IMG/VR virus record: IMGVR_UViG_3300003663_000001
DNA from: a virus
Length of the DNA: 38,819 bases
Strand: one strand, 5' to 3'
Part shown: one piece after another, positions 1 to 38,819 of the stretch
Layout of the letters: each line of letters opens with the position of its first letter
Numbering within the stretch: the stretch's first letter is position 1
The notes under the pieces: model-generated
Databases searched by the model: none
Told to the model about the DNA's origin: nothing
What the model saw: the letters and a program-made list of their open reading frames with translations, nothing else
Position numbers and translations under genes: made by a program

Positions 1-77
1 AGGCGATACAACAGGCAGTACAACAGACGGACAACAGACGGACAACAGACGGTACACAAACAAGAAGAATAAGAAGA
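1..77. repeat. Terminal 77-bp sequence identical to 38743..38819 (circular-assembly overlap or terminal redundancy)
   Basis: Direct comparison: 'aggcgatacaacaggcagtacaacagacgg...aagaagaataagaaga' occurs at both ends. The reading frame of the initiator gene runs cleanly across the junction. Confidence 0.95.
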
Positions 78-448
78 ATAAGAATGAAAAGAATACAAAC
101 ACAGGCGCGGCCGCGATTGATTATTCGTCGTGGCCAGCCATGCCCACGGAACAAGTTTTCAAAGACTGGCTGGCATCTCGACGGAAAGCCAAGGCGACAC
201 ACAGCCAGACAGCCATGAACCAGATCGGCAAGGAACTACGGAAAGCGGCGGAAATGGGAATATCCGTCGATGAATGTTTGGCAGAAGCGGCAACGAGAGG
301 CTGGCGCGGATTCAAAGCGGAGTGGTTGAGCAATGGAAAATATCAGCAAAACGGTAGGTCAGGTGTCCCGCAATTTACACCAGACAACGACGACACCAGT
401 TGGGCAGAGGGGTTCGATCCCTGGGAAGGCGACTTCGAAGACCTTTGA
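2..448 (+). CDS. Replication initiator, C-terminal part (2..77 duplicates 38744..38819; unique continuation is 78..448)
   Basis: Same frame as 38390 (positions congruent to 2 mod 3). It encodes a Lys/Asn-rich linker, then 'FKDWLASRRKAKATHSQTAMNQIGKELRKAAEMGISVDECLAEAATRGWRGFKAEWL' and an acidic tail. Confidence 0.75.
   Translation, partial: GDTTGSTTDGQQTDNRRYTNKKNKKNKNEKNTNTGAAAIDYSSWPAMPTEQVFKDWLASRRKAKATHSQTAMNQIGKELRKAAEMGISVDECLAEAATRGWRGFKAEWLSNGKYQQNGRSGVPQFTPDNDDTSWAEGFDPWEGDFEDL
62..105 (+). promoter_or_regulatory. A-rich tract directly after the iterons (candidate DNA-unwinding element)
   Basis: 'aagaagaataagaagaataagaatgaaaagaatacaaacaca' with an AAGAAGAAT repeat. It is followed by the GC-rich 'ggcgcggccgcg'. 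The arrangement mirrors iterons plus AT-rich region inside lambda gene O. Confidence 0.35.
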
Positions 449-1043
449 AGAACTCGACAAGCGAGTAGTGAACAAACTGTTCAAACGGCTGCAAGAGATT
501 TTCCCGAAGTGGCGTGAGATATGGCAGACAGAGGGCGAAGTCAATGCCGCCAAAAAGCAATGGGCAAAGCAGCTGGTACGACAGGGCGTCAGTGACGTGG
601 AAATGATCCAGGCAGGGATTGAGCAAGCGAGGGCTTCAGGCTGGGTCCGTCCACCATCAGCCGGTCAGTTCTGCACCTGGTGCATTGAGGCGGCTAAGGA
701 GCGGGCAGGAATACCGGGAAAGGATAACGCGATAAGCCAGATTATGGCCCTGCTAAAGCGAGGCAGCCACAACAGGAAGCGAACAAACCTGGGCCCGGCA
801 ATGTATACCATGAGCCGTATGATCGACTGGTATGAAATGAATCAACTCGATTCCGAGAGAGCCCACAAGGCCATGGCCCGGGCATACGATGAAATGATCA
901 AGCATTGGCGGAATGGCCACGCTTTTTACGAACAGCCAGCGCTGGTCGAACACGGCAATCCAAGCGGGGTTGTCACTGAGGCCAGCCGGAAGAAAGGCCT
1001 GGAAACACTGGCGAAGCTCAGGGGAGAACTTAATGGCCATTGA
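333..1043 (+). CDS. Lambda P-like replication protein (helicase loader), 236 aa
   Basis: 'MENISK..' resembles lambda P 'MKNIAAQ..'. 'FKRLQEIFPKW...EVNAAKKQWAKQLVRQGVSDVEMIQAGIEQARASGWVRPPSAGQFCTWCIEAAKERAGIP' parallels lambda P 'LLATFPAS..EVNEIRRQWVLAFRENGITTMEQVNAGMRVARRQNRPFLPSPGQFVAWCREEA..AGLP'. It overlaps the initiator 3' end by 116 nt; an alternative GTG start at 468 cannot be excluded. Confidence 0.8.
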   Translation: MENISKTVGQVSRNLHQTTTTPVGQRGSIPGKATSKTFEELDKRVVNKLFKRLQEIFPKWREIWQTEGEVNAAKKQWAKQLVRQGVSDVEMIQAGIEQARASGWVRPPSAGQFCTWCIEAAKERAGIPGKDNAISQIMALLKRGSHNRKRTNLGPAMYTMSRMIDWYEMNQLDSERAHKAMARAYDEMIKHWRNGHAFYEQPALVEHGNPSGVVTEASRKKGLETLAKLRGELNGH

Positions 1044-1635
1044 AGTCATGCTGGTGAAAGGCCAGGACGGATCCTTGCGGCCTGCGTCAGCGGCAGACCA
1101 GGAACACATGGGCAAATTCAAGGTTGGCCAGGCTGTCCGGGTATCCCTGACGCAGATCAAAGCCCGGTCCCTGCAGCACCACAGGCTGTATTGGGGCGGG
1201 CTTATTGAAATCACCATGGACTATTGGGAGCCCACAGGCGGCCTGGTATCCGCCAGCGAAACAGGCACGCTCAAACGGTTTGCGGATTGGCTGGACAGAC
1301 AGGGCGGCAATTCTGGCGCCGTGCGCAGGGCCTGCACTGCGTTCCTTGACGAGCTAAGGCATTCACGCGGGCAACGGATAGATAGCCCTCACAAGTCCCG
1401 TGAGGCGCTTCACGAATGGATTAAGGTTGAGGCGGGATACTTCGATTACGTTATGACACCCAACGGTGTGACGAAAAAGCCCCGGTCCATAAACTTCAAC
1501 GCCATGGACCAGGACGAATTCAACGATTTTTATAAGGCGGCCTTCAACGTCTGCTGGCGGCTTATCCTATCCCGCGTGTTCGAGGATGAACAGCAACTGG
1601 AAAATACGATAAACCAGCTGCTGGCGATTGGTTAA
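1033..1635 (+). CDS. DUF1367-like lambdoid nin-region protein, 200 aa
   Basis: Start moved to the ATG at 1033 (AGGGGAG upstream; overlaps the stop of the P-like gene). 'DYWEP', 'HEWIKVEAGYFDY' and 'SINFNAMDQDEFNDFYKAAFNVCWRLILSRVF' match my recollection of DUF1367 prophage proteins. Confidence 0.6.
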   Translation: MAIEVMLVKGQDGSLRPASAADQEHMGKFKVGQAVRVSLTQIKARSLQHHRLYWGGLIEITMDYWEPTGGLVSASETGTLKRFADWLDRQGGNSGAVRRACTAFLDELRHSRGQRIDSPHKSREALHEWIKVEAGYFDYVMTPNGVTKKPRSINFNAMDQDEFNDFYKAAFNVCWRLILSRVFEDEQQLENTINQLLAIG

Positions 1636-1637
1636 TC

Positions 1638-1904
1638 TCAGCAATCGACGGCCCCTGTGAACTCTGGCTCCGCTTTCAATGCTGCGTATGCTTGAGGCCA
1701 CAAAGGTTCGGCCACATCGAGCAACAGCTCTTTGTCAAACTCCGCGACATAATGAGCGCCTTCTTGGTATGCTTCCCTGCAAAGGAAGCCCCGGAAGAGA
1801 ACTTTAGCCGGCTGTCCGTGGTTTGAAACCTCTATATTATTGATTCGGATATAGCACTCGCGATCTTCCCCGAATTGAGTACGTATGGTTTTCTGTATAG
1901 CCAT
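1638..1904 (-). CDS. Hypothetical protein, 88 aa, last gene of the leftward operon
   Basis: Start moved to the internal ATG at 1904, with GGAGAAA 6 nt upstream. The longer ORF (to 2033) would overlap the tailspike gene. It is locally AT-richer than its neighbours, and I recognise no motif. Confidence 0.5.
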   Translation of the reverse strand: MAIQKTIRTQFGEDRECYIRINNIEVSNHGQPAKVLFRGFLCREAYQEGAHYVAEFDKELLLDVAEPLWPQAYAALKAEPEFTGAVDC

Positions 1905-1926
1905 TGTTTGTTTCTCCAGTATGTGG

Positions 1927-4275
1927 TTATGCGTCAATCGCGCCGAATGCCTTGAAAACTGCGGTGGAGCCAGCTGTTCCGCTGGTAGTACAGACCCAGC
2001 CAATCTTATCGCCGGCAAGGGGATTCGGCGCAACGTATACGTCGCCTCGCACGTAGTCCCCTGACGTAGGAAAAACTACGCCGGGGGCGGTTGAGTAGTT
2101 AACCCGACCAAACATTTTAGCGGTATTGCCGCTACCCAAAATTATGTCACTCATTTTGAGTTTGTGCGGGTATCGTTCGGTGGTGTTCTCCCCGGTGATG
2201 AGTAAAGCTCGCCTAGATGGACTATTGGCAAAATCTAGCACATAGTCGCCGTTTACGAATTTCAATCGCCAGATGTTGCTTTCGCTTGAATGGTTCCACC
2301 CAAGAACTTGCCCGATGCTAGTATTCCCGCCGATAAATGTCGTAATGTCGCCTTTTGTCGTTATCAACGAGTCCAGCTGAGTACCGCCTGAAGAATTAGA
2401 CCTAAGATGGTCGCCAACCATGACCCAGCCAATGGAGCCGCCCAAGACTTGCGTAGGGCCGGAGTCGAATGCGTTGCCGCTCGCGCCGCCTTCCCAGTAA
2501 CATCCAAGGAACACGTTTCTGGCGTTGTCGTTGTCCGCTCGGTAGCCGAAGGCTTGGAAGTAAGTGCCCTCCAGCTTTCCCGCTTCCCACAGCGGAATGG
2601 TGGGGTGAGTGCTTCCCGATCCATATAGAACCCATACAGTGTCGTCTGTACCGGGTACGGTCGCCACTAGCTGCGCTTCTGTTGCGGTCCAGTGTGCGGC
2701 GTAACGGTTGCCCCCGTAGCTTACAAAGGAACTCTGGTCCGCAGCATTGTTACCCGCTGTCGCCACTCCATTAGTGGCAACATGGCAGCCTATGTAAGTA
2801 TTGCCAAGGAACGAGCTGTCAAAGATTCCCGAGCGCCCGTTTCCACTGCAATCAAGCCCAATCGCATAGCCTGAGTTAGCGTCCGCACCATCAACATACA
2901 CCCCGTGTCTGCCGTTGCCGGTAATCCGCATATTAGAGATGGAGAAGTTGTTCGCGTTTCCTTCAACTTCAGCCGTTCCCCTAGATGAGGCGACCACCTG
3001 AATGCCGTTGCCGGGAAATCCATGGACGCGCATGTTGTCAACTACCGCGCGCGCGCGTAGCCAAATTCCGTGGGCGTTGATGTCGGACCCGCCTTGGCTG
3101 ATAACCGAAACGCCGATTATTTTAGAGCCGTCTGCCCGGCCCGAGGGGGTGGCCTCAACGGTGTCGTCTATGGTGTTGTAGCGGTTAACGATGACCCCCC
3201 GCGTATCGGGGGCGAAGATGAGCCGACAGCCTGAAGTGTTTTCGATATGCCCATACATGCCCTCTATGTGGACGATTCGTTTTAGGTTCAGAGTTTTAGA
3301 AAGATAATAGCCTGTATCACGCAGCTTTACCTTCCCCGCGTAGATAATCGTTCCCTCTCCCCGAAAGTCACGGTTAACCGCCGCGTTGATCGCGGCCCAA
3401 TCGTCGGCGGTTCCGTCCCCGACCGCGCCGAAGTCCTCTACCCATACCTCGCTATCATTACTACGAACCCAGCAACCGGTGCCGCCCGCATCGGTTTCGC
3501 CTACGCCGTTAAGAAAATCAGCAAGCCCTGCTTGCGAGCCATCCCACGGAACCGTCGGGCTTATTATGGTGCCGCCGTTGTGGTCGCTCTTGGCGCGGTT
3601 TTCGTCATAAGAGAAAAAGCCCCCACCATTCGGGGCTTCGGTTCTTGGCGCCCAGCCGCCGTGAAAGCTAGTGATGCGAACGGTCGGAACATTGGCTGCC
3701 GGCGTTATTTTCAAAAAGCTCGCAATATCAGGATAGGAAACCTCACCCGACCTGGACATGATCCCCACCCAGGCCTCGCGGAGTGATGCCGTCAATGCCG
3801 TGCCACCCTCAATAGCAGCCGTAACCCTTGTCTTACCCGCAATATAAACCGATTCTGTGACCACCCCATAGAGCACAGCCGAATCCTGCAGCTTCAGTGC
3901 CCGGCCTGGATTGTAAACGCCGGTATGGTTTCCCACGACCTCAAATTGCGTGGCGCTGTACTGCGTGGCAGCCTTTTGCTGAACCCACTCCTGTTGCAAC
4001 TGGCTCGGGTCGCTTACGGGGTCACTCGTCCACACCTCTACATCGTCGGCGTCCTTCACTACAATCTTGTAGCTGCCGTTCAGGTAAATATCGGCATAAC
4101 CGGCGCCATTCAGGATTACCGGGTTCGAGTTCTGAGTTTCGCCACCCTCAGCGGTGAAGGTCGCTTTGGGCGTGTTGGTGCCTGCCTGGTAGGTGTAAAC
4201 CTTGCCGAATGCCAGCGGCTTGCCGGTGTAGCTGTCCCATGCGTAGAACTTGGGACCAATGATTGATACTGCCAT
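1927..4275 (-). CDS. Tailspike / depolymerase with a right-handed beta-helix (pectate-lyase-3-like) domain, 782 aa
   Basis: Phage fibre-type N-terminus 'MAVSIIGPKFYAWDSYTGKPLAFGKVYTYQAGTNTPK'. 'WVEDFGAVGDGTADDWAAINAAVN' is the pectate-lyase-superfamily signature. The body is Gly/Asn-rich. AGGAGAAAA precedes the start. Confidence 0.8.
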   Translation of the reverse strand: MAVSIIGPKFYAWDSYTGKPLAFGKVYTYQAGTNTPKATFTAEGGETQNSNPVILNGAGYADIYLNGSYKIVVKDADDVEVWTSDPVSDPSQLQQEWVQQKAATQYSATQFEVVGNHTGVYNPGRALKLQDSAVLYGVVTESVYIAGKTRVTAAIEGGTALTASLREAWVGIMSRSGEVSYPDIASFLKITPAANVPTVRITSFHGGWAPRTEAPNGGGFFSYDENRAKSDHNGGTIISPTVPWDGSQAGLADFLNGVGETDAGGTGCWVRSNDSEVWVEDFGAVGDGTADDWAAINAAVNRDFRGEGTIIYAGKVKLRDTGYYLSKTLNLKRIVHIEGMYGHIENTSGCRLIFAPDTRGVIVNRYNTIDDTVEATPSGRADGSKIIGVSVISQGGSDINAHGIWLRARAVVDNMRVHGFPGNGIQVVASSRGTAEVEGNANNFSISNMRITGNGRHGVYVDGADANSGYAIGLDCSGNGRSGIFDSSFLGNTYIGCHVATNGVATAGNNAADQSSFVSYGGNRYAAHWTATEAQLVATVPGTDDTVWVLYGSGSTHPTIPLWEAGKLEGTYFQAFGYRADNDNARNVFLGCYWEGGASGNAFDSGPTQVLGGSIGWVMVGDHLRSNSSGGTQLDSLITTKGDITTFIGGNTSIGQVLGWNHSSESNIWRLKFVNGDYVLDFANSPSRRALLITGENTTERYPHKLKMSDIILGSGNTAKMFGRVNYSTAPGVVFPTSGDYVRGDVYVAPNPLAGDKIGWVCTTSGTAGSTAVFKAFGAIDA

Positions 4276-4308
4276 GGGTTTTCTCCTGGTTGTTTCGCTG
4301 ATTATAGC

Positions 4309-7300
4309 CTACGGCATTTCTTCATGTACTTGCTCCAGGGCATCCTTGGCCTGTCGGTAGAACTTCTCAAGAGCCCGGTTTTTCTGCTCATAGTAGCTTT
4401 CTATGGCTGCTTCTTTCTGCTCGGCGGTCATGTTGTCGTTGTACTTGTACGAGGCAATGATTTCCTGCTGATCCTCGAAAGCACTGTCGATCTGGTTAAA
4501 CGCGCCATTTAGACCAATTAGGATCTGGTTTACCTTGTCCCCGGCAAACTCCGGCGCCTTGGACGGATCACGGATGGCTTCACGCTGCAGCATGTTGAAC
4601 GTCTGCTGTGCGGCGGCGGCCTTCACTTTCAGATCCCAATACCCTTCTGTCCATTTTGTACGGTATGGAACCTTCTGGCCAACAAACTGGTGCGTCATGT
4701 AGTCAATTGGCGTACCCCGGTTGAACGGGCGCGGCCCCCAATCGTCTTGTTTCCACAGGGCGGCTTCTGACGCATCGGCAATAATCATCTCCACGTAGCG
4801 TAGGAAGCCCTTGCTGTAGTGTTCTGCCACCAGCGGTGATACCCCCAGGTATTCACCCAGCTTGCGGTACATGATGGGCGTGCGGTCGGTGTACTGGTAT
4901 TCAGCCGGGATATCCATCATGTAATGCGGCACCACGGGCGCACCGGTGAACTTCTCATTGCGCTGAATCTCGATCCAGGGCTGAAGGATGCCGGGATAAT
5001 CCCCGATACCAACGGTGTTCACCAGGGCCCACGCCAGGTGTTCGGATGCTTCTTTGCCGTCCCTGTTCTTCACATAGTCCAGGCCTACTTCCGGCAACGT
5101 GGCAAAGATATGGCCCAGGTCATACGGGCGAGGGATCTTGAACGGCGTATCGGCGCCGGGAATGAAGATCCACCAGAAGCGGGCTTTCTGGTCTGGCGTC
5201 AGCTGCTGGTACCGCTCATCATCCTGGTTCAGCAACCACAAGATCACACTCATCATGGTCAGCACGCTGCCTTTCATCAGGAACACTGCTTTTTTGTCAG
5301 TCAAGCGTGCCAGGTTGGTGCCTTTCATTTCCCCGCGGATCTCGGAAAATTCCCGGGCGGCCTTGTCCAGCCCCTGAATGCCGGCGTTCATAAACGGCAC
5401 GGTGCGTAGGAACTTGGCCCACAGCTCATTGCGGCCCATCTTGCTAAAGTCGGTAGCGATCTCCCGGGCCTCCCAGGCAGCTTCCATTGGTGACGTGCCA
5501 GACTTCACCCCCAGCTCATAATCACCAATGCGCGAACCGTACTCGAAAGCACTGGTGAAGCGATCCCAGCCGGCCAGGAACTTGGCGGCCGCATCCCATC
5601 CGGATTCACTCGGCAGGTCCAGCCGGCGCCGGTCGCGGGTTTCCTGTGTCCGGGCCTCGATCCTGGTGCCGTATCCGCCACCTTGCAGCCTGAAGTCCTT
5701 GTAGGTCTGCGTGTTGAACATGAAGTGAGCCATGCCCCGGAGCGTGCTGTATACCGGGATAAACCGGTTTCGGCTCATAATCGCAGCACTCACGGTATCC
5801 CTGACGGCGTTTGGCCCCAGGAACTGAAACATGCTGGTAACCGTCCGGGTCTGCAGGTTCTTCACTCGATACAGGGCATTCATCACGGCGCCACTGCGCA
5901 GCCCTCTCAGGCCGGTGAGCATGTCCACCAGCAACGGCTCATGCACTTCAAAGTACACCCTCTTGCCATTCACCACGGCGCTGTCCACATAGGTTTCCGT
6001 GGTCTGCGGCTTGTGGCCAAAGGTCCAGAAGCTCAGCAATGCCGGGTTGGCCTCCAGGGCGGCGGCGATATCTTCCACGTCCGTCACCTGTGCGTCCGGA
6101 TCTCCGGCCATAATCATGCCGTCCTTGCTCACGGTTAGCCCCATTTCCGCCATTGCCTCGGCCATCTTGGCGGCCATCTGTGCCTGCTCAACCTGCACCT
6201 TCTTGCTGTCCGGTGCGATCTTCGCGGCAAACAGTGCGCCGTCCTGGCTGTTCATAATGTCGTTGTAGAGCGTTGCCTTGGCACGGGCAATGATAGCGGC
6301 CCGGATATTGGCCTGAAGCCCGTCCACAATGTTCTCGGCAATGTCCCGGGTATTCTGCGTGCCACCAGTCAGGCGCTTGCCGATTTCACTCACGCCCATT
6401 TCGCGGCCGTCCTCGATGCGCTCAATCACCCGGTGGAACGGCACGTAGTTCTGGTTCATCTTCTTGAAGGCTTTGCGCTGGCTCTCGTCAATCAGCCCCA
6501 TCTGCACGTAGAAATCCAGCATCCGGTCATTGAACTTCTGGAACTCGGAAAAGATCTGCGGGAATTCAGGATGCTTCTGCCCCAGGGCAAGGCCGGCGTC
6601 GATCTCCTGGTCGGTGAACAGGTTTTCCCGGCCCTGCTTCTTCAGCTCCTGGCCACGGCGGGCCTTGAAATACTCCATCAGATCATCGAACCGGCGCCAC
6701 CCGTGTTTGGTGGCCGGCTTGAACACTTCTTCCAGCCCCTTGCCGCTGAACTCAAAGTAGCCATCATCGGTCAGGCGCGGCGTGCCATCCTGAATCACGG
6801 CCTCATGCACGGATTCAGCTCCGTTCACCATCTGGAATTGCTTATACGGGCTCACGGTGGCCTCGCCAACTTCGCCTTTCAGCGTGCGCTCCACCACCTT
6901 GGCGGCATGGATCTTGTCAATTACCTGCTGGCGGTACCGCTCCAACGGATAGCTGTTCTGGTATTCCAGGATCTGCTGGCTGGCGGTCAGCTCACGGCCA
7001 GACTTGGCCCGCAATTGCGCCCGTGGCCCCTGCAGATACCAGCGGTGCATTTCGTCCTGCAGGCGCTTCATCTTGCGATCCAGCACGGCGTCATCTTTCA
7101 TCACCTGTTCAAACCGCTGCGTGAACAGTGGCGCCCTGGCCTTGGCCTCGCTGTAGTTGGTCAGCCACAGGCGGACAAACTCGGCAAAACCTTCCTTCGC
7201 CTTCAGGTTCTTCTTGCTGGTGTAGCTCAACGCCTCCACTTCCTTGCGGTATTTGCTGTCCTTGTACTCCCGGGTAAACCGCTTGTTGTAGCGGTAGTGC

Positions 7301-10300
7301 ATATCCAGGTAGTGCGCCATTTCGTGCGCCATCACCTCTACATCGTCGTAGTTCTTCACCCGCACTTCGCTGTTGTTGCTGCGGTAGAAGCCCAGCTTTG
7401 ACTTGCCCCGGACCTTGCCGAAGTAGATACGTTTGCCGATCAGATCCTGCAGCATGAACCGGATACCCTCACGGCGGGTCGGCTTTTCCTCCGGCTTCAG
7501 GGTCACGGTACGGTCACCCAAGGTAAAGCGGCCATTGTCCGGGCGCCGTGGCACGCCTGTCATGCTGTACGGCGGCTGCCACTGCGGCATAGGCACATCG
7601 GCACCCATATCGCTCATCATGGCGCTGGTGGCGTCCTGGTTGGTGGCGTCCTGGTCCTTCTTGGGCTGTAGCTCGGCAATCACCAACTGGTGGCGGGCCT
7701 TCACCTTGGACAATTCCTCGGCCTGGTCCCACTCCTGCACTTGTTCTTCCAGCTTCGGCAGATCCCTTTCGGCCTGCTTCACCCGGGCGGCCTGCTGTTT
7801 GGCCTCGGCGTCGATGGCTGAAATGGTATTGGTCACCCGGCGTGCCAGGCCGGTGGCGTCTGCACTGCCGATATCCTTGATATCCACCTGGTGCTCCATG
7901 GCGCCGTCCAAGGTCAGCACAAACCGTGTGCCAGTGACGTTATCCAGGGTCATGCTAAAGCCGGCATAGCTGCCGATAGCCTTGGATTCGGTGCCGGCGT
8001 CTGACATTTTCGCGGCTTCCGCCAGGATCTCCTGGCCGGCGTCCTTGTGCTTGTCGAACGTCTGGCCATTCACGGTGATAGTGAAGTCCTTGGGCGCGGC
8101 CTTAGCCTTCTTCACGTCCTGCGCGTACTTCAGCAAGCGATCCTTGCCCCGCTCCACAATGGATTTTTCGCGGCGGATGGCGTCACGGATCCGGAACTGT
8201 TCGCGGTCGTGTTCTTCCTCGGCCTGTTCCAGCTTTCGCAGTTTCTGGCGAAGGTCCATTTCTTCCAGGATCAGCGGATTGCCACTGGATGCCGCTTTCA
8301 TCTCGGCGGCGTTGGCCGATTCTGCCCCCAAGTCCTCGATCTCGCGCTGTTTGGTGTTGCCCTTGCGCACCTGCTCGATAAACCGGGCCTTGGTTTCAAT
8401 GGTCTGCCACATGCGGCTGTCCAGCGTCTGCTTGGTGGCGTAGCGGTTGATCTCGATTTCAAAGCCATCCGGGTCACGGTCGTACAGCTCGTTACCCTGG
8501 CGGATAATCCGGCCCTCCCGCTGTTCCAGGTCTGACGGCCTCCACGGTGCGTCCATGTGGTGGAGCCCCACCAGGCGGGTCTGCACGTTCATGCCGGCGC
8601 CCATCTTGGCGGTGGAGCCCATCAGCACGCGAACACGGCCTGTGCGCACCTTGGCGAACAACTCAGCCTTCTGTAGCTCGGTGTTGGCGTCATGGATATA
8701 GGCCACTTCCGATTCCGGAATGCCCAGGTTAATCAGCTTCTGGCGCAAGTCGTCATACACACTGAAATCACCATCCAGGGCTTCCAGCTCGTCCGGGCTC
8801 ATTCGGTCCAGCTGTTCGCTGGCGGCCTCGTCGCCATCTTCGGCACGCTGGATCAGGTCACGAATGCGGTTGGCTTCCTGCGCCTTGGCGCCCTTGGGCG
8901 TACTTAGGTCGATGAATACCAGCTGCGCACCCTTGTCGTCGCTCCACTGGTCGTACAGGGCTTTAATCCGGCTGGCGGCCTCATTGATCTTGCTGTCCGG
9001 GTTGTCGGCGTACAGTGCCGGGTCGATCAGGCGCATATCCAGGGCGGCCTTCCGGGCATCGCTCATAATCTTGAGCATGTTGTCGGCGCCCTTTTCAGGC
9101 TTCTTCGGCAGGTGTTCAGCACGCCATACCAGTGAGCCCTTCGGATAAACCTCGTTGCCCCGCTCATCCTGCACGGGCACACCAATGTAGTCGGCCTGGT
9201 CCTCGCTGCGCTCCACTACAATGTTGTTGGGCTTCCCGCCTTTGATCTTCGGTACCGGCAGGCGCTTGCCCTGTGCCGCCAGCTGCTTGTTGATATCGTC
9301 GCGGTTTACCACGTCACCAAAGGTCAGGTACCGCTGCATCAGCTCGGGCAGGTTCACGAACTTGCTGAAACGGCTATTCAGCTTGTAGCTTCCGGTTGGT
9401 GACAGCTCCCAATCGGTGACCACTTCCCCGTACATGCTGGCCCAGGCGTCGAAGTGTGCAATGCCCTGGTCCTGCAGGGTCTGGTAATCCAGGAACCGCT
9501 GCATGGTATACATTTCGGCCATGGTGTTGCTGATTGGCGTGCCGGTGGCGAAAACCACGTTGTTGCCGCCAGTGCGCTCCAGGATGGATTGCACCTTCAT
9601 AAACATATCGGCGGCCTTCTGGCTGCCCTGCGGGTTACCCAGGCCGGCAACGCGGGTCATGCTGGTGGCAAATCCCAGGTTCTTGAACTCATGGGCTTCA
9701 TCCAGGAACAGGGCATCCACACCCAATTCACCAAATGTCAGGTTGTCGTCCTTGTTCTCGGCATCGAACAGGCGCTTGAGCCTTTCCTGCAGGCGCTCTT
9801 TTTGCTTCTCGATCTGTTTGATGGAGCGTGCGCCCTTGCCCTCCTGGTCGCGGATAGTGGAAATAGCGGTGTCGATATCCCGGATCTGCTGGTTGATGAA
9901 CCGCTCTTGGAACTCGGCATCCATTTCGACCTTGCCAAACGAGGAATGCGCCACAATCACGGCGTCCCAATCGCCGGTGGCAATCCTGGCGAACAGGCGC
10001 TTGCGGTTGCCCTTCTCAAAGTCTTTTTTGGTGGCGGCCAGAATGTTGGCGTTCGGGTACAGCTTGGTGAAGTCCTCGGCCCACTGGCCCACAAGGTGAT
10101 TCGGTACCACAAACATGGGCTTCTTGGCGCGGCCTGTCCGGCGTAGCTCCATGGCCCCGGCAATCATAGTGAAGGTTTTGCCGGCGCCCACAACGTGATC
10201 CAGCAACGTGGTACCGCTCTGCACAATCCGCCAGGCGGCGTTGGCCTGGTGCGGCCGCAACTTCACAATGTCGTCACCCACCTTGCCCGGGAACGTCAGG

Positions 10301-13300
10301 TGTGAACCGTCATACTCCCGCACCCGGTCGGTGTTGAAGGTATCGTTATAGAGCCTGGTCAGGCGAACACGGCGGGCATCGTCTTTCCAGATCCAGCGGC
10401 GGAACTCGGCCTTTACTCGCTGGATCTTCTCGTTGGCGGCGTTGGTGGCGGATTCGTTGATAACGGTGGTGCTTTCGTCCACTCGATCACGAATCACAAT
10501 GCTCTTGTCGTTTGCCGCGGCGGTCAGGATATCGCTCACCTGCGCACGGTCGGTACCGTATTGGCTTTCAGCGGCGGTGGTCGGGCTGCCTTTGATGTTC
10601 CACTTGGCCATTACCGGGTTGTAGGTTGCCTTGCCGTTGGCGTTACCCAGGATATGGTCGGCAAACTCGGTCACCACTTCCGGTGGCAACCAGTGGGCGC
10701 CAGGCTTCACCCGGATATCGACGGCTTCAATGTCCTCCGGCTGCACGTCCTTCAGGGCCTGCACGTTGCGCTCAAAGCGCGGCATATCCTTGGCCATGCG
10801 CTCGGCCATTGCCAGCTTCTGCTTCACGTTGCCAGACAGGTATTCGTCGCGGGATTCCCAATTATTGGGCGTACTCTCGAAAACCAGGTCGCCAAGCTCG
10901 GCCACAATGGCGCTTTCCGTCTTGCCGTACAGCTGGCTCATGTACTCCATATCCACCCGGCCCTTTTCGGACAGGCTGGCGGTCAGTGCGTCCTTGGCAG
11001 TGGTGGCCTTTTCCGGTGCCTTGTAAGGCTGCTGTGTCCGGGTCCGGAAGATGGCGGCCTTCTCGGCACTCGGCTTGCGCGGGGTTTCCCCGGTGCGCTT
11101 CGCTACGGTCGGGCTGATCCCCTTGTCAAAGGATTCTTCCAGGGCGGCCAGCTGCGGCCAGGTTGGATCATCCCGGAACAGTCGCTTGTTGGCATCCAGG
11201 TTGATGGGTCCGTTCTTCTTTACGAACTGGTCATACACCCGGTTGAGTCGGTCACGCAGTGCGCCCAGGGCCTCATCCTTCACGTTCTCGGTCAGCTGCG
11301 CCTTACGCAAATCCGCGAACACGTCACGGACCTTAATCAGACCACGCACCCGTTCTTCGGCCTTTTTGCTCGGCATTTCCACGGGCTCAGACCGGGCCTG
11401 CCCCATTTCGCTTTCCAGTCGGATGCTGATCTGGTCGCCATCCAGGAACATGCTGCCCACCTTCACGTTCTCCACGCTGGTCGGCAGGGTTACTTCCTCG
11501 GATACCGGCTCAGTGGTGGCGGCGTCCATAAAGTCTTTCGGCAGGCTGGCCATGGCTTCCTGCAGTAGCGCGTTGGTGTCCTGCCCCTGCCTTGCCACCA
11601 GGGCGGGCTCATTCGGCCCGTACATCGAACCGTAGGCGCCCCATTCACCCAGCATCATTCCCGGATTGCGGTCGAAGTATTCATTCAAGGGAACGTCGAT
11701 ACCATTGGCATCCTTCACGGTGTTGACCACGGACCAGGATTCACCAGACGGCTGCTCACCTTCCCGGCGCTTACGCAGAAAAATGATATCGGTGGTGACT
11801 TCGGTACCGGCGTTCTTCAGGAATGCGTTGTTGGGCAGTCTCACGGCGCCCAGCAAATCGGCACGCTCGGCCAGGTAATCACGCGCCATCTTGTTGTTGC
11901 CGTCCATCAGGCGGCTCGATACCACCATGGCCAGCACGCCATTGGGCTTCAGTCCGGCCATAGACTTGGCGAAGAAGTAATTGTGAATGCTCATTTTCGA
12001 CAAGGCTTTACGCTTGCCGTCATACAGCTTCTGGTTACCAAACGGCGGGTTGCCAATGGCCAGGTCAAAATAGCCATCCGGCATGTTGAACTCTTGGAAT
12101 CCCATCGGTGCCTGAATGTTGGCACCAGGGTACAGCTTCTGTGCAATGCCCCCGGTGATATGGTCCAGCTCCACCCCGGCAATGCTGCTCTTGGATCTCA
12201 CGCCACCCGGCATGAATCCCAGGAAGTTGCCGGTACCAACGGACGGCTCCAGCACGCGGCCACCCTGAAAGCCCATGTTCTTCACGGCCTTCCAGATCTC
12301 GGTGACGATCTCCGGGCTGGTGTAGTGGGCATCCTGCGTACTGCGGCGGGCTGCATCGTATTCCGCTTCGGTCAATGCTTCCTGCAGCTGCTTGGCTTCC
12401 TTCTCCCAGCCTTTGGTTATCTTGCCACGGTCACCTACAAACGCTTGAGGCAGGCCACCCCAGCCCACATACCCGGCCAGGATCTGTTGTTCCTCCGGTG
12501 TGGCCTGGCGGCCTTCCTCGTTCAGTTGCTTCAGGGTCTGGATAGCTTTCAGGTTGTTCTTGAACTTGGTTTTGGCTCCGCCAGCACCAATGTTCATTTC
12601 CGGCGTCAGTGTGAAGAACTTGGCCGGCCTGTCGCCTGCTGGCTCTGATCTCTGCGTTGTTGCGCCTTTTGGCGTTGGCGCCTTCTTTGCCGCTTTTTCT
12701 GTCGCATCTACGCTTCCCTCAGATCCTCGGGTTGCGGGCTGTCCGCTTCCAGCGTCCTGCTCATCGTCTGCAGGGCGTCGCTCAGTATCGCGGGCCCGTT
12801 GCCCTCCGGCTTGTCGTTCTCCGGTTCCCCCGGTGGAAACAGGTACCTCTCCCTCGCCATCTGAAACGCCTCGTCCGGCTGGTACCCCGCTTCCTCCAGC
12901 TGACTCACCTGCTGGTACGTCTGTTCCGCTGCCTGTTTCAGCATCGGTTCCAGTGTCCCCTGCTTCTTCAGGCTCTGATACAGCTTCGGCCTGTTCTCCT
13001 GCCAGTGGCTTCTGGCCTGGTTGATCCAGTTCTGTAGGTTCATCTTTCGTTACCCTTTCGGTGGCGGATTTGATTTGTTCAGCTTCCGGAACAAAATAAA
13101 GGCTTCCATCCTTTCCGCTGACAATTACGCCGTCGTGGTCGCCATCTTCCATTCGATCAATGATCTTGTCAGTATTTTGGTCGAAATAGTTCGTCTCATT
13201 GGAGTCAACACTAATAACCAAAGGGTTCTGCATGGACAGGTATGCTTCAATAACGCGAGGCGAGTCGCCGGCCCTCTGGTTCCCGTCATTATCTTCCGGC

Positions 13301-15588
13301 TCAGTGTAAAACTCCGCATCTTCCCGGTCAGAATGGAAGTGAGCACCCCTCAATCCTTCTTCGGTGTACGGGGTGTTCTCGCCGGTTCGATCCATGTCGA
13401 ACGTGTCGAAGTCCTGACGGGTGCCGTGATAAACCACCAACGGATCGCCGTTTTCGTCCACCACTTTGCTGTCGCCAAACCAACGGTCAAAGTCATTTAC
13501 CGGCTCTGATCGCTCGGCAGTATCACCCTGAGCACCTTGGTTCCCGGTGGCAGGCTGGCCAGAAACCCCGGTGTCACCTCCGGACCTTGTGACGCCTGGC
13601 GGCGTTTCGCCCCGGCCGGTCAGATCATCCTCAAGCAACGCCTGGCGCATTTCATCCTGTGTCATTTCATCGACACGGCGGCGGGTTTGGGTGTCTTGCC
13701 TGCGCTCTACGTTGGCTGTTTCCTGATAAGTGCGCTTCAGCCTGGCAATAGACTGCCGGCCAATTTCCGGCTTCATACTACGGTGTGTTTCCAGCGGCAC
13801 GCCTTCCGCCACTTTCTCGATACGGTTACCCTGTCGCGGGCTGAACTCCAGCGGCTTTCCTGCCGGCGTTGTCATAATGGTGTAGGCGCCGTTTGGCGTT
13901 ACTTCTGCGTACACGTCCAGGGTTTCGGGCGCACCCTCTGCCGCGTCAGGTTCCGGCTCCGTTGCCGGTGCATCAAGGTCCGACAGCCGCTGGCGGGCTT
14001 CCTCGGTCGGCATATCCCACAACTGCGCATCATCCACACCCGCTTCCCGCAACTGGTTACGTTCAAACGGTGTCAGATCATCAGCGGCCTGCCCGGTTTC
14101 CTGTTCTGCTTCTGGCTCAGGCTCTGGCCGGTCGGATTCCTCTGGCGGTTCCTCCACGGCTGGCGGCCTGCTGGCGATCAGCGGCACGTTGACGTTACCG
14201 GGCATTTCACCCTGGCGCGGCGCGATATCAATGCCTCGTTCCTTCAGCTTTTGCGCTACCAGGTCACCCATGGTCGGGCGCTCCGGTGCCCGTACCTGTT
14301 CCATCTGTGCCTGTGAAGGGTCCAGGGCTGCGGTGGCGGCCTGGTCTGCCGGCCCAAATTCGGCGGCTCTGGCCTGGCGGTTGATCTCTCGTGCAACCTG
14401 GCGCTCTGGTCCACCCTTGGCAGCTGCGCTGGCGGTACCGGCTGCGGTGCCATAGGTTCCGCCAGCAACGAAACCAGCAAGGCCTCGGTCAGCGGCTTCG
14501 GAAAAACTCATCGCGGCATCGGTACCAAAACGCTCACCAACGTATTCGACCACACCTTCCTGGAACAGCTCGGTTGTGGCTTCTTTCGCGCCAGCCCCGG
14601 CGCCACCAGCTGCTACCCGGGCAAGTCCATTTCTCATGGCCAGTTTGCCAACGGATTCAGCCCCGGCCTTTGTGATCCCCTTCGCACCATAACGCTCCAA
14701 TATGGCAGAGCCTAGGGCGAACGGCGCGGCTTGCAGCACGTCAGTCAGTTCAGCCTTTTCCTTGCCCTTGTTCTTCGCTCGGACCTCACCCATTTCACCA
14801 GAACGGGCAATCACATATCCGGGCAGTGACATGGTAACCGCCACCATATCCGGAATGGATTTTATGCCCTGCTCAAAACCGTACTGCAGAACTTCACCCC
14901 AGGCAGATCCAGACAGCGGCCCGTTCTGGCTGAATTCAAACTTCACCTGCTCCCAGGTGTTATCCGGCACATAACCGGCGTCTAGGTTCTTCAGGTTTTC
15001 GGCGGCAACGTCCAGGGCCTCAGTGCCACCTTGCGCCTTATACTCGGCGTATTCCTTGCCATTCAGGTATTTCGGTACCAGTCCGTCATCCCATACAAAG
15101 CCTCCCATGGAAAAGGCTTCTTCCCCGGCCTCAGCCCCGGCATTGATGGCGGTCAGTACGCCACCACCAAGATCACCTACACGCTCGGCGGCACCACGGG
15201 CGGCGTTGTAGTCCTGCACTTCTTCCCATGATCCAGTGGCGCCCCTGGTTGGCTCTGGTGGTAGTTCATAGCTTCCGGTGGCCCCATTGGGTCCGGATTG
15301 CTCGATCTGTGCAGGCTGTGTCTGCTCAGGCTTAATAGGCGGGAATGTACGTCCGGCGTTAGAGTTATTCGGAGTGCCTGCCTCCGCTGAATCCTTCGTC
15401 CTGTCGCTACCAGAAAACCATTGAAACCAGCTATCTCCTTCAGGCTCTTTGGCTTGCTCCTGGTTGTCGCCATATAGCTCGTTGTGCCAGCTGGCCAGCT
15501 CTCTTGCACCCTCGGTATCTCCTGCCAGGTGCGCCTTCTCAAGCGCGTTTAGTAACTGATCCTTGGAAGGCTGCTGGTTCTCGCTCAT
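4309..15588 (-). CDS. Giant multidomain (polyvalent, DarB-like) virion-module protein, 3759 aa: ART-like + N6-adenine MTase + SF2 helicase + HExxH metallopeptidase + long uncharacterised C-terminus
   Basis: Uninterrupted ORF. Start placed at the ATG at 15588 ('MSENQQ', GAGG upstream, 7 nt after the upstream stop) rather than at 15657. Domain motifs are listed as separate features. It lies between the internal-protein candidates and the tailspike. Confidence 0.85.
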   Translation of the reverse strand: MSENQQPSKDQLLNALEKAHLAGDTEGARELASWHNELYGDNQEQAKEPEGDSWFQWFSGSDRTKDSAEAGTPNNSNAGRTFPPIKPEQTQPAQIEQSGPNGATGSYELPPEPTRGATGSWEEVQDYNAARGAAERVGDLGGGVLTAINAGAEAGEEAFSMGGFVWDDGLVPKYLNGKEYAEYKAQGGTEALDVAAENLKNLDAGYVPDNTWEQVKFEFSQNGPLSGSAWGEVLQYGFEQGIKSIPDMVAVTMSLPGYVIARSGEMGEVRAKNKGKEKAELTDVLQAAPFALGSAILERYGAKGITKAGAESVGKLAMRNGLARVAAGGAGAGAKEATTELFQEGVVEYVGERFGTDAAMSFSEAADRGLAGFVAGGTYGTAAGTASAAAKGGPERQVAREINRQARAAEFGPADQAATAALDPSQAQMEQVRAPERPTMGDLVAQKLKERGIDIAPRQGEMPGNVNVPLIASRPPAVEEPPEESDRPEPEPEAEQETGQAADDLTPFERNQLREAGVDDAQLWDMPTEEARQRLSDLDAPATEPEPDAAEGAPETLDVYAEVTPNGAYTIMTTPAGKPLEFSPRQGNRIEKVAEGVPLETHRSMKPEIGRQSIARLKRTYQETANVERRQDTQTRRRVDEMTQDEMRQALLEDDLTGRGETPPGVTRSGGDTGVSGQPATGNQGAQGDTAERSEPVNDFDRWFGDSKVVDENGDPLVVYHGTRQDFDTFDMDRTGENTPYTEEGLRGAHFHSDREDAEFYTEPEDNDGNQRAGDSPRVIEAYLSMQNPLVISVDSNETNYFDQNTDKIIDRMEDGDHDGVIVSGKDGSLYFVPEAEQIKSATERVTKDEPTELDQPGQKPLAGEQAEAVSEPEEAGDTGTDAETGSGTDVPAGESAGGSGVPAGRGVSDGEGEVPVSTGGTGERQAGGQRARDTERRPADDEQDAGSGQPATRGSEGSVDATEKAAKKAPTPKGATTQRSEPAGDRPAKFFTLTPEMNIGAGGAKTKFKNNLKAIQTLKQLNEEGRQATPEEQQILAGYVGWGGLPQAFVGDRGKITKGWEKEAKQLQEALTEAEYDAARRSTQDAHYTSPEIVTEIWKAVKNMGFQGGRVLEPSVGTGNFLGFMPGGVRSKSSIAGVELDHITGGIAQKLYPGANIQAPMGFQEFNMPDGYFDLAIGNPPFGNQKLYDGKRKALSKMSIHNYFFAKSMAGLKPNGVLAMVVSSRLMDGNNKMARDYLAERADLLGAVRLPNNAFLKNAGTEVTTDIIFLRKRREGEQPSGESWSVVNTVKDANGIDVPLNEYFDRNPGMMLGEWGAYGSMYGPNEPALVARQGQDTNALLQEAMASLPKDFMDAATTEPVSEEVTLPTSVENVKVGSMFLDGDQISIRLESEMGQARSEPVEMPSKKAEERVRGLIKVRDVFADLRKAQLTENVKDEALGALRDRLNRVYDQFVKKNGPINLDANKRLFRDDPTWPQLAALEESFDKGISPTVAKRTGETPRKPSAEKAAIFRTRTQQPYKAPEKATTAKDALTASLSEKGRVDMEYMSQLYGKTESAIVAELGDLVFESTPNNWESRDEYLSGNVKQKLAMAERMAKDMPRFERNVQALKDVQPEDIEAVDIRVKPGAHWLPPEVVTEFADHILGNANGKATYNPVMAKWNIKGSPTTAAESQYGTDRAQVSDILTAAANDKSIVIRDRVDESTTVINESATNAANEKIQRVKAEFRRWIWKDDARRVRLTRLYNDTFNTDRVREYDGSHLTFPGKVGDDIVKLRPHQANAAWRIVQSGTTLLDHVVGAGKTFTMIAGAMELRRTGRAKKPMFVVPNHLVGQWAEDFTKLYPNANILAATKKDFEKGNRKRLFARIATGDWDAVIVAHSSFGKVEMDAEFQERFINQQIRDIDTAISTIRDQEGKGARSIKQIEKQKERLQERLKRLFDAENKDDNLTFGELGVDALFLDEAHEFKNLGFATSMTRVAGLGNPQGSQKAADMFMKVQSILERTGGNNVVFATGTPISNTMAEMYTMQRFLDYQTLQDQGIAHFDAWASMYGEVVTDWELSPTGSYKLNSRFSKFVNLPELMQRYLTFGDVVNRDDINKQLAAQGKRLPVPKIKGGKPNNIVVERSEDQADYIGVPVQDERGNEVYPKGSLVWRAEHLPKKPEKGADNMLKIMSDARKAALDMRLIDPALYADNPDSKINEAASRIKALYDQWSDDKGAQLVFIDLSTPKGAKAQEANRIRDLIQRAEDGDEAASEQLDRMSPDELEALDGDFSVYDDLRQKLINLGIPESEVAYIHDANTELQKAELFAKVRTGRVRVLMGSTAKMGAGMNVQTRLVGLHHMDAPWRPSDLEQREGRIIRQGNELYDRDPDGFEIEINRYATKQTLDSRMWQTIETKARFIEQVRKGNTKQREIEDLGAESANAAEMKAASSGNPLILEEMDLRQKLRKLEQAEEEHDREQFRIRDAIRREKSIVERGKDRLLKYAQDVKKAKAAPKDFTITVNGQTFDKHKDAGQEILAEAAKMSDAGTESKAIGSYAGFSMTLDNVTGTRFVLTLDGAMEHQVDIKDIGSADATGLARRVTNTISAIDAEAKQQAARVKQAERDLPKLEEQVQEWDQAEELSKVKARHQLVIAELQPKKDQDATNQDATSAMMSDMGADVPMPQWQPPYSMTGVPRRPDNGRFTLGDRTVTLKPEEKPTRREGIRFMLQDLIGKRIYFGKVRGKSKLGFYRSNNSEVRVKNYDDVEVMAHEMAHYLDMHYRYNKRFTREYKDSKYRKEVEALSYTSKKNLKAKEGFAEFVRLWLTNYSEAKARAPLFTQRFEQVMKDDAVLDRKMKRLQDEMHRWYLQGPRAQLRAKSGRELTASQQILEYQNSYPLERYRQQVIDKIHAAKVVERTLKGEVGEATVSPYKQFQMVNGAESVHEAVIQDGTPRLTDDGYFEFSGKGLEEVFKPATKHGWRRFDDLMEYFKARRGQELKKQGRENLFTDQEIDAGLALGQKHPEFPQIFSEFQKFNDRMLDFYVQMGLIDESQRKAFKKMNQNYVPFHRVIERIEDGREMGVSEIGKRLTGGTQNTRDIAENIVDGLQANIRAAIIARAKATLYNDIMNSQDGALFAAKIAPDSKKVQVEQAQMAAKMAEAMAEMGLTVSKDGMIMAGDPDAQVTDVEDIAAALEANPALLSFWTFGHKPQTTETYVDSAVVNGKRVYFEVHEPLLVDMLTGLRGLRSGAVMNALYRVKNLQTRTVTSMFQFLGPNAVRDTVSAAIMSRNRFIPVYSTLRGMAHFMFNTQTYKDFRLQGGGYGTRIEARTQETRDRRRLDLPSESGWDAAAKFLAGWDRFTSAFEYGSRIGDYELGVKSGTSPMEAAWEAREIATDFSKMGRNELWAKFLRTVPFMNAGIQGLDKAAREFSEIRGEMKGTNLARLTDKKAVFLMKGSVLTMMSVILWLLNQDDERYQQLTPDQKARFWWIFIPGADTPFKIPRPYDLGHIFATLPEVGLDYVKNRDGKEASEHLAWALVNTVGIGDYPGILQPWIEIQRNEKFTGAPVVPHYMMDIPAEYQYTDRTPIMYRKLGEYLGVSPLVAEHYSKGFLRYVEMIIADASEAALWKQDDWGPRPFNRGTPIDYMTHQFVGQKVPYRTKWTEGYWDLKVKAAAAQQTFNMLQREAIRDPSKAPEFAGDKVNQILIGLNGAFNQIDSAFEDQQEIIASYKYNDNMTAEQKEAAIESYYEQKNRALEKFYRQAKDALEQVHEEMP
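7100..7450 (-). other. Zincin-like metallopeptidase motif region of the giant protein
   Basis: 'VEVMAHEMAHYLDMH', with HEMAH at 7312-7326. The domain limits are approximate. Confidence 0.5.
8480..10262 (-). other. Superfamily-2 (SNF2/DEAD-like) helicase domain of the giant protein
   Basis: Walker A 'VGAGKTFT' (10174-10188), motif II 'LDEAHEFKN' (DEAH at 9691-9702) and motif VI 'QREGRIIRQGN' (8491-8523). Confidence 0.8.
11640..12625 (-). other. N6-adenine DNA methyltransferase domain of the giant protein
   Basis: SAM motif I 'VLEPSVGTGNFLGF' (12223-12249) and catalytic motif IV 'IGNPPFG' (12037-12051). It is preceded by 'LAGYVGWGGLPQAF', typical of methylase-helicase fusion proteins. Confidence 0.8.
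12708..13043 (-). CDS. Candidate overlapping ORF (111 aa) in the +1 frame of the giant gene, confined to its low-complexity linker
   Basis: ATG at 13043, preceded by AAGGG 9 nt upstream and by an in-frame TAA 9 nt upstream; TAG stop at 12708. The translation looks helical and globular ('MNLQNWINQARSHWQENRPKLYQSLKKQGTLEPMLKQAAEQTYQQVSQLEEAGYQPDEAFQMARERYLFPP'). Hand-counted GC3 is 92/111 here, against 43/111 for the giant frame over the same bases. Confidence 0.35.
   Translation of the reverse strand: MNLQNWINQARSHWQENRPKLYQSLKKQGTLEPMLKQAAEQTYQQVSQLEEAGYQPDEAFQMARERYLFPPGEPENDKPEGNGPAILSDALQTMSRTLEADSPQPEDLREA
13066..13500 (-). other. ADP-ribosyltransferase-like domain of the polyvalent-protein type (tentative)
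   Basis: 'FDRWFGDSKVVDENGDPLVVYHGTRQDFDTFD...GAHFHSDREDAEFYT...VIEAYLSMQNPLVI' matches my recollection of the 'WFGDSKVVDxxGxPLVVYHGT' signature of ART-like modules in large phage and plasmid proteins. Confidence 0.4.
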
Positions 15589-15595
15589 TGCTACC

Positions 15596-16480
15596 TCACT
15601 GGCTATACATTTTGAGTAGTTCGTTGCGGTCCATGGTACCGCCCTGACCAAGATCACGCACGCTGATTCCCAGCTGGCGGGCGGCTTGTGTTACCGCTGC
15701 TGAACGTGTTTCAGCCTGGCCTTGTGAGTATAGCTGTGCGGCACGGGTTGTAATGGCCTGCACCTTGGAACGGTTTTCCGGGTTCAGATTTTGCAGGTTG
15801 CCCTGCTGGTCGAAGATCCCACCCAGCAATTCGGCTGCCTGGCGGAACATCAGGCTTTCATCGGATGATTTGAAGTCGCTACCAGATCCGCCAGCCTGCG
15901 CTTTCAGCAAGGCATTGCTGGTGGTGGACTCGATCATCTGACCATCTTTGTAAAGCCGGTCCTCGCCACCAAAGGTGATCTTCTCCGGGTTTTTCAGCAT
16001 GTCGTCCAGCTCACGGGCCCGCGCAAGCCCCATCTGCACAAAGTTGGGGTCATATTCTTCGGGCATGTTCGCGGCGACCTCCGGCGCCAGGTTCTGGCGG
16101 GCACGCTGGTACCGCTGCGCCTGTTCCTCTGGCGTGCCACCCTGCAGGATAAAGGTGCTCACCCGGCCCAGGGTTTCCACATTTTGTTCCATCTGTTTGC
16201 GTTGGCGCTCGTCCATGTTCTTGAACGCTTCCTGCACTTGCGTAGCTTCTTCCGGCGCGAACGCAATCAGCTCACGCTCTGCCTGCTTAGCATCCGGGCC
16301 ACCTGCCGCCATCCGGGAACGCAAGCTGTTCAGTGTCTGGCCACGCTGGCGGGCTTGATCGCGGTCCTCTTTCTTCCAGTCCAGTGCCAGGGCATTGGCC
16401 TTGCGCTGCTGGCGGGAGCCCTTTACCGCTTCCGTGGTGCGGTAGACTTCACCCATATCAATGCCAAACTGATTAGCCAT
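15596..16480 (-). CDS. Hypothetical virion-module protein (internal/ejection protein candidate), 294 aa
   Basis: ORF track. The assignment rests on its position directly upstream of the giant gene. The sequence is helical and Gln/Ala/Arg-rich, and I recognise no motif. Confidence 0.5.
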   Translation of the reverse strand: MANQFGIDMGEVYRTTEAVKGSRQQRKANALALDWKKEDRDQARQRGQTLNSLRSRMAAGGPDAKQAERELIAFAPEEATQVQEAFKNMDERQRKQMEQNVETLGRVSTFILQGGTPEEQAQRYQRARQNLAPEVAANMPEEYDPNFVQMGLARARELDDMLKNPEKITFGGEDRLYKDGQMIESTTSNALLKAQAGGSGSDFKSSDESLMFRQAAELLGGIFDQQGNLQNLNPENRSKVQAITTRAAQLYSQGQAETRSAAVTQAARQLGISVRDLGQGGTMDRNELLKMYSQ

Positions 16481-16489
16481 ATCGGCCCC

Positions 16490-17200
16490 CTATCCTAGTG
16501 CGTTGTATAGCAGGAAGTTTTGCGCACCCTGATTTAATGATTGCGCTGTCCCCTGGTATGCGCTGGCCCTGGCGTTTCCCTGGTTTATTGCACCTTGTGC
16601 CAATGCGTTACCTGTGGCCTGCGTTGCCTGAGTAACATTATTGGCCATGTTGGTCCGGGCATCCTGGTCTGCCTGGTTGGCTACCTGGCCCACGTTTGCC
16701 AGTGTTGCCAGCCTGTTAAATCGTGCGTTTTTGTTGCTGGCATCCAGTTGGTATTCGGTTGCTGCTCGATTAAATGCGTTGCCATATTCCTGACTGGCAA
16801 GGTCTGATCCGTACCGTGTCACGGCGCGGGCCTGAGCTCCAGATTGAAGCCGGCCCCGAGCTGATGCGCTGGCATCCAATGCGTTAATCCCTTCCTGCTT
16901 GCGGAATTGGTATCCAGGGTCAGCCTTGAATTGAAAATTGAAGTCTCCGGTGTTGAAATCGCCAGATTCTACCCCTGCCCTAAGTTCTTTCAGGGATTCT
17001 GCGCCAATCTCACGCCATGGCGCATTATCCTCACGCTGCTGATCGAAAACCTCTTTCTGAAATTCGATTGTTTCACGATTGGCCTGCACCTTCGCATCAG
17101 ATGCCTGCCCGGCTGCCTTGGCCTGCTTATCGGCTCCTTTGCTCGCTGCATAGGCGCCAACTACGGCGCTGCCCGCTATGGCTGTTGCTACTCCTGACAT
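16490..17200 (-). CDS. Hypothetical virion-module protein (internal protein candidate), 236 aa
   Basis: Start moved to the ATG at 17200 with a perfect AGGAGG 6 nt upstream. It has a Gly/Ala-rich hydrophobic N-terminus 'MSGVATAIAGSAVVGAYAA' followed by Gln/Asn/Ala-rich repeats. Confidence 0.55.
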   Translation of the reverse strand: MSGVATAIAGSAVVGAYAASKGADKQAKAAGQASDAKVQANRETIEFQKEVFDQQREDNAPWREIGAESLKELRAGVESGDFNTGDFNFQFKADPGYQFRKQEGINALDASASARGRLQSGAQARAVTRYGSDLASQEYGNAFNRAATEYQLDASNKNARFNRLATLANVGQVANQADQDARTNMANNVTQATQATGNALAQGAINQGNARASAYQGTAQSLNQGAQNFLLYNALG

Positions 17201-18018
17201 AACGCCTCCTGAATACTCTGCAGTGTCAGCCCATAGTGTGTGGTGATCTCGTCGCCCATGTTGATCTTCCTGGTGGCCACGGCCCACACACTGTTATCTT
17301 CCGCCAGCTCCATAACCGCGTTCGGGTTGGCGCTGTGATTGGAATACCGGCCTATGATAGTGCGGCCACCATCGGCAGTCCTTGCCGGCCCAACAACCTC
17401 GCCAATCTCAAAATCCCGGCAGGCTTTCAGGCCATTGCCATGGATATAGGACAGCGCCACGGTCACACATTCGCTGTATGGCTGCTTCAGTTCTACCCGG
17501 TCGCTCTCGTTCTGAACCTGCGCCTGTACCTGGTCCTCGGTGATGCCGGCCATTTCCAGCACGGCCAGGTAACTGGCATGGTCACGCTGGCGCACGTAAT
17601 CCCGGTATTGCTCCATGGAAAAGAACGTCAGCCGGTCCACCATATCGCCTTCGTGGTAATGGTCGGTGCGGTGTACCGTGATCCAGCGGGTATCCTCAAA
17701 AGCATATCCGGCCCGCTTGCGCCCTGGTGGCGCTTCCATGATGTTGGCGCCTGTCATGCGCCTTGTGCCTTGTGGTGTAGCAACAGCAATATCACCGGAA
17801 AGCATGATATCCAGGTAGCCTTCTTTGTAGACGCGGCCAGTCATCAGCGTGCCCTTGGGAATAACAATCTCCCGTGCATACATGCCGTTAATGAATCGCT
17901 CCTGTACCGGGATCTCAACCTGCGGCTGGTCCAGCATGAAGTGCTCCATGGATTCAATGTGCTCGGTCGTCTTGCCGGCCAGGACGTAATGCACTTCTTC
18001 TTCGGTCAAAAGATCCAT
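17188..18018 (-). CDS. SET-domain protein (putative protein-lysine methyltransferase) with an uncharacterised N-terminal half, 276 aa
   Basis: Start at the ATG at 18018 (ATGA overlap with the upstream stop). C-terminal SET signatures: 'GNGLKACRDFEIGEVVG', 'RYSNHSANPNA' (17320-17340) and 'INMGDEITTHYG' (17230-17256). Confidence 0.7.
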   Translation of the reverse strand: MDLLTEEEVHYVLAGKTTEHIESMEHFMLDQPQVEIPVQERFINGMYAREIVIPKGTLMTGRVYKEGYLDIMLSGDIAVATPQGTRRMTGANIMEAPPGRKRAGYAFEDTRWITVHRTDHYHEGDMVDRLTFFSMEQYRDYVRQRDHASYLAVLEMAGITEDQVQAQVQNESDRVELKQPYSECVTVALSYIHGNGLKACRDFEIGEVVGPARTADGGRTIIGRYSNHSANPNAVMELAEDNSVWAVATRKINMGDEITTHYGLTLQSIQEALCQE

Positions 18019-18356
18019 CACACCACCGTCACGCCAGAAGCCATAAACAGAACAGCATCGACGTTTGCAGCTTTCGCCCATACCGTGTCACCTGGCGCCA
18101 GGATCTGCCCTTCCAGCTGGTACACAGGGAAGGACTGGTTGCTGTCCAGGGATTTTTGCTTGAGAAGCAGGTTGGAGGCATCGGCGGTACCGCCAGCCGG
18201 GACAATGTGGATATCTACTGTATCCACCACGGCAGATACGTTGCTCAGGGTCATTTTGCTGATAATGACGCGCTTTTGTGCCGGCGCCTCATAGTATTGC
18301 GCCAATGTGGCGGTCAGTGCCTGCGGGCTGATTAGCTGGATGGGCGTTGCATTCAT
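18018..18356 (-). CDS. Hypothetical small virion-module protein, 112 aa
   Basis: ORF track. Translationally coupled to its neighbours. The sequence looks beta-rich, and I recognise no motif. Confidence 0.5.
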   Translation of the reverse strand: MNATPIQLISPQALTATLAQYYEAPAQKRVIISKMTLSNVSAVVDTVDIHIVPAGGTADASNLLLKQKSLDSNQSFPVYQLEGQILAPGDTVWAKAANVDAVLFMASGVTVV

Positions 18357-18365
18357 GGCGTTACC

Positions 18366-18896
18366 TCAAAGAGTTGACTGGTCCTGCGTGCCACGGAAAG
18401 CCATGGCCACCACCAGGTTTGATAGATGGTTGACCTCTGCCCGCAACTCCCCTATCTCGCTGCGGCAGCCGGCCATTTCTGACAGTGTAACCGTTCTCAG
18501 GGTTTCTATCGCTTCGATCAGGTCAGATCTTGGTGCATTGCCGGCAATCATGGCGGAAAGGTTGCTGATTGCCTCGTCCACCATTGCCTGACTGGCTCTC
18601 TGGCTGGCAGACGAATACGCCAAGGCACTGTTCACCACTTCCTCAACTTCTTCACGACTGGCGCCATTTTTCTGCATCACAAAAGATGGCTGGCGGTCCT
18701 CCGGATCCTGCGGGCCTGCCGGACGGAAAAACGGGTAAGCGTTGGTGGAGTCCAGGTTGTCGATGGCGTCCTGCTCTCCCCCGGTACGCTTCCACAGCCG
18801 GTGCATGAAGTCGACAAAGGGCTTGGTTGGCTTGCCCGTTCTCAGGTCCACGATGCTCATGTTGACTGGTGGTGGATCGACCTTAATGGCGGGCAT
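18366..18896 (-). CDS. Hypothetical tail-associated protein with a C-terminal coiled coil, 176 aa
   Basis: Start moved to the ATG at 18896 ('MPAIKVDPPPVN'). The C-terminal heptad-like segment is 'ISNLSAMIAGNAPRSDLIEAIETLRTVTLSEMAGCRSEIGELRAEVNHLSNL'. Confidence 0.45.
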   Translation of the reverse strand: MPAIKVDPPPVNMSIVDLRTGKPTKPFVDFMHRLWKRTGGEQDAIDNLDSTNAYPFFRPAGPQDPEDRQPSFVMQKNGASREEVEEVVNSALAYSSASQRASQAMVDEAISNLSAMIAGNAPRSDLIEAIETLRTVTLSEMAGCRSEIGELRAEVNHLSNLVVAMAFRGTQDQSTL

Positions 18897-20268
18897 CTTC
18901 AATCTCCGCATACGCACCCAGGATGGCCACTGGAATCGGGTCGCTAATCTGAACTCTATATTGTCGCTGGCGGAACATGCCAAGCCGATTCCAGGCAACT
19001 CTTGTCAGATAGTTGCCAATTTTTCCGATTTCTGCCCAGTATTCATTACTCCAGGTCTTACCACCATCATCAGACCACTGAAGCATGGCTTGCGGGTTGT
19101 CGCCTTGACCGGTCACCAGACCAACACCACTTTCCATATCCAGTTCCAGGCGGTGCATGGTGGCACGGCGACGGTTGGCGTGAAGTGGCGGCGATACCGC
19201 AACGCGGCGGATCTCGTCAGTATTGTCGGTGTGAATGTTCAAGGCCATGGTGCAGATCTGGCCATTCTGGAAGTCGCCAATCAGGTGCTGGCCATAGGCG
19301 TACACATGGCAGGCGGCATGGTGTCGGCCCCAATGGTAGTGGCTGCGCTCATGCCAAAGGCCGGTGGACACGTCGAATACCACAGTGAGATTTTTGGATG
19401 GCAGAGTCAGCACGTAGAAGGCGTGCCCTTCCTCGATGTAGGTGTAAGCGGTGGCGTCCAGGTTGTTGTCGCCTATGCGTGCCTCGATGGCATGTGTGCT
19501 GATCCTCAATGGCTGGTATCCGGATGCACGGTACACAATGCCATCGTCACCCAGCCAGAACACGGTATTGTCCAGCTTGTCGGCGCTGTGCGGTGCCTGG
19601 CATCCCTTTTCAATGAAGGCGCTCTGCATACGCTCAAACGGGAAATCCACATCGCCACTGTTGTACCAGACTTCAATGGAATGCGTGCCGAACACCCACA
19701 GTTCCCGGTGGTCTGACAGAACGGCAACGGTATCATCCGGCGCCCCTTCCGCTGTCGCAAACCGCAACGGGTCAAATCCGGTTGATAGCAGATCTGACAG
19801 AAAGAATTGCCCTGTGCCGGCGCGGTTGAATATGAAATAGCCGTCTTGATAAGTGACGGTCGTTGCCGGGTACCAGCCATCCCCGGAAAGCTCACGGAGT
19901 CCGTCAGTCTCGTTGTAGGCGTAACCTTTCTTGCCATCGACAAACACCAGGTCAATGCCATTGGTGCTGGCGGATACCGGACCGGATTGGTCGATGGTGC
20001 CGATTTCAGTGTGTGCGCCAACCTGGTCCACGTAATACAGGCGTGTTTCAGTTATGGCGTACAGCTTATCCTTCAATTTGTGAAGCGCTTTCACGGGCGC
20101 CGTAGGCAGGCTGGCGAACGTCCATGTTCCCGGCGTGCCGTACAGTGCCACAGGTGTCTTGCTGTCTGGCGGCAACGCTTCAGCATACAGATTCACCAGG
20201 CGGGATCCATTGGCGGCCTCTGCCCGGGTCTGGTTACTGCCGGTTGCCCACTGAATTGGTCGCATCAT
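18883..20268 (-). CDS. P22 gp10-like tail hub / packaged-DNA stabilisation protein, 461 aa
   Basis: Size and end motifs parallel P22 gp10: 'NLYAEALPPDSKTPVALYGTPG', 'WVFGTHSIEVWYNSG' and the C-terminal 'RVAWNRLGMFRQRQYRVQISDPIPVAILGAYAEIE' (cf. gp10 'VLWKRVGRIRRLIGFKLRVITKSPVTLSGCQIRLE'). Confidence 0.65.
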   Translation of the reverse strand: MMRPIQWATGSNQTRAEAANGSRLVNLYAEALPPDSKTPVALYGTPGTWTFASLPTAPVKALHKLKDKLYAITETRLYYVDQVGAHTEIGTIDQSGPVSASTNGIDLVFVDGKKGYAYNETDGLRELSGDGWYPATTVTYQDGYFIFNRAGTGQFFLSDLLSTGFDPLRFATAEGAPDDTVAVLSDHRELWVFGTHSIEVWYNSGDVDFPFERMQSAFIEKGCQAPHSADKLDNTVFWLGDDGIVYRASGYQPLRISTHAIEARIGDNNLDATAYTYIEEGHAFYVLTLPSKNLTVVFDVSTGLWHERSHYHWGRHHAACHVYAYGQHLIGDFQNGQICTMALNIHTDNTDEIRRVAVSPPLHANRRRATMHRLELDMESGVGLVTGQGDNPQAMLQWSDDGGKTWSNEYWAEIGKIGNYLTRVAWNRLGMFRQRQYRVQISDPIPVAILGAYAEIEDARH

Positions 20269-20972
20269 TAGCCTGGCCCACTATAAATGTCATAGCCGCG
20301 GGGTTGGATCAGCCCGCCATCCATCTGCAGTTCACGTAGCCTGGTGGTGCTGTTGGTGCGCTTCAGCACCTTACGGGCCTGTGAATACTGCGCGGCAATC
20401 ACCTGATCCACCTGTTTGCCGTACTCCGGCGCCAGCTCCAGCGCCAGGCCAAGACGGATAGCTCGCTCATACCCTGGCGGGAACTCCACTTCAGCGGTCA
20501 GTGCCGGCAGATCCTGAATCGGCTTTGAGCTAACCATCACCAGCTTGTTTCCGGCCGCGGTCACGGCGCTGAATCTCAGGGTGCCTAGCGGGTTATCGGA
20601 CGTGTAGTAGGCATAGCGCGGGAATGACTGCACGTTGCTCTTGATAGGGATATCGGACCACGTATTGAGCCCGACAATCTCCACGGCCACGGAATGCCCG
20701 GAAGGCTCCCGGATATTCAGCTTTTCAATGATGGTTGGCCGGACGGTATCGAAGTCTCCCCCGGGACCGATCGTAAAGGAATTCTGTTCTACCAGGTCGA
20801 ATTGCTCATGCACCAGGGCGGGCACCAGCAGGGTTTCGTTGGTCCAGCTGTCCAGCATCTGCTTGGCATACAGCAAAGCGTCCTGTAACTCAGCGGGCCT
20901 TGCTTCTTCCCCGCTTGCCAGGACGCCTATGCTTCGCAGTGCGCTTTCAACCAATCGCTTCGTGGTTGCCAT
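20268..20972 (-). CDS. P22 gp4-like head-to-tail adaptor / tail accessory factor, 234 aa
   Basis: 'LVESALRSIGVLASGEEARPAELQDALLYAKQMLDSW' parallels P22 gp4 '[39 protein letters not shown]'. It lies between the coat and gp10-like genes. Confidence 0.6.
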   Translation of the reverse strand: MATTKRLVESALRSIGVLASGEEARPAELQDALLYAKQMLDSWTNETLLVPALVHEQFDLVEQNSFTIGPGGDFDTVRPTIIEKLNIREPSGHSVAVEIVGLNTWSDIPIKSNVQSFPRYAYYTSDNPLGTLRFSAVTAAGNKLVMVSSKPIQDLPALTAEVEFPPGYERAIRLGLALELAPEYGKQVDQVIAAQYSQARKVLKRTNSTTRLRELQMDGGLIQPRGYDIYSGPG

Positions 20973-20978
20973 GGCGCT

Positions 20979-21290
20979 TTACTCCAGGCCGCTGCGGACC
21001 TTCTCGATCAGGGTTTCTTCCTTCCAGGCTTTCAGCATCTTCACGCCAAGGTACCGGCCCAGCTTCACCAGTTCGTCCTTGGTCAAGTCGGTGGGTTCCT
21101 CGTTGAAACGATCCAGCAATTCGTCACGCTCTTGGTCGTTGCTTTCAACCTGGTCGTTCTGCTCTGCCGGCGAATCCTGCCAGCCATCGGCCTCCAGGGC
21201 TTCCAGTTCCTCAGCGGTGACGTTTACCAGCTTGGGCTTCTTGTCGGCGTGATAGATCCAGGTGCGGGTTTTTTCGGCTTCTTCAGTCAT
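20979..21290 (-). CDS. Hypothetical acidic protein with a C-terminal HeH/SAP-like motif, 103 aa
   Basis: ORF track. 'LTKDELVKLGRYLGVKMLKAWKEETLIEKV' resembles the HeH/Rho-N-type helix-extension-helix often seen in small phage head-module proteins. Confidence 0.45.
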   Translation of the reverse strand: MTEEAEKTRTWIYHADKKPKLVNVTAEELEALEADGWQDSPAEQNDQVESNDQERDELLDRFNEEPTDLTKDELVKLGRYLGVKMLKAWKEETLIEKVRSGLE

Positions 21291-21305
21291 TTTGGTGTCT
21301 CCAGG

Positions 21306-21346
21306 CGGGATAAAAGTAAGGGCCTGACTGGTGCCGGGCCCTTACT
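21306..21346 (-). terminator. Rho-independent terminator after the coat gene
   Basis: Perfect 10-bp stem AGTAAGGGCC (21315-21324) / GGCCCTTACT (21337-21346). On the minus strand it is followed by TTTTATCCC. It starts 20 nt after the coat stop codon. Confidence 0.7.
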
Positions 21347-21365
21347 CGTTGCTGCTACCTACCAA

Positions 21366-22628
21366 TCAGCCTTCAGCTGACCACATGCGGTGTGCCAGCT
21401 CAGGGTAAATCATGTGCGCACCCCAAACGGCGTCAATCCGCGTAATCTCTGACTGCTCATTGATGTCGTATGCCCCGGTCATGGACAGGGACAGGCCGGA
21501 ATCCGGATCACGGACGCGAGACTTCACAGTGGCAGACTGGGGCAGTTCCAGGTCAACCATTGCCAGGGCAATCGCATCGCGGTGGAACAGGAAGTTTTCG
21601 CGGTATGTGGTGTCCGGGCTGCCCAGCACAGTAATGGCGGCGTTATCAGCAGGTGCGGCATCCACGTTCTGGTATGCCTTGGTGCTGATTATGTCGCCTT
21701 CCTGGTTGGTGGTGGTGCCGGTACCATCGTTGATAGCCGGGCTGATCTTGATGGTGGCCAGGCCGACAGCGTCAGAATTCACGTCCTCCTGCACAACAAA
21801 GTGCTTCAGGCGGCCAGTAGAGGCATAGCTCTGCGGGTTGATCTCATGCACCCCGGCAAACTGAATCACGTCACCCGCTTTCAGCAGGCCGGTCACGCTG
21901 GCGGTCCAGCCATCAGTCTGGATGGTGTCACCAGTCTGGTTTGCACCTGCAGTCAGCGGTGTGCCACCATACGCACCCACGGTGTGAGTCGGAAGGTTGG
22001 CAGATTCAAACAGGTCAAAGCCGGCCAGCGGCCCCATGTAACCTTTCTGAATGGCGCCTTTCACCATCATTTCGTTGTTCTTATTGCTGATTGCGTCCGA
22101 GACTTCAGCCGCATCCAGCATGTTCAAGATACAGCGGCGCATCCCATCATCCGGAACAGCCACCTGGCCCATGTACGCCTTCGCAAGATGGAAATTCTTG
22201 AGATTGATGGCGGTACCGGGCGTGCCGGAGCTGAAGAAGGCTTCTTTCGCGGTCAGCAGGATCGAACGGTCAATGACGTTGGCAATCTGGATCATGCCAG
22301 ACTTCAGGTAACGCTCGCTGAATTGCTCAACACTGAGGGTCCGGTCACGCATTGTGACTTCCAGGCCGAAGTGTTCTTGGCGGTTGATGTTGAACGGGAT
22401 GCTCAGGTCAGTCATGGGCTGCTTCTGCAACACACGGCCTGAAGCAGTCTTGGTGCGGAAAGGCTTTTGCAGGGAAATGGAGTCACCCACCTTTGCAAAG
22501 CGGCGTTCCAGGTCGCGGTGTACCAGCGGTGCGGCCACCAGGTTGTTCTTCAGAAGGCGCAACGCCTCCTTCACAATAATGTCGTCCGTCAGCAGACGGT
22601 TACCTTTCTCACCGTTGAGTTGCGGCAT
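21366..22628 (-). CDS. Major capsid protein, P22 coat (gp5)-like, 420 aa
   Basis: Size and position match a coat protein. 'GDVIQFAGV', 'NFLFHRDAIALAMVDLELP' and 'RIDAVWGAHMIYPELAHRM' parallel P22 gp5 'GDKISFAGV', 'NVFWADDAIRIVSQPIPA' and 'RIALWYGVNATRPEAIG'. Confidence 0.8.
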   Translation of the reverse strand: MPQLNGEKGNRLLTDDIIVKEALRLLKNNLVAAPLVHRDLERRFAKVGDSISLQKPFRTKTASGRVLQKQPMTDLSIPFNINRQEHFGLEVTMRDRTLSVEQFSERYLKSGMIQIANVIDRSILLTAKEAFFSSGTPGTAINLKNFHLAKAYMGQVAVPDDGMRRCILNMLDAAEVSDAISNKNNEMMVKGAIQKGYMGPLAGFDLFESANLPTHTVGAYGGTPLTAGANQTGDTIQTDGWTASVTGLLKAGDVIQFAGVHEINPQSYASTGRLKHFVVQEDVNSDAVGLATIKISPAINDGTGTTTNQEGDIISTKAYQNVDAAPADNAAITVLGSPDTTYRENFLFHRDAIALAMVDLELPQSATVKSRVRDPDSGLSLSMTGAYDINEQSEITRIDAVWGAHMIYPELAHRMWSAEG

Positions 22629-22648
22629 GGCTCAATACTCCTAAATAG

Positions 22649-23596
22649 TTACCAAAAGCCCCTGCCGTTTCGCTCCCGCTCGTTCATGGTGCGCTCATAC
22701 TCGGAAAAGTCCATATCGGCTGCAGTTTTCGAGGATGAATCGCTACCCCTCACGGGTTCGATTGGGTCAGGCGCCTGAGTAGTCTTTTTACCGGGCGGTT
22801 TCATGTTTGCCACTTTGGCTTCCAGCTTCCCGATTTCCCGGGCCTGTGCCAGTGGCGACAAACCAGCAATACGGCTGGCCTCGTCTTTGTGCTTGCCAAG
22901 ATAGTAGGCCACGTCACCAGGGTTATCTGAATCCGCCAGGGCCTTGACCATATCCTTGGTGATCTGCACGTCCGGTGCGGTCACCACATCATCGAAGTCG
23001 TCATACTTTTCGCGGCTCTCGTCGAACGCTTCTGTCACGTCCTCCAGTGCCTCGGTGTATTCCGTATCTTCTTCCTGGTCCTGGTCCTGCGCGTTGTCGT
23101 CGGTGCCCTTGTCTTTCCCATCGCCAGCCCCTTTCCCCTTTTTCTGTCCGGCTTTCCAGTCTGCCAGTGAATCCAGGTAATCGTCATAGCTGTCGAAGTC
23201 GGAAGGGTCCGGCTCGTCGGTCCCGGTGTCGCTGATACGCTTGTCGTCGCCCTCGGGCTGCTTGCCCTGGCTGCGAATACGCTTCAGCTCGTCCTCTGCC
23301 TCTTTCGCTCTCTTGGTCAAACGGTCAATGCGCTTCTGGTACGAATTACGGGCTTTGCCCTTGGGCTTCTGTACCTCGCCGGCATCATCGGCGTGTTTTC
23401 CATCGGCATCGTCCTTGCCTTCTTCCGCTGAAACGTCCTGGCCCTCCTGCTGGCCCTCTCCCTCGTCTTGGGCTTTGGCCGATCCTTCACCCTGTGTTTC
23501 CTGGGTACCACCTTCCGGCTGATCCCCAACGGCCTCGGTAACGAAAACCTCGTAGCTTTCGGTTTCTTGCTCAGGTGTCTTGGCTTCTTCTGCCAT
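22649..23596 (-). CDS. Scaffolding protein (by position and composition), 315 aa
   Basis: It lies between the portal and coat genes. The sequence is highly acidic and low in complexity, with a helical C-terminus. GAAGGAGA precedes the ATG. Confidence 0.6.
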   Translation of the reverse strand: MAEEAKTPEQETESYEVFVTEAVGDQPEGGTQETQGEGSAKAQDEGEGQQEGQDVSAEEGKDDADGKHADDAGEVQKPKGKARNSYQKRIDRLTKRAKEAEDELKRIRSQGKQPEGDDKRISDTGTDEPDPSDFDSYDDYLDSLADWKAGQKKGKGAGDGKDKGTDDNAQDQDQEEDTEYTEALEDVTEAFDESREKYDDFDDVVTAPDVQITKDMVKALADSDNPGDVAYYLGKHKDEASRIAGLSPLAQAREIGKLEAKVANMKPPGKKTTQAPDPIEPVRGSDSSSKTAADMDFSEYERTMNERERNGRGFW

Positions 23597-23657
23597 GTCG
23601 CGTTGTCTCCTTCGCGGATTTATCCCCTGTGATAAGCCACAGGTAGCTTGTGGTCAC

Positions 23658-23688
23658 ATTATAGCCTGTTATCAGGCATTAACAGCAA
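23658..23688 (-). promoter_or_regulatory. Candidate sigma70 promoter in the portal-scaffold spacer
   Basis: On the minus strand: TTGCTG (23688-23683), 19-nt spacer, perfect TATAAT (23663-23658). The leader holds two mutually exclusive short hairpins: CCTGTG/CACAGG (23626-23643) and CCACA/TGTGG (23637-23653). Confidence 0.3.
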
Positions 23689-25768
23689 CTTCGCTGCCTT
23701 GCTGGCCCTGTGCCATGATCTCGGCCATGGCTTCAGCTACCAGGTTACGCACGGTTTCTTCAATGGATCCTGGTCCTGCCAGCATAGCATCCCGTTCAAT
23801 CTCAGCCATTTTGGCGCGGGCTTCGGCGGTGTCGGCCTCGGCCTTGGCCATATCAGCTTGCGCGCGGGCCTTCTCTGCCTCGGCGCCGGCCATATCGGCT
23901 TCAGCCTTGGCCATTTCGGCCTGTTGCTCTGGCGTCGGCTGCGGTGGCTGGATATCCAGTTCGTCCATTTCGTCCTGGTCCAGTATGCCCGGTGGCAGGA
24001 TCTTCTTCAGGCGCTTGCTGATCTCGTCAGCTCCCGGCCAATCCATGTTCTTGGCTATCAGGTCCGCCAGCACGCCAGCTGCAGACGGTACCGCTTGAGC
24101 AAACTGGATCAGGCTGTCAGCGGCCTGCAGTCGTTGAGTCTGGTAGCCAGGGCCTGCCTTCACGGTCACGTCGAACTTGCCTTGCGCGATATCGTGAACC
24201 AGCACGGGCTTGCCGGTTTCCTCGTCCATCACCATCTGATTGATCCGGAGCCAGTCGCCGGTACCGTCCTCAAACTGCACCCGGATAACACGCTCACTGT
24301 CGTACACCCTCGGAATCAGCTCGATACAGATCTGCCCGATACGGCCAATGGCGCGGCTCAGGTTGTCGATGTATGCGAACGTACCCCGGTCTCCCTGTTG
24401 CTGGCGTGCCAGGATAGCCTTACCGCTGGTTTCGTTGCTCTGTGCGCCTACGCTGGCATCGTACAGGCCAATGGTGGCCTTCATCTCGTCCGTGAAGCTC
24501 ATGGCTATCTGCAGCTCTGCCGTGGGCATCGGCGTGCCCTGGTTGCGCTGCGGTGGTGGGATATCGGCCCGGGCGTTGTATCTCAGCACGCTGGCGTTGT
24601 CGACGTTGGCGCTTTCCCACTCCTGTTCATAGCCCTCGATGGATTCAGCATCGGCTACCCACGGTGCCTTGGGCGCCAGGGCGGATTTCTCCGTTGCGGC
24701 CGTCATCCAGAAGTTGTGCATCCGTTGGGCGTCTTTCCCGTACCGGATCAGGCCACGGTAAGAAGTTTTGTCACCAATCGTCATTTCCTTACCCAGCACA
24801 GGGACCACGGGAATGGTCCGGCCTGGCCAGGTAACCGGGCCTTCCAGGATCTCGTAGGCGGTAACCTTGGCCCACTTCACCACGTAGGTTTTCACTTTTC
24901 GAGTCCGGGCAACGGTAATGCCCATTTCCTTTAGCTCGTCCAGAACGTCCTTTACCTCGTCCTCCCACACAACACGGTCGTCACTCAGTAGTAGCAGGGT
25001 CCGGTTTTTCGGCTCACGCCAGAAGTATTCCGCCACCCGCACGCCTTCTTCACTCACCCACCAGGAATACTCACCCCGGTCAGCGTCGATCAGATCCCCG
25101 CGGACTGCATCGGGATACCGCTTTTCAAACTCCTTCTTGCGCATCCGCTCCCCAATGAAGCAGAAGTTGGCATCTGAATAGTCCGGCTCCACGGCGTCCG
25201 GATCCATCAGTACCGCGAAACGGTTGTGAATGCTCTTAATGCACAGATCCTGCTCAAAGGCATCGTCGGTGGAATACTTGGTCAGCACGCGCAACCAGCC
25301 AAAACCACCTTCAACGGCGTGCTGAAATGCCGTGTCATAGTGCGCTTCGGCCTTGCTGGTGTACTCGATGTTGCGAATCAGGGCTTCATACACTTCCGCC
25401 AGCGAGTAATTCACCTTGCCGGTCAGGTTCGATAGCTTCTGCGGCTCGTCCTCCCCGGCGCCGGCAATGTTGGCTTCAGTCGGATGGACGCGAATTGCTG
25501 GCCGGTTCTGGCGCTGGTCGCCCAATACCTGGTCAACGTACTGCGGCAGTTTGTTCAGGGTCAGGCACGGGCGCTGCTTTAGTTCCCGTTGCTGCTTGAT
25601 GTAGTCCGGCCACTGCTCACCCGCCAGGAACTTGATATCCTCCTGCGCGGCGTCGAAGTTGTGCTGCCATGCCGTCTTGGCATAGTCCGCACGCTCCCGG
25701 ATCTCCTTCAGCATATATTCCTTGCTGTCACCCTCGCGGGTCTTTATCGGTTCTTTGCCTGGCAACAT
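23672..25768 (-). CDS. Portal protein, P22 gp1-like, 698 aa
   Basis: 'RVAEYFWREP', 'TIPVVPVLG' and 'GLIRYGKDAQRMHNFWMTAATEKSALAPKAPWVADAESIEGYEQEWESAN' parallel P22 portal 'QIAEFYEVV', 'HIPIVPVFGE' and '[50 protein letters not shown]'. It has an Ala/Glu-rich C-terminal coiled coil. Confidence 0.9.
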   Translation of the reverse strand: MLPGKEPIKTREGDSKEYMLKEIRERADYAKTAWQHNFDAAQEDIKFLAGEQWPDYIKQQRELKQRPCLTLNKLPQYVDQVLGDQRQNRPAIRVHPTEANIAGAGEDEPQKLSNLTGKVNYSLAEVYEALIRNIEYTSKAEAHYDTAFQHAVEGGFGWLRVLTKYSTDDAFEQDLCIKSIHNRFAVLMDPDAVEPDYSDANFCFIGERMRKKEFEKRYPDAVRGDLIDADRGEYSWWVSEEGVRVAEYFWREPKNRTLLLLSDDRVVWEDEVKDVLDELKEMGITVARTRKVKTYVVKWAKVTAYEILEGPVTWPGRTIPVVPVLGKEMTIGDKTSYRGLIRYGKDAQRMHNFWMTAATEKSALAPKAPWVADAESIEGYEQEWESANVDNASVLRYNARADIPPPQRNQGTPMPTAELQIAMSFTDEMKATIGLYDASVGAQSNETSGKAILARQQQGDRGTFAYIDNLSRAIGRIGQICIELIPRVYDSERVIRVQFEDGTGDWLRINQMVMDEETGKPVLVHDIAQGKFDVTVKAGPGYQTQRLQAADSLIQFAQAVPSAAGVLADLIAKNMDWPGADEISKRLKKILPPGILDQDEMDELDIQPPQPTPEQQAEMAKAEADMAGAEAEKARAQADMAKAEADTAEARAKMAEIERDAMLAGPGSIEETVRNLVAEAMAEIMAQGQQGSEVAVNA

Positions 25769-25771
25769 GAT

Positions 25772-26350
25772 CTATCTCCTAAACAGTGCGGCGTGCAGCT
25801 CAAGTCCGTTCCTCACTCTTGGGTCGTCCTGTTTTGCAGCAACTTCAAGTATTCTTCTGTGCTTTGCCTCTAAATATGCTTTGTGCGCTTCTTCTGGCGT
25901 ATCAAACCTACCTACTAGCTTTTGCCGATTGTTGATGCTGATCTGTGCCTCATACTTCCCACGGCTTCTATTGAAAAAAACTCCGGTCATGTATTTGTTG
26001 CTTCCTGGCCTGCTTCGCTTTTTAAGAAGCCCGTTGACTTCAGGCGACACAAAAACACAGTATTCAGGACAGTAAACCTTGTTTCCAGGCCTTATTACGT
26101 CCTTGTCCAGCTGCTTTCCTTTCCAGTCTTGAGATTCCATCCATGCCTTGAAATTGCTGAATTTCAACCAGTCATTACAGACTCGGCATTCTTCATAAAC
26201 CCCATGCGTCTTATGGTACTGGTCGCTATAACATCGCCTTAACATACTATTCCAAGCCAAGTATTCAGGCTTTCTTATTTGCCTGCCGTTCTTAATAATT
26301 GTTACCGGCTCGTCTGAATCATTAACGCCAACACCGTAATAACGCCCCAT
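25772..26350 (-). CDS. AP2-domain DNA-binding protein of the homing-endonuclease-associated type (no HNH/GIY motif seen), 192 aa
   Basis: 'GVFFNRSRGKYEAQISINNRQKLVGRFDTPEEAHKAYLEAK' fits the AP2 pattern. The N-terminus has 'YLAWNSMLRRCY...VCNDWLKFSNFKAWM'. Hand-counted G+C over 25801-26040 is about 46%, clearly below the flanking genes. Confidence 0.6.
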   Translation of the reverse strand: MGRYYGVGVNDSDEPVTIIKNGRQIRKPEYLAWNSMLRRCYSDQYHKTHGVYEECRVCNDWLKFSNFKAWMESQDWKGKQLDKDVIRPGNKVYCPEYCVFVSPEVNGLLKKRSRPGSNKYMTGVFFNRSRGKYEAQISINNRQKLVGRFDTPEEAHKAYLEAKHRRILEVAAKQDDPRVRNGLELHAALFRR

Positions 26351-26379
26351 AATATCGCCCCTCTTTCATGGAACAATTA

Positions 26380-27999
26380 TTATGCGCCAAGCCAACCACC
26401 AGGGCCAGGACTGTGAGCTTTCCTGGCTGGCTTTGGTTTCTCGTCTTTCCAGTTTAGCCCCATCTGTTGGAGCGCATCGGTGTAGTTGGTGGCCCACTTC
26501 GGGCCTACCGTATCCTTGAAGGTTTCGTTGTCGTGGTCCCACTCACGGCGCAATGCCTTGATGGCCTTCCACCCGGTGTGATTGGCCATATCGCCCTGGT
26601 TCCCGGCAATGTCAGTGTCACAGCGCACCTTGTCGATCCAGATACGGGGAAACAGCTTCTTCAGGGCGTTGATGGATTCCCGCTTATTCTTCACCCGTGG
26701 CACAGTCTTGAACTTAATGCCCATCCGTTTGGCAGTCTGCAGCCGGCTCTCACCCGACATAAGCTCCCGGACCTCGATATCGTGAGGCGCCATGTGTTCA
26801 CCAAACCGAATTCCGTACTTGTCCCGGAAGTCATGCAGCCAGTTGATGTAATGCTCCATGCCCTCATCCCGGTTACCGTAACAGGCAATGCAGCGGATCT
26901 CCTTCTGGTGTACCTGAACCAGCCAGATAGCCATATCGTCGTTGATGCCAAGATCCCAATAGGTGTGAACGGGCAGGCTTTTCTCAACGGGAATGTTGGT
27001 CAGGCGGTTTTCCTCAAGCAATATCTCAACCTCGGCCTTATACACCACACCTTCTGCCAGGGCATCGTCAGGCGACTGCTGGTATTGGGCGCTGAACATA
27101 TAGTTGTCGGCTTTTTCCATGGCAAGCAGTGTCTCCGTGGGCTCTTTCTCTGGCCAGTAACTGACGCGCTTGCCGGTGAATCCGGTGTCACGTATGCAGG
27201 CTTCCCGCATTTCGTCACTCAGCTGGTCCAGGTAACTGCGGTCGATTATGGCAGGGATCTTGAACAGCTGGTAATTGTCCGGGCTCTTGTCGCTGTTCAG
27301 GTAGTCGGTGCTGTCGCCCTTGGCTATCCGCTGCTGCACCATGATGATGGGCACGTTGTCGTGCGCCAGGCGAGAGCGAACGATACGGTTGATACGCTTG
27401 TTGCCCTTGTCGATCAGGCGACCACTCTCGGCGTCCTTGGGCGGCAGGGGATCATCCATTACCAGGGCACCGGTGAATCCTTCCTCCATGAACCCGGCAC
27501 GGCGGCCTGTTACCTGGCCGTTGATGCTGGTGCCGTACAGCCGGTGCTGGTTGCCATGCTGGTCGATGTACTTCCAGTTGTGTTTGGCCTTGGTGTCCTT
27601 GGATGGCGTCAGTGGCCATAGGGTCTGGAATTCTTCACTGTCCAGGATCTCCTTCACCCGGGTCGCGTTCTCGGTCACCAGGTCATCGGAGTAGGAAAGC
27701 GGGAGCCAGCGTGTCGATCGCTTCTCACCTATGCACTTGAGGATGCACCAGCACGGCCAGTGGATGGACCATATCTCTGTCTTGGTGCTGCCTGGCGCCA
27801 CGTTGACGATACCCCGGGGGATCTCCATACGGTAAACGGACTCAGCCAGGCGGCATTCGTAGGTGTGATGCCAGTTCTTGCGGAACTTCTGGCCTTGCAG
27901 TAGCTGGAAGAAGATTCGCATAAACGCTTCAAAGGATGCTTCACTGGCCACCTTCACGGCCAGCTTCTCCGCGTTCGTCATTTCCTCCCACTTCAGCAT
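26380..27999 (-). CDS. terL: Terminase large subunit, 539 aa
   Basis: Position next to terS. Walker-A-like 'NVAPGSTKTE' and Walker-B-like 'ALVMDDP'. The C-terminal nuclease-like half includes 'VHTYWDLGINDDMAIW'. Confidence 0.8.
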   Translation of the reverse strand: MLKWEEMTNAEKLAVKVASEASFEAFMRIFFQLLQGQKFRKNWHHTYECRLAESVYRMEIPRGIVNVAPGSTKTEIWSIHWPCWCILKCIGEKRSTRWLPLSYSDDLVTENATRVKEILDSEEFQTLWPLTPSKDTKAKHNWKYIDQHGNQHRLYGTSINGQVTGRRAGFMEEGFTGALVMDDPLPPKDAESGRLIDKGNKRINRIVRSRLAHDNVPIIMVQQRIAKGDSTDYLNSDKSPDNYQLFKIPAIIDRSYLDQLSDEMREACIRDTGFTGKRVSYWPEKEPTETLLAMEKADNYMFSAQYQQSPDDALAEGVVYKAEVEILLEENRLTNIPVEKSLPVHTYWDLGINDDMAIWLVQVHQKEIRCIACYGNRDEGMEHYINWLHDFRDKYGIRFGEHMAPHDIEVRELMSGESRLQTAKRMGIKFKTVPRVKNKRESINALKKLFPRIWIDKVRCDTDIAGNQGDMANHTGWKAIKALRREWDHDNETFKDTVGPKWATNYTDALQQMGLNWKDEKPKPARKAHSPGPGGWLGA

Positions 28000-28616
28000 T
28001 ACAGCTTATCCAGTAGTTGGCCCAGGGCCTTGGCAATCTCCGGTGAATCTACATTGCCGTCCAGGGTCAGGTTACCTTCCACCTTCTTGGGAGCATCCCA
28101 GCCTTCCAGCTCGGACAGCTGCTTAATGGCGCCGGTCTGGCTGTGCAGCTTGAACTTGAAGCCGTCCCGGCCTGTGCTCAGCTCGGCAATGGCGGCGGCG
28201 TGCCCATCGTCCATGTTGTCCTGGTCGATCAGCTGCCACACGGTTTGATACACGGGGTTGCCGTCCTCGTCCTCGCCTACCTGCGCATTCTTGAATCGAA
28301 CCACGTCCTTCACGGTTGTCCGGGCAATCTTGGTCAGGGTTTCCAGGGCTTCTTCCCGGGTCATTACCGACTTTGCGGCCGCTGAACTCACCAGACTGTC
28401 GTAAAACGCTCGGACACTACCTTTTTCCAACATCTTACCAATAACATTGTTGGCGCTTTTCCCCTTCGCCTTGCCTCCAGCCTTCACGTAAGCATCCATC
28501 TTGCTCATGCCACTGGCGGCGTGAATCATCGTCCACTTCTGAAGGTGCGTCAGCTTGGCGGCCAGTTCCTGCTGTTCTGGTGTCAGCTGGTATTCAGTCT
28601 TTACTTCTTGGCTCAT
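27999..28616 (-). CDS. terS: Terminase small subunit (Terminase_2-like), 205 aa
   Basis: 'LTPEQQELAAKL...SKMDAYVKAGGKAKGKSANNVIGKMLEKGSVRAFYD' and '...KFKLHSQTGAIKQLSELEGW' follow the small-terminase pattern. Its stop overlaps the terL start. Confidence 0.75.
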   Translation of the reverse strand: MSQEVKTEYQLTPEQQELAAKLTHLQKWTMIHAASGMSKMDAYVKAGGKAKGKSANNVIGKMLEKGSVRAFYDSLVSSAAAKSVMTREEALETLTKIARTTVKDVVRFKNAQVGEDEDGNPVYQTVWQLIDQDNMDDGHAAAIAELSTGRDGFKFKLHSQTGAIKQLSELEGWDAPKKVEGNLTLDGNVDSPEIAKALGQLLDKL

Positions 28617-28980
28617 CGTCGTACCTTCGGTTCATTGGTATGTTGAACTTCTTACAAACCAACTGCTCGAGCATGTAGATTGCACGTCCACCCATGTGGC
28701 CACTGATCCCGGCCAACGCTGCGGTTAATATCAAACTGAATTCCAGTTCCTGGCATATCAGAGCCGTCATAACCCCGGCGAAGGCTGATATCGTCCATTC
28801 CCCCACCAGCTCCACGAAACTGAACGGTGCGTTGTTGCGACGAACACGGCTGATATAGCTCACGGTTCCCCCCCACAATGCGAGTAACGCAAACCACACG
28901 TACCCCAGCCCCACGTCTAGTAGCGCCTTCAAAACACTGTTGCCACCTTGACCATCAGGCATACGCTGTCGCTCCCACAT
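28594..28980 (-). CDS. Three-TM holin-like membrane protein (LydA / holin superfamily III-like), up to 128 aa
   Basis: Hydrophobic segments 'VGLGYVWFALLALWGG', 'WTISAFAGVMTALICQ' and 'SLILTAALAGISGHMGG'. It has a charged C-terminus. An alternative start at 28962 also has a GGGAG Shine-Dalgarno sequence. Confidence 0.5.
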   Translation of the reverse strand: MWERQRMPDGQGGNSVLKALLDVGLGYVWFALLALWGGTVSYISRVRRNNAPFSFVELVGEWTISAFAGVMTALICQELEFSLILTAALAGISGHMGGRAIYMLEQLVCKKFNIPMNRRYDDEPRSKD

Positions 28981-29341
28981 TCCAGTCTGTCCTCGTTGAC
29001 GCTGCCACTTTCTTGAGCCTGTTCACCAGCTCTATAGCCTGCTGTTCATTCTCGATTACCGTTATGGCTCCCTTGAATGATCCGTGAAAGGCTACCTGCT
29101 GCGGGGTCAGCTTACGCCTTGCAGGCTCTTTGCTGCCGTCCTTGACCTCTACCAGTACCGTCACACCACCAAAGCCGATAACCAGGTCGGTGAAGCCATC
29201 GTGGGCGGAGCTGGTAATGGCTACGCTCACACCCATGGCCCGTATCAGCTCCACCAGTGCGGGTTGGTTCTCGTCAATCTTTGCCGCTCGTCTTATTGCC
29301 ACCCTGCAGCCTCGTTGCCAATGCTTGAATGATTCCGCCAC
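28955..29341 (-). CDS. PD-(D/E)xK nuclease-fold protein (VRR-NUC / resolvase-like), 128 aa
   Basis: 'IDENQPALVELIRAMGVSV...DGFTDLVIGFGGVTVLVEVKDGS...KLTPQQVAFHGSFKG' has the D...E-x-K core seen in small phage nucleases. The start is uncertain: the ATG at 29341 overlaps the holin gene by 68 nt, and a GTG at 29302 is possible. Confidence 0.5.
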   Translation of the reverse strand: MAESFKHWQRGCRVAIRRAAKIDENQPALVELIRAMGVSVAITSSAHDGFTDLVIGFGGVTVLVEVKDGSKEPARRKLTPQQVAFHGSFKGAITVIENEQQAIELVNRLKKVAASTRTDWNVGATAYA

Positions 29342-29864
29342 CTGGCTGCTGCCCAGCGGATACTTGTTTGTCCTGGCTGCGCTTATGAACGCTAATACCC
29401 AGCACGGCCAGCGCGAATCCCCACATTGGCGTGAGGGCGGCGATTGCCGTTGATACCTGGCCGGCCTGTTCCGGTGCCCACACGAATGACCAGGCTACGG
29501 CCACAGACTGCAGGGCCCAGGATATCGCAGCCAGGTAACCAAAGGTCGGGCGCCATCTGCGTACGTATGCATCATTGCTGGCGGCCTCAGCCCTGATTGT
29601 TTTGTTCACCTGGCCCAGCTTGGCGGTTTCGGCTTCCAGCATCATAGCCTTCAGCTCTCGCTCATGCTCTTGTTCCAGACGCTTTATACGCTCATACGCT
29701 GCCGGATCAGACTTGAGGATCTCGCCTACCTCGCCCGGGTCATTGCCGGCGCCAAGGGCCTGCGATACCAGACCACCCACGGCGCCACCAGCCGGACCAC
29801 CCAGGAGCGTGCCCACTATCGGCGCGGCCTTGCCTACCATCTTGCCAATGTCGGACCAATCCAT
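29274..29864 (-). CDS. Holin of the 3-TM 'gene-transfer-release' type (DUF3154-like), 196 aa
   Basis: Start at the ATG at 29864 with GAGG upstream. 'WSDIGKMVGKAAPIVGTLLGGPAGGAVGGLVSQALG', 'RAEAASNDAYVRRWRPTFGY' and the following TM segments match my recollection of this holin family. It lies directly downstream of the endolysin. Confidence 0.55.
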   Translation of the reverse strand: MDWSDIGKMVGKAAPIVGTLLGGPAGGAVGGLVSQALGAGNDPGEVGEILKSDPAAYERIKRLEQEHERELKAMMLEAETAKLGQVNKTIRAEAASNDAYVRRWRPTFGYLAAISWALQSVAVAWSFVWAPEQAGQVSTAIAALTPMWGFALAVLGISVHKRSQDKQVSAGQQPGGGIIQALATRLQGGNKTSGKD

Positions 29865-29875
29865 AACGGGCTGCC

Positions 29876-30271
29876 TCAGTCGATGTGTTTTTTTTGGCGG
29901 GAAGCCCACCAGGCGGGAATATCCATGTTCGGGCAGGTTTTGCGTGAGTCCAGATCACGATGGCCCACTACCTCAGCTTCTGGATAGTCGGCCAGCTTCG
30001 CCAGAAGCCATCCTTCCAACACTCTCAGCTGATCTTCATCCGGTGCGGTGTCGGTGATAATGCAGATGCCCAGGCTATCAGCGTTGTGCCCTTTTACGTG
30101 GGCTCCTTGCCAATAGTCCGGTCGGCCCGGCTCAATATCGGCAGTGCCTGTAATAACGGCATGGTAACCAATGCCATCCCAGCCCCGCTGCTTGTGCCAG
30201 CGGTGAATGTCTGCGGCGGTGTCGCCACGATCCTTTGGGCTGTCACTGATATGGACCACAAGGTAGCGCAT
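29876..30271 (-). CDS. Endolysin: N-acetylmuramoyl-L-alanine amidase (T7 lysozyme / PGRP fold), 131 aa
   Basis: Start at the ATG at 30271 (ATGA overlap). 'VVHISDSP...ADIHRWHKQRGWDGIGYHAVI...GAHVKGHNADSLGICI...VVGHRDL..KTCP' is the Amidase_2 signature. Confidence 0.85.
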   Translation of the reverse strand: MRYLVVHISDSPKDRGDTAADIHRWHKQRGWDGIGYHAVITGTADIEPGRPDYWQGAHVKGHNADSLGICIITDTAPDEDQLRVLEGWLLAKLADYPEAEVVGHRDLDSRKTCPNMDIPAWWASRQKKHID

Positions 30272-30570
30272 CACTGTTTTACCCCCTTGATTGCGATAAT
30301 GCCCAGCTCCACCATCCGGCGCCAGGTTCTGGTTTGTGCCCTGCGATAATACCATTCCCGGTGTTCTTCTTCCGAATCCGGCCACTTACTCCGGTTATCC
30401 ACAGCATCATGGCACGCGCTACAAGCATAGCACGCGCTCAGGTCGTCGGCCTTCTTCCCCATACCGTTGGATTCGTCGGGCAGGTGCGCCAGGATTGTCG
30501 TTGAAGGGTCGTAGTTGCACACACCTACCAGGTTGACGGTGCATTGCTCGTTGCGGGCTGAATCACGCAT
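30271..30570 (-). CDS. YbcO / DUF1364-family protein (putative nuclease of lambdoid nin regions), 99 aa
   Basis: Start at the ATG at 30570. 'ARNEQCTVNLVGVCNYDPSTTILAH...ACYACSACHDAVDNR' parallels E. coli YbcO 'ARGRECQVRIPGVCNGNPETSVLAH...ACSACHDEIDRR'. Confidence 0.7.
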   Translation of the reverse strand: MRDSARNEQCTVNLVGVCNYDPSTTILAHLPDESNGMGKKADDLSACYACSACHDAVDNRSKWPDSEEEHREWYYRRAQTRTWRRMVELGIIAIKGVKQ

Positions 30571-30584
30571 TTTCTGTGACTTCA

Positions 30585-31022
30585 CTATTTCCCCCTGGCC
30601 TGCTGGTAGCCGTTGGGCTGTGAATGCCGGTGATAGGCTCCCCGGTTCTGCTGCTGCTGTCCCTGCTGTTCGTCGGGCTTGCTGTCCAGCATCTGCATGC
30701 TGCCGTTGATATCCACCACTACTTCGGTCGTGTATCGGTCCTGCCCATCCTGGCCCTGCCACTTCCTGGTTTGTAGCTTGCCCTCGATGTAGACCTTGCT
30801 GCCCTTTTTCAGATACTGGCCGGCCACTTCTGCAATCTTCCCGAATAGCACAATCCGGTGCCATTCCGTTTTCGGTACCAGCTGGCCGGTGCCCTTGTCC
30901 TTGTAGCTTTCGTCGGTGGCAATGTTCATGTTCGCCACGGCGCTGCCGTTGGGCGTGTACCGGGTTTCTGGATCTTGGCCCAGGTTACCGACCAGAAATA
31001 CTTTGTTGACGCCTCTACTCAT
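30585..31022 (-). CDS. ssb: Single-stranded DNA-binding protein, 145 aa, without the canonical acidic C-terminal tip
   Basis: '[39 protein letters not shown]...[37 protein letters not shown]' is a classical OB-fold SSB. The C-terminus is '...[13 protein letters not shown]', not D-D-D-I-P-F. Confidence 0.9.
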
Positions 31023-31755
31023 GCTTATTTTCTCCCGGACAATTCAGTGAATGCTCTTGCAGCCAGAGATGGAACTTGTCCATTTCCAATGGCTCTAAGG
31101 CGGTCCATTTGGGCGGCCACTTCATTAGGATTTCGTTTGATTCGGCTGTAATCATCTTGTGAAAGCATCGCGCCGATTGCTCCTGTACGTTGCCGTCTGC
31201 GTGATTCTTGCGAATGAGTGAGGAAATTCTGAGAAACGTCCACGCCTTCCAGCACTGGGCAGTCGGGCGAAGTAGCGACAATCCAGATACGCTCGCCTTC
31301 GCATATCGAACCGACGGCTCCTGCACCCAGCACTCCCCATCGCGCATTGAACCCCAGCGAGGCCAAGTCTCCGAGTACAACTCCGAGTCCTCGAGAAGTG
31401 AGAGCTGGGGAGTTTTCCACGAACACGAAATAGGGTCGTACTTCGCTAATGATTCGACGGAACTCAGACCATAGCCCGCTACGCGCTCCTTCAAGCCCCG
31501 CCCCCCCTCCTGCGACGGATATGTCCTGGCAGGGAAACCCTCCAGAAATGACATCAACACGGCCTCGCCATGCTGTTCCGTCAAAAGTCGTAACGTCGGA
31601 CCAAATTGGGAAAGGCGGGAGGCATCCATCATTTTGTCGTTGCGCCAGAACCCCTGCGGCGTAGGCATCACGTTCCACTGCGCAGATGGTTCGCCATCCG
31701 AGAAGATGTCCACCGAGTATTCCTCCACCAGCGCCTGCGAAAAGAGCCAGCTCAT
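31015..31755 (-). CDS. Co-extensive +1-frame ORF (246 aa, frame B) over the whole C5-MTase gene; candidate overlapping or recoded gene
   Basis: ORF track. No stop for 741 nt, with the start 4 nt and the stop 10 nt from those of frame A. It contains '[14 protein letters not shown]' and '[21 protein letters not shown]'. Hand-counted GC3 is 163/246 versus 113/244 for frame A. Its ATG directly abuts the upstream TGA, in that ORF's frame. Confidence 0.4.
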
Positions 31756-31759
31756 TCAT
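31025..31759 (-). CDS. Compact DNA (cytosine-5)-methyltransferase, 244 aa (frame A)
   Basis: Motif I 'LFAGAGGG' (31721-31742), motif IV 'GGFPCQDIS' (PCQ at 31526-31537), motif V/VI '[20 protein letters not shown]' (31405-31420), '[19 protein letters not shown]', and motif X '[11 protein letters not shown]' (31070-31090). The ATG overlaps the upstream TGA (ATGA). Confidence 0.75.
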
Positions 31760-31947
31760 TGATCCCTCCCATACTGCCGCTTCAGCTTCTTCAGGCGCTT
31801 CTCCATCATCCGGGCCTTTACCGGGCCTACCTGGTGCCGGTCACGCTTGAGGCGCCGGCTCAGGTCGGCAATGTATTCACGCATTGCGGCCGGGTTGCGA
31901 ACGTCCGGGATCTGCTCGTCCTGTTGGGTTGGCTGTTCCGGGCTCAC
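31756..31947 (-). CDS. Hypothetical small basic protein, 63 aa
   Basis: ORF track. ATGA-type coupling at both ends. Lys/Arg-rich C-terminus '[18 protein letters not shown]'. Confidence 0.5.
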   Translation of the reverse strand: MSPEQPTQQDEQIPDVRNPAAMREYIADLSRRLKRDRHQVGPVKARMMEKRLKKLKRQYGRDQ

Positions 31948-32174
31948 CAGTTACCTCCAATCGTGTCAGCTTCACCAAAGGTGCAGGGACCACACAGGCC
32001 GGTTGCCGGAACCACGGGCGTATCGCCACAGTTTTCGCATTCACTGGTCCAGTCGGGCTCTGTCTGCTTGCGGTTTTCTTCCTGCTGCTTCAGGCAGTGG
32101 GCGTCACCAGTGGTGTGGTGCTTGTCGTCGTAGCATTCCGGACAGATCCAGCATTGTGATTGCATATCAGGCAT
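31944..32174 (-). CDS. Hypothetical Cys-rich (zinc-ribbon-like) protein, 76 aa
   Basis: Paired cysteines 'CWICPEC', 'CENCG' and 'CGPC'. Translationally coupled to its neighbours. Confidence 0.5.
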   Translation of the reverse strand: MPDMQSQCWICPECYDDKHHTTGDAHCLKQQEENRKQTEPDWTSECENCGDTPVVPATGLCGPCTFGEADTIGGNW

Positions 32175-32478
32175 TGTCAGCTCCCCAGGTTTCCCGCTCC
32201 AGCTCGTCCGCCAGCTTCATACGCTGTGAAAGCTCCATTTCTGCAGCCTCATCCGATATGCCGGCATTGTCGATGGCCTGCTGAATGATCCGATCCAGGC
32301 CGGCGTTCAGGCTCGGGTACAGCCGGCGCACGTCATCCAAGATCATGGTCATCAAGGTTAGCGCCTCACTCTGGCGCCGGATCATGTGCTGAACGTCCGC
32401 GGTGCCCACGTTGCCGGACAGCTTGGCCGCCTTAATGGCTATCTGGACAGGGACGCCAGCTTGCAGTAGTTCTTTCAT
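32167..32478 (-). CDS. Hypothetical protein, 103 aa
   Basis: ORF track. The sequence looks helical, and I recognise no motif. Confidence 0.5.
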   Translation of the reverse strand: MKELLQAGVPVQIAIKAAKLSGNVGTADVQHMIRRQSEALTLMTMILDDVRRLYPSLNAGLDRIIQQAIDNAGISDEAAEMELSQRMKLADELERETWGADNA

Positions 32479-32513
32479 CGTAAACTGCCCCAGGTTGCCC
32501 CAGGGCGCTCCAT

Positions 32514-33149
32514 TCAGCTAAGGGCGGTAACCACTGCCTTGAACAGATAATCCTTGCTGCGCTGCTCTTGCGGAAGGTTCTCGTAGGCAGTCACGCACGG
32601 ATGGCAACGGGCAACGGCGTCTTTCACGTCACCATGCGCCCAGCCATCGTTCAGCTTTTCCTCCAGCCAGCTGTTGTGGCTGTCCTCCGGTGTGGCGTCC
32701 GGGTTCTTCTGGTGGAAGGCCACACCCTTGATGGCGCTTTCCTTCTGCCAGTCCGGCGCTTCTTCCCAGGGTACCTGGCTGTTGTCACCCAGGGATTTGC
32801 AGTAGGCGCGGTTCACTTCATGTGCCAGGCGAGCAATGCGTTCAGCGTTGAAGCTCAGTTTCCGGTAGGCTTCCAGCCTCCAGATCTCGCTGAATGCGTT
32901 GTCGTAACTGATCTTCCGGCCAATCTCGTCGCGCCAGTTGGCCGGGTCAATGCAGGTCGCGGGCTTACCCACCACCACAAAACCGTTATCCATCCGGATG
33001 CCGCAATACATCAGCTTCTGTCCGGCAATCACTACGGTTTCATAGTCCACGTCGACAATGCGGGATTCGATCAGGGAGCTGGTGATCTTGTCGCCATCAC
33101 AGCCCAGGTCGCGCATCATCTGTTCCACTTCGGTATGGTTCATAGCCAT
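32514..33149 (-). CDS. Fusion of a phage gp49/gp66-like N-terminal domain and a RyR-like C-terminal domain, 211 aa
   Basis: N-terminal part: 'MYCGIRMDNGFVVVGKPATCIDPANWRDEIGRKISYDNAFSEIWRLEAYRK' (N4 gp49 / Sf6 gp66 pattern). C-terminal part: 'LAHEVNRAYC...HNSWLEEKLNDGWAHGDVKDAVARCHPCVTAYENLPQEQRSKDYLFKAVV' (RyR-domain pattern). Confidence 0.5.
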   Translation of the reverse strand: MAMNHTEVEQMMRDLGCDGDKITSSLIESRIVDVDYETVVIAGQKLMYCGIRMDNGFVVVGKPATCIDPANWRDEIGRKISYDNAFSEIWRLEAYRKLSFNAERIARLAHEVNRAYCKSLGDNSQVPWEEAPDWQKESAIKGVAFHQKNPDATPEDSHNSWLEEKLNDGWAHGDVKDAVARCHPCVTAYENLPQEQRSKDYLFKAVVTALS

Positions 33150-33191
33150 GGTGCTGGCCTCTTGCTGGCCGGGCGGTGCCCGGCGGTGAGT

Positions 33192-34013
33192 TTACTTCTG
33201 GAAGGTGCCGATAGTGACGGACATATCCAGGTCGCTGCCGGCATCCTCGATCAGTTCCGCCAGCTCTTTACCCATTTCCTCCTGAATGGCCTCCAAGCGC
33301 TTGATACGGATAGTCAGCTGCGGATCTTCTTTCGATGCCAGAACGGACAGGCGCAACTCAAAGTCACGCGCCTTCAGCCCGTTGTAGGGCACACAAGTGA
33401 ACACCATGGCATTGGGCAGTTCGTGTTTGCTCTTGGCCTCCACGCTTTCCAGGGCGCTGCGGCTGCCCCGGAAGTCACCCACTTCGCTTTCCCGCTTGCT
33501 GTTGGCCTCGATGCTCATTTCACGAATGGCCATGATGGCGCGGGCAAGGTTCACGGGCTTTCCTTCAGCGTCCAGGGCGGCAACGCAGTGTTGCCAGTCC
33601 TCCACGAATTCCGCCAGCTTGCGCTGGCTCAGGCGCTGCCCGTTATGCTCAAGCAACGACACAAACTCGGCGGTCTGCTTCATGTTAAGGGTTGCGGTAA
33701 AGTCGGCGTGCCCCGGGCTGTCCCCGGTACCCAGGTTCAGCACGGCCACGGCGTTCATGCGCTCCGGATCCACAAAACACACGGCGCCCACCACGTCATG
33801 GTCAGCACAGTAGTTGATGAACGACTCCGGCAGGCGGGTCTCAAACTTTCCCCGGTACCGCACGCGGCCTGGCAATTTGCTTTCCAGGTCGTGGACGGTG
33901 TAATTGTCCGGTGCCGCCAGCACGGGCACGGCCAGATCCATGGTGGTCAGATCCTGGTTAAGTGCCTCGACGGTCTGCGCCTGCTGGATCTGCTCGATAG
34001 CTGATTTATCCAT
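33192..34013 (-). CDS. YfdQ / DUF2303-like protein, 273 aa
   Basis: 'MDKSAIEQIQQAQ...VHDLESKLPGRVRYRGKFETRLPESFINYC' follows the N-terminal pattern I associate with YfdQ-family prophage proteins. Confidence 0.5.
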   Translation of the reverse strand: MDKSAIEQIQQAQTVEALNQDLTTMDLAVPVLAAPDNYTVHDLESKLPGRVRYRGKFETRLPESFINYCADHDVVGAVCFVDPERMNAVAVLNLGTGDSPGHADFTATLNMKQTAEFVSLLEHNGQRLSQRKLAEFVEDWQHCVAALDAEGKPVNLARAIMAIREMSIEANSKRESEVGDFRGSRSALESVEAKSKHELPNAMVFTCVPYNGLKARDFELRLSVLASKEDPQLTIRIKRLEAIQEEMGKELAELIEDAGSDLDMSVTIGTFQK

Positions 34014-34050
34014 GTTTCATTTCCTTCTCAGTGTGTGGGGAAAACCAGGA

Positions 34051-34410
34051 TTACTCCTGGCTGTCCTCCGGGTATGGGTTTTTGGTTGGCTGGCCCTGGC
34101 GGTCGAAGATCTGCACCTGGTTCTCGGCAAAGAACGTCAGGGCGCCACGGCTGCCAACGTGCATTGGCGTGCTGGTGGTGTTGTCCTCGCTCATGCTGCC
34201 GCGACTGGTCGGGCGCTTGTACTTCAGCGTGTGGTCAATCTGCACCTGGTGGCTGTTGCCGATCTGCTTGATGGTGAATGAGATATCCACCTTGCCCAAC
34301 TTGCCCTGGTCGATCACGGCGCCAGCCACGTCACTCAGGATCTGTGACAGTTTTTCCTCAAAAACGCCACCATCCAGATCCTCGATGAATTTACCTACCT
34401 TAGTCGGCAT
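34051..34410 (-). CDS. Hypothetical protein, 119 aa
   Basis: Start moved to the ATG at 34410, with a perfect AAGGAG 7 nt upstream. Confidence 0.5.
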   Translation of the reverse strand: MPTKVGKFIEDLDGGVFEEKLSQILSDVAGAVIDQGKLGKVDISFTIKQIGNSHQVQIDHTLKYKRPTSRGSMSEDNTTSTPMHVGSRGALTFFAENQVQIFDRQGQPTKNPYPEDSQE

Positions 34411-34588
34411 TACGGTTCTCCTTCTTGCGTTGCGCGATTTCCTCACGGTCTATCGCTGTGTCACGGGACGCATTCACCCCGATCTTGACTTGTGATCCGT
34501 TGACGGCCATCGGGAATACCTCGATCTTCTCCCCGCTCTTTGTCTCGATCACAATCTTTTCATTCACCCTTCGCGTCAGAATCAACAA
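34400..34588 (-). CDS. csrA: CsrA/RsmA-family RNA-binding translational regulator homologue, 62 aa
   Basis: 'MLILTRRVNEKIVI...QVKIGVNASRDTAIDREEI' aligns with E. coli CsrA 'MLILTRRVGETLMI...QVRIGVNAPKEVSVHREEI'. The size is right. Confidence 0.8.
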   Translation of the reverse strand: MLILTRRVNEKIVIETKSGEKIEVFPMAVNGSQVKIGVNASRDTAIDREEIAQRKKENRNAD

Positions 34589-35168
34589 CGGCCAGCTCCT
34601 TCATTGCAAAGTAAATGTCCAGGCAAGCACGGGCGTCTGCCATGGCGCTGTGTGCGTCCTGCAGCTCCTTGCCCGTGAAGTACAGGTAGGCTTCGGACAG
34701 ATTCGGCGACTTGTACCCGTACCGGCCTTTCGGCGGCAGTTGCATGATGGGCTTTGCCATCAGCATGGTGCAGTCGTGGTTCTCCTTCTCGGCCCACTGT
34801 TCCTGCACGTTCTCCGGGAAATACCGCTTGGTGGCAATCCGGATAATGCGCTGATCGAAGGTGCGGTTGTGCGCCAGGCGCTTGGCGCCCCCCACCATCT
34901 GCAGGAACAAGGCAACGGCGTCAGCTTCATTCACCCCTACCTGGTTGGCCATTTCGTTGGTGATCCCGTGAATTTCGGCCACTTCCTGCGGGATCTCCCA
35001 GCCGTCCGGCTGAATAATCAGGTCCAGGCTCGATATGATCTTGCCGGTGTCGTCGTCGGCCAGGATGCCGGCCAGCTGTACCAGGTGCGGCTGGTGGTGG
35101 CTGTCGCTCGGGTTCTTCCAGTCCGGCAGGCCGGTTGTCTCTGTGTCGTATGCGCAAACAAGGTTCAT
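34560..35168 (-). CDS. DnaQ-like DEDDh 3'-5' exonuclease, 202 aa
   Basis: ExoI 'AYDTETTG', ExoII 'LAHNRTFDQR' and ExoIII 'HSAMADARACLDIY'. Confidence 0.85.
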   Translation of the reverse strand: MNLVCAYDTETTGLPDWKNPSDSHHQPHLVQLAGILADDDTGKIISSLDLIIQPDGWEIPQEVAEIHGITNEMANQVGVNEADAVALFLQMVGGAKRLAHNRTFDQRIIRIATKRYFPENVQEQWAEKENHDCTMLMAKPIMQLPPKGRYGYKSPNLSEAYLYFTGKELQDAHSAMADARACLDIYFAMKELAVVDSDAKGE

Positions 35169-35207
35169 GGTGTTCTCCAGGTTGTGGGCGCCGTAGCGCC
35201 CTATCGG

Positions 35208-36356
35208 TTACAGGTAGCGGCTCAGAATGTCGTTCAGCTCATGGGATGCCTGCAGTGACAGTTCCCACTTGTCGCACCATTCCGCCAGCTCGGCCCAAAC
35301 GTCCGGCGTGTCGTTCACGGGGTTGGGCTCCGGGCTCACATCGTCAATGCTCACCTTGTCGCCGGCCTTGATATCCTCGCGGTCGCTCTCGGTGACAGTG
35401 CCGGACCATGGCTGCTTTTCGGTGTTGCCCTGGTGTTCGGTGACCTTCGGAGCCTCCGGTACCGTGGCTTTCTCTGCCGGCGCGGGCGTTTCCACGGTTT
35501 CCGGCTCAACCTTGGCCTGCGCCTCCTCAACCATGCGCTGCTGCTTGAGCATGACGTTCAGTTGTTGTATGGCAGTCTTTCTGGCTTCCTCGAATTCGGC
35601 TTGGCGGTCACCAAACACGCCTGCCGGAGAACTGTAGTTCTCCATGCGACTGATCTTGTTCTCAATCTTCTGCGCGCTGGCTCCAACCAGGTTGGCCGGA
35701 ATCATCTTCGTTTCGTTGATCAGGTCGGTAATCTCCTGTTGGGCACGCTGTTCGGCCTGTTCCTTACGCAAACGCTCCTGTTCTGCCTGCGCTTCCTCAT
35801 AACGCACCTGCTGCCCGTACAGGTCTGACAGCTCCTGCAGTACCGCCTGTTGCGCCTCGATGGCCTCCCGGGTCAGGTCGTAGTAGTCCTGCCTGGTGTC
35901 GATCGCGTCCACTTCCTCGATCAGCTTGGCAATCTCATCGCTGGTTTGGTTTCTGGCCTTGGCGGTCATGCCGTAGATGGCGTTGACCTTCTCTCGCAGG
36001 CGGGCAATACGCTCTTCCTCCTGTCGCTTCTTCCGGTCGTCCACCTCCTTTTTCGCGGCCTTCATCGGTTCCTCAAGCTCCACCAGCTTGGCGGTGATCC
36101 GCTTGGCTTCGTTGTCGATGATCCGGCCCGCATCCAGGTAGGGTTTCTTGATCCGCTGGCGCTCGGCGTCCAAGGTGGTGCGGTAGCTGGTCAGCTCTTT
36201 CACACCCTTCTTCACGAAGTCATAGCCATCTTTGGTGTTTACGTCCGGTATCTTGCTATACTTCTCACTCAGCAAGGCCAGGGCGGCATCGGTCTTTTTG
36301 AATACCTCAACGTCTACCTTGCCCTGCTCGATATCGACCTGGTTAAGATCAGTCAT
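35208..36356 (-). CDS. DUF1351-like recombination-module protein, 382 aa
   Basis: It lies next to the annealase gene. 'TSYRTTLDAERQRIKKPYLDAGRIIDNEAKRITAKL' and the long coiled coil are typical of DUF1351 proteins as I recall them. Confidence 0.45.
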   Translation of the reverse strand: MTDLNQVDIEQGKVDVEVFKKTDAALALLSEKYSKIPDVNTKDGYDFVKKGVKELTSYRTTLDAERQRIKKPYLDAGRIIDNEAKRITAKLVELEEPMKAAKKEVDDRKKRQEEERIARLREKVNAIYGMTAKARNQTSDEIAKLIEEVDAIDTRQDYYDLTREAIEAQQAVLQELSDLYGQQVRYEEAQAEQERLRKEQAEQRAQQEITDLINETKMIPANLVGASAQKIENKISRMENYSSPAGVFGDRQAEFEEARKTAIQQLNVMLKQQRMVEEAQAKVEPETVETPAPAEKATVPEAPKVTEHQGNTEKQPWSGTVTESDREDIKAGDKVSIDDVSPEPNPVNDTPDVWAELAEWCDKWELSLQASHELNDILSRYL

Positions 36357-36370
36357 TTACCTTCTCCATT

Positions 36371-37213
36371 TTATTGCGCGTCTTCGCCCTGTTCTGCAGG
36401 GCTTCTTTTGGCGTGCCCACAATCCGGGCACTTGCTGTCTGGCTTGCCTTTGCCGGTGGCTCCGCACTCATGGCATACCAGCTCAACGTCAGGGATCAGC
36501 TTGTCCAGCTGCGCGTTATACGCCTCGTCAATCCGGGCCTTCACCTTCTGAAAGTCCACACCCAGCACGGCACACTGGCGCTGCGCCTTCCTCAGATGGC
36601 CCTGGTACATCAGGCGCAACGGTGCAGGGCTCGGCACCTTGGCGTAGGTGTCGGTTTCCCGCTTCAGCCATTCACTGAATTCCGTCCGGGCCTTGGTCAT
36701 TTCTTCTTCGGCATCGTCGGCGTTGCGCACGGATTCCTTCACCTTGGCGGCCTCGACATAGTTGGTGTCGTCGTAGAGCCCCAGGAACACGTCAGCACTG
36801 AAGCCAATCATAGACAGGCACTTCTTGATGGCATCGGTCAGGGACTTCTTCGGCGCGTCAAAGTCGGTCATGGCGCCGTAGTGCGTGCCCCGGATATAGG
36901 GCGTGTGGCCGAAATGCACCACTTCACACTTCTTGTCGCCACGCATATACCACAGCCGGACCTTGAGCGTGTGCATGATCGCGTTGCCAATCACGGCGCC
37001 GTCTTTGGTGATTGGTGCGCCTGGCTGAAAGCTCTCGTCCTCGATCTCGTAGCCCCAGCCAAGCCCTACCGGACCAAAAGCCTCAGTGGCACGCTTCACC
37101 ATGTAGGTGCCGTTGATGCTGGTAACCTTCCGGCCATCCAGGTCGCCAGTCTTGGTGTAGCCTGGCGCGGTTTCCTCAACGCTTTTCCAGAGAGCCAGAT
37201 TATCGTGTGACAT
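36371..37213 (-). CDS. Rad52/Sak-like single-strand annealing protein with a C-terminal zinc ribbon, 280 aa
   Basis: 'FGPVGLGWGYEI...HTLKVRLWY...DFDAPKKSLTDAIKKCLSMIGFSADVFLGLYDD' matches the Sak/Rad52 core. The C-terminus has 'CHECGATGKGKPDSKCPDCGH'. Confidence 0.75.
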   Translation of the reverse strand: MSHDNLALWKSVEETAPGYTKTGDLDGRKVTSINGTYMVKRATEAFGPVGLGWGYEIEDESFQPGAPITKDGAVIGNAIMHTLKVRLWYMRGDKKCEVVHFGHTPYIRGTHYGAMTDFDAPKKSLTDAIKKCLSMIGFSADVFLGLYDDTNYVEAAKVKESVRNADDAEEEMTKARTEFSEWLKRETDTYAKVPSPAPLRLMYQGHLRKAQRQCAVLGVDFQKVKARIDEAYNAQLDKLIPDVELVCHECGATGKGKPDSKCPDCGHAKRSPAEQGEDAQ

Positions 37214-37340
37214 ACCATGCCCCCATTCCGTAAAAGGCCAGCTGCAGCGGGATCATGTGCAGCATGGTCAGCGATTCATCGGCCAGGTACGGGACCATAA
37301 AGCCCATGGCAAACGCCACGTATCCCATGAACGGCATCAT
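37200..37340 (-). CDS. Small hydrophobic peptide, 46 aa (below the ORF-track cutoff)
   Basis: My own translation is 'MMPFMGYVAFAMGFMVPYLADESLTMLHMIPLQLAFYGMGAWYVTR'. GGAGGAAAA lies directly upstream. There is an ATGA overlap with the upstream stop, and the ORF overlaps the annealase start by 14 nt. Confidence 0.45.
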   Translation of the reverse strand: MMPFMGYVAFAMGFMVPYLADESLTMLHMIPLQLAFYGMGAWYVTR

Positions 37341-37627
37341 TTTTCCTCCGGCTTGTATTCGATGGCGGCCAGTTCCTTGATCCGCTGCTCGATGGTGTTC
37401 AGCTTGTCGCCCAATTCCTGGCGCACTTGGTCGCGGGCCTTCTCAAGCATTTCGATTTCGGCTTTCACGGGGTCTGTGTCAGGCACGGTCACGGTCACGG
37501 TATCGGATCCAAGGTGCGGGTACCCGTGGTGGCTCATATCCTGCGTGAAGATGATTGGCTCGTCGCCATAGGTTGGTTTGTGAAAGTGGAGCTCCACTTT
37601 CATGGTTTTGGGGATTGTGTTACTCAT
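37337..37627 (-). CDS. Hypothetical protein, 96 aa
   Basis: Start at the ATG at 37627 (ATGA overlap). C-terminal coiled-coil-like segment 'AEIEMLEKARDQVRQELGDKLNTIEQRIKEL'. Confidence 0.5.
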   Translation of the reverse strand: MSNTIPKTMKVELHFHKPTYGDEPIIFTQDMSHHGYPHLGSDTVTVTVPDTDPVKAEIEMLEKARDQVRQELGDKLNTIEQRIKELAAIEYKPEEK

Positions 37628-37911
37628 TGCACTTCTCCCGGGAACACCTTTCGCTCCCAATCGGAAATGAAATCAGAAATCATGTTGTGGTTGGCCAGCC
37701 GGTAAATATCGCCCTCGTTTGCTCCCAGCCCTCTGGCTACGCAGAGGAAGCTCACAAAATCATGCGGGGTTGCGGATATCTGGCTCACTGGCCAAACCTT
37801 CCGGACAAAAGCGCTGTCTGCCTGAACTCCACCATGGGGCTTATAGATCAGGCTGCCATTTTCGTGCAGGTAGTATTGACCTGTTCTTAACTCATCTGTG
37901 CTGATTGTCAT
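37624..37911 (-). CDS. Hypothetical protein, 95 aa
   Basis: Start moved to the ATG at 37911, with AAGGAG 7 nt upstream. Confidence 0.5.
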   Translation of the reverse strand: MTISTDELRTGQYYLHENGSLIYKPHGGVQADSAFVRKVWPVSQISATPHDFVSFLCVARGLGANEGDIYRLANHNMISDFISDWERKVFPGEVQ

Positions 37912-38113
37912 TGCCACTCTCCTTATCGCAGTTGGCTTCAGGGTTGAATGCCGGCCAGGTGCCTTCCTCAACCATATTGCAGTAGTGCCGCTTTGCGGCG
38001 ATTTCTTCCTCGTAGTCGCTCTGACCGACCAGGCCAAGGGCGAGGAAAATGATGATGATGACAAAAACCGCGTTCAGCCTGGTGGCGATTGGCGGTAATG
38101 CGTTTCTTTCCAT
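37892..38113 (-). CDS. Small membrane protein, 73 aa, first gene of the leftward operon
   Basis: Start at the ATG at 38113 with GGAGG upstream. N-terminal TM segment 'LNAVFVIIIIFLALGLVG'. Confidence 0.5.
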   Translation of the reverse strand: MERNALPPIATRLNAVFVIIIIFLALGLVGQSDYEEEIAAKRHYCNMVEEGTWPAFNPEANCDKESGNDNQHR

Positions 38114-38125
38114 GTCTACCTCCGT

Positions 38126-38154
38126 TTGACCTAAAAGCAAAGTTAGTGTATATA
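38126..38154 (+). promoter_or_regulatory. Candidate sigma70 promoter for the rightward early operon (PR-like)
   Basis: TTGACC (38126-38131), 17-nt spacer, TATATA (38149-38154). It lies 43 nt upstream of the ATG at 38197, in the only divergent intergenic region. Confidence 0.45.
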
Positions 38155-38168
38155 TTCGTTGTTGTCAA
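38140..38168 (-). promoter_or_regulatory. Candidate sigma70 promoter for the leftward operon (PL-like)
   Basis: On the minus strand: TTGACA (38168-38163), 17-nt spacer, TAACTT (38145-38140). The downstream GGAGG lies 5 nt before the ATG at 38113. Its -10 abuts the -10 of the rightward promoter. Confidence 0.35.
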
Positions 38169-38174
38169 CACTAA
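38143..38174. promoter_or_regulatory. Inverted repeat TTAGTGT-N18-ACACTAA spanning both promoter cores (candidate operator)
   Basis: The arms at 38143-38149 and 38168-38174 are perfect reverse complements. The left arm overlaps the two -10 elements, and the right arm abuts the leftward -35. Confidence 0.35.
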
Positions 38175-38196
38175 ACAAACATTTTAAGGGATAAAC

Positions 38197-38379
38197 ATGA
38201 ACGACCAAAAAGCCATGAGCATGGAAGAAGTAAGGGAAGCCCTGAAAGACAGGAAGCTCGGCCTGGTGTCCAGAGAAACCGGGCTCAAGTATCACACGGT
38301 ATTGGAAGTAGCTAACGGAAAACGGGCGAATCCGACATACAACACCTACATCGCACTGGTGAGATACCTGAGCAAGTGA
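38197..38379 (+). CDS. Small helix-turn-helix regulator (Cro-like), 60 aa
   Basis: ORF track. 'LGLVSRETGLKYHTVLEVANGKRANPTYNTYIALVRYL' has an HTH-like pattern. AAGGGA lies 6 nt before the ATG. It is the first gene of the rightward operon. Confidence 0.6.
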   Translation: MNDQKAMSMEEVREALKDRKLGLVSRETGLKYHTVLEVANGKRANPTYNTYIALVRYLSK

Positions 38380-38389
38380 GGTTTTCCTG

Positions 38390-38819
38390 ATGTCGTCTAG
38401 CGGATGGATAAAGCTACACCGATCCATGTTCGACAATGACTTGTGGACGGCTGAGCCGTTTACCAAAGGACAGGCATGGATCGACCTAATAGGAAACACC
38501 AATCACGCGCCCAGCTCAATATGGATACGAGGCATTGAAGTGGCTGTGAACAGGGGCCAGTTGGCATGGTCTGAATTGACGATGGCGAAGCGCTGGAAGT
38601 GGAGTCGGGGGAAAGTCCGGCGCTACTTGGGAATGCTACGGGATAGGGGTATGGTGGTACAACAAACAGACAAGCTGACAACTATCATAACTATCTGTAA
38701 TTACGAAAAATATCAGAGTGACGATACAACAGGCGATACAACAGGCGATACAACAGGCAGTACAACAGACGGACAACAGACGGACAACAGACGGTACACA
38801 AACAAGAAGAATAAGAAGA
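38390..38819 (+). CDS. Replication initiator (phage O / replisome-organizer type), N-terminal part; the ORF runs off the window end and continues at 78..448 (266 aa in total)
   Basis: ATG at 38390 (not in the ORF track because there is no stop before the window end). 'MSSSGWIKLHRSMFDNDLWTAEPFTKGQAWIDLIGNTNH...RGQLAWSELTMAKRWKWSRGKVRRYLGMLRDRGMV' is the winged-helix N-domain typical of phage initiators. The frame is continuous with ORF 140..448 across the 77-bp overlap, with no stop in 2..139. Confidence 0.8.
   Translation, partial: MSSSGWIKLHRSMFDNDLWTAEPFTKGQAWIDLIGNTNHAPSSIWIRGIEVAVNRGQLAWSELTMAKRWKWSRGKVRRYLGMLRDRGMVVQQTDKLTTIITICNYEKYQSDDTTGDTTGDTTGSTTDGQQTDNRRYTNKKNKK
38723..38803 (+). 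repeat. Seven tandem 11-12-bp iteron-like repeats inside the initiator gene (candidate replication origin); partly duplicated at 1..61
   Basis: GATACAACAGGC x3 (38723-38758), AGTACAACAGAC (38759-38770), GGACAACAGAC x2 (38771-38792), GGTACACAAAC (38793-38803). They encode the linker 'DTTGDTTGDTTGSTTDGQQTDNRRY' between the two initiator domains. Confidence 0.6.
38743..38819. repeat. Second copy of the 77-bp terminal overlap (same as 1..77)
   Basis: Identical to 1..77 base for base. Confidence 0.95.

Follow-up and report, generated by a model that had tools for sequence, protein, structure and literature searches.

What would a small phage do with a protein that takes up 29.1% of its genome? 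We addressed this question in a window of 38,819 nucleotides (IMG/VR record IMGVR_UViG_3300003663_000001), in which an exact 77-bp terminal repeat identifies a complete genome of 38,742 bp. The source is a short-tailed marine P22-like podophage. A single reading frame on the minus strand (4309..15588) encodes 3759 aa without an internal stop codon (417.9 kDa, pI 5.3), as the original prediction, made from the letters alone, had described (one 11.3-kb ORF, about 29% of the genome). The ORF listing extends this frame to the first GTG (4309..15657). We rejected a start at this GTG (15657), which runs into the gene before it and has no ribosome-binding site like the one at the ATG at 15588. There, GAGG lies 8 nt upstream, and the ATG directly follows the TGA of the upstream gene (15596–15598). 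The contig is metagenome-derived, as would suit an assembly or annotation artefact in which several genes were fused. Against this, we observed the identical sequence on 4 contigs from two independent collections and a collinear 3640-aa ORF in the cultured phage VvAW1, and homologues of 2,000–4,475 aa number in the hundreds. An artefact has practically no chance of being the explanation.

Pfam annotation, one of the checks proposed with the original prediction, was run together with PHROG, and the domain calls of the prediction were borne out. Matches above the Pfam gathering cut-offs were ART-PolyVal, Eco57I-type methyltransferase (MTase; aa 1163–1246), ResIII/SNF2 (aa 1775–1970), Helicase_C (aa 2292–2365) and LPD38. 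Pfam and PHROG agreed on four domains: ART-PolyVal, an N6-adenine MTase, a SWI2/SNF2-type helicase and LPD38 (Table 1). PHROG 10089 (‘DarB-like antirestriction’) matched the giant protein at E = 0. At least two biochemically unrelated effector domains are joined in one polypeptide (Pfam), and the ART, MTase, helicase and HEMAH motifs all lie where they were first placed. A PDB sequence search with the whole protein gave no match.

Table 1. Features of the giant gene and its immediate neighbours in the window (aa, residues of the giant protein).
Feature	Residues	Position	Strand	Evidence or remark
Tail fibre/spike, 782 aa		1927..4275	(-)	Downstream; weak pectate-lyase-like match; P22 gp9 position
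Giant polyvalent protein CDS	1-3759	4309..15588	(-)	3759 aa; zero Cys; stop codon 4309-4311
C-module	2664-3759	4312..7599	(-)	HExxH domain, helical body, LPD38
LPD38 (PF18857)	3457-3613	4750..5220	(-)	Pfam, 119.7 bits against a cut-off of 27, 2e-34
Candidate membrane-inserting helix VFLMKGSVLTMMSVILWLL	3435-3453	5230..5286	(-)	Hydrophobicity
Predicted zincin-like metallopeptidase	~2700-2830	7099..7491	(-)	Motif conservation, AF2 model
Charged post-helicase region	2401-2663	7600..8388	(-)	Part of the cargo block common to VvAW1 gp01 and Bcep22 gp75
SWI2/SNF2-type SF2 ATPase	1771-2400	8389..10278	(-)	Pfam, motifs
MTase-helicase inter-domain region	1401-1770	10279..11388	(-)	Kept in VvAW1 gp01 and Bcep22 gp75
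N6-adenine DNA methyltransferase of the DarB dyad	1003-1400	11389..12582	(-)	Pfam, PHROG, motifs
Linker 2	849-1002	12583..13044	(-)	Low-complexity; 56% Gly/Ala/Pro/Ser/Thr, 9% hydrophobic
ART-PolyVal ADP-ribosyltransferase cargo domain	701-848	13045..13488	(-)	Pfam
Linker 1	441-700	13489..14268	(-)	Acidic, Pro-rich; not kept in relatives
N-module	~120-440	14269..15231	(-)	Gly/Ala-rich; predicted long helices; no Pfam model
Low-complexity acidic leader	1-119	15232..15588	(-)	Gly/Ala/Pro/Ser/Thr-rich
294-aa protein (phrog_36852)		15596..16480	(-)	Upstream; P22 gp20 position; zero Cys; presumed ejection protein
P22 gp7-family ejection protein (phrog_598)		16490..17200	(-)	Likely start ATG 17200; zero Cys

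The MTase carries motif I VLEPSVGTGNF (aa 1112–1122; 12223–12255) and motif IV NPPF (aa 1180–1183; 12040–12051). It is followed in the same chain by the SWI2/SNF2-like SF2 ATPase, the arrangement of DarB-type proteins, with motif I GAGKT (aa 1801–1805; 10174–10188), motif II DEAH (aa 1963–1966; 9691–9702) and motif VI QREGRIIRQG (QREGRI, aa 2356–2361; 8506–8523). The analogy with phage P1 DarB drawn in the original prediction now stands on sequence similarity: P1 DarB gave three collinear, ordered HSPs (22–32% identity, E 2e-21 to 1e-7), and Bcep22 gp75 is 34% identical over 1,645 residues. DarB (2255 aa) is a head-internal protein active against type I restriction; it is carried in the virion and works in cis on incoming DNA. 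The dyad studied here could act against restriction in the same way. DarB function may, however, not transfer, given the 22–32% identity, the 9 cysteines of DarB and its delivery by a myovirus. DarB also differs in lacking the ART, the LPD38 domain and the HExxH chassis described below, and its incorporation needs DarA, Hdf, DdrA and Ulx. A tblastn search of the window with P1 DarA, DdrA, DdrB, Hdf and Ulx gave no match at E ≤ 0.01, so the P1 route is closed to packaging, which must depend on modules of the protein itself. PADLOC and NCBIfam gave nothing beyond partial, generic matches (MTase, DrmD and PLD-helicase) that fell far short of the cut-offs, and we rejected a captured BREX or DISARM component for this reason.

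The second cargo is an ART-PolyVal domain of the Tox-ART-HYD2 clade (PF18760, aa 711–845; 78.6 bits against a cut-off of 31.2, 1e-21). Its signature comprises WFGDSKVVD (aa 703–711; 13456–13482) and VVYHGT (aa 718–723). The strand-1 catalytic His721 in VVYHGT is invariant in all 11 aligned sequences, and the strand-5 Asp is present; in most homologues, the Asp of H-D-G-V-I-V lines up with the motif YDG[VI]. In strand 2, the segment GAHFHSD has His where the canonical residue of the clade is Tyr. This position is Y, H, F or W (5, 3, 2 and 1 of the 11 aligned members, respectively), and judged from this alignment the His is an aromatic/imidazole substitution inside the range of the family. The domain may ADP-ribosylate its targets.

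We compared the gene order with that of P22. The order is MCP, gp4-like, gp10-like, gp7 homologue, 294-aa protein, giant gene and tail spike, so that within a P22-like virion module the giant gene takes the slot that gp16 has in P22. The gp7-family ORF upstream and P22 gp7 both belong to phrog_598. The original prediction had put the gene between internal-protein candidates and the tailspike, and we indeed found it between the gp7-family ejection protein and the tail fibre/spike of a P22-like morphogenesis operon, a late/virion-gene location. We found no sequence or fold homology to P22 gp16 or gp20, T7 gp15/16 or N4 gp51/52 (hhalign, tblastn, Foldseek against the PDB, and PDB sequence and profile searches). 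The label ‘ejection protein’ therefore rests on position, composition and homologues.

The two ends of the protein form a conserved chassis. The N-module lies near the N-terminus of the giant proteins that carry it. An exhaustive HMMER search found it in 514 protein clusters; a word-indexed search gave only 4 matches, probably because of low-complexity words. Its AF2 model (pLDDT 49) was too poor for a fold search, and its alignments with P22 gp16 and gp20 were insignificant (hhalign). For the C-module, homologues came from 231 phage records, from 104 metagenomic proteins and from 76 bacterial loci; scanning genome contigs with a single sequence gave no match, and an alignment-based scan succeeded. 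The C-module model had no Foldseek match in the PDB below E 0.1 (best probability 0.75). We accordingly gave up the idea that the chassis has diverged from a fold like that of T7 gp15/gp16 or of the P22 E-proteins.

HEMAH (aa 2755–2759; 7312–7326) lies in the C-module. Across 30 homologues, conservation is at least 90% for HEMAHYLD (H2755, E2756, H2759, D2762) and for EGFAEFVR (E2799/E2803), and in the AF2 model a helix and three strands precede the HExxH helix. The Asp three residues after HExxH fits the phage clade of zincin MPTase described by Iyer, Burroughs, Anand, de Souza and Aravind (2017, J Bacteriol 199:e00245-17). The zincin assignment had no Pfam match, and a PDB profile search with the C-module alignment gave only noise. 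Alignments of the C-module profile with the MPTase region of N4 vRNAP and with the C-terminus of P1 DdrB were insignificant (hhalign). Exactly 1000 residues follow HEMAH. The ‘about 1000 further residues’ of the original prediction were thus correctly counted, but they form the most conserved part of the protein. Within them, VFLMKGSVLTMMSVILWLL is the only strongly hydrophobic 19-residue stretch of the whole protein and directly precedes LPD38, a domain that Iyer et al. give as restricted to phage-type polyvalent proteins.

Between the two chassis parts, the cargo is exchangeable. Three relatives with syntenic genomes (P0002, P0005 and P0006) share a 60–63% identical chassis and lack the whole MTase-helicase dyad; P0002 consists of N-module, ART and C-module (62% identical). 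In Vibrio phage 41E34.2 p13, the same ends enclose a different MTase. Cargo domains in other homologues include GGDEF, SLT, ParB, PBECR, InPase, Sno helicase, RadC and GNAT.

The giant protein contains no cysteine in 3759 residues, compared with 0.97% in the remaining proteome (P about 1e-16). VvAW1 gp01, 41E34.2 p13, Bcep22 gp75 and PTXU04 gp25 are likewise cysteine-free, as are N4 gp50 (vRNAP), gp51 and gp52, T7 gp15/16, and P22 gp7, gp20 and gp16; this covers every proven podovirus ejection protein that we checked. Homologues of the C-module have 13 cysteines in 156,950 aa and those of the N-module 42 in 277,639 aa. The trait is not exclusive to ejected proteins, as the P22 scaffold gp8 is also cysteine-free. 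In the literature searched, we found no earlier statement that ejection proteins lack cysteine; one may exist elsewhere.

Comparison with known proteins placed this one in an existing class. The idea of an injected multi-enzyme protein was already proposed for polyvalent proteins by Iyer et al., and the giant protein is a well-dissected phage-type example rather than a new class. Shared with that description are the H-Y-D-clade ART, the adenine MTase and SWI2/SNF2 dyad, the zincin MPTase (predicted here) whose HExxH is followed three residues on by Asp, the phage-only LPD38 and the late-gene location. The passages of the paper that we consulted make no mention of the N-module, of N- and C-chassis parts fixed around a central slot for cargo, of synteny at the gp16 slot or of cysteine avoidance. 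What is new here is a chassis with swappable cargo, its place behind a gp7 homologue in the slot that gp16 has in P22, and the absence of cysteine. The nearest isolate homologue, VvAW1 gp01 (YP_007518343; annotated ‘DarB-like antirestriction’), shares genome size, gene order and position, and 73% identity over aa 849–3758 (MTase, helicase and C-module with LPD38). It differs in lacking ART-PolyVal, and the stretch up to its residue ~730 is for the most part unrelated; the first 63 aa of the leader are 59% identical.

Other relatives match in single parts. Bcep22 gp75 (4602 aa) and JC1 gp69 (4515 aa) are Lessievirus ‘DarB-like’ proteins of another capsid/tail lineage (933W-like). The former matches PHROG 10089 and the dyad (aa 1003–2647) without blastp similarity to the N-module or C-module; the latter is encoded last in its virion module and was detected in CsCl-purified virions with 51 peptides. 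E. coli phage PTXU04 gp25 (2197 aa) shares the C-module (26% identity over aa 2878–3613; Foldseek E 2e-36, TM 0.66), has LPD38 as its sole confident annotation, and its knock-down blocks efficient infection. Stx phage phi24B gp47 (2811 aa), also of the LPD38 class, has the C-module in common, with matches of Stx phages at aa ~3207–3581. This proposed ejection protein has LPD38 and a metallopeptidase domain; it is abundant in the proteome of the virion and is not seen by cryo-EM. Both gp25 and gp47 differ in their N-terminal parts (LPD5/LPD1 or unannotated) and have neither the ART nor the DarB dyad. N4 vRNAP gp50, T7 gp16 and P22 gp16 resemble the giant protein as the largest, last ejection proteins that pair delivery with an enzymatic domain. 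They differ in having no detectable sequence or fold homology, and in that their cargo is RNA polymerase or transglycosylase rather than anti-defence enzymes. N4 vRNAP also shares a beads-on-a-string layout, which has been proposed to permit passage through a ~35 Å channel.

We conclude that the giant protein is probably both a phage-type polyvalent protein and the largest, last-encoded ejection (internal virion) protein, with anti-restriction and host-modifying cargo. The prediction that it is packaged and ejected is strengthened by the gp16 slot, the virion-borne homologues JC1 gp69 and phi24B gp47, and the absence of cysteine; it is weakened by the lack of homology to classical ejection proteins. 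In the mechanism that we propose, the protein would be synthesized late and packaged into the capsid. At infection, it would leave domain by domain through a ~35 Å tail/ejectosome channel, much as proposed for N4 vRNAP, with zero cysteine guarding it from disulfide trapping in the oxidising periplasm. The chassis may help to assemble or anchor a trans-envelope conduit, and the cargo would enter the cytoplasm together with the leading DNA. There, by analogy with P1 DarB, the translocase-coupled methylase could modify or shield the incoming genome in cis against restriction, the ART could act on host proteins, and the zincin may separate the beads by cutting.

The part of this mechanism with the most serious competitor is the zincin. 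The original prediction had suggested autoprocessing; the HExxH domain might instead serve penetration by attacking the cell wall or proteins of the host. This role was proposed for gp47 by the phi24B authors (preprint), an effector function is listed as an alternative by Iyer et al., and the domain sits inside the conserved chassis, not between cargo beads. Zincin peptidases cut peptide bonds, however, and in other family members glycan strands are served by dedicated SLT or lysozyme domains. We consider a penetration role unlikely, if still of some weight. N4 vRNAP, which carries the analogous domain, is packaged without processing (Iyer et al.), so that autoprocessing and penetration are both putative roles. 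For the translocase, the competitor is a genome-internalisation motor, anchored by the chassis at the inner membrane and modelled on the proposed T7 gp16 ratcheting or N4 vRNAP-driven entry, with methylation secondary and anti-restriction not the main role. A dsDNA translocase-type ATPase does sit in a terminal ejection protein, podoviruses require an energy-dependent DNA internalisation step (review), and a chassis homologue is needed for efficient PTXU04 infection. Yet the three dyad-less syntenic relatives, together with PTXU04 gp25 and its lack of confident annotation beyond LPD38, show that DNA entry in this lineage can dispense with the translocase, and it is DarB-type proteins that are marked by a translocase strictly coupled to an adenine methylase. 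A motor as the main function is improbable.

Two further readings dispense with the ejected enzyme altogether. An unpackaged late cytoplasmic enzyme could methylate progeny DNA before packaging, its position in the virion module being incidental; orphan methylases for self-protection are common in phages, and the best PADLOC match was ‘orphan methyltransferase’. Such an enzyme would have no need of another 2,000 residues in conserved N- and C-modules, which are found with unrelated cargo, or of total cysteine avoidance, and homologues are physically present in virions. We regard it as very improbable. The other reading takes the enzymatic domains as decayed passengers of a purely structural ejection or conduit protein. 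It could draw on the non-canonical strand-2 residue of the ART and on the LPD38 class, which has no protein with demonstrated activity. On the other side, every MTase and helicase catalytic motif is intact, and the dyad is 73% identical to that of VvAW1 gp01 (~2,900 residues) when the rest of the two genomes shows no megablast match, which indicates purifying selection on the dyad. Decay is, if anything, a shade less credible still. An ejected protein with active cargo is thus our preferred reading, and by analogy with PTXU04 it may be an essential ejection component rather than a dispensable accessory effector, since its most conserved part has a homologue needed for efficient infection there. 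A knockout test on restricting hosts would then be confounded, as the mutant may simply be dead.

A broader possibility, which we put forward tentatively, is that the N-module and the HExxH/LPD38 C-module constitute a generic protein-delivery vehicle of short-tailed phages for diderm hosts. Inserts would be carried via the tail and periplasm into the cytoplasm, and near-total cysteine exclusion would mark the route even in enzyme folds that normally contain cysteine, such as methylases and helicases. If so, the central slot would offer a natural insertion point that could be engineered so that enzymes of choice are injected into bacteria. Ejected phage proteins could be predicted simply from their depletion in cysteine, which would give a cheap, testable marker and a design rule for phage protein delivery. 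In many small podophages, giant polyvalent proteins account for between a fifth and a third of the genome, and the LPD38 class has no member with a demonstrated mechanism. The protein described here is a compact example, with two end modules, two enzyme cargos with intact motifs, and natural relatives without one or the other. It allows DNA entry (chassis), the defeat of defences (DarB-type dyad and ART) and the threading of 418 kDa through a ~35 Å channel to be separated. The swappable slot looks like an arms-race hot spot in marine and prophage-borne podoviruses.

The giant gene occupied an unbroken minus-strand reading frame from 15657 to 4309 in the ORF listing. We took the ATG at 15588 as the biologically sensible start because a ribosome-binding site (GAGG) and the TGA that ends the upstream gene precede it. 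The predicted product is 3759 aa long (417.9 kDa, pI 5.3). The first and last 77 bases of the window form an exact direct repeat, and the terminal-repeat region held three tandem copies of ACAACAGACGG. The direct repeat marks the window as a complete, circularly closed genome (38,742 bp), 29.1% of which is the giant ORF. The original prediction had marked motifs of an ART-like domain, an N6-adenine methylase, an SF2 helicase and an HExxH peptidase; all of their coordinates held in the translated giant. Its calls for the first three domains were matched by Pfam, where only hits above the curated cut-offs were counted.

Features of the giant protein and of its genome
Feature	Window position (strand)	Residues of giant	Match
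Exact direct repeat, 77 bp	1..77 and 38743..38819		
Lambda P-like replication protein	333..1043 (+)		PF06992, E 5e-29
DUF1367 protein	913..1635 (+)		E 7e-43
Giant ORF	4309..15588 (-)		
N-module	14269..15231 (-)	~120-440	
Linkers, low-complexity, acidic or Gly/Pro/Ser/Thr-rich		441-700 and 849-1002	
ART-PolyVal		711-845	Pfam, E 1e-21
"DarB-like antirestriction"		805-2680	PHROG 10089, E=0
Eco57I-type N6-adenine methylase		1163-1246	Pfam
ResIII/SNF2		1775-1970	Pfam
Helicase_C		2292-2365	Pfam
C-module (putative HExxH zincin, helical body, LPD38)		2664-3759	
Single strongly hydrophobic helix of the giant, in the chassis		3435-3453	
LPD38		3457-3613	Pfam, E 2e-34
297-aa ORF	17188..18081 (-)		see text
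Capsid gene	21366..22628 (-)		see text

The methylase of the giant has canonical motifs I and IV, and the helicase has canonical motifs I, II and VI. In an alignment of 11 ART members, the strand-1 His was invariant and the strand-5 Asp was present in the giant. The strand-2 residue, described as Tyr for this clade, was Y, H, F or W among these members and is His in the giant. In the HExxH module, H2755, E2756, H2759, D2762 and E2799/E2803 (in EGFAEFVR) were at least 90% conserved across 30 homologues. An Asp three residues past HExxH is a hallmark of the widespread phage-type clade of MPTases, the zincin-like metallopeptidase hub domains, according to Iyer et al. 2017. We did not find a peptidase match for this module in Pfam, PDB sequence or PDB profile searches, and hhalign comparison with the N4 and P1 DdrB regions was insignificant. 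An AlphaFold model of the C-module (pLDDT 74, pTM 0.61) began with a zincin arrangement (helix, three strands, HExxH helix) and was mainly helical in the remainder. Conservation and model suggest that the HExxH module is probably a peptidase. A structure search with the model gave no PDB counterpart for the C-module fold. The model matched 73 predicted viral structures (E <= 1e-3), among them the LPD38 protein of PTXU04 (E 2e-36, TM 0.66).

Megablast against 50,697 phage records gave matches confined to the giant gene. The best was Vibrio phage VvAW1 (73% nucleotide identity over 4.9 kb), with smaller pieces in Pseudomonas Itty13, Erwinia Pavtok/Stean and a Microcystis phage; the remaining 23 kb of the window had no match at a comparable level among these records. 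The VvAW1 genome (38,682 bp) is arranged like the window, and its gp01 (3640 aa) is annotated in RefSeq as "DarB-like antirestriction". The identical giant sequence was present, without a name, on four contigs (JGI/IMG and Logan), and the UniProt viral entry A0A516M277 matched it at 98% identity where the C-terminal region aligned. The 90%-identity cluster of the capsid protein includes QDP60304.1 and WP_272975718.1. Because the latter is labelled Alcanivorax jadensis, Alcanivorax is a plausible host. The only clear plus-strand genes found were those for the replication and DUF1367 proteins, which overlap by ~130 nt as listed, so that one start is probably wrong.

Comparison with relatives separated the giant into two conserved end modules, or chassis, and the cargo between them. 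VvAW1 gp01 was 73% identical over aa 849-3758 and differs from the giant in lacking the ART. P0002, a relative on a syntenic contig, shared the N-module, ART and C-module (62% identity) and lacked the methylase-helicase; Vibrio phage 41E34.2 p13 shared both ends, with a small methylase of a different kind between them. These pairwise comparisons indicate that the giant is modular. The 41E34.2 version (2668 aa, 11719..19725 of comparison locus L003) represents BA3-like Vibrio crassostreae podophages; its cargo is an MTS-type methyltransferase (aa 1412-1506), and ~900 residues from the N-module to the methylase are without annotation.

Searches with the last 1070 residues of the giant found C-module homologues in 231 phage records, in 104 metagenomic proteins and at 76 loci in diderm bacterial genomes. 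Several of the bacterial loci sit within chromosome-sized contigs and are therefore probably prophages. Identity was 71% in VvAW1, 37-38% in BA3-like Vibrio, Thalassomonas and Shewanella podophages, and ~25% in Stx phages, PTXU04, Pelagibacter podophages and others. The regions N-terminal to the C-module varied among homologues (ART-PolyVal, GGDEF, SLT, lysozyme, DdrB-ParB, PBECR nucleases, InPase and methyltransferases). The N-module was 45-50% identical in BA3-like phages, and an exhaustive HMMER search recovered it from 514 clusters of giant proteins of phages and prophages. It lay near the N-terminus in every one of the 150 matches listed, in proteins of up to 4,475 aa. Thirteen N-module giants carried Sno-type helicases, InPase, MTases, SLT, GGDEF, RadC, GNAT, PBECR5 and various LPDs (large polyvalent-protein-associated domains) as cargo, and LPD38 formed the C-terminal end in 8 of the 13 annotated. 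No Pfam model covers the N-module, which is worth defining as a new 'LPD'-type domain. By blastp, ~290 retrieved relatives included 3 with N-module, MTase, helicase and C-module, 35 with N- and C-modules, and none with the full order of N-module, ART, MTase, helicase and C-module. The order in the giant is thus new among these relatives, as a recombination of known parts.

The neighbours of the giant make up a P22-type morphogenesis operon in the order terminase, portal, scaffold, P22-type coat protein, gp4-like adaptor, gp10-like protein, three small proteins, a 265-aa ORF (phrog_598), a 294-aa protein (phrog_36852), the giant and a 782-aa tail fibre/spike. The phrog_598 family also takes in P22 gp7 (2e-95). 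Given this shared family and gene order, the giant occupies the position of P22 gp16, the last ejection protein, directly before the spike. The 297-aa ORF belongs to the ejection-protein block, two genes upstream of the giant. Its residues 22-161 were 64% identical to VvAW1 gp04 (PHA00672 / 'tail fiber adhesin' PHROGs), which lacks the SET (protein-lysine methyltransferase) domain found in addition at the C-terminus of this ORF (PF00856; 35 bits, cut-off 22.4). One member of its cluster at >=90% identity is named 'SET domain-containing protein-lysine N-methyltransferase [Alcanivorax jadensis]' at NCBI. From its sequence, this ORF may be a second cargo fusion of the virion module; in contrast to the neighbouring ejection proteins, it has 6 Cys.

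We observed no Cys in the 3759 residues of the giant. At the mean Cys content of the remaining minus-strand proteins of this phage (0.97%), a count of zero would have a probability of ~1e-16. Cys was also absent from VvAW1 gp01, 41E34.2 p13, Bcep22 gp75 (4602 aa) and PTXU04 gp25 (2197 aa), from both proteins directly upstream of the giant, and from all proven podovirus ejection proteins checked (N4 gp50/gp51/gp52, T7 gp15/gp16 and P22 gp7/gp20/gp16). In the same phages, Cys made up 0.5-2.3% of replication enzymes, portals, terminases and spikes. Family-wide, Cys accounted for 13 of 156,950 residues in C-module homologues and 42 of 277,639 in N-module homologues. The P22 scaffold gp8 also lacks Cys, so the signature is not exclusive to ejected proteins. 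P1 DarB, delivered through a contractile tail, differs from the giant in having 9 Cys. The simplest explanation would be selection against disulfides in chains that traverse the oxidising periplasm unfolded or loosely folded. P1 Sit, Bcep22 gp74 and Bcep22 gp70 also had zero Cys.

Related proteins have been found in virions or are needed for efficient infection. JC1 gp69 (4515 aa, DarB-like) was the second-highest-scoring protein of CsCl-purified virions; the related Bcep22 gp75 was 34% identical to the dyad (methylase plus SNF2 ATPase) of the giant. Phi24B gp47 (2811 aa) combines a metallopeptidase with LPD5, LPD1 and LPD38; it is abundant in the proteome of the virion, invisible in cryo-EM and proposed by its authors as the ejection protein. 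N4 vRNAP (3500 aa) has a beads-on-a-string architecture, by which its authors propose passage through a ~35 Å channel. By analogy with these relatives, the source of the virion data, the giant would be packaged and ejected. The original prediction had left about 1000 further residues after HEMAH; these are present and are no mere remainder, since they form a conserved core whose homologue, PTXU04 gp25 (LPD38), is needed for efficient infection (abolished upon CRISPRi-ART knock-down). A knockout of the giant would therefore be no clean test of counter-defence.

From the observed anatomy, conservation, synteny and composition, we infer that the giant is rather likely the terminal ejection protein of a podophage, doubling as an effector carrier; we hold each individual activity with less confidence than this overall picture. 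The giant would be made late and packaged in the virion. We did not detect DarA, Hdf, DdrA, DdrB or Ulx homologues in the window. The giant therefore cannot use the P1 packaging route, which leaves its conserved end modules as candidates for directing it into the capsid and forming the conduit. Upon receptor triggering, it would exit via the tail bead by bead, its chassis engaging the envelope and its cargo passing into the cytoplasm. Once inside, the methylase, coupled to the translocase, would protect the arriving DNA in cis, just as incoming DNA is protected by P1 DarB, and host proteins would be the targets of the ART. The putative zincin might release the domains of the giant from one another, or it may instead act on envelope or host proteins.

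The SNF2 module could instead be a motor that pulls DNA into the cell, but it is missing from relatives whose chassis is 60-63% identical. If the giant were a late methylase that is not packaged, its chassis, its cysteine avoidance and its virion-borne homologues would be left unexplained. Decay of the enzyme domains is contradicted by the intact catalytic motifs and by the 73% identity of the dyad to VvAW1, although the rest of both genomes gives no megablast match. An assembly artefact is excluded, as independent contigs carry the giant and cultured VvAW1 has a counterpart.

By its domain content, the giant belongs to the phage-type polyvalent proteins as defined in Iyer et al. 2017, where the ART, methylase-SNF2 dyad, MPTase hub and LPD38 are already described and injection and multi-target action are predicted. 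The original prediction of an injected counter-defence effector is essentially that published hypothesis. The central dyad would work similarly to P1 DarB; the giant is no strict member of the P1 system, because the Dar partners are absent and the delivery context is different. It would work like the classical ejection proteins, yet hhalign, tblastn and Foldseek against the PDB detected no homology to them. We did not find an earlier statement of a cysteine-free rule for ejection proteins in the literature searched, which is weak evidence of its novelty. Judged from the proteins compared, zero Cys may be a general composition rule of podovirus ejection proteins. The main value of this analysis lies in the dissection of chassis and cargo and in the cysteine-free signature.

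Follow-up and report, generated by a model that had tools for sequence, protein, structure and literature searches.

A conserved, unannotated gene predicted within a giant DarB-like phage gene, out of frame in its interdomain linker

The giant gene and the reading frame inside its linker

The window, that is, the whole stretch of viral DNA analysed here (38,819 nucleotides, IMG/VR record IMGVR_UViG_3300003663_000001), carries on its minus strand an exceptionally long open reading frame (ORF) in which a second, much shorter ORF, hereafter E, is embedded (Table 1). The giant protein contains the Pfam domains ART-PolyVal, Eco57I, ResIII/SNF2/Helicase_C and LPD38, and matches the DarB-like family phrog_10089 with an E-value of 0. 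A methyltransferase, an SNF2-type helicase and LPD domains are joined in one polypeptide, and by its domains the gene is a typical member of the polyvalent, DarB-like virion proteins (Iyer et al. 2017, PMC5512222; DarB of phage P1). The real start of the gene is probably not the initial GTG but the ATG at 15588 (Met24), just past the stop of the upstream gene. Further alternative-frame ORFs, of 73-121 codons, are present in the giant gene.

Table 1. Features of the giant gene and of the embedded ORF E (positions in the window)
Feature	Position	Strand	Remarks
Whole giant ORF, DarB-like polyvalent protein	4309..15657	(-)	3782 codons from a GTG; Pfam and PHROG matches
ART-PolyVal domain, aa 734-868	13054..13458	(-)	Pfam E-value 1.1e-21; ends just before E start; low GC3
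Giant-frame linker, aa 869-1008	12634..13053	(-)	low complexity; shares E bases in -1 register
Conserved block: N6-adenine methyltransferase (Eco57I-like), SNF2/ResIII helicase, LPD38	4309..12633	(-)	co-inherited with E
Embedded gene E	12708..13043	(-)	ATG start, 111 codons, TAG stop; predicted small helical protein, distantly TnpV-like family
TAA closing the E frame upstream	13050..13052	(-)	6 nt between TAA and E ATG
Shine-Dalgarno-like AAGGG	13053..13057	(-)	ends 9 nt before E ATG
Conserved core of E, aa 1-72	12828..13043	(-)	four helices modelled at aa 3-64
Predicted C-terminal amphipathic helix of E, aa 85-96	12756..12791	(-)	pLDDT about 44-52; weakly conserved

E is in the +1 frame relative to the giant ORF (offset 2614, mod 3 = 1) and lies wholly inside it, on the same strand and in a different frame, making the two an embedded, or overprinted, out-of-frame pair. 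Most of what the first-pass annotation of this DNA had read from the letters was borne out directly on the sequence: the 111-aa ORF with its frame and its TAG end, the in-frame TAA and the AAGGG upstream of its ATG, and the domain limits on either side of the linker, with ART-PolyVal ending at aa 868 (about 13054) and homology to the methyltransferase block running from about aa 1009 (about 12633). In its own frame, E is delimited by a stop at either end. The linker read from the same bases in the giant frame is rich in small and charged residues (pooled composition G18 A15 R12 E10 D8 P8 S8 %; FWYILMC about 3%).

The third-position G+C counts (GC3) of that annotation also hold, at 0.83 in the E frame, 0.387 in the giant frame over the same bases and 0.71-0.76 in the adjacent methyltransferase part, but two of the conclusions drawn from them do not. 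The giant frame was said to lose its codon bias exactly in the linker, whereas its GC3 is 0.50-0.65 across the whole N-terminal region of about 1000 aa and has already fallen to 0.37-0.50 inside the ART domain, from about 13300. The high GC3 of E, taken as genome-typical usage, largely reflects avoidance of T at third positions, which spares the giant frame stop codons: in phage VvAW1, T occupies third positions at a frequency of 0.06 in the embedded gene and of 0.32 in a reference stretch of its giant gene, and in none of the genomes compared is it present at any of the 30-43 stop-risk positions that each contains. A further peculiarity noted earlier is also correct: AGR accounts for all six arginine codons of E, compared with only 9 of 144 elsewhere in the giant gene. 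Stop avoidance does not explain it.

The position of E coincides with a discontinuity in the giant protein itself. Homology between the window and its relatives begins at the E ATG, from aa 872 onwards, with 64-97.5% identity, and collinearity is established at the very first residue past the E start; in the comparison with VvAW1 the homology spans aa 872-3781. N-terminal to this point the proteins are for the most part unrelated: the ART-PolyVal domain of the window has no counterpart in the VvAW1 locus, and the last 150 aa or so upstream of E in the window find no match in locus L020. A mosaic junction falls at the E ribosome-binding site. At the DNA level, a megablast search of 12000-14000 against phages found no nearby relative.

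Recurrence in relatives and selection on the two frames

Isolated phages matching E number 11, including VvAW1, LASTA, PEp14 and Atu_ph08, and in all of them E occupies the same register, just upstream of the methyltransferase block. In 10 of the 11 it is in the +1 frame relative to an open giant frame, the exception being PBC5, where, owing to an indel, the N-terminal part of the giant gene is read in the frame of E. All 48 IMG/VR loci found using E show the same two-frame arrangement, and among genome loci the giant frame is open well to both sides of E in 13 of 15 and truncated in the other two. One of the loci examined, L015, at first resembled an unfused state in which a small gene precedes a giant one; it is really the same overlap, split by the gene caller.

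A sample independent of E was assembled from viral loci found with the methyltransferase alone (80 kept of 275 relatives). Enough upstream sequence to judge was available in 78 of the 80, and a small +1 ORF lies at that place in every one (78/78). The loci counted here and above are related by descent, and their counts are not counts of independent events. The E profile is matched in 67 of the 78, always in +1 (64 strongly and with a start codon, 3 weakly or in part), while the remaining 11 carry a divergent +1 ORF of 85-100 codons at the E position. In the variant represented by six of these divergent ORFs that were tested, E2, dN/dS in that frame is 0.1-0.27; a profile-profile comparison of E2 with E gives a probability of 13% and an E-value of 2e-3.

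It could be supposed that sequencing or assembly indels created the arrangement, the segment truly belonging to the giant frame or the giant ORF truly being two genes, and in the PBC5 record, which is an old deposit, the frame does change beside E. The chance of this we regard as negligible, as the arrangement recurs in over 100 sequences assembled independently of one another (genomes of isolates, viral and metagenome contigs, and bacterial genomes), and E is closed by stops at both ends.

The first-pass annotation had proposed alignments of relatives as the means of learning whether the +1 frame is under purifying selection while the linker varies, and this is the pattern obtained: over the same bases, in 25 pairs (pairwise Nei-Gojobori), dN/dS is 0-0.5 in the E frame and 0.85-5.6 in the giant frame, with synonymous divergence in the E comparisons approaching saturation (dS 0.5-1.7). 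The downstream methyltransferase, in the giant frame, gives 0.01-0.10. The giant frame nevertheless stays open. When E was resampled with synonymous codons, 1-8 giant-frame stops were expected and none is observed; the probability of an open giant frame under this resampling is 0.018 for the window, below 0.0002 for VvAW1, 0.002-0.007 for Klebsiella phages and 0.01-0.32 for others, and in all of them it is open. Judged by these comparisons, both frames are maintained by selection, the linker being otherwise unconstrained, with stop avoidance its only clear constraint.

These results bear on a second possibility, that E is a decaying remnant of a domain or gene once in frame, no longer expressed and open only because the stretch happens to be GC-rich and T-poor. 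A linker rich in Gly, Glu, Asp and Ala enriches G at the third position of the +1 frame, a caveat raised by the first-pass annotation itself, and the other alternative-frame ORFs of the giant gene are of comparable size. However, three of those ORFs (15177-15542, 13125-13346 and 14256-14480) are without any homologue, and in the 64 loci sampled independently of E its start and stop codons are conserved, as is the Shine-Dalgarno motif. The annotation had listed a once-in-frame remnant among its three options; since the E frame is under current purifying selection in every clade compared, we reject it as highly improbable. By the same comparisons, E is a real, conserved and unannotated gene within a gene rather than a chance ORF.

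Start signals of E and the question of recoding

Among the 48 IMG/VR loci the start codon of E is ATG in 43 and GTG in 4, and a Shine-Dalgarno motif lies 7-10 nt upstream of it. The energy of the duplex with the anti-Shine-Dalgarno sequence averages -6.8 kcal/mol at these loci against -2.5 kcal/mol at other ATGs (Mann-Whitney p = 2e-25); the motif of the window itself is weak, at -4.5 kcal/mol, the 27th percentile of control ATGs. As in the window, a stop in the E frame precedes the ATG by 6-15 nt in LASTA, SopranoGao, Pavtok, Stean, PEp14 and VvAW1. E thus has translation start signals of its own, and we infer from them that it is actually translated. No internal promoter was found in 12400-13700, and no Rfam match or tRNA in the window.

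The same signals could be viewed as parts of a recoding site, at which a +1 shift near the E ATG would yield the N-terminal region joined to E, or a -1 shift near the end of E would yield E joined to the methyltransferase-helicase block. An internal Shine-Dalgarno motif can stimulate frameshifting, as in prfB and dnaX. Moreover, gp22 of PBC5 is exactly the N-terminal region plus E, in frame, and at L012-L014, three loci in integrative elements, the giant frame contains no Met and extends just 145 nt upstream of E. Yet one indel suffices to account for the PBC5 fusion: compared with Atu_ph08, it lies about 45 nt upstream of E. It also removes PBC5 as a candidate for an ancestral in-frame state. 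The assembly behind L012 is error-prone, with neighbouring genes fragmented as well. The signals themselves argue for initiation: ATG or GTG is kept with a Shine-Dalgarno spacing typical of it, the E-frame stop stands only 6 nt before the ATG in the window and five phages, and the gap between stop and ATG is unconserved and without a shift-prone motif. None of 27 loci has an X_XXY_YYZ heptamer in the E frame, and the 81 nt around the E start form no stable structure (z = -0.10). A recoding site, the third option of the first-pass annotation, is accordingly not supported, and we consider it improbable.

The E family and a possible origin of the arrangement

The product of E matches phrog_938 (E-value 1.8e-25), and its homologues in databases are small proteins: the 24 close ones are all 78-192 aa long, and the family comprises 908 clusters at 50% identity, of roughly 100 aa, the best 150 of which are all 55-376 aa and include no giant proteins. 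A few database proteins of 300-376 aa carry the E module in frame with other sequence and, together with PBC5, show that E can exist as a domain. The first-pass annotation had likened the peptide to short helical N-terminal modules next to methylase, helicase or anti-restriction genes on plasmids and integrative and conjugative elements. In no match examined is the E-like module an in-frame N-terminus of a methylase or helicase. The link to plasmids and such elements is only weakly borne out: standalone relatives of E do occur in integrative and mobile elements, but a tblastn search of a plasmid collection returned a single match, a 59-kb Brucella record in which the matching segment is inside a PLxRFG giant gene and which resembles phage POI1126. 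In the mobile-element locus L086, the -1 frame of a standalone E homologue holds 4 stops.

AlphaFold2 models aa 1-70 of E with a pLDDT of 84-91, and the residues invariant in alignment A1 are W6, H13, W14, P19, G29, L31, G53, E58, A59 and R64. An acidic, low-confidence stretch precedes the C-terminal helix, and the tail shows a recurrent A.Q.M..R pattern with dN/dS of 0.14-0.79. A Foldseek search with the model found no PDB match at an E-value of 0.001 or less and, in BFVD, PBC5 orf33 as the only match; a sequence profile search of the PDB and the NCBIfam and PADLOC families gave no match. Against Pfam TnpV (PF14198) E scores 18.7 bits (E-value 0.0017, aa 3-52 only), below the gathering score of 27 bits, and 15 of 56 diverse family members match TnpV at an E-value of 0.01 or less (best 1e-6), which indicates a distant relationship only. 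TnpV is a small transposon-encoded protein, likewise helical, of about 110 aa and encoded by mobile elements; the resemblance gives E no mechanism.

We consider it likely that an older small gene came to be read through by the giant gene, the other frame of the small gene becoming a disordered linker. An overprinted gene in a disordered linker, the remaining option of the first-pass annotation, is supported to this extent, but with its polarity reversed: E, from a widespread family and with dN/dS of about 0.1-0.3, appears to be old and constrained, and the linker, at about 1-5, derived. E would be an old, independent gene, its product of about 105 aa consisting of a core of four helices followed by an acidic spacer and a helix at the C-terminus. 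Translation of E would begin within the giant mRNA at a Shine-Dalgarno motif and an ATG of its own, while ribosomes that start about 2.6 kb upstream would read straight through its bases in the giant frame. The resulting reading, rich in Gly, Ala, Arg, Glu and Asp and probably disordered, would join a variable N-terminal region (ending in the ART domain in the window) to the conserved methyltransferase-helicase block. The conserved unit may thus be E plus that block, to which variable N-terminal modules would have been fused by reading E in the -1 register. Selection would keep the amino acids of E and pick among its synonymous codons those that avoid giant-frame stops, with T avoided at the third position before AA-, AG- and GA- codons; the scarcity of T-initial giant-frame codons that follows from this choice may help to account for the hydrophilic character of the linker and its paucity of aromatic residues.

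For what E does we can offer suggestions of low confidence: it might act as a distinct partner to the methyltransferase-helicase module, such as a chaperone, an inhibitor or a packaging adaptor in the producer cell, and packaging and ejection of the giant protein might be the reason why E stays a polypeptide of its own. The wider proposal, possible but doubtful, is that fusion through overprinting built the giant polyvalent virion proteins of this phage group, with E surviving as their dedicated, separately translated partner, whether as a producer-cell chaperone or inhibitor or as a packaging adaptor in a helper role of the kind that DarA has for P1 DarB. If this were true, the overlap would guarantee joint inheritance and expression of E and the giant protein. 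The co-inheritance of E with the DarB-like methyltransferase-helicase block, and the junction at its ribosome-binding site, make it a candidate cofactor for antirestriction proteins, the packaging and regulation of which are poorly understood outside phage P1.

Phage genes embedded out of frame in others include Rz1 in Rz of lambda and gene E in gene D of phiX174, in which the newer frame is usually considered to be that of the embedded gene. Like them, the arrangement described here has a complete small gene, equipped with a start of its own, in +1 on the same strand and mRNA, with both products maintained; it differs in that the embedded gene appears older and widespread, the host frame a derived linker, and the host gene is about 11 kb long. 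In Bacillus subtilis, comS, a lineage-restricted small regulator of 46 aa, lies out of frame in the giant nonribosomal peptide synthetase gene srfAB. There, as here, the transcript of a giant multi-domain gene carries, out of frame, a short ORF that has a ribosome-binding site of its own, but comS overlaps a folded enzymatic domain, whereas E (about 105 aa, at least 908 clusters) overlaps an inter-domain linker at a mosaic junction.

Our literature search turned up no description of a gene embedded in DarB-like or PLxRFG genes, and the words TnpV, frameshift and overlapping are absent from Iyer et al. 2017 (PMC5512222). None of 21 GenBank/RefSeq phage records has a feature under the E match: the gene is hidden in one of the largest phage genes known, and routine annotation of long ORFs tends to miss it. 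The case would show one route by which multi-domain giant proteins can arise without deletion of an intervening gene, and one in which the direction of overprinting can be read, the putative old frame encoding a small folded protein and the new one a low-complexity linker. Phages that can be cultured carry E, among them VvAW1, LASTA, SopranoGao, PEp14, Pavtok and Atu_ph08.

The embedded ORF and its protein family

The giant protein of the window matches the PHROG family 'DarB-like antirestriction' and carries, besides its ART-PolyVal domain, Eco57I-type methyltransferase, ResIII/SNF2/Helicase_C and LPD38 domains by Pfam. Within its reading frame (G), between the ART-PolyVal domain and the methyltransferase block, lies a small ORF (E) in the +1 register. 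The first-pass annotation had described a TAA shortly upstream of E, an AAGGG before its ATG and a contrast in third-position G+C (GC3), and these were confirmed, GC3 being 0.83 in E, 0.39 in G and 0.71-0.76 in the adjoining methyltransferase part. Its view that the low GC3 of G is specific to the linker did not hold, as the ART domain shows it too, and the N-terminal 1000 aa as a whole do so to a lesser degree; and the high GC3 of E, taken as typical usage, is instead a signature of dual coding.

Features of the giant gene and its surroundings in the window
Feature	Position	Strand	Remarks
Giant ORF (frame G)	4309-15657	-	3782 codons, GTG start as listed
ART-PolyVal domain	13054-13458 (aa 734-868)	-	Pfam; GC3 0.37-0.50
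Embedded ORF E	12708-13043	-	ATG, 111 codons, TAG; +1 register of G
Upstream stop in E frame	13052-13050	-	TAA
Motif before E ATG	13057-13053	-	AAGGG
N-terminal ~1000 aa of giant gene	12634-15657	-	GC3 0.50-0.65 (remainder 0.73-0.85)
Second long +1-frame ORF	15177-15542	-	121 codons, TTG start
Upstream gene	15596-16480		3' end overlapped by giant ORF as listed

E belongs to a genuine protein family. Its product matches phrog_938 (E = 1.8e-25) and, weakly, Pfam TnpV (18.7 bits, with a cut-off of 27 bits), a contact also seen in 15 of 56 diverse family members. A word-indexed search of 5.8 billion proteins returned 24 homologues of 78-192 aa, and an exhaustive search of 1.84 billion cluster representatives with the E profile gave 908 matches at E <= 1e-3, the top 150 of which are 55-376 aa long, mostly ~100-110 aa, and include no giant protein. 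In the AlphaFold2 model aa 3-64 form a confident four-helix core (pLDDT 84-91), which is followed by an acidic stretch of low confidence and a helix at the C-terminus; fold or sequence relatives were not found in PDB, nor were families for E in NCBIfam and PADLOC.

Bacterial mobile elements also carry standalone relatives of E that no giant gene overlaps, and one of these (L086) has four stops in the -1 frame. On six bacterial contigs (L017-L019, L080, L083, L084), standalone or remnant copies are found in mobile-element surroundings or defence islands, where their neighbours are type I restriction-modification genes, DarT-Macro, YjiT/YjiV-like genes, HTH regulators, DUF1376, RepB/ParB and resolvases. 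L017-L019 have a broken giant frame, and their E module carries a fused, hydrophobic C-terminal tail (192 aa). Four database proteins of 300-376 aa (P0041, P0053, P0064, P0140) carry the module in frame with, before or after, a recurrent domain (..DPE....G..LA.YH[IV]E.G.R.F.DYA..M..DLG..I.PYL..WY..) without a Pfam match, which could be a second partner domain or a gene-calling effect.

Conservation of the overlap and selection on the two frames

A tblastn search of 50,697 phage records matched E in 21 records, representing 11 phages: VvAW1, PBC5, Atu_ph08, LASTA/SJM3, SopranoGao, POI1126, Pavtok, Stean, PEp14, Itty13 and Mwe-JY07. The frame register is identical in all 11, and in all but PBC5 the giant frame is open with E at +1 to it; the phage E genes start with ATG (MNL[QN]NW...), span 102-132 codons and have their own stop. 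An annotated giant gene covers the match in 19 of the 21 records, and in both Itty13 records the match lies under a mis-stranded 'hypothetical protein'. The Itty13 giant gene (Pseudomonas phage, L009, NC_070969) seems to have been assigned to the wrong strand: RefSeq CDSs gp01-gp03 run opposite to an ORF of >6.3 kb encoding PBECR1, Eco57I methyltransferase and ResIII domains.

In the Sinorhizobium phage PBC5 (L002, NC_003324), E shares a frame with the N-terminal part of the giant gene, so that gp22 ends in E; this fusion could account for the position of E's match at the C-terminal end of the phrog_938 profile (2185 positions). That this fusion is ancestral is ruled out by a single frame change relative to Atu_ph08, ~45 nt 5' of the E ATG (~2955-2958); the PBC5 arrangement is thus a derived state or a sequencing error, and the change could be either an old error of that kind or a real split. 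It splits the giant gene and leaves 1.6 kb of methyltransferase-coding sequence unannotated.

The overlap was likewise present in 48/48 IMG/VR loci and in 13/15 loci from bacterial genomes, which represent prophages or a phage-like plasmid; in the remaining two the giant frame is truncated. Since all these samples were retrieved through E and are biased, a second sample was drawn with the methyltransferase N-terminal region alone (alignment A3). Among its 80 loci, 78 had enough upstream sequence to judge, L165 (122 nt upstream only) and L087 (missed by the scan; same contig as L020) being left out. An upstream E-profile match was found in 67 of the 78, in the +1 frame every time: 64 were strong with a start codon, and three were weak or partial (L118, which is SopranoGao and a parsing artefact, L145 and L153). 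The other 11 have a +1 ORF of 85-100 codons ending 10-50 nt before the methyltransferase block; the loci are related by descent, so these counts are not independent. Such divergent ORFs, E2 (..EIANRWMLGWPKRVKALI..HLARHEIAELYGL) and E3 (..GYQLHEAK..REYIL), occur among the IMG/VR loci L146-L166, at ~2150-2490 in each, in more distant giant genes. A possible homology of E2 to E scores a probability of 13% (hhalign, E = 2e-3). In the six E2 loci tested, the E2 frame is under purifying selection (dN/dS 0.1-0.27, versus 1.4-8.8 in G).

By Nei-Gojobori pairwise estimates, which are semi-quantitative on overlapping frames, dN/dS in the core is 0-0.5 for the E frame, 0.85-5.6 for G and 0.45-3.1 for the third frame (not open across the region), and 0.01-0.10 for G in the methyltransferase directly downstream. 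Invariant alignment columns number 17 and 24 at the first and second codon positions of E, and 4 of 71 at the third. When E's synonymous codons were resampled by each genome's own usage in 13 loci, 1.1-7.8 stops were expected in G, which is open in all 13; an open G has a probability of 0.018 in the window, <0.0002 in VvAW1, 0.002-0.007 in the Klebsiella phages and 0.01-0.32 in the remaining loci. E and G are thus both maintained, by different modes, with G protected against stops. T occurs at none of the 30-43 sites per genome where the third position of E precedes an AA-, AG- or GA- codon, and this avoidance underlies the GC3 contrast between E and G. By leaving few T-initial codons in G, it may also contribute to the linker's pooled composition (Gly 18%, Ala 15%, Arg 12%, Glu 10%, Asp, Pro and Ser 8% each; FWYILMC ~3%).

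All Arg codons of the window's E are AGR, as had been noted earlier (6/6, versus 9/144 for AGA/AGG in the giant gene), and the enrichment recurs in most of the other 18 loci; the purine content of the E stretch is 0.60-0.65 versus 0.51-0.56. Stop avoidance does not account for either feature, and the codon enrichment may reflect additional selection, either on the composition of the linker or at the mRNA level.

Expression and possible origin of E

Among the IMG/VR loci, E starts with ATG in 43/48 and GTG in 4/48, with a GGAG-type motif 7-10 nt upstream. The anti-SD duplex energy averages -6.8 kcal/mol at E starts versus -2.5 at other ATGs of these loci (p = 2e-25), and the site in the window itself is weak (-4.5). 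In the window and six phages an E-frame stop sits 6-15 nt before the ATG, so that a +1 shift into E would have hardly any space; the bases between stop and ATG are not conserved. No -1 slippery heptamer was found in the E frame in 27 loci, and neither a promoter-like site in 12400-13700 nor an unusual RNA structure in the 81 nt around the E start was found. Internal initiation on the giant mRNA would be the simplest mechanism by which E is made.

None of the public phage records with a match has a feature for E under it. The terms TnpV, frameshift and overlapping are absent from the founding paper on polyvalent proteins, and literature searches and papers on E-bearing phages brought up nothing comparable. 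The pair most resembles Rz1 within Rz, gene E within D of phiX174, and comS within srfAB. We propose that E is an older small gene read through by the giant gene, its alternative frame serving as a probably disordered linker in the giant protein. In classical overprinting the new frame encodes a new protein (PMC8227390), whereas here it would be a mere tether and the embedded gene the old one. As E is co-inherited with the DarB-like block, a tentative guess is that its product is a partner protein whose role in the producer cell requires a separate polypeptide. In this phage group the giant protein is reportedly found in virions, from work on Bcep22.

The mosaic junction and the N-terminal part of the giant gene

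Synteny links the window to VvAW1, the major capsid proteins being 82% and the portal proteins 77% identical. The two giant proteins are homologous from aa 872 (the E ATG) through to their ends; over the preceding 870 aa they are mostly unrelated. Members of the window's clade align collinearly, at 64-97.5% identity, over the 600 aa that follow the E start, and over the 400 aa before it they are unrelated or rearranged; the last ~150 aa before E, most of the ART domain, have no match in the closest relative, L020. Homology that starts at E below unrelated upstream regions makes 'E + methyltransferase-helicase' the conserved unit, and N-terminal modules are, by these alignments, exchanged at a junction coinciding with E's ribosome-binding site. 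The low GC3 of the N-terminal modules, together with their general lack of kinship with the N-termini of VvAW1 and close relatives, suggests recent exchange from a lower-GC source.

The second long +1-frame ORF in this part has no PHROG match and is treated as a chance ORF where first codon positions are G-rich. The true start of the giant gene is more likely the ATG at 15588 (Met24, MSENQQ...), directly after the upstream gene's stop.

Follow-up and report, generated by a model that had tools for sequence, protein, structure and literature searches.

A gene for a C5-cytosine DNA methyltransferase in this viral genome (IMG/VR record IMGVR_UViG_3300003663_000001; the window is the whole stretch of 38,819 nucleotides that was analysed) is fully overlapped by a second open reading frame in its +1 frame, with the methyltransferase motifs split between the two. 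A preliminary description had claimed as much, and the ORF list, the match to the Pfam family DNA_methylase (PF00145) and the pattern of substitutions bear it out. We believe that the locus probably holds a single C5-cytosine DNA methyltransferase in the form of two polypeptides that overlap completely, in an assembly like that of M.EcoHK31I's alpha and beta subunits. Three explanations had been put forward at the outset, i.e., true dual coding, a product that needs recoding (+1, then -1) and a recently frameshifted gene whose alternative frame stays open by chance. Conserved dual coding fits best among them, and the last can be excluded, because both frames are open in hundreds of diverged loci.

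Layout and openness of the two frames

All the features described here lie on the minus strand of the window. ORF A (31025..31759) codes for 244 aa and ORF B (31015..31755), the proposed beta-like subunit, for 246 aa, both from an ATG. Relative to A, B is read in the +1 frame; 4 nt separate the two starts in the tandem ATGAATG (31753..31759), where A's ATG occupies 31757-31759 and B's 31753-31755, and 10 nt separate the stops, that of B running 8 nt into the start of the SSB gene downstream. An SD-like GGGAGGG (31764..31770) upstream of the tandem, 4 nt from A's ATG and 8 nt from B's, is a putative ribosome-binding site that could serve both starts alike. In most of 202 related unique contexts the start of A is preceded by a similar purine run, which ends 1-6 nt before it. 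The TGA within the tandem (31756-31758) is the stop of an upstream ORF (31756..31947), itself in B's frame, and in 89 of 198 contexts the TGA of ATGAATG closes a frame-B ORF, 40 codons or longer, lying upstream.

The start of B is conserved. It is always ATG in a pooled set, partly biased by retrieval, in which A starts with GTG or TTG in about one third of the contexts. Loci selected by frame A supplied 64 unique ATGAAYGA contexts, and in every one of them the Asn codon of A is AAT, never AAC. There is also a variant start, ATG(A/T)CATGG, in which the order of the two starts is reversed, still 5 nt apart, and the N-terminal peptide of B is kept. In N-terminally extended variants, found by anchoring on RELALF, B keeps the peptide M[ST]W[LM][FI]S[KRN]AL, with MAIQQS, MADKSG or MDDKQR in frame A.

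The two frames are open far beyond chance. A codon shuffle of A, proposed earlier as a check, left B without stops at P = 3.5e-4 (0.035% of 20,000 synonymous shuffles, with a mean of 5.0 stops), and resampling codons from the phage's own usage gave P = 5e-5. Conversely, the probability of A being open given B was at most 5e-5. The third frame of the gene in the window has 14 stops. We also examined 79 loci picked by similarity to frame A alone, with a gene G+C from 42% to 62%. B had no internal stop in 76 of them, against about 4.5 stops expected, and the third frame had around 15. The halves of each frame that lack selection of their own behave in the same way: B has no stop over its 161-codon N-terminal region in 40 of 41 loci (3.3 stops expected), nor has A over codons 163-219 in all 41 (3.1 expected given the protein sequence of B). 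A stop in the N-terminal half of B was found in three loci (L116, L202 and L021), and the leader is therefore not always needed. Hundreds of independent diverged contigs, and cultured phages too, share the arrangement with both frames open, and only a model with two full-length products requires that both unselected halves stay open.

The third-position G+C counts given previously were reproduced (0.463 for A and 0.663 for B; the average over six long confident genes of the window is 0.70). We rejected this measure as a test for the real frame, because the third position of B is the first position of A, which is G+C-rich in most genes.

Proposed division of the enzyme between the frames

Frame A matches PF00145 (3.5e-27) over profile positions 4-196 of 324, and phrog_363 along its full length (3.4e-56). 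Motif I (FxGxG), motif IV (PCQ, with the catalytic Cys) and motif VI (ENV) follow in order in polypeptide A, motif I as LFAGAGGG at 31721-31744 and the other two at 31517-31543 and 31406-31429, and a motif VIII-like GERIWIVA lies at 31274-31297. The ten-residue motif VIII string (QxRxR) to which the latter belongs departs in the window from the family consensus HxRERIWIVA, of which only the second Arg (R157) is invariant. Motif X (GNxxxP) is present in A as AIGNGQVP, within an 11-residue block at 31070-31102, and its N226 is invariant. We propose that ORF A is an alpha-like subunit made of the large (catalytic, AdoMet-binding) domain of a C5-methyltransferase plus motif X. The target-recognition domain and motif IX are absent from this polypeptide: the PF00145 match stops at 196 of 324, and residues 165-225 are unconserved and modelled with low pLDDT. 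When the AlphaFold2 model of A was searched with Foldseek, M.HaeIII and M.HhaI were found at E ~1e-13 over ca. 171-185 columns, covering the large domain only.

What A lacks seems to be found in B. Three elements of frame B, namely ETWPRWGSM (31345-31371), a 14-residue PTP-type element (31234-31275) and a 12-residue motif IX-like element (31102-31137), make up the target-recognition (small) domain that we propose for it. They lie within B residues ~128-218 (31102..31374), a region under its own selection by both the substitutions and the invariant A-silent sites. B matches phrog_1008, labelled "DNA methyltransferase" in PHROGs (2.4e-11); there was no Pfam and no NCBIfam match, the B profile against PDB sequences gave a chance-level match only (E = 0.23), and Foldseek of the low-confidence B model against the PDB gave no match (best E = 2.9). 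The first 100 residues (31456..31755), predicted to be mostly disordered, form an N-terminal leader that opens with the conserved peptide MSWLFSQAL (31729-31755). Many strings in this half are literal +1 readings of conserved motifs of A; the leader is largely a shadow of motifs I-IV, but it is kept open.

The selected frame switches from A to B and back to A along the gene. We tallied the differences between 18 independent close pairs by position (1/2/3) in the codons of A. Over A codons 1-162 (31274..31759) the counts were 182/77/435, with 63% at A's third position, and the diversity profile across 217 genes agrees that frame A is the selected one there. Over codons 163-219 (31103..31273) they were 278/102/102, with 58% at the third position of B, and motif IX by itself gave 21/2/5. 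This stretch is a linker in A, poorly conserved and modelled with low confidence yet free of stops, its sequence being dictated by frame B. Over codons 220-244 (31028..31102), with motif X and a C-terminal helix, the counts were 13/9/38 and frame A is selected again. In short, A is constrained over motifs I-VIII, B over the target-recognition region and motif IX, and A once more over motif X.

Some sites that are four-fold degenerate in A are invariant because conserved residues of B are encoded there. The third base of A-Ala132, which falls in the Pro of B's TWPRWG, is C in 189 of 189 sequences, that of A-Gly135 is G in 211 of 217 and that of A-Ala222 is C in 186 of 189, while at other four-fold sites of A in the same alignment the diversity reaches 0.6-0.72. 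The AlphaFold2 models, for their part, have complementary confidence profiles. A has a confidently predicted catalytic domain (pLDDT 85-96 over residues 1-165), a weak middle (54-62 over residues 165-225) and a confident end (92 over residues 230-240). The B model (pLDDT 62 overall) is weak in its N-terminal half, below 50 in the leader except for a helix at residues 60-73, and more confident in its C-terminal half (79-85 over residues 160-240).

Proposed assembly, alternatives and extent of the family

In the mechanism that we propose, one ribosome-binding site would serve the two ATGs, 4 nt apart. Initiation at the first would give A, i.e., the catalytic, AdoMet-binding large domain with motifs I-VIII, from which a linker of ~55 aa without conserved sequence of its own would lead to the helix of motif X. 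Starting from the second, the ribosome would make B, whose first ~100 residues would be mainly a translated leader and whose C-terminal ~120 residues would provide the target-recognition elements and motif IX, that is, the small domain. A and B would then associate into an active heterodimer that recognises a target sequence, as alpha and beta do in M.EcoHK31I, and the enzyme presumably methylates the phage DNA, which would protect it from host restriction. One observation is not predicted by a simple two-polypeptide model. In two related contigs (L132 and L147) frame A has a TAA just past motif VIII, and the substitutions at motif X are still of the frame-A type, a signal of six substitutions (p ~0.02).

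That observation speaks for a rival reading, a single canonical methyltransferase polypeptide produced by programmed frameshifting at two points, first +1 (past motif VIII) and then -1 (between IX and X), which would join A(1-162), B(162-218) and A(220-244). Such a chimera is exactly colinear with single-frame relatives, the selected frame switches exactly at both proposed junctions, and the join anticipated in the preliminary description, a -1 slip after B's KWT onto the 11-residue motif X block of A, is exact. Moreover, in many relatives (a consensus reading, uncounted) the IX/X junction codes for Leu-Lys in both frames, ..C TTA AAG.., with a shift-prone A AAG. However, the junction in the window is TTA GAG, without the slippery A AAG, and inspection of frame A by eye, not systematic, revealed no stop or obvious stall signal at the first junction. 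Double recoding would also leave unexplained why B is open over its first ~160 codons, why A is open across the target-recognition region and why the ATG of B is invariant. Pfam scans of A-B-A chimeras (from the window and from loci L003 and L005), a check proposed in the preliminary description, gave no higher score than frame A by itself; the Pfam model is weak beyond motif VIII, and the result says nothing either way on recoding. M.EcoHK31I, besides, functions as two separately expressed proteins (PMC2836561). We consider double frameshifting unlikely.

A hybrid of the two mechanisms would make A with motifs I-VIII and, from B's own ATG followed by a -1 shift into A after motif IX, a beta subunit carrying the target-recognition region, IX and X. 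M.AquI has a beta subunit of this kind, with the distal variable region and motifs IX and X (PMC3404938), and a TAA-cut A together with frame-A-type substitutions at motif X would be accounted for, although the evidence for these comes from the same six substitutions. The hybrid has no need for A to be open across the target-recognition region, as it is in 41 of 41 loci, nor does the window have a slippery site at the IX/X junction, and we find it distinctly improbable.

A similarly small probability attaches to the idea that B has an independent, unrelated function (classical overprinting), or a separate role for its N-terminal half, with A alone being complete with a very short target-recognition region. 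The N-terminal peptide of B is indeed conserved in two different frame-A contexts, and B belongs to no Pfam family. Nevertheless, alignment with a canonical C5-methyltransferase places the conserved part of B on its target-recognition repeats and motif IX, and it is A's own version of this region that is unconserved and modelled with low confidence. Lastly, the view that B is a shadow ORF with no function, that the gene became a pseudogene by a recent frameshift, or that the assembly is at fault can be dismissed as highly improbable: the literal +1 readings in B's N-terminal half and the choice of either frame by gene callers would suit it, but not the rarity of an open B in shuffles (P of 3.5e-4 or lower), nor the openness of both frames in so many independent contigs and cultured phages, the frame-B type of substitution in the target-recognition region and motif IX, or the invariant A-silent sites.

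The two-polypeptide reading would concern a very large family. B-like proteins are annotated as "hypothetical" in databases, as the preliminary description had suggested, and they are abundant. There are 2,281 B homologues in a 90%-identity database, with full-length coverage and down to ~40% identity, and the B profile matches 26,795 clusters at 50% identity (E <= 1e-3), mostly unnamed; nearly all of the best 150 of these matches start at profile position 1. FxGxGG, PCQ and ENV, which the preliminary description suggested looking for in the -1 frame of the B hits, are present at nearly every locus inspected. Gene callers choose A or B depending on the contig. A second methyltransferase subunit would thereby be listed tens of thousands of times among the "hypothetical proteins", and in other contigs a methyltransferase would be called without its DNA-recognition half. 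Our search of the literature on "Mte8" and on overlapping or alternative-frame phage cytosine methyltransferases found no paper describing a family-wide arrangement.

We put at about even the chances of the broadest form of this proposal, in which two out-of-frame ATGs, spaced by 4-5 nt and served by one ribosome-binding site, give two completely overlapping polypeptides of ~245 aa each, the obligate alpha and beta of a C5-methyltransferase, conserved in tens of thousands of phage and prophage clusters (Proteobacteria, Firmicutes, Bacteroidetes and cyanobacteria). If true, few of the same-strand, dual-coding gene families known from prokaryotic viruses would match this one in size and length; it would be a full-length overlap of ~740 nt that is deeply conserved and has a clear functional reason. 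Close out-of-frame starts on one ribosome-binding site would be a simple means of coupling the production of two subunits. With a natural single-frame comparison at hand, the family is well suited to the study of two proteins sharing one sequence. Orphan phage methyltransferases influence the evasion of restriction by phages, and naturally split methyltransferases have already been used as scaffolds for targeted methylation (PMC2836561).

Comparison with known systems

The single-frame comparison is gp22 of the Mycobacterium prophage prophiT49-1 (L277), one of the single-frame phage C5-methyltransferases with a target-recognition region of (W/L)PTPxAxD repeats. It has the same order of blocks, i.e., motifs I-VIII, PTP repeats, EW(L/M)xGxPxGW(V)T (motif IX) and GNGxVP (motif X). 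All of them are in one frame in gp22, whereas in the family of the window the PTP repeats and motif IX are shifted to the +1 frame. Motif IX of gp22 is matched by the B profile (hhalign 76%, E 2.2e-5), its target-recognition region by the PTP repeats of B (BLASTP 5e-9) and its motif X, at residues 411-453, by frame A of locus L003, and the A-B-A order is colinear with gp22.

Nested B-like +1 ORFs within C5-methyltransferase genes are already in GenBank, as in E. coli phage K1ind2 (ORF29 with ORF28, "Mte8-like") and Paenibacillus phage Bloom (gp56 with gp57). The start of B is internal in these two and lies 88 nt and 202 nt, respectively, downstream of that of A, compared with 4 nt in the window. 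We found no functional interpretation of the overlap in two papers on these phage groups (PMC5582158, PMC6070908). Neither these records, with both ORFs annotated, nor the precedent of M.EcoHK31I appeared in the preliminary description.

M.AquI is another split C5-methyltransferase, with alpha and beta genes. As described in PMC3404938, it resembles our locus in having a catalytic subunit (motifs I-VIII) and a second one with the distal variable region and motif IX. Its motif X sits on the beta subunit, while in the window it is read in frame A, and the description is of two polypeptides only, in which we found no report of alternative-frame nesting.

The closest likeness is to M.EcoHK31I, a two-polypeptide C5-methyltransferase that recognises YGGCCR (Lee, Kam and Shaw, 1995, after the accounts in PMC2836561 and PMC3404938). 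The comparison is one of described layout. Its beta is encoded wholly inside the alpha gene in another frame (PMC2836561), just as ORF B is nested in an alternative frame of A. Alpha carries motifs I-VIII plus X, beta motif IX, both being required, and the two are functional when expressed from separate plasmids (PMC2836561; PMC3404938). By motif mapping and substitution pattern, the motifs are split in the same way between A and B. We also count as a likeness that the N-terminal part of beta is partly dispensable and that two products assemble into one enzyme. There are differences as well. In the window the overlap is complete, B starting 4 nt after A with a shared ribosome-binding site and without an internal start, and the gene is an orphan phage gene adjoining that of SSB, unlike M.EcoHK31I, and is not paired in a restriction-modification system. 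The target-recognition domain of M.EcoHK31I has been assigned to alpha in the literature, while the substitution patterns place the recognition elements in B; if this is true, the real target-recognition region of M.EcoHK31I-type enzymes would lie in the beta frame. The layout was previously known for this one enzyme, and here it is found in tens of thousands of phage and prophage clusters.

Two nested reading frames and their openness

Two ATG-initiated ORFs occupy the same DNA on the minus strand of the window, as had been noticed in the preliminary description; both the list of ORFs and the sequence of the reverse strand bear this out. ORF A (31025..31759) has 244 aa, and ORF B (31015..31755), in the +1 frame of A, has 246 aa; their starts are separated by 4 nt (ATGAATG) and their stops by 10 nt. 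The third-position G+C values counted by hand were reproduced (0.463 for A, 0.663 for B). A matches phrog_363 end to end and the Pfam profile DNA_methylase (PF00145) at 3.5e-27, covering only positions 4-196 of the 324 in the profile. B matches phrog_1008, labeled “DNA methyltransferase” in PHROGs; searches of Pfam and NCBIfam found no family for it, and there was no match in the PDB.

Both tandem starts would share one Shine-Dalgarno-like sequence (GGGAGGG, 31764-31770, minus strand). The TGA (31756..31758) of an upstream 63-aa ORF (31756..31947, in the frame of B) overlaps the ATG of A and abuts that of B, a coupling layout found again in 89 of 198 contexts, and at the other end the stop of B overlaps the start of the SSB gene by 8 nt (31015..31022, ATGAGTAG). 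This tight packing at both ends of the methyltransferase locus suggests translational coupling along an early-gene operon. Elsewhere on the minus strand, a giant 3,782-aa ORF (4309..15657) with LPD38, an ART-PolyVal ADP-ribosyltransferase, an Eco57I-type methylase domain and a ResIII/SNF2 helicase appears to be a polyvalent protein of the DarB type, and would give the phage a second, unrelated methyltransferase domain.

The possibility raised earlier that shuffled versions of A commonly keep the +1 frame open does not hold, as synonymous shuffling of A, repeated 20,000 times, left frame B stop-free with P = 3.5e-4, and sampling of codons by the usage of the phage itself did so with P = 5e-5. 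The probability of A staying open given B was ≤5e-5, and the third frame of the locus has 14 stops. To guard against ascertainment bias, 80 loci were fetched by frame A alone, 78 of them with a recognizable frame-A ORF. In 77 of these 78, frame B reaches its first stop only in the final few codons of A; the third frame averages 15 stops, and gene G+C ranges from 42% to 62%. Synonymous shuffling across loci predicts 4.5 frame-B stops per locus (P of zero ca. 0.006), and none was present in 76 of 79. For frame B in the N region (161 codons) 3.3 stops are expected and 40 of 41 loci have zero; for frame A in the target-recognition region the expectation is 3.1, with zero in all 41. Stops within the N-half of B were seen in three related loci (L116, L202, and L021), and in two more (L152 and L004) 1-nt indels move both frames together.

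The start codon of B is invariant. In the pooled loci, a set partly biased by retrieval, B always starts with ATG and A with GTG or TTG in about one third of the contexts. The second codon of A (Asn) is AAT, never AAC, in 64 of 64 unique contexts from loci selected by frame A. In a variant subfamily, ATG(A/T)CATGG, the ATG of B comes first and that of A 5 nt later; the N-terminal peptide of B, M[ST]W[LM][FI]S[KRN]AL, is kept there, and A reads MAIQQS, MADKSG, or MDDKQR.

Selection along the gene and a single-frame relative

Substitutions were counted by codon position of A, whose first position is the third of B, in 18 independent close pairs (77-96% nucleotide identity, without indels). Differences at positions 1/2/3 bear the coding signature of frame A over motifs I-VIII (182/77/435), that of frame B between VIII and IX (278/102/102) and in motif IX (21/2/5), and again that of frame A in motif X (13/9/38). 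Diversity profiles of 217 unique genes, and of 112 genes aligned on B, agree with these counts; the selected frame therefore changes along the gene from A to B and back to A. Some four-fold degenerate sites of A are invariant where they encode conserved residues of B. The third base of A-Ala132, encoding the Pro of TWPRWG in B, is C in 189 of 189 sequences, that of A-Gly135 is G in 211 of 217 and that of A-Ala222 is C in 186 of 189, with diversity at other four-fold sites of the same alignment of up to 0.6-0.72 (mean 0.46, vs. 0.725 if all sites were interchangeable).

The same block order is found in gp22 of the Mycobacterium prophage prophiT49-1 (L277:730-2112, 461 aa), a canonical single-frame C5-methyltransferase. 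Compared with both frames of a related locus, L003, its residues 9-186 align to frame A (residues 5-163, E = 1e-35), residues 258-307 to the PTP repeats of frame B (E = 5e-9) and IIGNGVVPQQ to the C-terminus of frame A, and the B profile aligns to its EWMQGWPLGWVT (hhalign 76%, E = 2.2e-5). Because of the substitution signatures and this alignment, the proposed splitting of methyltransferase motifs over two frames is upheld, with the target-recognition elements and motif IX in B and the rest in A. A single frame of gp22 holds motifs I-VIII, the LLPTPxAxD repeats (four of them) and motifs IX and X. The +1 frame of gp22 nevertheless remains open over ca. 220 codons, with a B-like reading (..ETWPTSGTTRNG..SSLLPTPRAAAD..), which points to an evolutionary link, in either direction, between single-frame and two-frame genes.

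The AlphaFold2 models of A and B are complementary. For A, pLDDT was 85-96 over residues 1-165, 54-62 over 165-225, and 92 in the motif X helix, and the model matches M.HaeIII and M.HhaI in the large domain only; for B, most of the first 100 residues scored <50, and residues 160-240 scored 79-85.

Two products or one

The headline reading of the preliminary description, a C5-methyltransferase gene with a +1-frame overlap and split motifs, is supported. We consider it reasonably probable that the best explanation is a predicted C5-methyltransferase of the M.EcoHK31I kind (a known alpha/beta enzyme), in which one enzyme would be made of two fully overlapping polypeptides. Stop avoidance, the invariant ATG of B, the four-fold sites and the complementary models lead us to favor two full-length products over one recoded product. 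Double recoding, i.e., one product via two frameshifts, is unlikely: the A/B/A colinearity with gp22 alone would fit it, but it needs neither an open B in the N region nor an open A across the target-recognition region, and the start codon of B, the four-fold sites of A encoding conserved B residues, and the AlphaFold2 models all argue against it. Pfam searches with A-B-A chimeras, a check proposed earlier, gave no reward in score.

Slightly less probable still is a hybrid resembling the split alpha/beta enzyme M.AquI, with one frameshift. What keeps both recoding alternatives alive is motif X in two related MAG contigs, 91% identical (L132:130-850 and L147:1442-2160), in which frame A has a TAA at codon 166, after motif VIII, and frame B is intact, with an ATG 6 codons past the TAA. 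Five of the six differences between them in motif X are on the third position of A (frame-A type), a pattern for which possible explanations are a restart within the gene, slippage by -1 out of B into frame A, or decay that is recent. In many relatives (as read from the consensus; e.g., L003 ca. 3870-3890) the IX/X junction encodes Leu-Lys in both frames (TTA AAG in B, CTT AAA in A), and the resulting C TTA AAG includes the shift-prone A AAG. This A AAG may simply follow from encoding two conserved motifs with the same nucleotides, or it may be a genuine slippery site. At the equivalent place in the window (31090-31105) the codons are TTA GAG and CTT AGA instead. An independent function for B is about as doubtful as the single-frameshift hybrid, and an artefact or shadow ORF is extremely improbable.

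Spread of the family and known split enzymes

Frame B has 2,281 homologs in a 90%-identity protein database, with full-length coverage and identity down to ca. 40%, the best 120 being unnamed or “hypothetical” and devoid of Pfam domains. Its profile retrieved 26,795 of the 50%-identity clusters at E ≤ 1e-3 and 5,199 at E ≤ 1e-30, and almost all of the best 150 matches begin at profile position 1. Called homologs of frame A number at least 8,000 and, where named, are DNA cytosine methyltransferases. As A and B are both among called proteins, the frame taken by gene callers must vary between contigs; in the window's own contig it is B (P0001, 100% identical). Nearly all of 28 IMG/VR loci retrieved with B have an open frame A with FxGxGG, PCQ, and ENV. 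The nested +1 ORF is also found in at least 143 GTDB species genomes (3.7-kb windows) and in cultured phages of Salmonella (S9-5), Klebsiella, Pseudomonas, Vibrio, Ralstonia, Acinetobacter, Burkholderia (phi1026b gp67), Bacteroides, Lacticaseibacillus, Paenibacillus, and E. coli.

GenBank phage records are inconsistent, giving A only, B only as hypothetical or, in a few cases, both. Only A is annotated in Salmonella phage S9-5 and only B, as a hypothetical protein, in Pseudomonas phage phPA-G (L030:1501-2229). Both nested ORFs are annotated in E. coli phage K1ind2 (L272:1023-1952; ORF29 with ORF28, “Mte8-like”) and in Paenibacillus phage Bloom (L273:1008-2063; gp56 with gp57, the second one also “DNA cytosine methyltransferase”). 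Our literature search found no description of a family-wide two-frame arrangement.

M.EcoHK31I is the experimental precedent, by analogy, for the window gene. Its beta chain, with motif IX, is encoded wholly in another frame within the alpha gene, whose product has motifs I-VIII and X; both chains are required and are active from separate plasmids, and in vitro beta can do without its first ca. 42 residues (PMC2836561; PMC3404938). Compared with its published description, however, the two ORFs of the window overlap completely and have their tandem start codons behind a single Shine-Dalgarno-like sequence, and the target-recognition elements are assigned, from the substitution data, to the beta-like frame. 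The window gene differs also in being an orphan phage gene adjoining SSB, and in belonging to a very large family.
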